Assembly (NCBI GenBank): GCA_011620345.1
Contig: WOZJ01000037.1
Location: 1 to 38,958 of the forward strand
Origin: Nitrospirota bacterium
Lineage (GTDB): Bacteria > UBA2233
Direction of reading: 5' to 3'
DNA: 38,958 nucleotides
Each line of letters begins with the position of its first letter. Position 1 is the stretch's first letter. The notes beneath the pieces were generated by a model. The model was not told the DNA's origin, did not search any database, and saw nothing but the letters and a program-made list of their open reading frames with translations. Positions 1 through 38,958 of the stretch are shown in pieces. Position numbers and translations under genes: made by a program.

Positions 1-52
1 TCATCCACTTGAGCCAGGGAGATTCGGGGGGTGCAGACGGAGCGCTGGCCAT
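1..52 (-). CDS. N-terminal fragment of a probable DHA2/EmrB-family MFS efflux permease (runs off the window)
   Basis: ATG at 52, 3 nt after the HlyD stop, reads MASAPSAPPESPWLKWM...; identity is inferred mainly from the TolC-EmrA-EmrB operon order. Confidence 0.5.
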   Translation of the reverse strand, partial: MASAPSAPPESPWLKWM

Positions 53-55
53 GGT

Positions 56-1198
56 CTAGTAGTGAAACTCTTCGGCCAAACGGGTTCCTTCGGGAGCCCG
101 GTCCGGAATATGCTCCAGCCTTTCAGAGGTATCAGCAGTTGCCTTAACGCTTAGCCCTACCCGCAAAAGATGGTCTGGGTCGGTCTCGTCTAGCACAAAA
201 ATCCTTACAGGAAGCCTTTGTACAACTTTGACCCAGTTACCCGTGGCGTTTTCAGGAGGAAGGAGCGAGAGCGCAGCGCCCGTCCCCGACTGCAGGCTTT
301 GGACGACCCCGTGGAAAACCTTGCCAGGGTAGGCGCCCACCTCTACCTCTACGGGGTTGCCGACACGTATGTTCTTAAGCTGGGTTTCTTTGTAGTTGGC
401 CTCGATCCATATTTCTTCATTACGGATCGGAAGAATGGCCATTAAGGGCTGCCCGTAGTTTACCTTGTTGCCTACCTCGACATTCTTGCTCGTGATGTAC
501 CCGTCCGTCGGGGCATAAATATTCGTATAGGCAAGGTTTAGGGTAGCCTGACTTTGCTGCTGCCTTGCCTCACGCACGATCGAACGCTCTTCGGGCGAGG
601 TCGTCAGATCTCCGCCCAAGTCCGCGATCGCTTGGTTGAGCATTTCCTCCGCGTTCTTGACGCGGGCATCCGCGACTTCGAGGTTAGTCTTGGCGTTATC
701 GTACTGCTGTTCGGGGATAACCTCGGTTTCGAAAAGGTATTTATAGCGCTCATAGTCTTTCTTGGCCATGTCGTACTGGGCCTTGGCAAGGTTTAAACCC
801 GCCTTTGCCGCATCCACGGATGCGTATTTTTGCTGAACGATTTCAATCTGGCGCCTGTGGGTGGCCATGGCCCGTTTGAGTGCCACCTCGTAATCGGTCG
901 GGTCTAGGCGGACGAGGAGCTGCCCTTTTTTAACGAGGTCGTTGTCGTCAACGTACACCCCGACGACAGTGCCCGAAACCCTTGGCGCAATTTGATGGAT
1001 GTGGGTGTGGACATAGGCGTCATCAGTCGAGACGTGCGTCCTCGACCAAATATACCACTGGGTGACGTATAACCCCGCGGCGATCAATACGGCCCCAATA
1101 ATTACCCATTTCAGGATCCGCTTAAATCGCGATGCGGGTCTTTTGGGGGCTTCTTCGGGTTCTTGTTCGCTTCCTTGATTTTGAGGCCTTTCTTCCAT
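56..1198 (-). CDS. emrA: HlyD/EmrA-family membrane fusion protein
   Basis: N-terminal TM helix, STDDAYV, barrel-sandwich/coiled coil, EmrA signature ANYKETQL and GAALSLLPPENATGNWVKVVQRLPVRI; start moved to ATG 1198 (GAGAGGA RBS, 1 nt after the TolC stop). Confidence 0.9.
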   Translation of the reverse strand: MEERPQNQGSEQEPEEAPKRPASRFKRILKWVIIGAVLIAAGLYVTQWYIWSRTHVSTDDAYVHTHIHQIAPRVSGTVVGVYVDDNDLVKKGQLLVRLDPTDYEVALKRAMATHRRQIEIVQQKYASVDAAKAGLNLAKAQYDMAKKDYERYKYLFETEVIPEQQYDNAKTNLEVADARVKNAEEMLNQAIADLGGDLTTSPEERSIVREARQQQSQATLNLAYTNIYAPTDGYITSKNVEVGNKVNYGQPLMAILPIRNEEIWIEANYKETQLKNIRVGNPVEVEVGAYPGKVFHGVVQSLQSGTGAALSLLPPENATGNWVKVVQRLPVRIFVLDETDPDHLLRVGLSVKATADTSERLEHIPDRAPEGTRLAEEFHY

Positions 1199-1199
1199 G

Positions 1200-2636
1200 C
1201 TAGCGATCCTCTCGTTCGATGCCTTCAAGGGCTTTGGTATGGGTTAGCGTTTTCACGTCGTTCGGGTAGCGTTTGGCGAATTGGGCTTCAAACATACCAA
1301 TTGCCCGTTGCAAGTTGAGCAACGACACTTCGTAATCGTACGTCTGGACGACGAGCCGGTTTCGTGCGGCAATCAGCTGCGTCAAGGTTTGCTGGACATC
1401 AAGGCTTGAGGCGACGCCCGCCCTGTATTGTTTGGATGTCAAGTCGTGGTTTTCCCTGGCAAGCTCGACTTCTCTGTTTAGCGTCCGCAGGTTTTGCCGC
1501 AGTGTATCGATGTTGAGCTGCGCGTTGACAATCTCCACCTCGATATCTTTCTTGGTCCTTTCGTAATCGAGCCTAGCTTGAATCATTTCCCTGGCTGTGC
1601 TCTGAAGGTCAAAAAACCGTGTCCCTGCATCGAGGATGGGGATGATGACGCGGAACATGACGGCGTAGCTGTCGGTTAGCTCTGTTGGGTTTTCAGGGTC
1701 GATGCCAAGATAGCTGACATCGACCGCGAGTATCGGATGGAACCTGCCCCAGACTTGCCTGCGGGACCACTTGGATACTTCGAGCGCAGAAAGCCTGGCC
1801 TTTAAATCGTCCCGGTTAACCAAGGCGGCCCGGTAAAGCGCCTCGATTGGCTGCTGGGACTTAGAAGGCCTGGGCGAAAGCGCCGCCTGGGGCAAAACCT
1901 CGAGGTTTTGATAGTCTTGAATGCCAGCCATGCGGCCTAGGAGCTTTTTGGCGGCCAACAGGTTGTTTCTGGAGGAAACGAGCGATTGCTCGACCTCGGA
2001 CTTTTGGACTTCGGCCCTGAGGACATCCGTTTTGGTGACCGTTCCCGCCCGGTAACGCTCGCGTGCGTCCGCGAGCGTTTGGACGGCGAGCCTTAAATTA
2101 TCCATAGCAACCTCGACGAGTGCCTTCGCCTTGAGGACCTCGTAGTAGTCCCTTGCCACGGAAAACAGCAGCTCTTTGACGAGGAACGCATAATTTTCCC
2201 GCGCAAGGCGCATGCCCTCTTTGCCTTGTCGTAAAGCCGGGTAGAACTCGCCCCGGTACATCGGCTGCGTAAGCGTAACGCGCCTTCGCCAGGTCTCATC
2301 GGGGACGAAGGACAACGTTTCGGTTTCTGGCAAGGCGAGGCTTATTTCCGGGTGGATGTAGGTGAAGCTCTGCTCGTAAGCGAGGGTCGGCAAGAGGAAG
2401 GAAAACGCACGGTTTTTGTCGATCCTGGCTCGTTCAATGTTTTCGTACGAGATCTTGGGGTCTTCATGGGTTTTGAATGCGAGCCCTATCGCCTCTTCGA
2501 GCGTAAGGGTTTTCGCAAACGAAGTACCCCCAAAAAACCCTAAAGGCAGCGCGGCAAAAAAGCAGACGAGCAAACCTTTTCGAAGCTCAAAAAGAGGACG
2601 CCAAATTTGCAGCAAATCCCATACAGCGTGATCCAT
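1200..2636 (-). CDS. TolC-family outer-membrane efflux protein
   Basis: Signal-like hydrophobic stretch followed by LTLEEAIGLA; two OEP repeats (RYRAGTVTKTDVLRAE / QYRAGVASSLDVQQT); start at ATG 2636 (GGAAGG upstream) avoids overlap with the divergent gene; start uncertain. Confidence 0.85.
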   Translation of the reverse strand: MDHAVWDLLQIWRPLFELRKGLLVCFFAALPLGFFGGTSFAKTLTLEEAIGLAFKTHEDPKISYENIERARIDKNRAFSFLLPTLAYEQSFTYIHPEISLALPETETLSFVPDETWRRRVTLTQPMYRGEFYPALRQGKEGMRLARENYAFLVKELLFSVARDYYEVLKAKALVEVAMDNLRLAVQTLADARERYRAGTVTKTDVLRAEVQKSEVEQSLVSSRNNLLAAKKLLGRMAGIQDYQNLEVLPQAALSPRPSKSQQPIEALYRAALVNRDDLKARLSALEVSKWSRRQVWGRFHPILAVDVSYLGIDPENPTELTDSYAVMFRVIIPILDAGTRFFDLQSTAREMIQARLDYERTKKDIEVEIVNAQLNIDTLRQNLRTLNREVELARENHDLTSKQYRAGVASSLDVQQTLTQLIAARNRLVVQTYDYEVSLLNLQRAIGMFEAQFAKRYPNDVKTLTHTKALEGIEREDR

Positions 2637-2731
2637 GCTTGCCTTCCGTGATAGACTAGGTTCGGCTGGCTTGAACAAAAACATCCAAGGAACCAGCGGT
2701 GCGAAATGTAAAGAGTTCTGCCTCTCCAAGA

Positions 2732-4537
2732 ATGAATCTCTTCGAGCAAGCGATAGTCTTGTACCGAGAGAAGCGAACCAAGGCCCTCTTTGTTGGTCTT
2801 TTTCTAGCGCTGATGGTATCGTTGCCCTTTTTGGCCAGGACGCTCCCTTTTTTTCGTTTTTCTTCTGTTCCCATCGCGGACCTCCGATCCCTCCCGTCGT
2901 TCGCATTCTTTTCTTTGCTCAGGCTATTGCTTGCGCTTGCCCTATCCTTTCTCTTTTCTTTGATCTACGGAACGCTGGCAGCCAAAAACCGTGCATTAGA
3001 AAAGATTTTAATCCCAACCCTGGACATTCTGCAATCCGTACCGGTTTTAGGGTTTTTTCCTGCGGCAATATATTTTTTCGTGAAAATCGGCGGGGAGTCA
3101 CGCCTTGGCGTCGAAATGGCCTGCATTTTCTTGATTTTCACTTCGCAGGCCTGGAACATGACGTTTGGCGTGTACGAGTCGATCAGAGGAATTCCAAAAG
3201 AAATCGATGAAGCCTCGAGGCTGTTGGGTATCCGAGGGTTCAGCTATTTCCGAAGGGTGTTGTTCCCGGCTTGCGTCGTAAAGCTGGTGTACAACGCCAT
3301 GCTTTCCTGGGCGGCAGGATGGTATTTTTTGATCGCGTGCGAAATTTTGGCCATTGGCCCGGTTTCTTTCAGGCTGCCTGGTCTAGGAAGTTTTATCAGC
3401 GAAGCGACACAGCAGGGGCGGCTGGACTTGTTGGCCGCAGGAATCTCCGTGCTGGTCATGCTGGTCGTTATCATGGATGTTTTGTGCTTTCGGCCTCTTG
3501 TCGTGATCTCCGAGAAGTACAAGCTCGAGTCGCAAAGTTCGAGCGAGGAATCGGAAGAATCTTACGCCTTGGATTTTTTCAGACGACTTAAGAATGCTGT
3601 CAAAGACAAGGCCTCCGCTCTAACAAAAGGGCTTCAAGATCGCCACTGGCTCAAAGCGGGACATCGCTGGAGCAAGGCAAGCCTTCGGATCCTCAGGGGA
3701 GGGCTGGGACGAATGCGGGCCAAAGAATTGCCCAAAGCTTATTTACCCCTCGAGATGTTGAAAAAAGGAAGGATTGGCCTCGAAATCGCCGCTTTCTCCT
3801 TGTTAGGCGGTGGCGTTCTATTTGGCCTGGGATACGGCATTTACCGGTGGATTCTTATGCTTGCAACGCAACCATGGCCCAAAGAGGTTCTAAGCCTACC
3901 GTTAGGGCTCCTACTCTCTTTTTGCAGGCTGCTCGTCGCCTTTGCCTTTTGTCTTGGGTGGACCCTCCCTGTGGCCTTCTTGGCGTCTCGCTCAAAACGC
4001 GTCCTCCGGTTTTCAGCTCGGGCATGCCAGATTCTAGCGGCTATTCCTGCTACGGCTTTCTTCCCGTTGTTTGTGGCCCTTGCCGTCAAGACGGGCGTTG
4101 GGATGGAGCTGGCAAGCATCCTGCTGTTGGCCACCGGAATGCAGTGGTACCTTTTGTTTAACTTGCTTGCAGGAGTTCGGGCTATCCCTCAAGACCTAAG
4201 GGAGGTCGCCCAAGTGTACGGAATTCGCGGGACTGGCTGGCTGCGGTTTTTTATTTTGCCATGCCTTTACCCCTCGTTCGTGACGGGGGCGATCACGGCC
4301 TTTGGAGGGGGGTGGAACGCGCTCATCATCTCAGAGTACGTCGTGTATAGGAGGGAAACTTACGTGCTCAAAGGGGTCGGTGCTCTTTTGGACCGGGGTA
4401 TTTACGATCTAGGAGACCCTGTTTTAATCAGCGTGAGCCTAGCCGCCATGATTACGTTCATTGTGCTGATGAACCGACTATTCTGGGCCCCGTTGTCTGA
4501 AAAAATTTCATCGCGCTATAGGCTTGAAGGGGGCTGA
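2732..4537 (+). CDS. NitT/TauT-like ABC transporter permease with two fused TM domains
   Basis: DILQSVPVLGFFP motif; two EAA-like loops (IPKEIDEASRLLG, IPQDLREVAQVYG); GGGWNALIISE; many TM segments. Confidence 0.88.
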   Translation: MNLFEQAIVLYREKRTKALFVGLFLALMVSLPFLARTLPFFRFSSVPIADLRSLPSFAFFSLLRLLLALALSFLFSLIYGTLAAKNRALEKILIPTLDILQSVPVLGFFPAAIYFFVKIGGESRLGVEMACIFLIFTSQAWNMTFGVYESIRGIPKEIDEASRLLGIRGFSYFRRVLFPACVVKLVYNAMLSWAAGWYFLIACEILAIGPVSFRLPGLGSFISEATQQGRLDLLAAGISVLVMLVVIMDVLCFRPLVVISEKYKLESQSSSEESEESYALDFFRRLKNAVKDKASALTKGLQDRHWLKAGHRWSKASLRILRGGLGRMRAKELPKAYLPLEMLKKGRIGLEIAAFSLLGGGVLFGLGYGIYRWILMLATQPWPKEVLSLPLGLLLSFCRLLVAFAFCLGWTLPVAFLASRSKRVLRFSARACQILAAIPATAFFPLFVALAVKTGVGMELASILLLATGMQWYLLFNLLAGVRAIPQDLREVAQVYGIRGTGWLRFFILPCLYPSFVTGAITAFGGGWNALIISEYVVYRRETYVLKGVGALLDRGIYDLGDPVLISVSLAAMITFIVLMNRLFWAPLSEKISSRYRLEGG

Positions 4538-5298
4538 TGATGGGTCAGATCATCGTCTTTGAGAACGTGAAGAAAAGTTATACGTTCGACCACTCCAAGC
4601 GAACCGCCCTCCGGGATATCAATTTGAGCATCCAGGAGGGAGAAATTTTTGGAATCGTCGGGCCTTCTGGTTGTGGGAAAAGCACGATGCTGCGGCTGAT
4701 GTGTGGGCTGATCCAGCCTAACAAGGGGAGGGTATTGTTCAAGGGAATCCCGCTTGATGGGGTAAACCCTGCATGTTCCATGGTGTTTCAGTCCTTCGGA
4801 TTATTTCCCTGGCTGGATGTCCAGGAGAATATCGCCATTGCGCTCAAAGCAAAAGGCCTCCCCAAGGAACAAATCCGCAAGCGCGTGGAGTATTACATCG
4901 AGAAGGTAGACCTTAGCGGGTTTGAAGAGACCTACCCAAAAGAGCTTTCTGGCGGGATGAAACAAAGGGTTGGGCTTGCCAGGGCGCTCGCGGTCGAGCC
5001 GGAAGTGCTCTTGATGGACGAGCCTTTTTCGACGCTCGATATGCTCACGGCTGCGGCCTTGAGGGAGGAGCTCTTGGACATCCAGGCCAACGGCCAGCTT
5101 CAAACAAAAACCATAGTACTCGTGACCAACCAGATTGAGGAGGCGATCGAGTTGTGCGATAGGATCGTCATGCTCTATTCAAGGCCGGGCAGAATCTTGG
5201 GCGAATTCCATGTGGATCTAAAAAGACCTAGGGATCGCAAGAATCCGGCCTTTCAGGCCGTTGTAGATGAGGTATTCAACCGAATTGTAGTGGTCTAG
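4537..5298 (+). CDS. NitT/TauT-like ABC transporter ATP-binding protein
   Basis: Walker A GPSGCGKS, Q-loop MVFQ, signature LSGGM, Walker B LLMDEP; TGATG coupling to the permease; the H-loop reads VTNQ. Confidence 0.92.
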   Translation: MMGQIIVFENVKKSYTFDHSKRTALRDINLSIQEGEIFGIVGPSGCGKSTMLRLMCGLIQPNKGRVLFKGIPLDGVNPACSMVFQSFGLFPWLDVQENIAIALKAKGLPKEQIRKRVEYYIEKVDLSGFEETYPKELSGGMKQRVGLARALAVEPEVLLMDEPFSTLDMLTAAALREELLDIQANGQLQTKTIVLVTNQIEEAIELCDRIVMLYSRPGRILGEFHVDLKRPRDRKNPAFQAVVDEVFNRIVVV

Positions 5299-5305
5299 CA
5301 CGGCC

Positions 5306-5333
5306 TTGTCGAGGATTGGTATCCATCTATAAT
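5306..5333 (+). promoter_or_regulatory. Candidate sigma70 promoter for the AAA-associated domain gene
   Basis: TTGTCG-16 nt-TATAAT in the intergenic gap after the ATPase. Confidence 0.5.
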
Positions 5334-5386
5334 GAGAGTTGATGCACGTTCGTCTCAAGAGAAATGTAGAAAGGAGAAGGGAGGAT

Positions 5387-5905
5387 ATGGACGACCCACC
5401 ACCATTTAGCCCGCTTCCCGTTGCTGGCATTACGCAGGTGCTCGGGCTTTTGGAAATTTTGGATGATCGAGGGGGCGGGGCGGACATCCACAGGCTGGCA
5501 AGAGATCTACACCACGAGCCGGGAGAGTTCTTGGATGTTGTCAGGGCGTCAGAAATACTCGGCCTGACGGAAACGCCGAAAAACCATGTCGTGCTGACGG
5601 AAGCGGGCAGGAACGTTTTGGAGGCGTCGATTTCCGAAAGGAGGCGTATACTGAAAGAGCGCATTCTCGCATTACCATTGGTGCAGTATTTTGTAGGGTA
5701 TTTGGAGCATAAAGGGGACCATTGCGCCGAAAAGGAAGACGTGCTGGAGGTGCTTGCCACGTTGTTCCCAGACCATAATCCCGAAGAGCAATTCCAAGTG
5801 CTCGTCGGGTGGGGCAGGTACGGGGAGATCTTTTGTTACGACATCGACACAGAAGAGTTCTCGCTGGACGAAGGGGATCCGCCATCGGAAATGCAGCCAG
5901 CGTGA
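5387..5905 (+). CDS. Stand-alone AAA-associated domain protein (the domain usually found C-terminal on NitT/TauT ATPases)
   Basis: LP..GI..VLGLLE.L...GG..DI..LA, ASEILG, LTEAG and GWGRYGEIF.YD patterns typical of that domain; strong RBS AAGGGAGG before ATG 5387. Confidence 0.78.
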   Translation: MDDPPPFSPLPVAGITQVLGLLEILDDRGGGADIHRLARDLHHEPGEFLDVVRASEILGLTETPKNHVVLTEAGRNVLEASISERRRILKERILALPLVQYFVGYLEHKGDHCAEKEDVLEVLATLFPDHNPEEQFQVLVGWGRYGEIFCYDIDTEEFSLDEGDPPSEMQPA

Positions 5906-5940
5906 ACGTTCCCTCCGGTGTTTCTTTTAGAGGATAACCG

Positions 5941-7044
5941 ATGCGACGCTTTTGCCGGGTGTTGCCGCTTTTTTTCGTCCTCTTCGCGTTTTCGTGCAGA
6001 GAGGTCGGGCAAGGATTCCTAGCGGGCCAAGATGCCGGAGGCGTTCGGGTGGTCTCGGATGGGCCTAAGAAAGCGTGGGCCATTCTTCCCGAGGATGTTG
6101 AGCGTGGCTTTCGGGCCGCCTATCTGAAGGACGGGAGGACAGGGGGGCAAGGAAGGGTCGTGGTGCTCCTAGACGAAAAAAGAGGGCGGACTATTGGCTC
6201 AGTTTCCGCTATCAAGGAAAACAATTTTTTTCGGAGTATAGGGGTTTATCCGGTAGATTCTGGAAGAGTGGGGATATTTTTTGAGCCCGCGCGCCCTTTC
6301 GGCTTCCGTGTGCTGAGTGATCGGCTGTTCTTCTATACATGGTACGCGGATGCCTCGAGGCTTATTCGAGCCAAGCGTATTCTTATAGACCCTGGACATG
6401 GCGGCAAAGACCCAGGTGCCGTTGGGCCTGGGGGAACGCTCGAGAAAGACTTGACGTTAGCGGTTGGCATGGTTCTGGCACAAAAGCTCAAAAAGGCCGG
6501 CTTCGTCGTTGGCTTCACGCGAAACCAAGACATGTACGTACCCTTGGAAGAAAGGGCGAGGATGGCTCAAGCCTTCGAAGCGGACCTCTTCGTGTCAATC
6601 CATACAAACGCAAGCACGGATCCACAACAGAGCGGCATAGAGGCCTACATCGTAGGGGAACCTACCGACAAGAGTGCCTCTTGGGTGGCTATCCGTGAAA
6701 ACGATGGATCTAAGCCAAAGCCAAAGGAGCTGAGGGCCATTGTCGAGGGTTTAAGGGCGGGCGTGACTCAGGCCCTCTCCCGTCGGCTAGCTTTCTTGGC
6801 CATAGGCCAGATTGCGGGCGAACTTCTTAAAGAAGGCCCTAGGCCGATTGGGGTCAAGCAGGCGCCGTTTGTCGTCCTTCATGGACTTGACGTCCCGGCT
6901 TTTTTGCTTGAGGTCGGGTTTCTTACCAACCCGCAGGAGGAATCCAGGCTTTGCTCTAAAGCATTTCAAGAACGGACGGCAAGAGCCTTAGTGAAGGCGA
7001 TAGAGGTGCTAAAAGACGACGATGCTTGGCTTAGAAAGCTTTGA
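5941..7044 (+). CDS. amiC: N-acetylmuramoyl-L-alanine amidase (Amidase_3, AmiC-like)
   Basis: IDPGHGGKDPGA, LEKDLTL, FVSIHTN, LLEVGFLTN zinc/catalytic motifs; N-terminal signal/lipoprotein-like peptide. Confidence 0.88.
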   Translation: MRRFCRVLPLFFVLFAFSCREVGQGFLAGQDAGGVRVVSDGPKKAWAILPEDVERGFRAAYLKDGRTGGQGRVVVLLDEKRGRTIGSVSAIKENNFFRSIGVYPVDSGRVGIFFEPARPFGFRVLSDRLFFYTWYADASRLIRAKRILIDPGHGGKDPGAVGPGGTLEKDLTLAVGMVLAQKLKKAGFVVGFTRNQDMYVPLEERARMAQAFEADLFVSIHTNASTDPQQSGIEAYIVGEPTDKSASWVAIRENDGSKPKPKELRAIVEGLRAGVTQALSRRLAFLAIGQIAGELLKEGPRPIGVKQAPFVVLHGLDVPAFLLEVGFLTNPQEESRLCSKAFQERTARALVKAIEVLKDDDAWLRKL

Positions 7045-9778
7045 CACCCTTAAAATTGTATCCAAAGATTATCCTGTCCCTTCCTTGGATTATGATAGGG
7101 TAAAGAAGGGCCTGTATAATGCTTTTTTTGAAAACGGTGAGATTCAGGGGCTCGAGAAGAGCCGTACGGAGTTCCTCGCGTTTCTAGGGCGCGCAGTCCA
7201 CAAATTGACCGGATTGAACGCTGCAGCCCTTACTTCTGCCTACTTCGAAGCCCTTATCCAAGGTCTTGCCCTCAAAGCTGAACTTGAATGGAAGCGCCTC
7301 TATGCATGCTCGGAAGAAGGCTTTTGCCTTGTTGGCCTTGGCGGGGTTGCAAGGAGAGATTTGTGTCCCAATTCTGACCTTGACCTCTTGTTCTTGTACA
7401 ACTACAAGATATCCCCCTTCCATGAATTCCTCATAGAGCGCGTTCTTTATACGCTTTGGGATCTTAAGCTGGATGTAGGATACAGCGTTCGCTCCATGGC
7501 GGAGCTGGAGCAGGACTACGATAAAGACGTGACGTTTGCGCTTTCTTTGATCGACCACAAGTATTTGCACGGCTCGAGCATCCTATACCAAGCCTTTCTT
7601 AAAAATATAGAAGAACTCCTCCGTTACAGGGCCCAACGAGGCCTTGTTTGGGAGATCGTACAAATCGTGCGCTCCCGCCACCAAAGAAACCTTGGCACTA
7701 TGCACCTATTAGAGCCTCACATCAAGGAAGGGAAGGGTGGCCTGCGGGATTTTCACAGTGCATGGTGGGCCACTCGGGCGCTCTTTGGCGCACGGAGTGT
7801 GCACAGCTGGGTACGCCTCGGGCTGATAAGCGCCAGGGAAGAACGAGCGCTTCTTCGTGGGTTGAACGCAATCTTGACCATTCGGACGCAACTGCACCTC
7901 ATGACGGGAAAGCGCACGGATAAGATGGACCTGGCCCTTCAGGAGTGTCTTTCGAGAGCATTCTCTGCAAACGACGCCCACGGTCAATCCTCGGTGGAAT
8001 GGTTTATGCGCAGGTACTATACCCATGCGCGCCAGATCGAAGAGGTCTCCTTGAAGGTGCTCTCTTCGCTTGCTTGCGTATCCTTATCGGCGCTCAAGGT
8101 GCACAGGCGGGAGGCAAAACCAATCGAAGGCCCCTTCTTGGCCTTTGGGTACGGCATCTGGCTTAAGGATGCCTCTCTTTTTGACCGCGACCCCGCTTGG
8201 CTGCTGAAGGTTTTTTTTCTAGCCAAAGAAACCGGCCTGCCTCTCTCCTACGCGCTTAGCCGTCTTATTCGCAGGAAACGCATGAGGGTGAGGAAGGGGC
8301 TGAGGGAGGATGCCCGGGCCGTCTCTTTTCTCATGCAGCTTTTCAAGGACTTTAGGCGTATTGGGTATGTTTTGAGGGGGCTTGATGAGACAGGGGTTCT
8401 TAGCAGAGCAATTCCAGAATGGGATCGGGTGAAGAACTTGGCCCAGCACGACATCTACCATGCCTACACTGCAGACAAGCATCTGATTCGGACAATCGAG
8501 GCATTAGAGAGGCTTGCGATCGGCCAAGTGGACTCCTGGCTTCAGGGGCTGCAACCTCTCCTCGAAGAAGAGCGCCAGCCTGCAGTCCTTATTCTTGCCG
8601 CCTTACTCCATGATATTGGCAAAGGGTGGGGCAGGGGGCACTCCAGCACAGGGGCGCGTATTGCAGGCAGGATCTTGGGACGGCTTGGCCTTGAGGACAC
8701 GATGGTCGAGGAAGTAGTTTTTCTTGTTCGTTATCACCTCTTAATGATGGATTACGCGTTCAAGCGCGACCTAGAAGACCCTGCTCTCATCGAGCGATTT
8801 TTGAATACCGTAAGAACGAGAGATAGGCTTAGGCGTCTTTATCTGCTTAGCGTTTGTGATTTGCTGGCCGTGTCCCCCGTAGCGATGACCCCTTGGAAGA
8901 TGGGACTTCTAGAAGATCTCTTCAGGCATTCCATCGCCTCTTTCGAGCGCAGGCAGGAGGGTAAGGTGCCGTTAAGCATTCCAGAGTATGCCAAAGAGGC
9001 AAGAGTTGCACTTGAGCCCCATCTGATGGGGTTGTCGGCAGGAGATGCGTTTCTTAAGGTTGTCCCCAACCCATACCTCCTTAGCGCTTCGCCAAAGCTT
9101 AGTCAGGCCCATGTAAGGCTTTACGAGGGGGCAAGGGCCGATGGGATTGCGATCGGGATCGATGGCGATTCCTCAAAAATGCTCGCAAACTTGGATATTG
9201 TGGCAAGGGACAAGCCGGGACTGTTCAGCTTGCTAGTCGGAGGCCTGAGCTATTTTGGCTTCAACATTCTATGGTCGAGAATCTACACGACTTCGGACGG
9301 CTATGCCCTCGACATGTTCAAGGTAGAACACCCGTCGCTTGAAGACCTCTTTCGTGACCCGGCTTACTTGGAGCGTTTCAAGTCGGTCTTGAAAGATGTC
9401 GTTGCGCTAGGCCAGGATACGCTAGAGGGGTTGATCGCCCGCAAACGTCCGGCAGTTCGCCTTGTAAAGGCCCCGCCAAAGACTAGGCCTAACGAGGTAA
9501 CGATCGACAACGCCATCTCAACGGATTACACGGTGATCGATGTCAAAACCTACGACAGGCCTTTCCTTTTGTACGAGATTTCCTGCGTGTTCGTAGCGAA
9601 CGGAATTAACATCTCCAAGGCCAATATCGCGACGATTGCGGACCAGGTAGTGGACACCTTTTATGTCACGACGCCTGAAGGCAAGAAGGTAGGCGAACGC
9701 TTGGCCAAGAGGCTGGCCCCGGAGCTTTTGACCGCGATCGAAAAGGGCGGAAGGGATGAGGCTGGAAATAGCGCTTGA
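7022..9778 (+). CDS. glnD: [Protein-PII] uridylyltransferase / uridylyl-removing enzyme
   Basis: NTase SDLDLLFL, LEPHIKEGKGGLRD, HD domain (YHAYTADKH...LLHDIGKG), two C-terminal ACT domains (DKPGLF, DRPFLLY); 918 aa. Confidence 0.93.
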   Translation: MLGLESFDTLKIVSKDYPVPSLDYDRVKKGLYNAFFENGEIQGLEKSRTEFLAFLGRAVHKLTGLNAAALTSAYFEALIQGLALKAELEWKRLYACSEEGFCLVGLGGVARRDLCPNSDLDLLFLYNYKISPFHEFLIERVLYTLWDLKLDVGYSVRSMAELEQDYDKDVTFALSLIDHKYLHGSSILYQAFLKNIEELLRYRAQRGLVWEIVQIVRSRHQRNLGTMHLLEPHIKEGKGGLRDFHSAWWATRALFGARSVHSWVRLGLISAREERALLRGLNAILTIRTQLHLMTGKRTDKMDLALQECLSRAFSANDAHGQSSVEWFMRRYYTHARQIEEVSLKVLSSLACVSLSALKVHRREAKPIEGPFLAFGYGIWLKDASLFDRDPAWLLKVFFLAKETGLPLSYALSRLIRRKRMRVRKGLREDARAVSFLMQLFKDFRRIGYVLRGLDETGVLSRAIPEWDRVKNLAQHDIYHAYTADKHLIRTIEALERLAIGQVDSWLQGLQPLLEEERQPAVLILAALLHDIGKGWGRGHSSTGARIAGRILGRLGLEDTMVEEVVFLVRYHLLMMDYAFKRDLEDPALIERFLNTVRTRDRLRRLYLLSVCDLLAVSPVAMTPWKMGLLEDLFRHSIASFERRQEGKVPLSIPEYAKEARVALEPHLMGLSAGDAFLKVVPNPYLLSASPKLSQAHVRLYEGARADGIAIGIDGDSSKMLANLDIVARDKPGLFSLLVGGLSYFGFNILWSRIYTTSDGYALDMFKVEHPSLEDLFRDPAYLERFKSVLKDVVALGQDTLEGLIARKRPAVRLVKAPPKTRPNEVTIDNAISTDYTVIDVKTYDRPFLLYEISCVFVANGINISKANIATIADQVVDTFYVTTPEGKKVGERLAKRLAPELLTAIEKGGRDEAGNSA

Positions 9779-10664
9779 GGCGTTTTTGGGCAAGCTCTCG
9801 ATTGAGAGGGGCTACAGTAACCATACGATTGCCTCATACCAGTATGACCTGCAGGCATTCCTTGCGTTTTTGCGGGCTTACAGCCCCGACGAAAACCCGG
9901 TGGAAGCGCTAAAAACCCCGGAGGCGTTTGAAGCGTACTTTGCCGAGTTGACTAGCCAAGGCGCCGCTCCAAGCACGATGCTCCGTAGAAAAAGCTCTCT
10001 AAAGCGCTTTGTAGGTTTTCTCATCGAACAGGGCCTTGCAGCGGAAAACCCGCTTGAAGGTATCCGGGTGGCAAGACTCAAGCGGGCCTTGCCCCTCTTG
10101 CCCTCTAGGGAGCAGCTCGAAGCATTCTTTAAGAGGCTTCCCCCTCCTTGTGGACCCCTGGAAGTGAGGAACCGTTCTATCGCCGAGTTTTTCTATGCCG
10201 CAGGGCTCAGGGTAAGCGAGCTGACCGCGCTAAGGGTAGGCGACGTCCAAGATGATCCGCCGCACCTTAAGGTTTTTGGCAAGGGAAACAAAGAACGCGT
10301 CGTACCCCTTGGAGAAGTCGCACGGAAGAGCCTGGCGGCTTACCTGCAGCTACGCCCGTCATTCCTCAAGGGCCGCTCCGACACGCTCTTTTTGGGGGCG
10401 AGAGGGAAAGCCATGAGTCGGCAGGCGGTTTGGAAGGTGATCAAGCGGTTCGCTTTCTTTTGGCCGGAAGATGATGCGCTTTACCCTCATCTCCTTCGGC
10501 ACGCCTTTGCAAGTCACCTTTTGGAGGGAGGGGCCGACCTCCGAACGGTTCAAACGCTTCTGGGGCACAAAGACATCCAAACGACCGAAATCTACACGCA
10601 CATCGGCTTAGAGCACCTAAGGAAAGAGCTTGTCAAGGCGCACCCAAGGAAGCCATGCGGATAG
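9756..10664 (+). CDS. xerD: Tyrosine recombinase XerD/XerC
   Basis: Catalytic R-K-H-R-H-Y: GLRVSEL, GKGNKER, HLLRHAFASHLL, LLGH, TTEIYTH; N-terminal ERGYSNHT; core-gene context. Confidence 0.88.
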   Translation: MRLEIALEAFLGKLSIERGYSNHTIASYQYDLQAFLAFLRAYSPDENPVEALKTPEAFEAYFAELTSQGAAPSTMLRRKSSLKRFVGFLIEQGLAAENPLEGIRVARLKRALPLLPSREQLEAFFKRLPPPCGPLEVRNRSIAEFFYAAGLRVSELTALRVGDVQDDPPHLKVFGKGNKERVVPLGEVARKSLAAYLQLRPSFLKGRSDTLFLGARGKAMSRQAVWKVIKRFAFFWPEDDALYPHLLRHAFASHLLEGGADLRTVQTLLGHKDIQTTEIYTHIGLEHLRKELVKAHPRKPCG

Positions 10665-13306
10665 TAACCACCCACGTTTACGCCGATTTTGACGCGCTAG
10701 CCAGCGCTACGGCTGCAGTCGCCCTCTATGCTGAAGCATGCCTGTTTATCCCAAAACCCAAGGCCAGGAATGTCGAGGCATTCCTTAAAGAGCATCCAGA
10801 GTTTGCCCCAAAAGAGGTGCTCTTCGACCAGATCGATCCGAACGCTATCGAAGGCGTTGTCGTTGTCGATACTTCCGACGTTTCACGCCTCGGCGAGCTT
10901 GGCCCGTGGATCGAGCAAGCAGGGCCACCTCTTGTGTTCATCGACCATCATCCCCATCCCAAGGGCTTACCCCCTTCCCTTAAAACAGACATACGCGCCC
11001 CTGTTGGGGCTTGCAGCAGTCTTGTCGTCCGCCTTTTAAAAGAAAAAGGCCTATTGATCGGCCAAACCTTGGCGAACCTCCTTTTGCTCGGGGTTTACGA
11101 AGACACGGGCGGGTTGATGAATGTCTCGACTACGCAGGAAGATTTTGAGGCCTGCGCTTGGCTTCTTGGGCAAGGCGCAAGGGTAGGGTTTGTCCGTTCG
11201 ATCTTGGCAAGAAGCCTTACGCTCTCCGAGCTCGAAATCTTGCACCGCCTTAAGTCCGCAGCGCGGTTTATCCAGCTAAACGGAAGCCGGCTTTTGCTTT
11301 CTCACGCCGAAGTCGTTGGGCATGAAGGGGAGCTGAGCCACCTTGTCCAGGAAATACTAGATATTAGCCATGCCAGTGCCGCCATTGCGATCTTTGAGTG
11401 TGAGGGCCGGATGCTCGTCGTAGGTAGGAGCGTAAGCGATACCGTCCGGCTAGACGGGCTTTTTGTCGAGCTTGGCGGCGGGGGCCATCCTACAGCGGCA
11501 AGCGCCTCTTTGCCTGGGCAGACGCTGGTGGATTCCAGGGTTCGGATCGAGGCGCTTGTCCAAAAGCACCTTGTCAAGGCCATGCGGGCCGAGGAGGTTA
11601 TGTCCGCCCCCCCGATCTCCGTCCTTTCCGGGCAGCAGATCGAGGAAGCCCTCTTGACTATGAACCGCTACGCCGTAAACGGGCTCGTCGTCTTAGATCC
11701 CACCGGCCGTCTTGTCGGTCTATTTACGCGAATGATTGCGGAAAGGGCGCTCTATCACGGCCTCCACGGAGCCCATGTTGCAGATTTCATGATCACCGAA
11801 TTCGAAACCATCTCACCCTATGCGCCGCTCGACGAGGTAGGAGAGCTATTGGTACGTACAAGACAAAGGCTACTCCCTGTATTGCGGGATGGCCAGGTTA
11901 TCGGTGTTGTCACCCGAAAGGATTACCTAAGAGAAATGCTCAAACGGACGCGTGAACGGCCCGTAGACGCCCAAACACAAGAAGTGACGAAGCAGGTCAA
12001 GTCTCAGGCCGGAAAGCATCTGCCAGAAATCGTACGGGCAGTGTTCCTCGAGGCGGGACGGCTTGGCTTTGAGCTTGCCATGCCGGCCTACGCCGTAGGA
12101 GGTTTTGTGAGGGATTTGTTGCTCGGAACGCCCACTCTGGATTTCGACATCGTCGTGGTTGGGGACGGGCTTCGGTTTGCAAGTAAGCTCGCGGAACGTC
12201 TGGGGTGTAAAATGCGTCTTCACGAGGCTTTTGGAACGGCTTCACTCTACGTACGTCCGGACGTCAAGCTCGATATCGCGACTGCCAGGATAGAATCCTA
12301 CGAATATCCAGGTGCCTGGCCGAAGGTTGTTCGAAGCACGCTCAAACAGGATTTAGCAAGGCGCGATTTTACGGTGAACACGCTGGCGCTGGATTTGAGG
12401 CCCGAACGCTTCCTGGAGCTTGTGGACTTCTATGGGGGGCTTACGGACTTAAAGCATCGGCTTATTCGGGTATTGCATAACTTAAGCTTGGTCGAAGACC
12501 CAACCCGCGTGTTCCGGGCTTACAGGTTTGCGCTCCGGCTGGGGTTTAAGCTGAGCAAGGAAACAGAAAGGCTCATCAAGAAAGCGCTCGAACTAGGGTT
12601 CGTCGGCAAACTCGAGGGCGGGAGGGTTCTTAAAGAGCTGGGCCTCATCGCCTACGAGCCTAAGGCGATCGAGATCGTCGAGAAGCTAGGCTCGGAGGGG
12701 GTGTTGAGGGTCGTTGCGCCCGAACTGGATATTACACCCGAAAAAAAGCGCACGCTTCAAGGTTTAGGAAATGCCATCGTATGGTTTAGCTACAGCTTTC
12801 CAGATCAACATGTAGATACGTTGGCCCTTATCCTAGCCGCCCTTTTATGGGGAGAGAGGCCTGAGGCAAGGGGGGCTGCTTTACGGAGGCTTCAATCCCC
12901 CCCCCAGTTGCAATGCCTTGTCCAAAAGGTGTTTGAGCATGCAAGCGGGGCGCTGACAAGGCTTGAGTCGGCCAAAGGGGATGCCGTAGAAATTGACAAA
13001 GCACTTCGTGGGGTTCCCAAGGAGACGAGCTTGTTCATTATGGCGCTTACAAAGAACGAAGACGTTCGCGAGCACGTTGTCCATTATCTTCTCGTCCTCT
13101 CAAAGGTTTTTCCGGAGGTTCGAGGGAAGGATCTCGTTGCGCTCGGGTTCTCCCCATCCCCAAAAATCGGGAAAATCCTTGAAACCTTAAGGGCGCAAAA
13201 ATTACGAGGCAGGCTTTTGACCAAGCAAGAAGAGCTTTCTTGGGTCCTAAAACATTTCTGCCACGAGCTTCCTGACCTAACATGCGAAAAAAATATGCTA
13301 GGATAA
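10655..13306 (+). CDS. cca: tRNA nucleotidyltransferase with DHH/DHHA1 and CBS domains (CCA- or A-adding)
   Basis: H..ADFDA, IDHH, GGGGHPTAAS (DHH/DHHA1); CBS pair; VGGFVRDLL..DFDIVV, DLARRDFTVN, EDPTR. Confidence 0.9.
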   Translation: MRIVTTHVYADFDALASATAAVALYAEACLFIPKPKARNVEAFLKEHPEFAPKEVLFDQIDPNAIEGVVVVDTSDVSRLGELGPWIEQAGPPLVFIDHHPHPKGLPPSLKTDIRAPVGACSSLVVRLLKEKGLLIGQTLANLLLLGVYEDTGGLMNVSTTQEDFEACAWLLGQGARVGFVRSILARSLTLSELEILHRLKSAARFIQLNGSRLLLSHAEVVGHEGELSHLVQEILDISHASAAIAIFECEGRMLVVGRSVSDTVRLDGLFVELGGGGHPTAASASLPGQTLVDSRVRIEALVQKHLVKAMRAEEVMSAPPISVLSGQQIEEALLTMNRYAVNGLVVLDPTGRLVGLFTRMIAERALYHGLHGAHVADFMITEFETISPYAPLDEVGELLVRTRQRLLPVLRDGQVIGVVTRKDYLREMLKRTRERPVDAQTQEVTKQVKSQAGKHLPEIVRAVFLEAGRLGFELAMPAYAVGGFVRDLLLGTPTLDFDIVVVGDGLRFASKLAERLGCKMRLHEAFGTASLYVRPDVKLDIATARIESYEYPGAWPKVVRSTLKQDLARRDFTVNTLALDLRPERFLELVDFYGGLTDLKHRLIRVLHNLSLVEDPTRVFRAYRFALRLGFKLSKETERLIKKALELGFVGKLEGGRVLKELGLIAYEPKAIEIVEKLGSEGVLRVVAPELDITPEKKRTLQGLGNAIVWFSYSFPDQHVDTLALILAALLWGERPEARGAALRRLQSPPQLQCLVQKVFEHASGALTRLESAKGDAVEIDKALRGVPKETSLFIMALTKNEDVREHVVHYLLVLSKVFPEVRGKDLVALGFSPSPKIGKILETLRAQKLRGRLLTKQEELSWVLKHFCHELPDLTCEKNMLG

Positions 13307-13338
13307 CTGTCATCAGCATTTGGCCTGGAGGGGTGGGC

Positions 13339-14049
13339 ATGAAGAGACGATTTTGGGCGGCATTCTTTGTGGCATGGGCTATGTTCGGCGCTCAGGCAGG
13401 GCTTGCAAGAAACCAGGGTGGGGAATCGTTTCGGATTACAGGCTTTTATACGACAGGGGAGGAAGGAGTTACCGGCATGATCACGGGGCCCTTGTCGCAG
13501 ACGCTCACCATTCCCTCGACGCTGACAACGCAAGCACCCGAATTCGTTCCGCTGCCCGGAGGGGGAGGGGTAGGAGTAGGGGTTCCCGTCGGTAGCAACT
13601 TGGTCATTCCTCCAGAAACACTGGAGCAATTACGGGTGACGAGGCCGGAGGTCAGCGTCGGGCTCGAGAACAACATGATTAATCAAGGGATTACACTCGA
13701 GCGTTTTCATATGCGCTACGATATAGTTACAGAGGATGGCGAGCTCTTTTCGGGGTTTGTCCCGGATTGGGACTACTACGCGACGGTCTATCTTCCCCCT
13801 GCTCAGCCTACGCAGCCCGGCCAAGAATCTGGCATTCGCACGCAGTTGGGGGGGCAAGAGCAGAACCGTTCGCTGACGACTGTCCTGTTGGTCGGCCCCC
13901 AGACCGTGCGCTTCCTGCTCGATCACCTAAGCGATCTACCCGGGTTTCCGTTTGAGATGATCGTCCGCGTCAAGTCTTTCGGGCGGGGGGACAACGGCAA
14001 GACGTACGAGACGCCGGAAGCGGTCATGACAATCCTCTGGATTGCTTAA
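13339..14049 (+). CDS. Uncharacterised exported protein
   Basis: GGAGGGG RBS; Sec-type signal MKRRFWAAFFVAWAMFGAQAGLA; Thr/Gly/Pro-rich, beta-rich mature part; in operon order. Confidence 0.75.
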   Translation: MKRRFWAAFFVAWAMFGAQAGLARNQGGESFRITGFYTTGEEGVTGMITGPLSQTLTIPSTLTTQAPEFVPLPGGGGVGVGVPVGSNLVIPPETLEQLRVTRPEVSVGLENNMINQGITLERFHMRYDIVTEDGELFSGFVPDWDYYATVYLPPAQPTQPGQESGIRTQLGGQEQNRSLTTVLLVGPQTVRFLLDHLSDLPGFPFEMIVRVKSFGRGDNGKTYETPEAVMTILWIA

Positions 14050-14060
14050 AGGGGGATAGG

Positions 14061-14903
14061 ATGATGCGATTAAAAGGGTGGCTTTTAGTCATGTTGGCTT
14101 TGGGCGTGGTTTTTGGTGGGTCATCGCGGGCGGTAGCCGCTCCTAGGGCTACCCTAACCCTCGAGGCTAGGACGAGCTGTGAGGGCGAAGTTAGGGAGTT
14201 TTGCTACGATTTGGAAGATTGGTTCTTTGGTAGGCCAAACCCATACTGGATTGATTATGTCGCAACGCTCCGCTCTCCTGAGGGCGTACCGCTTAGTGGT
14301 GTTCCTATCATCTTTCTTGTCGATGATGAAGTGAAAGCCCAAAAGAGCACAGATTCAAACGGGCAAGCTAAATATAGCTTTGAAACAGAAGACGAAGATG
14401 AATTCAAAGCTCAGGCAATCGTTGGTTCGTATTATGAAGACGAGGAAGGGGTAGTTCGGTTTAACCGTGATGTTCAAGTTTGGAATGTGACGAGCAACAG
14501 GGTTACTGTAGAAATCGAGATTCCAGAGCTTGCCCCCGACCTTCCAAGGCCGCCGGTTTCAACGGGAGACATTGGCGTCGACAACAGCGAGTTGGAATTC
14601 AAGAACGCCTCGCTTTCCGGCGGCGACTGGAAATATATCCGCGTAGTTTCCGGGACTCCGCCTTTTCAATGGGACAACGTTTACAAAGAGTACGGAGAGA
14701 TTGCCCCAAGAGGGCTTTGGGGGGAGATGGGCATTTATACCGTCCAGCCGAGGACATTGGGCCTTCTGAACGCAGACCTTTTGATTGATGCCAAACCCGT
14801 AACGGATACGGTAATAGTTACGGATGCAAGTGGAAACCGGACCGAGGTACAGGTTACGATAGATTATTTGACCTTCGATGACGTTTCTGGTCAGCTTCCG
14901 TAA
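14061..14903 (+). CDS. Uncharacterised exported acidic protein with bacterial Ig-like segment(s)
   Basis: GGGGG RBS; signal peptide ending ..AVA; Big_1-like ATLRSPEGVPLSGVPIIF...TDSNGQAKY; C-terminal DTVIVTDASGNRTEVQVTI. Confidence 0.7.
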   Translation: MMRLKGWLLVMLALGVVFGGSSRAVAAPRATLTLEARTSCEGEVREFCYDLEDWFFGRPNPYWIDYVATLRSPEGVPLSGVPIIFLVDDEVKAQKSTDSNGQAKYSFETEDEDEFKAQAIVGSYYEDEEGVVRFNRDVQVWNVTSNRVTVEIEIPELAPDLPRPPVSTGDIGVDNSELEFKNASLSGGDWKYIRVVSGTPPFQWDNVYKEYGEIAPRGLWGEMGIYTVQPRTLGLLNADLLIDAKPVTDTVIVTDASGNRTEVQVTIDYLTFDDVSGQLP

Positions 14904-15737
14904 ATGCAAGGCGACCAAGGCATGCCCGAGAACGAAGGCGGCATTCGTGTCCAAAAGGTCTTGGCCATACGGGGCGGAATATCCCGTCGTAAGGCCGATG
15001 CGTTGGTTCAGGCCGGGAAAGTCCGGCTTCCGGACGGGAGGCTCCTTAAGACAGGGGACAAAATAGACCCAAAGTCCATCCTTTGGGTCGAGGGTCGTCC
15101 GCTTGAAAGGCTTGGAATTGAAAAATTCTACTTTGCCTTCTATAAACCCAAGGGAGTCGTCAGTACGTTCGAGCCCTCGAAGGACCACGCAACGCTTGCA
15201 AAAAGCTTTCCTATCAAGGCCCCCCATCTTTTTTCCGTAGGAAGGCTGGATGCGATAGCGGAAGGGCTCCTATTGGTGACCAACGACGGAGAGTTCGCCA
15301 ACCGCGTATCCCATCCGCGTTACGGCATACCCAAGGAATACCTTGTCAAGGTTCAAGGTAAGCTCGGTCCAGGGGCCTTGCAGGCGGTTCTACAGGGCGT
15401 CTGGGATGCCGGCGAGTTGCTAAAGCCGTCATCAGTCTCGATCGTTTCGGAAGTCAGGAAAAACCAATGGCTTAGTGTCGTGATGCGCGAGGGGAAATAC
15501 CACGAGGTTCGAAGGCTTTTTGGCCATCAAGGATATTTCGTCCTAAAAATCAAACGGGTACGGGTTGGCCCTGTCATGCTTGGAGCGCTTCAGCCTGGAC
15601 AAGCCCGCCCCCTTTCTACCAAAGAGGTTCGTGGGCTTCTAAGCCCAAGCTTGGCCGAATCGGGGGCAATCCCTAGCCCAAAAGAGCGCTCTTGGCGCAG
15701 ACATCAAAAAGTCTCTCCCCTCAAAGCCTTATCCTAG
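14904..15737 (+). CDS. rluB: RsuA-family rRNA pseudouridine synthase (RluB-like)
   Basis: S4 domain (RVQKVLA..GISRRKAD), YKPKGVV, catalytic VGRLD, EGLLLVTNDG, HPRY; alternative start at 14922. Confidence 0.85.
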   Translation: MQGDQGMPENEGGIRVQKVLAIRGGISRRKADALVQAGKVRLPDGRLLKTGDKIDPKSILWVEGRPLERLGIEKFYFAFYKPKGVVSTFEPSKDHATLAKSFPIKAPHLFSVGRLDAIAEGLLLVTNDGEFANRVSHPRYGIPKEYLVKVQGKLGPGALQAVLQGVWDAGELLKPSSVSIVSEVRKNQWLSVVMREGKYHEVRRLFGHQGYFVLKIKRVRVGPVMLGALQPGQARPLSTKEVRGLLSPSLAESGAIPSPKERSWRRHQKVSPLKALS

Positions 15738-15738
15738 C

Positions 15739-15766
15739 TTGACAGAATTGCCTATCTGGGTATAAT
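15739..15766 (+). promoter_or_regulatory. sigma70 promoter of dksA
   Basis: Perfect hexamers TTGACA-16 nt-TATAAT. Confidence 0.75.
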
Positions 15767-15809
15767 CAATCCTTCTTGTGCTCGCTTAGACTGAAAAAAA
15801 GAGGGGTAT

Positions 15810-16253
15810 ATGCCAATGCTCGAGAAAGAAAAACTTGCGTATTTCGAGAAGCTCCTTCAGTCTATGCGCAAGGAACTTCTGAGGGAATCGCTTAAGAAGC
15901 GGCTCGATGAGGTGGACGACGAATCCGAGGTGGCGAAGGACCCGGTCGATATCGCATCCGACGAGCGGGGGAAGGACCTTTCGTTGATCTTGTCCGATAG
16001 GGACCAAGAGAAGCTCGAGGCGATCGATGAGGCCCTTGAACGAATACGCCACAAAGCTTACGGGATCTGTTCGGAATGCGGCAAAGACATCCCTGAAGGG
16101 CGCCTCAAGATTATGCCTACCGCATCCTTGTGCGTTGAATGCAAAGAAGAGATCGAGCGCGAAGAGCAATTAAGGCCGTTCTTGGGAAGCGGAGAAAAGT
16201 ATCTAAGGCCTTTCGACGTCCAAGGGCAACCGCACGAGGAAGAGGAGGCTTAA
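15810..16253 (+). CDS. dksA: DksA/TraR-family C4 zinc-finger RNA polymerase-binding protein
   Basis: Coiled-coil tip DPVDIA (DxxDxA), IDEALERI..KAYGICSECG..IPEGRL...P.A.LCVEC; GAGGGG RBS. Confidence 0.85.
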   Translation: MPMLEKEKLAYFEKLLQSMRKELLRESLKKRLDEVDDESEVAKDPVDIASDERGKDLSLILSDRDQEKLEAIDEALERIRHKAYGICSECGKDIPEGRLKIMPTASLCVECKEEIEREEQLRPFLGSGEKYLRPFDVQGQPHEEEEA

Positions 16254-17254
16254 GGGATCGAGGTCTTCCTCAGGGTGCGAATGTGGGCCAGGTGTTCGGC
16301 GTAACTTTTGGCAAAACTGTGGTATCCGTCTTTTTTGGCCACAAAATAAAGGTAGGGAGTGTTTGCCGGATTGGCTGCCGCATGGAGCGCCGCCTTCGAA
16401 GGGTTGCAGATGGGCCCCTTAGGCAACCCAACAATCCTGTAGGTGTTGTATGGGCTCGGGCGTTTGAGGTGCTCGGGTAAGACAGGACCTTTATATCTTG
16501 GAGAAAGGTCATAAACGGCCGTAGGGTCCGCTTGTAAGGGCATGCCGAGTCTGAGGCGGTTGTGAAACACGCTCGCGATGAGCGGCATTTCCTCGGGATG
16601 AGGGGTTTCGCGCTCGATGATCGACCCAAGCGTTACGAGGTTTTTGAGGTTAAGCCCGTGTAAGCCCGCCTTGGCAAGGAGGGTCGTGTCGACTTGCTTG
16701 AAGAACTCCTGCACCATGGGACGTACGATCTGGGCGAGCCCTTGGCGCCTTTCGATGCGGTAGGTTTCGGGATAAAGAAAACCCTCGAGCGAGTCGAGCT
16801 CGGAAGGGATCATGCTGTGGAGCGACCGGATGAACGCCTTATCCCTTAGTTGGTCGCATGTTTTTTGGGCAGGGAAAAAGCCGAGAGCCTCTAGGCTTGA
16901 GGCAAGGTCATAGAGAGTTTCCCCTTCTTTGAGCGTTAAGAGGTATGTTTTGACCTCTCCTCTGTAGAGTTTGGTAACTACTTGGTGCAATCCTACGGGC
17001 TCTAGGAAGGCATACTCCCCCCATTGGAGCTTCCCCTTCTTCCCTGTTGCTATTACGTATACGAGAAAGGCAAGCTTGCTCCGGATGATTGAGGCTTTCT
17101 CGAGGATCTCTGCGATCTTGGTGCTCGAGGATCCTTTGGGGATAAAAACCTGCCTCCCCGCGGCTTTTTTGTAGGGGACGAAGGCGGTATAGGCAGCAAG
17201 GATCCCCGAAAAGATCAGAAAAAGGGCAAAAACAGTAAGGGCAACCCGTTTCAT
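16250..17254 (-). CDS. mltG: Endolytic peptidoglycan transglycosylase MltG (YceG family)
   Basis: N-terminal TM; LEGFLYPETY, SIIERET, VFHNRL..GMPLQADPT, SPYNTY..GLPKGPICNP, YLYFVA; ATGA overlap with the gph stop. Confidence 0.92.
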   Translation of the reverse strand: MKRVALTVFALFLIFSGILAAYTAFVPYKKAAGRQVFIPKGSSSTKIAEILEKASIIRSKLAFLVYVIATGKKGKLQWGEYAFLEPVGLHQVVTKLYRGEVKTYLLTLKEGETLYDLASSLEALGFFPAQKTCDQLRDKAFIRSLHSMIPSELDSLEGFLYPETYRIERRQGLAQIVRPMVQEFFKQVDTTLLAKAGLHGLNLKNLVTLGSIIERETPHPEEMPLIASVFHNRLRLGMPLQADPTAVYDLSPRYKGPVLPEHLKRPSPYNTYRIVGLPKGPICNPSKAALHAAANPANTPYLYFVAKKDGYHSFAKSYAEHLAHIRTLRKTSIP

Positions 17255-17916
17255 CGGGGCATGCTGAGCAGCTTTGCCAAGTCGTTGGGGCTTCGCACGA
17301 TGATGTCCGGGTTTGCCCGCTCGATTTCCTCTGGGGTTCCGAAACCCCAAAGTACGGCTACCGTCTGCAAGCCTGCCCGCCTGCCCGCCTCTATGTCGTA
17401 CCGTGAATCTCCGACGATTACGGCACGTTCAGGAGGAAGGCCAAGCAAGTGAAGGGCGTACAAAAGAGGCTCGGGGTTGGGTTTTTTCTGCCCGGTATCT
17501 TCCGGGGTAACGATCGCTCCAAAACGGCCCGAAATGCCAAGGCCTTCGAGCAACGGAAGCGTGAACATGCGGGCCTTGTTCGTGACGATGCCTGCTTGGT
17601 TTCGTTGTAAGGTTTTGATAATTGGCTCAAGGCCTTCAAAAATATGGGTATGATCCAAGAGGTGCTTTCTATAGTAGGAGATAAAGGACTCCTTCGCCTG
17701 CCTGAACAAGTCTGGGTCTTCGGTTCCCAGGATGCTTCGGATTAAGCTGTCCACTCCAAGCCCTACATGAGCTTGAACGGCCTCATTGGAAAGCGAGGGC
17801 AGGCCAATGGAAGCCCGAGCGGCGTTTGCAGCCGAGGCCAAATCCCGTTTCGAGTCGACGAGCGTGCCGTCTAGGTCGAACAACAGCGCTTTTTCTCTTA
17901 ATCGAAAGGTCACCAT
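17251..17916 (-). CDS. gph: HAD-family phosphatase (phosphoglycolate phosphatase-like)
   Basis: FDLDGTLVDS motif I, VTNK, KKPNPEP, VGDSRYDIEAG. Confidence 0.82.
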   Translation of the reverse strand: MVTFRLREKALLFDLDGTLVDSKRDLASAANAARASIGLPSLSNEAVQAHVGLGVDSLIRSILGTEDPDLFRQAKESFISYYRKHLLDHTHIFEGLEPIIKTLQRNQAGIVTNKARMFTLPLLEGLGISGRFGAIVTPEDTGQKKPNPEPLLYALHLLGLPPERAVIVGDSRYDIEAGRRAGLQTVAVLWGFGTPEEIERANPDIIVRSPNDLAKLLSMPR

Positions 17917-17986
17917 TCTTTTGCTAGCGTAGCTGGCGATGCTCCCCTTTGCAACCTTTCCGGCGTTTTGTTGATCAATTTTCCTT

Positions 17987-18004
17987 TGTGTTATTATAAA
18001 CACA
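17987..18004. promoter_or_regulatory. Inverted repeat overlapping an extended -10 upstream of the tsaP-like/dprA operon
   Basis: TGTGTT-ATTATA-AACACA; TGtTATTAT at 17989-17997 in the divergent intergenic region. Confidence 0.35.
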
Positions 18005-18029
18005 CAATTTGTTTTTCAAGGGGGTGAGC

Positions 18030-18761
18030 ATGAGGGCGCTCGGTGTTGTTACCCTGACGGTATTTTTGTTGACCTTCCAGTTTGAGAGCGCGCCCGCCAT
18101 CGAGCTGGATCGCGCAAGGCTTCCTTACTACGGAAGTTTTCCGTTCGAGCGTATCGGAAAAACGGGGGATTCTTACGGAGAAAAGCAATTGCTTTCCTTG
18201 GGCGACGAGCTCATGCTCACCCTCGAAGCGGGAAAGACCCTCAAGCAAGGCCTTCCTTACCTTGTTGCCAAGACCCAAGCCCCATGGAAAGCTTCGTTTT
18301 ACGAGCCTATAGCCGTTGTCCGGCCTCTGTTCAAGGATGGAAGGTCGGCTTACGTCGGAGAGGTTGTAGAAATCTTCGGCCTGCTCGATGCAAGTCAAAC
18401 TTATGGCCTCTACGACATCGGCTCAAGACCTAGGCGTATGCAAGTACAGTCTACTGTTTCAAGCCATACTGCCGAAGGGAAGGTGGAAGTCGTGTACGGC
18501 TCGTCAAGGACAGCCTCGGTCGGCCAGTATGTGGGTGCCACGCTAAGTGAGATTCCAAGGCCTTCTCTCGATCCAGGAACGAAGGTATATTTTTATTCCA
18601 AGCCGTCTTGGTGGAAAGAAGCGTTCAGACGCTCCAAGCCACCTAAGGTGTACGCAGAAGGGCTTGTGGTTTTCATGGTAGAAAAAAAGGCTACGATCCT
18701 CCTGACCCATGGCGAGAATGTAGTCAAGCCTGGGGCCAGGGTTACGACGGTTTTATACTAG
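18030..18761 (+). CDS. Exported protein upstream of dprA (possible LysM-less TsaP-like protein)
   Basis: GGGGG RBS; signal peptide; C-terminal beta pattern G.VVF..EKKATILL....VVKPGARV; position directly upstream of dprA. Confidence 0.6.
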   Translation: MRALGVVTLTVFLLTFQFESAPAIELDRARLPYYGSFPFERIGKTGDSYGEKQLLSLGDELMLTLEAGKTLKQGLPYLVAKTQAPWKASFYEPIAVVRPLFKDGRSAYVGEVVEIFGLLDASQTYGLYDIGSRPRRMQVQSTVSSHTAEGKVEVVYGSSRTASVGQYVGATLSEIPRPSLDPGTKVYFYSKPSWWKEAFRRSKPPKVYAEGLVVFMVEKKATILLTHGENVVKPGARVTTVLY

Positions 18762-18773
18762 GCATTCCCTTAG

Positions 18774-19871
18774 ATGAAACTTGACCGTGAGCAGTTCTTT
18801 TCTTACTTGGCCGTAAGAATTCTTGGGCCTAGGCTTGCTAGAAGAATCTTTGAATCGAGCCTTCCTAGGGAAAGACTGCCTGAGATTGGGCGTGAGGAGC
18901 TCTCCGGGATCGTTGGAGCCCTGCCGGGCGCGCTTTGCTGGCCTCCGCCTTTGGAGCAGGTCCAAGGCCTACAAAGAGAGCTTGCCAAGACAATCGAGCA
19001 TGGCGTATCTCCCGTGTTTTTTTTGGGAGAGGGTTATCCAGAACGTCTCAACGCGCTTCCAGACCCTCCGGCATGCTTGTTCATAAAAGGGCATTTCCTT
19101 TCTAGCATGCCATGCGTAGCTATCGTAGGAGCACGGCGCCCCACGGTATATGGCTTGGAGGTTGCGAACCGTTTGGCCAAAGATCTTGCTTTGGCCGGCG
19201 TTGCCGTTGTAAGCGGGCTGGCACGCGGTGTCGACGGAGCGGCCCATGTAGGGGCGCTGGATGCCGAAGGAAAAACCTGGGCGGTTCTTGGCTCCGGGCT
19301 CGATTGCGTCTACCCAAAGGAGCACGAACGGCTTGCCGAAAGGATTCTTAAGGGATGCGGGGCGTTGATCTCGGAGTATCCGCTAGGGTTTTCTCCAAAA
19401 AAGGAGCATTTCCCAAAAAGGAACAGGATTATCGCTGCCCTTGCCGACGGTCTTGTCGTGGTCGAAGCGGGGGAGAAAAGCGGGACGTTGATCACGGTCG
19501 GTTTCGCGCTCGATTTAGGCCGGGAAGTAATGGCCGTGCCGGGGAGCGTGTTTTCAGAACGATCCAAGGGGACCCATACGCTCATTCGTCAAGGGGCACA
19601 GCTCGTCCAGAACGCGACAGAGGTTCTTGAGGTCCTAGGATTTCGGCAGGTTTTACCGAAGATTCCGGCGGATAAGAAGCAGAGCCTTGCAAAGGGTCTC
19701 TTGAGCGATCAAGCTGGCCTGCTCGACCTTCTAGGGCCCTACCCAGAGCACATTGATGCCCTTAAGGCACGCAGCGGCCTCCCGATCGAAGAGCTCTCCG
19801 TTGCGCTTGCCGAATTGGAAGTTCAAGGGCTTGCTCGAAGCTTACCCGGGAAGTATTACCAAAAAAATTAA
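18774..19871 (+). CDS. dprA: DNA-processing protein DprA
   Basis: VAIVGAR, VVSGLARGVDGAAH, FPKRNRIIA, VVEAGEKSGTLIT, LIRQGA, C-terminal winged helix. Confidence 0.95.
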   Translation: MKLDREQFFSYLAVRILGPRLARRIFESSLPRERLPEIGREELSGIVGALPGALCWPPPLEQVQGLQRELAKTIEHGVSPVFFLGEGYPERLNALPDPPACLFIKGHFLSSMPCVAIVGARRPTVYGLEVANRLAKDLALAGVAVVSGLARGVDGAAHVGALDAEGKTWAVLGSGLDCVYPKEHERLAERILKGCGALISEYPLGFSPKKEHFPKRNRIIAALADGLVVVEAGEKSGTLITVGFALDLGREVMAVPGSVFSERSKGTHTLIRQGAQLVQNATEVLEVLGFRQVLPKIPADKKQSLAKGLLSDQAGLLDLLGPYPEHIDALKARSGLPIEELSVALAELEVQGLARSLPGKYYQKN

Positions 19872-19883
19872 GGGGCTTTGGAA

Positions 19884-20546
19884 ATGCGTATTTTCTTGGA
19901 TACTGCCAACCTTGAGGAAATTTCCAGGGCCGTTGCTCTCGGGTTGATTGACGGGGTAACGACCAACCCTACCTTGTTGGCCAAGGCCGGGCTTTCTTTT
20001 CCCGATGGAGTCCTAGAAGTTTGCCGGGCCGTCCAGGGTCCGGTGAGCCTTGAGGTTACGAAAGAAGACGCGGCCGGCATGGTCGAGGAGGGCAGGAGAA
20101 TAGCAGGCCTTGCCCCGAACCTGGTCGTGAAGGTGCCCGTAACGCTAGAAGGGATTCAGGCTATAAGGATGCTTGCAAAAGACGGGATTCCGGTCAACGC
20201 CACGCTTGTATTTCAGCCACTTCAGGCGCTTCTTGCCGCAAGGGCCGGTGCAAAGTACGCAAGCGTATTCCTAGGGAGGTTAGACGACGTCGGCCACGAT
20301 GCCATTTCTATCCTCAGGGAATGCCTTGAGATCTTGGAGGTTTACGGCATGGCCACGGAGCTGATCGCAGCGAGCGTTAGGCACCCTTTGCATGTCCTAA
20401 GGGCGGCTTTGCTCGGGACACCGATTGTTACGCTTCCTTTTGGGGTTCTCCTTGGTCTTGTGGAGCACCCGCTTACCAAGTCTGGGCTTGAACGCTTTTT
20501 GCAGGATGCTCGGTCGGTAGCTTCAAGTATGCATTCTCCAAAATAA
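19884..20546 (+). CDS. tal: Transaldolase (short TalC/MipB subfamily)
   Basis: FLDTAN, GVTTNPT, VVKVP Schiff-base Lys, NATLVF; Glu in VSLEV and Phe in SVFLGR favour transaldolase over FSA. Confidence 0.88.
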   Translation: MRIFLDTANLEEISRAVALGLIDGVTTNPTLLAKAGLSFPDGVLEVCRAVQGPVSLEVTKEDAAGMVEEGRRIAGLAPNLVVKVPVTLEGIQAIRMLAKDGIPVNATLVFQPLQALLAARAGAKYASVFLGRLDDVGHDAISILRECLEILEVYGMATELIAASVRHPLHVLRAALLGTPIVTLPFGVLLGLVEHPLTKSGLERFLQDARSVASSMHSPK

Positions 20547-20569
20547 AAGATGTTGATCACGTATGGGTA

Positions 20570-20598
20570 TTGACGTATAAAACGTTTTACGCTAGCAT
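20570..20598 (+). promoter_or_regulatory. sigma70 promoter of the IclR gene with a palindromic operator candidate in the spacer
   Basis: TTGACG-17 nt-TAGCAT; perfect palindrome TAAAACGTTTTA at 20578-20589. Confidence 0.55.
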
Positions 20599-20636
20599 GA
20601 ATATAATTTTTTTGAACTACGAGAAGGGCAATAAAG

Positions 20637-21428
20637 ATGATCATTCACAGAGAAAAAATTAACTATTTGATCCAGTCTGTTTCGCATGCTATCGATGTCC
20701 TGGAAGAGTTCAAGGGGAACCAAGAAGAGCTTGGTGTAACCGACTTATCGAAAAAGCTAAAATTACATAAGAATAACATTTTTCGTATCCTTGCCACCCT
20801 CGAAGCGAGGGGGTATATAGAACAGAATAAGTCCACAGAGAACTATCGGCTCGGAATCAAATGTTTAGAGTTGGGACAGGCCTACATTAAACAAATGGGG
20901 CTCGTAAGGCAGGCGAAGCCCATCTTGGAGCGTGTCTCGAAAGAAACGGGCGAAACTGCCTACATCTCGTTCATGCGGGGTAGCGGTGTCGTGTACTTAG
21001 ACAGCGTCGAGTCTTCAAAGACGGTCCGGGTCATCTCCAGGGTCGGGTTGACGCTTCCGCCCTACTGCACGGCCTCGGGCAAGGTACACCTCGCTTACTT
21101 GACAGAAGAAGAGAGGGAGAGGGTGCTCCCGGAGGAGTTGCGGCCGTTCACAAAACACACGATTACCGAAAGAGAGCGACTTGTCCAAGACCTAGAGCAG
21201 ATCAAGGAGAAAGGCTGGGCCATCGACAACGAGGAATACGAAGATGAAGTCCGGTGTGCTGCTGCTCCCGTATTCGACTATACGGGCAAGCTTGTAGGTG
21301 CGCTTAGCATCTCCGGCCCGAGCTTTCGTCTAGGCGAAGAAGAGGTCCCGTTGGTTATCGTCCCCGCTGTCAAGCGGGGCGCGGAAGAAGTCTCCCAAAA
21401 GCTTGGGTACACGAAATCGAGCTCCTAA
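20637..21428 (+). CDS. IclR-family transcriptional regulator
   Basis: QSVSHAIDVL...LGVTDLSKKLKLHKNNIFRILATL HTH; YCTASGKV, GWAIDNEE, AAPVFD, ALSISGP. Confidence 0.95.
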   Translation: MIIHREKINYLIQSVSHAIDVLEEFKGNQEELGVTDLSKKLKLHKNNIFRILATLEARGYIEQNKSTENYRLGIKCLELGQAYIKQMGLVRQAKPILERVSKETGETAYISFMRGSGVVYLDSVESSKTVRVISRVGLTLPPYCTASGKVHLAYLTEEERERVLPEELRPFTKHTITERERLVQDLEQIKEKGWAIDNEEYEDEVRCAAAPVFDYTGKLVGALSISGPSFRLGEEEVPLVIVPAVKRGAEEVSQKLGYTKSSS

Positions 21429-21473
21429 GGGAGTTCGATTTTTTATAAGCGATGTAGGCAAGGCATAAAAAAT

Positions 21474-21491
21474 TGAATGAAGCATCAATCG
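21474..21491 (+). promoter_or_regulatory. Putative TetR/FadR operator
   Basis: TGAATGAAGCATCAATCG resembles the Bacillus FadR(YsiA) box TGAATGAnTAnTCATTCA; lies 40 nt upstream of the TetR gene. Confidence 0.5.
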
Positions 21492-21531
21492 GAACTTATT
21501 TTGGATCACGAAAAAACCCTGGCCTAGACGC

Positions 21532-22182
21532 ATGAAAAAAGAACGCGAAAAGTTTTTTCGCATCCTGGACGCGGCCGTACGAGTATTTGCGCAAAAGGGC
21601 TTTTTTAAGGCACGCATCAGCGACATCGCCAAAGGGGCCGGAGTAGCCGACGGCACGGTTTATCTTTACTTTAAGAACAAAGACGACATCCTTATCCAGG
21701 TGTTCGAGGTAAACCTCGATCGGATCCTAAAAGAGCTCCACCTGGAGCTTTCCGTTCTTCCGGGCCCTCTAGAAAAGCTTGAGCGCTGGTTTCGGTACCA
21801 GGTAGAGCTTTTCCAAAGTAGCAAAGAGTTGATCGAGGTGTTGATAGTGGAGATCCGCCAGAGCCACAGATTCATGAAAGAGTACACCCCCAATTTGTAT
21901 TTCGCTTACCTCGATATCCTTGGCTCGGTCTTGGAAGAGGGGAAAGAGAAGGGAGTTTTCGTTGAAACCTTGGATGCAAGTATTTTAAAATACGCAATTT
22001 ATGGGGCGATCGAAGAGGTCGCCCTAAGATGGGTCCTCAAGGGCGGCGCATTCGACATTTCCAGGGCGATTGACGGGCTATTCCTTGTCTGGCTTGAGGG
22101 CATAGCCTATAAAAAGGGGGCAGCTTTCCTGCCCGAGGCGCGTAATATTCCATTGCATACCCAAAAGGGAGGGTTGGCATGA
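21532..22182 (+). CDS. fadR: TetR-family regulator, FadR(YsiA)-like
   Basis: ILDAAVRVFAQKGF...IAKGAGVADGTVYLYFKNKDDIL; VEIRQS; translationally coupled to etfB. Confidence 0.8.
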   Translation: MKKEREKFFRILDAAVRVFAQKGFFKARISDIAKGAGVADGTVYLYFKNKDDILIQVFEVNLDRILKELHLELSVLPGPLEKLERWFRYQVELFQSSKELIEVLIVEIRQSHRFMKEYTPNLYFAYLDILGSVLEEGKEKGVFVETLDASILKYAIYGAIEEVALRWVLKGGAFDISRAIDGLFLVWLEGIAYKKGAAFLPEARNIPLHTQKGGLA

Positions 22183-22934
22183 AGCTATTGGTTGCAGTAA
22201 AAAGGGTGCCGGATCCTGAGGCCAAGATTCGAGTGAAGCCTGACGGGAACAGTATTGTTACGGAGCAGCTCAAGTTCGTCATCAACCCGTTTGACGAAAT
22301 TGCCGTCGAGGAGGCGCTTAGGATCAAAGAGAAGCTTGGCGGAGAGGTTGTCGTCCTATCGATCGGCCCTTCGGAAGCCGCCGAGCAAGTAAGGACCGCG
22401 TTGGCGATGGGAGCCGATCGGGGTGTGCTGGTCAAGACCGATGGGGCATACGCAGACCCGGGGATTATCGCTCGTGCGCTCGCCGAGGTTGCCAAACAAG
22501 AAGGGTTTGACGTGCTTTTGATGGGGAAACAGGCCGTAGATACAGATTATGGCCAGACTTGTGGGATGCTCGCCCAGATCCTTGGCGTTCCCTGCGCCTC
22601 GTTTGCCTACAAGGTGGAAGTTGAAGGGGAGAGCAAACGCCTTGTGGTCGTGCGCGAGGTGGACGGCGGGCTGGAGACCAAACTAATTGGCATGCCATGC
22701 ATCGTGACAGCGGATCTGCGGCTCAATGAGCCCCGATATGCCTCTCTTCCAGGGATTATGAAGGCGAAGAAAAAAGAAATTCGCCAAATATCTCTTGAAG
22801 AGTTGGGGGTTGAGGTGACCCCAAAGCTTCGCGTGGAAAGCCTCGAAGAGCCCCCAAAGAGGCAGGGAGGCCGGAAGGTGGGCTCCGTAGAAGAGCTCGT
22901 CCGTGCGCTGCACGATGAGGCAAAGGTAATCTAA
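22179..22934 (+). CDS. etfB: Electron transfer flavoprotein beta subunit
   Basis: VAVKRVPD, INPFDEIAVEEAL, ALAMGAD, GKQAVD, LRLNEPRYASLP. Confidence 0.96.
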   Translation: MKLLVAVKRVPDPEAKIRVKPDGNSIVTEQLKFVINPFDEIAVEEALRIKEKLGGEVVVLSIGPSEAAEQVRTALAMGADRGVLVKTDGAYADPGIIARALAEVAKQEGFDVLLMGKQAVDTDYGQTCGMLAQILGVPCASFAYKVEVEGESKRLVVVREVDGGLETKLIGMPCIVTADLRLNEPRYASLPGIMKAKKKEIRQISLEELGVEVTPKLRVESLEEPPKRQGGRKVGSVEELVRALHDEAKVI

Positions 22935-22963
22935 AACTCAAGATTGACGAAGGAGTGAAAAAA

Positions 22964-23941
22964 ATGGCCGGTATACTCGTTGTCGCAGAGAACTACGAAG
23001 GAAGGTTGCGCTCGGCTACGTTCCATGCTGTTCAGGCCGCGCTTAGCTATGCCAAGGTGAAGGGCGAACCGGACGTCTTTGCGCTAGTCCTTGGTACCGA
23101 CGCTAGCAAGCTTGCAAGCGAGCTTGCCCTTTACCCTCTTGCCGAAGTCTTTAGTTTAGAGCAACCGGAGGTTGCCCACTATACGGCCGAGGTGTATTCA
23201 GAGGCCATCTCCCAGTTTTTGGAGGCCCGGCCGTTTGATACTCTCATCGGGGCTTCCTCGACGTTCGCTAAAGACTTGTTCCCACGGCTTGCCGAACGCC
23301 TTCGGGGGGGGATGGTCAACGAAGTCCTAGAGATTCTTGCGCCCGATCGCTTCAAGCGGCCGATGTTTGCTGGCAGTGTAATCGCAACGGTTAGGCTAGA
23401 GGGTGACCTCAAGCTGATTACCATTCGGCCAACGGCCTTCGATACCCCTCCTAAGGCGCAAAAAGAGGCTAAAATCACTCCTGTGGGGCCGTTTGCAATA
23501 TCCTTGCCGTTTACGGCTGAGTTTGTGCAGTTCGAAGAAGTCAAGTCAGAAAGGCCAAAACTTACGGAGGCCAAACGGGTGATATCTGGGGGCAGGGGGC
23601 TCAAATCGGCTGAAAACTTCCATTCTATCATCGAGCCTTTAGCCGATACCCTTGGTGCCGCCATCGGCGCCTCGAGGGCTGCAGTTGACAGCGGGTTTTG
23701 TCCAAACGACTATCAAGTAGGCCAGACGGGGAAAGTCGTCGCGCCAGACCTCTATGTCGCGGTTGGAATTTCCGGTGCGATCCAGCACATGGCCGGCATG
23801 AAGGATTCAAAAGTGATCGTGGCCGTGAACAAAGACGAAGAGGCCCCGATCTTCGAGATAGCCGACTATGGACTCGTAGCAGACCTTTTTAAAGCCGTGC
23901 CAGAGATGATCGGGGAGCTGAAGAAGGTCAAAAGTGCCTGA
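22964..23941 (+). CDS. etfA: Electron transfer flavoprotein alpha subunit
   Basis: [36 protein letters not shown] 8 nt before ATG 22964. Confidence 0.96.
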
Positions 23942-23980
23942 TCGTATTCGTCTTTAAAAACCGAAAGGATATAGGCGGTC

Positions 23981-25978
23981 ATGGAGCCCATAGAGAGCGT
24001 AACCAGGGAGGTGTTCCTCCGGTTTTCCTTAGCCGAAAGAATCGTTTTCTACGTGCTAAGCCTGCTGACGATCAGCGTCTTTGTGTACGGGTTCTATGCC
24101 CAAGCGAGACGATGGATGCAAGGCAGGGATGCGCTGTTTGCATGGAACCGCATTCCCGAAAGACTCTTGAGGGTTTTTAGTCAAGTCCTTGGACAGGCAA
24201 AGCTGCTCAGAGAATCCTACAGGGGGTTTGCGCACCTTCTGGTCTTTTGGGGGTTCGTGGTGTTGTTCATCGGGACGGTGATCCTGACCATCGATGAGGA
24301 CACACCGCTTCGCTTCTTCTACGGGGACTTCTATCTTGCATACTCTTGGACCTTAGATCTTTTCGGCCTTTTCCTGCTTGGCGGGCTTGTGCTGTTCGGG
24401 GTTCGGCGTTACGGACTCCACCCTAAGGGATTAAGCTACAAATGGGACGATCACTTCTTGTTCTGGATGCTCCTGCTTTTGGGCATTACAGGGTTTTCAA
24501 CGGAGATCCTAAGGATCGCAGGAGGTGGCGTGGCGTTTCAGGCCTACCCCGAGTTCGAGCGTGTGTCCTTCGTCGGGTTTAGTGCGGCCAAGATGCTTCG
24601 AGGGGCAGACCCCGCCCTTCTCCACGGCCTTCATAAGGCCTCATGGTGGGTTCACGGCCTCCTTTCGCTCGGGTTCATCGCAGTCCTTCCTTACACAAAG
24701 GCCTTTCATTTCTTCAGCTCGCTCTTGAACGTCTTTCTTGCCCCGTTTGAAACCAAACAATACGGGATGCCGAGCTATATCGACTTGGAGAACGCCGAGT
24801 CTATCGGATACAACACCCTAAGCGATTTTACTAAACAAGAGCTCTTAAGCCTGGACGCCTGTACGCGGTGCGGCCGCTGCCAAGAGGTCTGCCCTGCCTA
24901 CGCTACCCAAAAGCCGCTTTCCCCTAAGGGCGTTGTTCTCGATCTAAAGGGCGCGATGCTTGAAGGTGATGGCGAGGATAAGCCCTTGGCGGGCGGTGTC
25001 ATTACGGATGACGTGCTTTGGTCGTGCACGACTTGTAAGGCCTGCGTCGAGGCATGCCCTGTAGAAATCAATCAGATGGGCCTTATCCTTGAGCTTAGAC
25101 GCTCGCTCGTGTTCGAGATGCAAACCCCATCTACGCTCGGTCAAAGCCTCAAGAGAACCACCAACAGCGCCAACCCCTGGGGGCTTCCGAACGAGGATCG
25201 CCTAGCTTGGGCCAAGGGGCTTTCCGTCCCCCTTGCCGCGGAAACGGAGGGGGGCTTCGAATGGCTATACTGGGTCGGTTGCAGTGCTTCTTTCGACCCG
25301 AGGAACCAAAAGATTGCACGCTCGATGGTCAAGCTTTTGGAAGCATCGGGCGTAAACTACGCCGTCTTGGGGCCGGAAGAAAAATGTACGGCGGAATGGG
25401 CAAGAAGGGCCGGAGAAGAGGGCCTATTCCAAATGAACACGCTAGAGAACATCGAGACGTTCAAGCGCTACAATGTCTCGAAGATCTTGACCCATTGTCC
25501 TCACTGTTTAAACACGCTTAAGAATGACTATCCGCAGTTCGGGTTTCAAGCCCAGGTGGTTCACCACAGCACGCTCTTAAGGGACCTGCTAAAGCAAGGC
25601 CGGCTCAAGCTTGGGAAGAAAACTCCTGAATCGCTCGTTTTTCACGACTCGTGCTACCTTGGCAGGTACAACGGAGTGTACGACGCTCCGCGCGAGTTGC
25701 TTCACACCGTGGCCAAGTCGCCCATAAGGGAAATGGAGAGGCGTAGGGAAAAGTCGTTCTGCTGCGGCGGCGGAGGCGGGCTTTCATGGATGGAGTTCGA
25801 CATCGGCAAAAAGATTAATCACGAGCGGATCGAAGAGGCGGCTGCTACGGGAGGAAAGACTCTTGCCGCAGCATGCCCGTTTTGTGTGTTCATGTTCGAC
25901 GACGCCATCAAGGTCAAGAACCTCGAGGAGGAGATAAAGGTCAAGGACCTATCCGAGATCCTCGTCGAATGCCTCTAG
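23981..25978 (+). CDS. fadF: Membrane heme b / Fe-S / CCG-domain oxidoreductase (FadF / ETF:menaquinone oxidoreductase type)
   Basis: N-terminal TM region with His ligands (AHLLVFWGF, WWVH, KAFH); CTRCGRCQEVCP and CTTCKACVEACP; CCG domains (WVGC, CPHC, HDSCYLGR, FCCGGGG, ACPFC); follows etfBA. Confidence 0.88.
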   Translation: MEPIESVTREVFLRFSLAERIVFYVLSLLTISVFVYGFYAQARRWMQGRDALFAWNRIPERLLRVFSQVLGQAKLLRESYRGFAHLLVFWGFVVLFIGTVILTIDEDTPLRFFYGDFYLAYSWTLDLFGLFLLGGLVLFGVRRYGLHPKGLSYKWDDHFLFWMLLLLGITGFSTEILRIAGGGVAFQAYPEFERVSFVGFSAAKMLRGADPALLHGLHKASWWVHGLLSLGFIAVLPYTKAFHFFSSLLNVFLAPFETKQYGMPSYIDLENAESIGYNTLSDFTKQELLSLDACTRCGRCQEVCPAYATQKPLSPKGVVLDLKGAMLEGDGEDKPLAGGVITDDVLWSCTTCKACVEACPVEINQMGLILELRRSLVFEMQTPSTLGQSLKRTTNSANPWGLPNEDRLAWAKGLSVPLAAETEGGFEWLYWVGCSASFDPRNQKIARSMVKLLEASGVNYAVLGPEEKCTAEWARRAGEEGLFQMNTLENIETFKRYNVSKILTHCPHCLNTLKNDYPQFGFQAQVVHHSTLLRDLLKQGRLKLGKKTPESLVFHDSCYLGRYNGVYDAPRELLHTVAKSPIREMERRREKSFCCGGGGGLSWMEFDIGKKINHERIEEAAATGGKTLAAACPFCVFMFDDAIKVKNLEEEIKVKDLSEILVECL

Positions 25979-26638
25979 TTCGAGCCAATACTTGCGAATA
26001 TCCAAAATTTCGAAGCCTTGGGCCTCCAGTGCTTCCCGAACAGGCAGGGGGTTGATTGTGGCAAGACGAAGGAGAAGGACAAGCTGAGGAGATTCCTTTT
26101 TAACCATTTCGAACAGTAGGCTAACGACCTCGACGCCCAAGCGCCTTGCCGCTTCAAGAACGCGAATCGTATCAGAGGTTTTATCCGCAACGAGTACTTC
26201 GATCCTAGAGGTATTTTTGTTGACCCCAAGAACGCATTCAAACGCCCTTAAGAGGTCTGTCTTGGTAAGGATCCCTAAAGGCCGGGCATCTTCGTCGACG
26301 ACGGGCAGCCCGTTGAACCTGTGGGTGTTGAAGATACTCAGCGCATCCTCAAGCGTATCGGTTGGGTAGAGCGTGACAGGGTCTTTTGTCATAAACGAAA
26401 CGACGGGCGCGGCCTCCATCAAATCCTTAAGCGTTTTGCCCTGAAAGCTAGACATGTAGACCAAGGAAGTCTTGGCATCGCGTAGGTCCCTATCGGAAAA
26501 GATGCCTACTAGCTTACCCGCCTCCTGAACCATGATTTGGTTTACTTGATGGGTTTTCATTAGCTCTTCGGCCTTCAGCAAGGCGTCTTGCGTGTTGATA
26601 CATACGGGGGTAGAAGTCATCCAGTTGAAAACAAACAT
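25949..26638 (-). CDS. acuB: CBS-pair + ACT-like domain protein (AcuB-like)
   Basis: MFV..WMTS.P, LVGIFSDRDLRDA, FMTKDPVT, GLPVVD, GILTKTDLL; C-terminal ACT-like SRIEV...LLRLAT.....VREALEAQGF; GAGGAG RBS. Confidence 0.8.
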   Translation of the reverse strand: MFVFNWMTSTPVCINTQDALLKAEELMKTHQVNQIMVQEAGKLVGIFSDRDLRDAKTSLVYMSSFQGKTLKDLMEAAPVVSFMTKDPVTLYPTDTLEDALSIFNTHRFNGLPVVDEDARPLGILTKTDLLRAFECVLGVNKNTSRIEVLVADKTSDTIRVLEAARRLGVEVVSLLFEMVKKESPQLVLLLRLATINPLPVREALEAQGFEILDIRKYWLELEAFDEDLG

Positions 26639-26686
26639 TGCTCGCTCCTCTTCTCGTCTTGCATCTTCTCTGCATTTTGTTGTTTG

Positions 26687-27646
26687 CTAAAGAGCATCCA
26701 CAAGCCCTTCGACGTAGGCCATGCAAAGGTTTCCGAGTTCTGGAAGGAAATAACCGCCCTCGAGTACGGAAAGCACTCTGCCCTTGGAGAATGCCCTGGC
26801 GTATACCCCTATCCGCCTGCCAAAATGCTCATAGGCTTTTTCGGTGAAGTTCAGATGAGCCAAGGGGTCGTGCTCGTAGGCATCGAACCCTGCGCTTACG
26901 AGGACGAAATCCGCTTTGAAAACCTCCGTTATCTGCTCGAGGGCATAGTCGAACGCCGGCAGCGCTCGGTCATCGCCCGTAGATGGGGGCATGGGGACGT
27001 TGAGCGTAAAACCCTTTCCGGTTCCGATGCCAACCTCACTCCGCCTCCCTGTCCCTGGAAACAGGAAGCTCGGATGTTCGTGGATGCTGAAGTAGAAGAC
27101 GCTCGGGTCTTCCTCGAAAATATGCTGGGTGCCATTCCCGTGGTGGACGTCAAAGTCGACAACGAGAACCTTCTCTATACCGTAGCGGCTTTTGAGGTAT
27201 CTTGCTGCGATCGCGATGTTGTTGAAGTAGCAAAACCCCATTGCCTTGGTCCGCTCGGCATGGTGTCCTGGGGGGCGGATTGCACAAAACCCGCTATCAA
27301 TCTCTTCGGCCATGACTGCTTCAATGTGCTTTAAGATCCCTCCGACGGCTTGAGAAGAGGCTTCGAAGCTTCTTTCCGAAATGCAGTTGTCGTAAGAATG
27401 AAAGTAGCTCAGCCCACTTTGGCAGGCGCTCCGGAATTCCTCGATGTATTCCTTGGAGTGTACGAGTTGGATTGCGTCCATGTCTGCCGAGTCAGCGTGA
27501 AACCGTTTAAGCATCGGGCCGAACCGGTGGGAATCAAGACCGGCTTGAATCGCTCGAATCCTTTGAGCGCACTCAGGGTGCCCTTCCTCGGTTTCATGGG
27601 CCTCATAGATTGGATCGATCAAAAATCCAAACCGCTTTGGATCCAA
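26687..27646 (-). CDS. Zn-dependent histone deacetylase-family protein (AcuC/APAH-like)
   Basis: HPEC, RPPGHHA, GFCYFNN, DFDVHHGNGT, SAGFD, VLEGGY all intact; TTG start with AAGGAG RBS. Confidence 0.93.
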   Translation of the reverse strand: MDPKRFGFLIDPIYEAHETEEGHPECAQRIRAIQAGLDSHRFGPMLKRFHADSADMDAIQLVHSKEYIEEFRSACQSGLSYFHSYDNCISERSFEASSQAVGGILKHIEAVMAEEIDSGFCAIRPPGHHAERTKAMGFCYFNNIAIAARYLKSRYGIEKVLVVDFDVHHGNGTQHIFEEDPSVFYFSIHEHPSFLFPGTGRRSEVGIGTGKGFTLNVPMPPSTGDDRALPAFDYALEQITEVFKADFVLVSAGFDAYEHDPLAHLNFTEKAYEHFGRRIGVYARAFSKGRVLSVLEGGYFLPELGNLCMAYVEGLVDAL

Positions 27647-27660
27647 CGCGATCTCCTTAA

Positions 27661-28431
27661 TTAAGGGGTAAATGTGCAGATGTGAAAATCTTTCCCCACG
27701 ACCTTGACCATTTTGACATCCCGAAAGGGTTCTCCAAGAATGCCGTCGTAGATAGCCCAGCTACGGCCTACGGGTGTTGCTTCCATTCCTTTACGACGAA
27801 AGGGGGTGGATCCGTCAAGCTGCTCATAAAGGTCTCCCCCCGCATGGAATCGTGCGTTGATCTCTTCCATCCACGCCTTTCGTGTAACGTATCCAAACCC
27901 GTGACGTTCGTAATGGATGGCGTTGTGGTAGCCCAGAGGATAGGTAAAGATCATTTGGTAGCTTAGTTGTTTTGCAAATGTCTCCAGATGCAGCTTGAAC
28001 ACCTTGAAAAGTCCTAACCCTCTTCGAATTTGGAAAGGGGCAAGCCCGGCCTCCATAGCCTTAATCTCTTCTTTAATGTTGCGCCTTACGGTTCCAAAAA
28101 TTGTTTTTTTACCTAACTCATCAATGTCAAGAAAAAAACGTTCGCTATCCGGGTCGTTGATCATGATGAAGGAAAGTTCCAGTTGGTGGGTTGGGGTATG
28201 CTCAAGGTCCAACTCAAGAATACAGTCCTTATCGCTTAATCTTCTCTTTACCCGGATTGAAACCCAGTAATGAGATTCGGGGTAGTAGAAATGGACAGCC
28301 CTCTCTCCATGCTCGTTGAGTAATGTTTTTTTAGAAATATTATATCTTTCAAATATTTTGTCGGGAATAAGGAGCTTCAGGAGATCTTCACGTTCTTCGA
28401 CCTCAAGACGAGAGAGCTCTAAGATAGACAC
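27661..28431 (-). CDS. Uncharacterised protein, probable divergent GNAT-fold acyltransferase
   Basis: GTG start with AAGGA RBS; 14 nt gap to the HDAC gene; PFQIRRGLG (motif A-like) and NAIHYERHGF (motif B-like). Confidence 0.6.
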   Translation of the reverse strand: MSILELSRLEVEEREDLLKLLIPDKIFERYNISKKTLLNEHGERAVHFYYPESHYWVSIRVKRRLSDKDCILELDLEHTPTHQLELSFIMINDPDSERFFLDIDELGKKTIFGTVRRNIKEEIKAMEAGLAPFQIRRGLGLFKVFKLHLETFAKQLSYQMIFTYPLGYHNAIHYERHGFGYVTRKAWMEEINARFHAGGDLYEQLDGSTPFRRKGMEATPVGRSWAIYDGILGEPFRDVKMVKVVGKDFHICTFTP

Positions 28432-28522
28432 GGATGATCTTCCTTTGGCTCGACTATTTGATAATATTGTTTCATAGAATTCATAAAAAAACTACAATGA
28501 TTTCTTCGAATTTTTCGATGAA

Positions 28523-28551
28523 TTGACATGTTTTGTCCAACAACATATAGT
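28523..28551 (+). promoter_or_regulatory. sigma70 promoter of the prs operon
   Basis: TTGACA-17 nt-TATAGT. Confidence 0.7.
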
Positions 28552-28557
28552 AATACA

Positions 28558-28706
28558 GATTGAGGTGCTTGCTGCCAGTCTGAATACCCCCCTGAAGGCC
28601 GACCACATTGCGTTCAATGGTGGTTCGGGTCCGGGTATATGCTTACAAATTAGGTGCTGTACGGGTTTTTGTGTAAATGATTTCCTAAGAAGGGGCAAGT
28701 CTTGGG
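28558..28706 (+). other. Long structured 5' leader of prs (candidate cis-regulatory RNA)
   Basis: ATACCC(28584-89)/GGGTAT(28633-38) enclosing the hairpin CCGACCACATTG-cgtt-CAATGGTGGTTCGG (28599-28628). Confidence 0.4.
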
Positions 28707-29648
28707 ATGGAGCGGCTTAAGGTTTTTTCTGGGAACGCAAACAGACAGCTTGCTGAGGCCATTTGTAGGCACATCGGGGTGGCCGTTGGGGACGCAACGG
28801 TGGGAACGTTCAACGATGGGGAGATTTTTGTCGAGATCAGAGAAAATGTCCGCGGAATGGATGTTTTTGTGCTTCAGTCGCTTGTTGATTCCGTCAACAG
28901 CTCTTTTATGGAGCTTCTCATCCTGATCGATGCCCTCAAGCGAGCGTCCGCCAAGAGAATCACGGCGGTCATCCCTTACTACGCTTACGCGCGCCAAGAC
29001 CGAAAGGTGGCACCGAGGGTGCCGATTACGGCCAAGCTCATCGCCGACCTCATCGTCACGGCGGGGGCTCAAAGGGTGCTGACACTCGAGTTGCACGCAG
29101 GCCAAATTCAAGGGTTTTTTAACATTCCGGTGGACCATCTGTACGCCAGGCCTATACTTCTTGCCTATTTTAGGGAGAACTACAAAGAAGTCCCTATTAC
29201 AATCGTTTCCCCAGATGCCGGCGGCGTGGAGCGGGCAAGGGCGTTTGCCAAGAGGCTCGAGTGTCCGATTGCCATCCTCGACAAGCGCCGTCCAAGGGCA
29301 AACGAGATTGACGAAATGCGTATTATTGGAGACGTGCAGGGTAGAGTGGCTATTATCATAGACGACATTGTAGACACCGCAAAGACCGTTTGTATGGCCG
29401 CCGATGCGTTGCTCGACCATGGTGCACGCTCGGTAAGCGCGTTTCTGGTTCATCCTGTCCTTTCGGCAGGCTCAGTAGAACGGTTGGCGGCGAGCTCTTT
29501 TGAAGAAATTGTCGTAACCGACACGATCCCACTTAAAGACCAAGCCAAAAGGGTCGAAAAAATCCATGTTGTGTCCGTTGCAAAGCTTTTAGGGGATGCG
29601 ATCCTGCGCATCCATAAGGAAGCTTCGGTCAGTTCACTGTTCGATTAG
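28707..29648 (+). CDS. prs: Ribose-phosphate pyrophosphokinase
   Basis: FNDGE, PYYAYARQDRK, LHAGQIQGFF, VSPDAGG, IIIDDIVDTAKT. Confidence 0.97.
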   Translation: MERLKVFSGNANRQLAEAICRHIGVAVGDATVGTFNDGEIFVEIRENVRGMDVFVLQSLVDSVNSSFMELLILIDALKRASAKRITAVIPYYAYARQDRKVAPRVPITAKLIADLIVTAGAQRVLTLELHAGQIQGFFNIPVDHLYARPILLAYFRENYKEVPITIVSPDAGGVERARAFAKRLECPIAILDKRRPRANEIDEMRIIGDVQGRVAIIIDDIVDTAKTVCMAADALLDHGARSVSAFLVHPVLSAGSVERLAASSFEEIVVTDTIPLKDQAKRVEKIHVVSVAKLLGDAILRIHKEASVSSLFD

Positions 29649-29681
29649 AGCGTCAAAGAACCGTTTGGAGGAATGGGTAGA

Positions 29682-30311
29682 ATGGAAACAGAGGTATTGG
29701 AAGTCGAGCCAAGGGCCATTGCGACGAAAGGGGCACTAAATGCCTTGAGGCGACAAGGGCTTGTTCCTGGCGTATGCTACGGAAGAGGGTTTGTTCCTAA
29801 GCCCGTGCAGATTTCGAAAAAGTCCATCGAGGAAGTCCTAAAAAAGAGAAAAGGGGAGGGTAGCACTCTTCTTAAGTGCTCCTCCGAGATGGACTCCGCA
29901 CTTAAAGGGCTACGTGTTTTGCTCAAGCAGCTTGAATGGGATGCGTTGGGGAGGCACCTTCTCCATGTGGACCTTCACGTTGTGCGGATGGACGAGATGA
30001 TAGAAACCAGGGTGCCCATTCGAACCGCTGGAGAGCCGATAGGCGTCAAAGAAGGCGATGGCGTCCTAGAAGTGATGAAGCATGCCCTAACAATCGAGTG
30101 TCTGCCGGGAGACATTCCTGAGGCGATTGAAGTAGACGTTTCGGGCCTGCGGATCGGGGATGTTCTACACGTCGCTGACTTGCCCGTGGCACAAAACCTT
30201 CGCATCAAAGAGGACCCTGCGGAAGCCGTCATTGCCTTGGCCTCGCCGACGCGTGAAGAAGCCGAAAAGACCCCCGAAGAGGAGGTTTCCGAGGAAACAA
30301 AAACGGAATAG
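29682..30311 (+). CDS. rplY: 50S ribosomal protein L25/Ctc (long form)
   Basis: LRRQGLVPGVCYG, LLHVDL, CLPGDIPEAIEVDVSGL; GGAGG RBS fits ATG 29682; canonical prs-rplY-pth order. Confidence 0.93.
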   Translation: METEVLEVEPRAIATKGALNALRRQGLVPGVCYGRGFVPKPVQISKKSIEEVLKKRKGEGSTLLKCSSEMDSALKGLRVLLKQLEWDALGRHLLHVDLHVVRMDEMIETRVPIRTAGEPIGVKEGDGVLEVMKHALTIECLPGDIPEAIEVDVSGLRIGDVLHVADLPVAQNLRIKEDPAEAVIALASPTREEAEKTPEEEVSEETKTE

Positions 30312-30314
30312 CCT

Positions 30315-30890
30315 ATGCGTTGGACGCTGGCAGGGCTTGGGAATCCGGGCCCTGAATATGCCTTGACGCGGCATAATGTAGGGTTTCAAGTGGTCGAGGG
30401 GATGGCCAAGGATCTCAGGATGGCATGGAGAAAGGCCAAAAACGTTTCCTACTCCGGCCCTTTTTTGTTGGCGGACGATGAGGTTTGGCTTCTTAAGCCG
30501 CTCACGTTCATGAACTTGTCGGGCCAGGGGGTCAAGCCGTTCCTAATGGAGCGGGAATTGTCAATCGAGGGGCTTATCGTCGTGCACGATGATATGGACC
30601 TTCCATATGGGGAAGTACGATTTCGTTTTGGCGGCGGTACGGCAGGCCACAAAGGGTTGAATTCAATCATGCAGGCATTGAAAACGAAGGATTTTTACAG
30701 GGTTCGGGTAGGGATCGGAAGACCGAGCGAAAAAGGCCTTGTCGTACCCTACGTACTGGAGCCTTTCTCGAGGCAGGAGCTTGCAAGGCTCCCCGATCTT
30801 ATCGGGCAGGTTCAAATCGGAGTTCGTGTTCTGATTGACGAGGGGCTGGCGAAGGCTCAAGAGACTTTCCACAGAAAAATACTTGCTTAA
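30315..30890 (+). CDS. pth: Peptidyl-tRNA hydrolase
   Basis: GLGNPG, TRHNVGF, KPLTFMNLSG, HDDMD, RVRVGIGRP. Confidence 0.95.
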   Translation: MRWTLAGLGNPGPEYALTRHNVGFQVVEGMAKDLRMAWRKAKNVSYSGPFLLADDEVWLLKPLTFMNLSGQGVKPFLMERELSIEGLIVVHDDMDLPYGEVRFRFGGGTAGHKGLNSIMQALKTKDFYRVRVGIGRPSEKGLVVPYVLEPFSRQELARLPDLIGQVQIGVRVLIDEGLAKAQETFHRKILA

Positions 30891-30923
30891 CCTTATTTGA
30901 TTGATGTAAATCGGAGTACTGGC

Positions 30924-32945
30924 ATGCTCGAGGCGTTTTCGATATTGCCCCTTGCCGTTGCGCTTGTTGGGATCATTCTTGCGCTTACACTCTTAACGAG
31001 CATTCGGCGGCTCCCTGCGGGATCGGCCGCGATGATCTCCATAGCTTCTGAAATCCGAACGGGGGCAATGGTGTTCTTGAGGCGGGAGTATTCTGTACTT
31101 GCCTGGTTCGTCCTGGCCGTGTTCGCCCTTTTGACGGTTTTCATCGACCTGTATACGGCGGTTGCTTTTCTTGCAGGGGCGCTCTTTTCGATCCTTGCCG
31201 GATTTACGGGAATGTACTCGGCTACGGAAGCCAACGTTCGAACGGCGGCGGCGGCCAAAGATGTGGGCCAAGCGAAGGCGCTCGAGGTTGCCTTTTTGGG
31301 GGGGTCGGTCATGGGCCTTGCTGTAGCGAGCCTAGGACTTTTAGGAGTCGCGCTGTTCTTCATCTTCTATGGGCAGGACATCTCCACACAGCCCGCCATT
31401 AGTGGGTTTGCAATGGGGGCGAGCTCGATCGCTTTGTTTGCCAGGGTAGGCGGCGGGATTTATACCAAAACGGCCGATGTAGGTGCTGACCTTGTTGGAA
31501 AGGTCGAGGCCGGGATTCCAGAGGACGACCCAAGGAACCCCGGAGTGATCGCAGACAACGTAGGGGACAACGTAGGGGATGTGGCCGGCATGGGGGCCGA
31601 CCTGTTTGAATCGTACGTCGGCGCGATCGTCGCATCGATCGCGATCGGGGCCACCGCCATCCCGGGTTCCAAGACGGCCGCGCTCGGCTCGAAGCCTCAT
31701 TTGATGCTCTTGCCGATTTTGCTCGCTGCGGCCGGGCTTATTGCTTCTATCCTTGCAATCCTGAGCATGCGTTTTGTAAGGAGGATAGACCCTCAGAAGG
31801 CGCTCCGTTATATTACTTTTTTTGGGGCCGCGGTATTCTTTGTGCTGGCATACGTTGTGGTAGACCAAGTTGACGTGTCCAATCGCGTGTTCCTGGCTAC
31901 GCTAGCCGGGACGTTTGCCGGAATGCTGATTGGCGTGATGACGGAGCACTACACCTCCGGCGGGCCGGTTGTAAAGATTGCAAAGGCGTGCCAGACGGGG
32001 CCCGCAACGGACATCATCATGGGCTTCGCTGTCGGGCTTGAAAGTGTAGTGCTTCCAGTATTAGGGATCTGCGGGGCCATCTACGTTGCCCATGCCGTTG
32101 CCGGTCTATACGGGATCGGTATTGCCGGAGTCGGTATGTTGGCCACGATCGGCGTCACGATGAGCGTCGATGCTTACGGTCCGATCGCGGACAACGCGGG
32201 CGGTATCTCCGAAATGGCGGGGCTCGGGCCGGAGGTGCGCAAGATTACGGATGGCCTGGACGCGCTAGGCAATACGACGGCCGCAATAGGGAAAGGCTTT
32301 GCCATCGGCTCTGCCGCGCTCACAGCACTGGCATTGTTCTCGGCGTACGCTCAAAGCGTTTCGGCAAGGCAAGGAGCCCCGCTGAACGTACAGATTACAG
32401 ACCCGGAGGTCATCATCGGGCTCTTTTTAGGGGGGACGATCCCATTCTTGATCGGGGCACTTACGATGACATCCGTAGGGCGTGCTGCGTTCCGCATGGT
32501 CGAAGAGATCCGAAGGCAGTTCCGCGAAATCCCAGGGCTGCTCGAGGGTAGGCCGGGAGTCAAGCCGGACACAGCCAGGTGTATCGACATTTCCACCCGG
32601 GCGGCACTCCTCGAAATGGTTCTGCCTGGCTTGATCGCCGTATCGGCTCCGATCGTCGTCGGGTTTGGGATAGGCCCTAAGGCACTGGCGGGAACGCTCG
32701 TCGGCGCTACCCTGGCAGGAGTGTTGCTTGCGCTTTTGATGGCAAACGCGGGCGGTGCCTGGGACAACGCCAAGAAGCTGATTGAGCAAGGGTTTCTTGG
32801 CGGCAAAGGCTCGGATGCCCATAAGGCCGCCGTGGTTGGAGATACGGTGGGAGACCCGTTCAAGGATACCGCCGGCCCGTCAATGAACATCTTGATCAAG
32901 GTGATGAGCATCGTTTCGCTTGTTTTGGCGCCGCTTCTGGCTTAA
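30924..32945 (+). CDS. hppA: Membrane pyrophosphatase, K+-dependent, probably Na+-translocating
   Basis: [47 protein letters not shown]. Confidence 0.93.
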
Positions 32946-32955
32946 GGAGAATTGA

Positions 32956-34053
32956 GTGGGTTTTCGTGTAGGCCTTGTTGGGCTTCCCAACGTGGGCAAG
33001 TCGACCATCTTCAACGCGCTTACGACAGCAGGGGCCCTCGTTGGCAACTACCCTTTCTGTACGATCGACCCGAACGTGGGAGTTGTTTCTGTTCCGGACC
33101 CTCTCCTAGATAGACTTGCCGCCCTGTACGAGCCCGAACGCGTCATACCGACAACGCTCGAAGTCGTCGATATTGCGGGGCTGGTAAAGGGCGCCTCGAA
33201 AGGGGAGGGGTTGGGGAACCAGTTTTTGGGGCATATCCGTAACGTGGATTTGATCGCCTATATTCTGCGTACGTTCGAAGACCCGAGCGTGGTCGCCCTA
33301 AGCGGTGCGATCGACCCAAAAGCAGACCTCGAAGTTCTCGAAACGGAGCTCTTGCTGGCCGACTTGGAGGTATTGGGGAGGCGGATCGAGAAAATTGAAA
33401 GGCTTGCCAGGGTGGGGGCGGAAGGGGCTCTGGAAGAAAAAACGCACCTGTCTATCCTTTACGAAGCGCTTGCAGAGGGTAAGAGCCGGAGCGAGGTTCG
33501 GGGGCTGCCTGCGGAAGTACTCACCCAAGCGGATGCGTTCAACGTGTTGAGTGTCAAACCTTCGCTCGTTTTGCTCAACTGTTCGGAGCGTGACCTGCCA
33601 GAGCCTGGACAGAGGACACGCGAACAAATCGACGGGCTTTCGGCAGCAGGCTTTCACGTTCTCATTCTCTGCGGGAAACTTGAGGCAGAGCTTGCTGGTA
33701 TGGACGAGGAGGAGCGTAAGCAGTGGCTTCGAGATTATGGGCTTCAAGAACCCGGCCTTTCTAGGTTTATCCGAATGGCTTACGACCTTCTCGGTCTCGT
33801 CACATTTTATACGGCTGGACCTAAAGAAGTCCGCGCCTGGACGGTCCCCAGGGGCACGACGGCTAGGCAGGCCGCGGGAGAGATTCACTCTGATTTTGAA
33901 CGTGGGTTCATTCGAGCCGAGGTCATGGCGGCCGAAGCCCTTCTTGAGCTTGGCTCCGAGCACATTTTGAAAGAACGAGGGCTAGTCCGCAGCGAGGGGA
34001 AGGATTACATCGTCAAGCCAGGCGATGTCATTACGTTTCGTTTTAACGTCTAA
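32956..34053 (+). CDS. ychF: Redox-regulated ATPase YchF
   Basis: GLPNVGKST, NYPFCTIDPN, DIAGLVKGAS.GEGLGNQFL, TGS domain ending FRFNV. Confidence 0.96.
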   Translation: MGFRVGLVGLPNVGKSTIFNALTTAGALVGNYPFCTIDPNVGVVSVPDPLLDRLAALYEPERVIPTTLEVVDIAGLVKGASKGEGLGNQFLGHIRNVDLIAYILRTFEDPSVVALSGAIDPKADLEVLETELLLADLEVLGRRIEKIERLARVGAEGALEEKTHLSILYEALAEGKSRSEVRGLPAEVLTQADAFNVLSVKPSLVLLNCSERDLPEPGQRTREQIDGLSAAGFHVLILCGKLEAELAGMDEEERKQWLRDYGLQEPGLSRFIRMAYDLLGLVTFYTAGPKEVRAWTVPRGTTARQAAGEIHSDFERGFIRAEVMAAEALLELGSEHILKERGLVRSEGKDYIVKPGDVITFRFNV

Positions 34054-34076
34054 CAACCCATACTAAGGAGCGTTTG

Positions 34077-34469
34077 ATGCGCGAGTACGAACTGTTCTTG
34101 GTGGTCAACCCTGAGCTCGGTAAGCAGGAGTTGGCCGATTTTGAAAAGCGGCTCGTAGATCTGATCTCTAAGAACGGCGGCGTTTTGTTTGACCTAGAAG
34201 GGCCGGACAAGGTGAGGCTGGTTTACGAGGTTCGGAGTCAGACAAGAGGACATCGCTACATAGGCAGGGCATACTTGCCGCCGGAATCGGTAAGCGAGTT
34301 GCTGCGTAATTTTCGAATCACGGAGCAACTCCTACGTTTCTTCGTGATGCTCAAAGGCGAAGCCGAAATCAGCGCTGAGCAGCTTGAAGAGCTAAGGGCT
34401 AAACCCTTAAGGCAGCTTGCGGGGGTCGGAGAATCCGATGCCGATCAAGAACCTAACGAAGCGAGTTAA
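34077..34469 (+). CDS. rpsF: 30S ribosomal protein S6
   Basis: MREYE...VNP, L.YE, LLRFF; AAGGAG RBS; precedes rpsR. Confidence 0.88.
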
Positions 34470-34486
34470 GAACGAAGGAGGTTAAG

Positions 34487-34732
34487 ATGGCCCATCCTAT
34501 TTTTTCCAGAAGGCGCTTCCTAAAGCGGAAAGTTTGCATATTTTGCAAGGAGAGTACGCTTAGTGCCGACTACAAAGATCAAGAGCAGCTAAGGCAGTTC
34601 ATTACAGACAGGGGAAAAATTCTCCCTAGACGGATTACGGGCACCTGCGCCAAACACCAAAGAAAGCTAACCACCGCTATCAAGCGTGCAAGGGTGTTGT
34701 CTATTCTGCCGTTTACCCAGTCTATGCCCTAA
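34487..34732 (+). CDS. rpsR: 30S ribosomal protein S18 (zinc-binding form)
   Basis: [34 protein letters not shown]. Confidence 0.96.
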
Positions 34733-34741
34733 ATTTCGCCA

Positions 34742-35647
34742 ATGCGCTTTTTGCGAGAAGCGGCGCTGTATGCCGGGTTGGGCGCTGTCCCTGCGCTTGC
34801 CATGCATTATGCTCCTCTTGGTGGCCTTTTGTTGAGCCCTGTTCTCGTCGCCTCCCAAGCGGCCGCTTTTTTGAGAGGCGGATTGACGATGGGTACGGCG
34901 GTGGCGTTGGTTCTCGGAGGCATGCTTTTGGCGCTTCTAGGGGCAACGCAGGTTTTTGTGAGCAGCGTGGCCTTGATTCTTTTGGGAGGATGCATGGCCT
35001 TCGGTGTAGGAAAGTGGGGGGTAGGGTTCGCTTCGCTTTGCCTTGCCTGCTCGATGATGACATTGCTTATGTTCGCCGCGCTGTGGGTGTATGCTCTCCA
35101 GGTTGGTTATCAGAGCCCGTTTGCGTTCCTCACGGAAAGCATGGTTCGAGCCGGGGCTGGCGTAAACGAGGCGTCCCTGCCCGAGCAAAACCTAAAGGCT
35201 TTTGCTACGTGGTTTGGGCTTTCGTTCCCGGCACTTCTTTGTTGCACGTTTTCTTGGGAAGGGTTTGCGGCGTTAGCGCTTCTTGTGCATCTCGGCAATG
35301 CAAAGATGCCCCAAGAAGGCCTACTTGGCATCCATTTTTCCGATGCATGGGTTTGGCCTCTTCTTGGGGGAGGGTTCGGGCTTTTCCTGATCCAGTACGA
35401 GCCCATGAAGGCGTTTGCGTTGAACTGCCTGCTTATTGGGGTGGGTGTGTTTTTTTTCCGAGGGCTTTGTCTGGTGCTTGGGGTTCTCGAGCGTCTTGGA
35501 TTGCCGTTTGCGTTGAAGGTGGCGGTTGGGCTGATGCATGCTCTCGTTGTTCCTTTGACGGCAATCTCCGTGTTTATCGGCCTTTTGGATGTATGGCTCG
35601 ATATACAAGGCAGGGCGAAGGCGCTTCGTTTTGGTACCGAAGGCTGA
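34742..35647 (+). CDS. DUF2232/YybS-family membrane protein
   Basis: Highly hydrophobic; C-terminal GLLDVWLDI; canonical position between rpsR and rplI. Confidence 0.78.
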   Translation: MRFLREAALYAGLGAVPALAMHYAPLGGLLLSPVLVASQAAAFLRGGLTMGTAVALVLGGMLLALLGATQVFVSSVALILLGGCMAFGVGKWGVGFASLCLACSMMTLLMFAALWVYALQVGYQSPFAFLTESMVRAGAGVNEASLPEQNLKAFATWFGLSFPALLCCTFSWEGFAALALLVHLGNAKMPQEGLLGIHFSDAWVWPLLGGGFGLFLIQYEPMKAFALNCLLIGVGVFFFRGLCLVLGVLERLGLPFALKVAVGLMHALVVPLTAISVFIGLLDVWLDIQGRAKALRFGTEG

Positions 35648-35677
35648 AGTAGAGCGTTCTATAAAAGGAGGAAGACA

Positions 35678-36130
35678 ATGGCAACCATGAGAATCATTCT
35701 CCGTGAGGACATCGAGAAGTTGGGCAAAGTTGGCCAAGTTTTCGATGTGCGCTGCGGATACTTTCGAAATTTCCTTTTTCCCAAAGGACTGGCCTGGAAA
35801 GCGACGCCGGACAAGATTCAGGAAATTGAGAAAAAGCTCCAAGCCCGGCTTCGTAGGGTCGAAAAAGAGCGGGCGAGGGCTACCGAGCTTGCAGGTAGAA
35901 TTCAAGGCCTTGAGCTCGCGTTTCGAGAAAAGGCTGGCGATGAAGGCAAGCTCTTCGGCTCGGTAACGCCCCAAGATATTCAGCAGGCCCTTCTGGCCAA
36001 GGGGTTTGAGTTAGACAGAAGGCAGGTCCTGCTTGAGGAGCCAATCAAAACGATAGGGGCTCACGAGGCGACGGTTCGTATTTTCCAAGATATCACGGCG
36101 ACGGTTCGTATCATGGTTGAGCCTGAGTAG
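35678..36130 (+). CDS. rplI: 50S ribosomal protein L9
   Basis: IILREDIEKLGKVG..V..GYFRNFL.PKGLA, GKLFGSVT, PIKTIG. Confidence 0.96.
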   Translation: MATMRIILREDIEKLGKVGQVFDVRCGYFRNFLFPKGLAWKATPDKIQEIEKKLQARLRRVEKERARATELAGRIQGLELAFREKAGDEGKLFGSVTPQDIQQALLAKGFELDRRQVLLEEPIKTIGAHEATVRIFQDITATVRIMVEPE

Positions 36131-36155
36131 GGGTACAGCTTAAGGGGCTGAAGGT

Positions 36156-37502
36156 ATGGCTCAAAAGGAGCTTCCGTATAGTATCGATGCCGAACAATCG
36201 GCATTGGGGTGCGTTTTGATCGAGGACGGGGCTCTGTACGCGCTGATCGAAAGCCTCAAGGAAGAGGATTTCTATAAAGAAGCCCATAGGAGGATCTATG
36301 CCGCGATGCTGAGGCTCTTCCAAATGAGCCAGCCGATTGACCTCGTAACCCTCACCAACCATTTGCTGGAAGCGAAGGAACTTGAGGCCGTCGGAGGGGC
36401 GGGGTATATCGCAAGCCTTGCGGAGGCGGTCCCAACCTACCAAAATGCGGAAGCTTACGTCCGCATTGTGAAAGAAAAAGCACTCATCCGAAGGACGATC
36501 CTTGCGAGCATGGAGATCGCCGAAAGGGGGTTTCGCTACCAAGGAGCAGCGGACGAGTTCTTAGACGAAGCGGAAGATACGCTCTTTGGCGCCTCTTCCG
36601 CTCGAATCCGGCCTTCTTTTCGGAGCGTGGGCGAAGTTCTCGAAGGGACGATCGGCACAATCGAGGCCGCCCTGACGAACAAGAACCTCTTTGTCGGCAT
36701 ACCTTCAGGATTCATCGACCTCGACAGGCTTACGGGCGGGTTGCAAAAGCAAGACCTCATCATTATTGCGGCTAGGCCCTCCATGGGCAAAACGGCCTTT
36801 TGTCTAAACGTCGCACGGTATGCCGCCATGATGTGCAACCTCCCCGTGGCGCTCTTTTCGTTGGAAATGAGCGCCGACCAGCTGGCGTTAAGGTTGCTCT
36901 GTTCGGAGGCGAGGGTTGAGAGTGGGGCGCTGCGTCAGGGCTATGTCGCCAAAGAAGAGATGGGGAGGATCATCAAGGCCGCCCAAAGGCTCTCCAAGAT
37001 TCCCATGTTTATCGACGATTCGGCAAGCTTGAGTGTCTTGGAGGTCCGCGCCAAAGCCAGGCGGATGATGGCGGAACACAAGCTTGGGATCATTATTGTG
37101 GATTACCTTCAGCTCCTAAAAGGCGTTGGGCACCCAGAGAACCGGGAAAAGGAGATTTCTGGTATTTCGCGTTCGCTGAAAGCGCTCGCCAAGGAGCTTG
37201 ATTTGCCGGTGATCGCGCTTTCTCAGTTAAACCGCGCAGTTGAGGGGCGCACGGAAAAAAGGCCAATGCTGGCCGATTTGCGTGAATCCGGCGCGATCGA
37301 GCAGGACGCCGACCTGATCGCGTTCATTTACAGGGACGAGCTGTACAACAAAAACACCCAAGAGAAGAACATCGCCGAGATCATCGTAAGCAAGCACCGG
37401 AACGGGCCTACGGGCACGGTTAAGCTAAGGTTTACCGCAGACTATACGCTGTTCGAGCCGCTAGATTCCGTGCACATTCCCCCCGAGAGTTCCGCATACT
37501 GA
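36156..37502 (+). CDS. dnaB: Replicative DNA helicase
   Basis: P.SIDAEQSALG, ARPSMGKT, FSLEMS, VDYLQL, LSQLNR, DLRESGAIEQDAD, KHRNGPTG; no intein. Confidence 0.97.
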   Translation: MAQKELPYSIDAEQSALGCVLIEDGALYALIESLKEEDFYKEAHRRIYAAMLRLFQMSQPIDLVTLTNHLLEAKELEAVGGAGYIASLAEAVPTYQNAEAYVRIVKEKALIRRTILASMEIAERGFRYQGAADEFLDEAEDTLFGASSARIRPSFRSVGEVLEGTIGTIEAALTNKNLFVGIPSGFIDLDRLTGGLQKQDLIIIAARPSMGKTAFCLNVARYAAMMCNLPVALFSLEMSADQLALRLLCSEARVESGALRQGYVAKEEMGRIIKAAQRLSKIPMFIDDSASLSVLEVRAKARRMMAEHKLGIIIVDYLQLLKGVGHPENREKEISGISRSLKALAKELDLPVIALSQLNRAVEGRTEKRPMLADLRESGAIEQDADLIAFIYRDELYNKNTQEKNIAEIIVSKHRNGPTGTVKLRFTADYTLFEPLDSVHIPPESSAY

Positions 37503-37588
37503 ACGCAGGCGGGCTCATTCGGTTAAAACAAGTCCTTACGTAGCTTTCCCTAAAGTGGCTGGATCGCGCCGAAGCAATCCGCCCTTAC

Positions 37589-38846
37589 CAAAAATTGCCG
37601 TAAGGCGTTATCCTTCCCTGCATTATCCCGCAAGAAATGATGATATTTAATTATGGCAACACTAACCAAAACACTGAAACTTCCGTTTCTGAGGCTAAAC
37701 CGAGTCAAGGCCGATGCGTTTCTGCGTCTGGAACGGTTGAATACCGAGGTTGCCAACACCATCCTGTCGATGCCGAAAGCAGATCAACGTAAACTGACCA
37801 GTAAATCGTTCGCGTCCGTAGAAATAGGGTCGGCATGGATAAACCAAACTATCCGCAATGCCACCGCTAAAACTAAGGTAAAGCGCTTTCGACGCCTTCC
37901 GCTCGAAACCAACAACCAGAACTGGACGCTACACAGCGTCGGCGACACGTTCAGCATCTCGTTCGGGTTGCTGCGGAACATCAGAAAACGGATTCCCCTG
38001 GAAGTACACAGCGCGTCCCATCGGGACATACTGATCAAATTGCAAGATGGTTCCGCCAAGGCGGGAAGTATTAAGCTCTTACGATCGAGCCGTGGAATCT
38101 GGTATGCCCTGATCTCAGCGTCGATGGACGTTCCCGACGCACGAGATTCAGGCCGCTGGATTGGTGTCGATCGGGGGCAGAACATCCCTGTCGCGGCCGC
38201 GACCCCGGACGGTCCGGTAGTTTTCTGGAAAGCGGCGAGAATCCGGCATGTCCGCCGGGTATTCGCCGAACGCCGAAAGAAACTCCAGTCTATGGGGAAG
38301 CACAACGCAATCAAAAAACTCAATCACCGCGAGCAGCGCATTGTCACGCACCTCAACCACTGCATCAGCAAGGATTTGGTTGCACTAGCCAAGCGTCTGA
38401 ACGCCGGAATTCGTTTAGAAGACCTTTCCGGTATCCGAAATTCCGCTAAACAACGGAAATCAACCAAGGCGGATGCCGGAAAGAATCGAGACTACTGGCC
38501 GTTTTATCAACTGGAAACGTTTGTACGCTACAAGGCCCTGGCAGCGGGCGTGGCGGTGGATGAGGTTTGTCCTCGCTACACCAGCCAGTCGTGCGCCCGC
38601 TGCGGTGCCGTTAACAAACGCCATAAACACGCCTACGTCTGCACACGTTGCGGATACAAGGCGCACGCCGATGCCAATGCCGCGATGAACATCCGGGACT
38701 GGTATGGGATGTGCTGCCCGTTGGTTCTTGATGCTCCAACGGGCGGGCCGCATGAACCGGCCCTGAACCCAGTACGCCAAGCTGCCGGGCAACCGGCAGC
38801 GTAACAAGAATGGGAATCCCCCGGCTTTAGCCGTGGGGAGGTTCAA
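37589..38846 (+). mobile_element. IS200/IS605-family element carrying only tnpB (IS608-like ends)
   Basis: Left TTAC|CAAAAATTGCCGTAAGG (target tetranucleotide 37585-88); right end GAAT-CCCCCGGCTTTAGCCGTGGGG-AGG-TTCAA ending at 38846; no tnpA; left boundary less certain than right. Confidence 0.75.
37653..38804 (+). CDS. tnpB: RNA-guided endonuclease TnpB
   Basis: RuvC D-E-D triad intact (IGVDRG, IRLEDL, HADANAAMNI); YTSQSCARCG...CTRCG zinc finger; 383 aa. Confidence 0.93.
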   Translation: MATLTKTLKLPFLRLNRVKADAFLRLERLNTEVANTILSMPKADQRKLTSKSFASVEIGSAWINQTIRNATAKTKVKRFRRLPLETNNQNWTLHSVGDTFSISFGLLRNIRKRIPLEVHSASHRDILIKLQDGSAKAGSIKLLRSSRGIWYALISASMDVPDARDSGRWIGVDRGQNIPVAAATPDGPVVFWKAARIRHVRRVFAERRKKLQSMGKHNAIKKLNHREQRIVTHLNHCISKDLVALAKRLNAGIRLEDLSGIRNSAKQRKSTKADAGKNRDYWPFYQLETFVRYKALAAGVAVDEVCPRYTSQSCARCGAVNKRHKHAYVCTRCGYKAHADANAAMNIRDWYGMCCPLVLDAPTGGPHEPALNPVRQAAGQPAA

Positions 38847-38866
38847 AAGACTCGTTCCACGGGCAT
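38705..38866 (+). ncRNA. Predicted TnpB omegaRNA/reRNA scaffold plus guide
   Basis: Stacked hairpins 38716-44, 38745-63, 38781-800 and 38818-38; TGAAC(C) able to pair with the terminal (G)GTTCA; guide from 38847 (AAGACTCGTTCCACGGGCAT); boundaries approximate. Confidence 0.65.
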
Positions 38867-38958
38867 GAGTCCCCTTAGCGCGTTGAGAAGGTAAACAGCA
38901 TCTGCCTTCAAGAGGTCGGAGGCGGGGAAATGTCCCTCGAGTACCGGAATGCCCTGGG
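38843..38958 (-). CDS. C-terminal end of a class-IV PLP aminotransferase / ADC lyase-like protein (partial)
   Basis: Reads ...QGIPVLEGHFPASDLLKADAVYLLNALRGLMPVERVF*, matching the E.....DL..AD.V.L.N.LRG..PV C-terminal pattern; stop TGA lies inside the IS end. Confidence 0.7.
   Translation of the reverse strand, partial: QGIPVLEGHFPASDLLKADAVYLLNALRGLMPVERVF

Follow-up and report, generated by a model that had tools for sequence, protein, structure and literature searches.

Which enzyme writes the acyl groups that a bacterial Zn-dependent deacetylase removes is the question raised by a three-gene operon in the window, by which we mean the whole 38,958-nucleotide stretch of DNA analysed here (contig WOZJ01000037.1 of a Nitrospirota bacterium). 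Few writers of enzymatic lysine acylation are, to our knowledge, known in bacteria, and many Zn-deacetylases are without a known partner. The original prediction saw here an AcuABC-like module in which a divergent GNAT-like protein, hereafter X, would be a non-orthologous acyltransferase acting beside a deacetylase and an energy sensor. On our analysis X rather probably represents a new family of acyltransferases acting on protein lysines, which would silence AMP-forming acyl-CoA ligases broadly, beyond Acs, and it is probably part of a switch that turns the activation of fatty acids and acetate on and off in anaerobes, e.g., Geobacter relatives.

The genes follow each other in the order X-HDAC-acuB (Table 1) with intergenic gaps of 14 and 48 nt, each start being preceded by a purine-rich ribosome-binding site (AGGA, AAGGAG and GAGGAG), and the tight linkage claimed for them is confirmed by the reading frames and start contexts. 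The operon is divergent from prs-rplY-pth and is adjoined by TetR/IclR-etfBA-CCG/4Fe-4S genes, the ETF-pathway neighbours that had been pointed out. No acyl-CoA ligase was found on the window's contig, in agreement with the remark that acs is missing from the window; the host Acs is located on contig C26. The host genome also encodes Pat (925 aa) and two sirtuins, and the window HDAC is its sole HDAC. Five promoter-like sites were found in the gap between X and prs (shuffle mean 2.6), including a weak one on the minus strand (28539-28510, 9/12) and a strong one on the plus strand (28523-28551, 11/12), both being consensus matches only, and neither a tRNA, an Rfam family nor a stable RNA fold was found in the window or in this gap. 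One RNA run contained 5% of the words, and one 211-nt contig is an exact match to X, which is not evidence of expression.

Table 1. Positions in the window of the operon genes, the motif-like segments of X and the region upstream of X
Feature	Position	Strand	Basis and remarks
Gene X, 256 aa, GTG start	27661..28431	minus	ORF; divergent GNAT-fold protein, unnamed family, predicted lysine acyltransferase
Motif A-like CoA pyrophosphate loop PFQIRRGLG, residues 132-140	28012..28038	minus	conservation in 44 diverse sequences
Motif B-like segment NAIHYERHGF, residues 170-179	27895..27924	minus	E175 invariant
Zn-dependent HDAC, 319 aa, TTG start	26687..27646	minus	ORF; class II-like (HDAC6/HDAH-like)
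AcuB-like CBS-CBS-ACT protein, 229 aa, ATG start	25949..26638	minus	ORF; 3' end overlaps convergent gene by 30 nt
Intergenic region, AT-rich, X to divergent prs	28432..28706		consensus matches only

The HDAC had been described as intact and indeed keeps RPPGHHA, DFDVHHGNG, SAGFD and LEGGY together with the catalytic Tyr (PF00850, E 1e-93). Its best matches are HDAC6 and HDAH-type enzymes, in contrast to the HDAC partner of X in Desulfuromonadales, which matches RPD3/HDAC1-3/HDLP; as far as sequence can tell, the window enzyme is class II-like, and its identification as AcuC, a class I-type deacetylase according to the available text of PMC11532494, was rejected on these matches. In the third protein, predicted to be CBS-CBS-ACT, two CBS domains are called by Pfam and the ACT domain is uncalled, while the closest solved relatives are AcuB structures (9qs7, E 4e-26), with an alignment extending to residue 211, which upholds the assignment. 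Its Ile195 aligns with AcuB Met189, which, in the accessible parts of the reports concerning AcuB Met188/189, is needed for AcuC binding (PMC13121692, PMC13039410).

X could not be assigned to any family in Pfam, NCBIfam, PADLOC or PHROGs, and no Pfam GNAT model matched at cut-off across 78 members of its family, which comprises 775 homologues widespread in bacteria; a literature search by terms rather than locus tag, with supplements outside its scope, found no paper on it. Weak matches of X to Pfam DUF5770 and to PDB sequences were discarded as noise. The structure model of X (pLDDT 94.3) was used in a wide structure search, in which all 50 matches listed are GNAT-fold proteins, all but about 11 of them being recognised as such by title. 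The best match is 4ua3, an N-terminal acetyltransferase (Z 7.8, rmsd 4.3, 141 aligned residues); NatD and GCN5 lead the matches listed, the top Foldseek matches are GCN5, the tied fold matches include spermidine and small-molecule acetyltransferases, and residues 599-744 of ICL2 are also present (Z 5.8). Since no match reaches Z 8 or a Foldseek E of 0.001, the assignment rests on the uniformity of the matches, and on the strength of this X, as modelled, has the expected GNAT fold.

Both motif-like segments of X are conserved and in register in 44 diverse sequences, and their patterns in the same order and spacing were found in 1 of 1590 256-residue stretches taken from the six-frame ORFs of the host. 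GNAT motif B, i.e., helix 4 followed by GF with the pattern FYxKxGF, is present in register: the predicted NAIHYERHGF lies exactly where it had been placed, E175 (44/44), G178 (43/44), F179 (39/44), Y168 (43/44) and Y181 (44/44) are conserved in its region, and a helix (168-176) followed by a strand (180-183) is seen in the model. The P-x5-G-x-G loop is likewise present, ending at 28038 instead of 28039, with P132 (44/44), Q134 (43), R136 (38) and G138 (42) conserved, but the final glycine, G140, is kept in only 12/44 and replaced by Arg in 23/44 (family consensus GLAPGQVRRGL[RG]L). Compared with the canonical motif A loop R/Q-x-x-G-x-G/A, as given in the available text of PMC8556138, it has V/I in place of R/Q and mostly ends in Arg, while the central glycine and the location before helix 3 fit motif A; in the model the loop is followed by a helix (142-155). 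Two large, highly conserved insertions lie before the CoA loop (family-specific, at about residues 93-131) and after motif B. E85 (E in 29/44, D in 4/44) sits at what we take to be the position of the GCN5 general base. Together with D93 it lies around strand 4 of X, for which no alignment to AcuA exists; AcuA uses E102 as general base, plus W140, in the portion of PMC11255334 available.

That X is not recognisable as AcuA was also borne out by profile comparison, the X and AcuA profiles giving 0.6% in hhalign and the X searches of PDB sequences failing to retrieve AcuA, which the AcuA profile itself finds (9g7f, E 1e-41); by this measure X is not AcuA. No AcuA chain is among the 50 matches listed in either structure search, an absence that is not evidence. 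Nine longer forms of X (452-489 aa) were found, with a GNAT/AcuA N-terminus on those scanned, and in the fusions the N-terminal part aligns with solved AcuA (E 7e-24). No longer forms were found of a sister protein, Y, whose single-sequence model has a pLDDT of only 39.7, and an HDAC-fused domain, Z, matched neither X nor Y at the profile level (3-row alignment).

In a survey of 80 GTDB loci, HDAC, AcuB, AcuA and acyl-CoA ligases repeatedly adjoin X, as the original prediction would have it. An AcuC-like HDAC lies directly upstream in 20/80 loci, a FadD-type ligase beside X in 19/80, acs in 9/80, a divergent acuA in 9/80, an AcuA fusion in 2/80, and the class II HDAC with AcuB in one, the window's arrangement; these context types fall in six separate clades. 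At L056 the order is X-acs-X-ligase. Within 500 bp of X, 20 of the 80 loci show no HDAC, acs, FadD or AcuA, 3 of these being smpB loci and 17 of other kinds; smpB directly precedes X in 17 loci belonging to one clade, and 14 of the 16 Chloroflexota loci lie behind smpB. The metagenome scan yielded only 3 loci. AcuA coexists with X in 7/50 genomes and Pat-length frames do so in 6/50, and some HDAC is encoded in 48/49 X genomes outside Desulfuromonadia, a figure of little weight since 9/14 controls have one too. Neither a non-GNAT fold, nor a lack of association with HDAC/CBS genes, nor membership of a characterised family with an unrelated function was found for X. The interpretation offered in the original prediction is supported in part: X is not AcuA, has a GNAT fold and is HDAC-linked, but it is not always a stand-in, because in 11/80 loci a genuine AcuA is present as its fusion partner or as a divergent gene, and the host encodes Pat.

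Within 121 genomes of the class Desulfuromonadia, counted with the proviso that related genomes are not independent, X and an AcuC-like HDAC are found together in 77 and are both missing from the other 44, none being discordant; the two genes are unlinked in 8 of the 77. AcuA was found in none of the 121, no Pat match reached the GNAT domain, and canonical Acs scored above cut-off in two, both without X, so that Acs cannot be the universal target of X. The general rule that X simply replaces AcuA to control Acs was rejected on this scarcity and on the coexistence with AcuA. A PRK12583-type ligase is present in 76/77 X-positive versus 24/44 X-negative genomes and, of the 8 genomes with X and HDAC unlinked, 6 have it <=10 kb from X. 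The links of X to ligases come from at least three settings, namely acs, FadD and PRK12583.

The labelled recurring neighbours of X include no ETF-pathway genes that would bear out the suggestion that X may act on the adjacent fatty-acid/ETF pathway; AMP-forming acyl-CoA ligases encoded elsewhere in the genome are its likely targets. The A10-type lysine is kept in 32/32 ligases near X, which is expected anyway because this lysine is catalytic. A predicted complex of X, the Acs C-terminal domain and CoA scored 0.34 versus 0.00 for the best control (runs 0.41, 0.34 and 0.01; contact agreement 44%; partner pLDDT at least 86; CoA present, ligands unscored). The mark used was reached by 116/157 solved and 2/215 mismatched pairs, those reaching it at 0.60 or under being only 18 solved pairs and both mismatches, and similar complexes are already solved (4u5y, 9g7f), a likeness that may explain the score; the prediction weakly supports an X-Acs pairing.

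In the mechanism that we propose, X, a GNAT-fold writer unrelated in sequence to AcuA and Pat, would transfer an acyl group, in all likelihood acetyl, from acyl-CoA to the A10 lysine, a catalytic residue, of AMP-forming ligases (Acs and fatty-acyl-CoA ligases) and thereby inactivate them; the Zn-HDAC of the operon would remove it from the ligase lysine, and AcuB, by a role taken from the Bacillus system and here presumed to include inhibition of a class II HDAC, would keep the HDAC inactive depending on the state of the adenine nucleotides. What is observed is the fold class, the conservation of the motifs, the gene links and the co-occurrence, whereas CoA binding, catalysis, donor and targets are inferred. 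The non-canonical CoA loop, structural matches below Z 8 headed by an N-terminal acetyltransferase, the coexistence with Pat here and with AcuA elsewhere, the loci lacking any partner gene within 500 bp and the smpB-linked clade speak against this reading. It is conceivable, though we would not put it as high as probable, that X forms a third family of ligase lysine acyltransferases, unrelated in sequence to Pat and AcuA, being the sole such writer in most Geobacter/Desulfuromonas-type bacteria, with insertions that give a different acyl donor or target range and with an AcuB-gated switch acting through a class II HDAC here; a different range would explain the AcuA fusion and the coexistence with Pat. 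X would then be a candidate writer for AcuC-like enzymes across a class of metal- and sulfur-reducing anaerobes without AcuA, Pat and mostly Acs, and it is also present in syntroph-like and other uncultured lineages. AcuB control, if this is true, would extend to a class II deacetylase; the available sections of the 2026 reports describe it for Bacilli and a class I enzyme only (PMC13121692, PMC13039410). The logic of the switch is already known, the enzyme family and its reach being new, and the role of X could be tested directly in a cultured relative of Geobacter.

PanZ and the ICL2 C-terminal domain are acyl-CoA sensors that tune their partners, and X, which shares their GNAT fold, might likewise act by binding instead of catalysis, as a sensor or adaptor tuning the HDAC, AcuA or a ligase. 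The fusion to intact AcuA, the coexistence with AcuA or Pat, the degenerate CoA loop and the ICL2 segment among the fold matches are in keeping with this, the two insertions could form a partner surface, and the perfect X/HDAC co-occurrence fits a direct partner equally well. We nevertheless consider it unlikely: it would leave 77 genomes having X and HDAC, but neither AcuA nor Pat, with a conserved eraser and no known writer, even if HDAC substrates could still come from non-enzymatic acylation; polar residues at the likely catalytic positions (E85, Y168, E175 and Y181) are conserved; and X has no sequence link to PanZ or ICL2 and is tied to deacetylases, pointing to a covalent cycle.

Two further alternatives retain catalysis and change the substrate. 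That X acylates a small molecule (a polyamine, amino acid or beta-lysine) and the HDAC-fold enzyme is the matching amidohydrolase seems quite improbable to us, since repeated AcuA, AcuB, acs and ligase links in separate clades would be unexpected; the small-molecule acetyltransferases tied among the fold matches speak for it, as does the class II-like HDAC, since amidohydrolases and polyamine deacetylases belong to that group in the available text of PMC11532494, and as do a KamA-type aminomutase and a second GNAT lying upstream at L009, the one locus at which the KamA neighbour was seen. We see little chance that X, in some clades at least, is a protein acyltransferase mainly for non-ligase proteins such as the translation factors SmpB and EF-Tu: the smpB link belongs to one clade and may be inherited synteny, and ligase links recur in several settings, to be set against the divergent prs-rplY-pth, the NatD and GCN5 matches and the several AcuC substrates, including an elongation factor, named in the accessible part of PMC13039410.

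Bacillus acuABC/acsA, with AcuA as GNAT, AcuB as CBS-ACT sensor and AcuC as class I deacetylase, is among the known systems closest to the operon. Both have three genes, for a GNAT-fold protein, a Zn-HDAC and AcuB, the last being a true homologue, and relatives of X lie beside or are fused to real AcuA; the operon of the window shows these differences: the undetectable sequence similarity of X to AcuA, the class II-like HDAC, the gene order, and a divergent prs instead of acsA. With Pat/PatZ and CobB, a type I GNAT and a sirtuin, X would share its target class and site, AMP-forming acyl-CoA ligases and their A10 lysine (PMC8556138, in the text available), whereas X, at 256 aa, has no NDP-forming ligase-like domain, is paired with Zn-HDACs and in the host occurs alongside one Pat and two sirtuins. 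The single GNAT core is common to X, type IV stand-alone GNATs, NatD/Naa40, GCN5 and the Elp3 KAT (tied matches, Z 6-7.8), but X is some 100 residues longer, with its two conserved insertions, one ahead of the CoA loop and one behind motif B, and its non-canonical loop.

The three minus-strand genes proposed to form a lysine-acylation module were borne out in their coordinates, with gaps of 14 and 48 nt and purine-rich ribosome-binding sites. The middle product is, as expected, a Zn-dependent deacetylase; its motifs are intact and the host genome (97% complete) has no other. Among solved structures it comes closest to HDAC6 and enzymes of the HDAH type, therefore it is considered class II-like and its assignment as AcuC is ruled out. 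The CBS-CBS-ACT protein is a true AcuB homologue: its top three PDB matches are AcuB, the alignment extends through the ACT region and its Ile195 is aligned with AcuB Met189, a residue described as important for binding the deacetylase in two AcuB papers of 2026, PMC13121692 and PMC13039410. The order of X, the 256-aa protein, and HDAC is conserved in a same-genus genome and in a metagenome relative 74% identical.

Coordinates of features in the window and at other loci
Source	Position	Strand	Feature	Remark
Window	10655-13306	+	DHH-CBS-polyA polymerase-type nucleotidyltransferase	
Window	13282-14049		ORF	No Pfam match
Window	18009-18761		ORF	No Pfam match
Window	25949-26638	-	AcuB-like gene	229 aa
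Window	25949-25978		acuB 3' end	30-nt overlap with convergent 665-aa CCG/4Fe-4S gene (etf operon)
Window	26687-27646	-	HDAC	319 aa
Window	27661-28431	-	X	256 aa
Window	28523-28551	+	Sigma-70 site, near-consensus (11/12)	Ahead of prs-rplY-pth; overlaps weak X-facing site
Window	37653-38804	+	383-aa ORF, Cas12f1-like TNB domain	Follows dnaB; TnpB-type gene likely
L031, acs-linked X locus	6802-8694	-	CoA-transferase with C-terminal Pat-like GNAT stretch	Convergent to X
L056, X locus	2895-8524		X-acs-X-ligase	X paralogues either side of acs, then another acyl-CoA ligase
L085, Y locus	1204-2073	-	Y	No HDAC beside gene
L119	553-2415		Domain Z-class II HDAC fusion	
L120	347-2218		Domain Z-class II HDAC fusion	
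L121	391-2262		Domain Z-class II HDAC fusion	
G431, contig C1	1536595-1537602		X-adjacent AcuC-like gene	3 in-frame stops within match; may be broken or frameshifted

The module would act like acuABC without being acuABC. The predicted likeness holds for the AcuB homologue, common to both, whereas X has no detectable AcuA homology, the deacetylase is class I in acuABC but class II-like here, and the divergent acsA of acuABC is absent from the window. Literature consulted comprised PMC13121692, PMC13039410, PMC11910552, PMC11255334, PMC11532494, PMC8942843 and PMC8556138; a literature search by terms, covering main texts and few subscription journals, found no publication on the X family.

X is modelled with confidence (pLDDT 94.3) and by the fold of this model it is a GNAT superfamily member outside every named family. 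Neither X (in Pfam, NCBIfam, PADLOC and PHROGs) nor 78 aligned members (in Pfam) reached any family cut-off, although homologues number 775 at 90% and 195 at 50% clustering. A wide structure search gave GNAT-fold proteins in all 50 rows, all but about 11 of them being identifiable as such by title; the top match was NatD (Z 7.8, rmsd 4.3, 141 residues aligned), and in Foldseek, as called for by the original prediction, the best rows were GCN5 (E 4e-3), with none at 0.001. These middling scores arise because the core fits just 110-140 or so of the 256 residues; two conserved family-specific insertions lie at about 93-131 and 184-236. That X is not AcuA agrees with a profile comparison, which found no similarity between them. 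In the homologues P0144 and P0166, X is part of a longer protein, with HEAT-like repeats in one case (511 aa) and a DUF4032-like region in the other (563 aa), each a weak Pfam match.

Both GNAT-like motifs are present; when 1590 stretches of the same length from host ORFs were scanned, one contained the ordered pair. Among 44 diverse sequences (X and the 43 of 54 candidates retained for coverage) the putative CoA-loop consensus is GLAPGQVRRGL[RG]L, with the central Gly kept in 42/44, V/I at the canonical R/Q position and the final Gly in just 12/44. E175 and Y181 are invariant, and position 85, which presumably sits where the GCN5 general base falls, is E or D in 33/44.

A GTDB scan gave at least 542 matches, and context was counted in the best 80 loci, a set biased to close relatives, with neighbour families verified on representatives and other loci assigned by best BLAST to those. 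The anticipated HDAC stood directly beside X, as a class I/AcuC-like enzyme in 20 of these 80 and as a class II one accompanied by AcuB in 1; the neighbour was a FadD11-like ligase in 19, acs in 9 and smpB in 3. The acuA gene was divergent to X in 9 and fused to it in 2 (N-termini matching solved AcuA at E 4e-26 and 7e-24), and in 17 none of these genes was beside it. A 102-row tree (with one duplicate taken out, L001 and L082 being identical) places every context in a separate clade; 9 changes are counted where 7 would be the minimum, and the backbone lacks resolution. One circuit is thus met in six arrangements, each in a different one of six clades.

Co-occurrence was scored across 121 genomes of 90% completeness or more from the class containing the AcuC-linked locus L009 (a Desulfuromonadales record), which we take to be Desulfuromonadia. 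X and an AcuC-like HDAC occur in the same 77 genomes and neither in the other 44; the two genes adjoin in 69 of the 77 and are separated in the remaining 8, once by 3.2 Mb on one contig. As these genomes are kin, the counts show tight coupling, not a number of events. None of the 121 gave a match to an AcuA profile, which itself picks up the Bacillus protein at E 1e-41, and matches to the host Pat all end by residue 739 of 925, before the GNAT domain. Canonical Acs cleared the cut-off in 2/121, both without X, and a sub-cut-off relative occurs in 9 X-positive genomes; scoring was limited to 9 candidates for each genome. A PRK12583-type acyl-CoA ligase is present in 76/77 X-positive versus 24/44 X-negative genomes, and in 6 of the 8 genomes with unlinked X (7 regions retrieved) it lies within 10 kb of X, adjoining it in 2 and in an acyl-CoA dehydrogenase/hydratase/carboxylase cluster in 4.

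We consider it rather probable that X would, when acyl-CoA is plentiful, bind it and modify AMP-forming acyl-CoA ligases by putting its acyl group on their catalytic lysine, that the HDAC would take this group off again, and that AcuB would act on the class II enzyme, blocking it according to nucleotide state. The observed part of this picture is the fold, the motifs, the gene linkage and the co-occurrence. PMC13121692 has AMP promoting inhibition by AcuB and Ap4A releasing it, contrary to PMC13039410, in which Ap4A enhances inhibition. The host has one Acs, carrying PKTRSGK, and 12 further acyl-CoA ligases, 10 with a P-x4-GK motif; it also encodes a 925-aa Pat, so that X is a second candidate writer there, and two sirtuins, while AcuA was not found in its genome. 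A point against this reading is that, across 50 X genomes, AcuA coexists with X in 7 and Pat-length ATP-grasp frames (judged on length and ATP-grasp, GNAT part aside) occur in 6.

A complex prediction combined CoA and the Acs C-terminal domain with X from an acs-linked locus, a homologue of the window's copy. The score of 0.34, the best control scoring 0.00, hints at a complex (runs 0.41, 0.34, 0.01; 44% contact agreement; partner pLDDT of at least 86); the mark is reached by 116/157 solved and 2/215 mismatched pairs, at 0.60 or below by just 18 solved and both mismatched pairs, and similar complexes are already among solved structures.

Against ligase targets stands Chloroflexota, where X occurs in 15/251 sampled genomes and at 14/16 loci comes after smpB, the 1.5-kb flanks being free of acylation genes. 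That X is a non-catalytic acyl-CoA sensor seems unlikely, a small-molecule acyltransferase more unlikely still, and a writer with non-ligase targets marginally the least expected. The ligase-directed writer leaves unexplained one clade of 17 Chloroflexota loci with X directly after smpB (L036, L048, L068, L091-L104).

No tRNA or Rfam RNA was found in the X-prs gap. Y, a distant sister family matched to X by hhalign at 93.5% across the two motifs, falls in Atlas clusters that are mainly Myxococcota and without Pfam. Domain Z (about 295 aa, unannotated) precedes a class II HDAC, shows GNAT-like motifs by eye and gave no profile match to X from a 3-row alignment; it occurs in 8/51 genomes, those with X behind a FadD-type ligase. 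At L119, L120 and L121, the three loci looked at, the next gene is of CBS-ACT size, possibly making this another writer-eraser-AcuB module.
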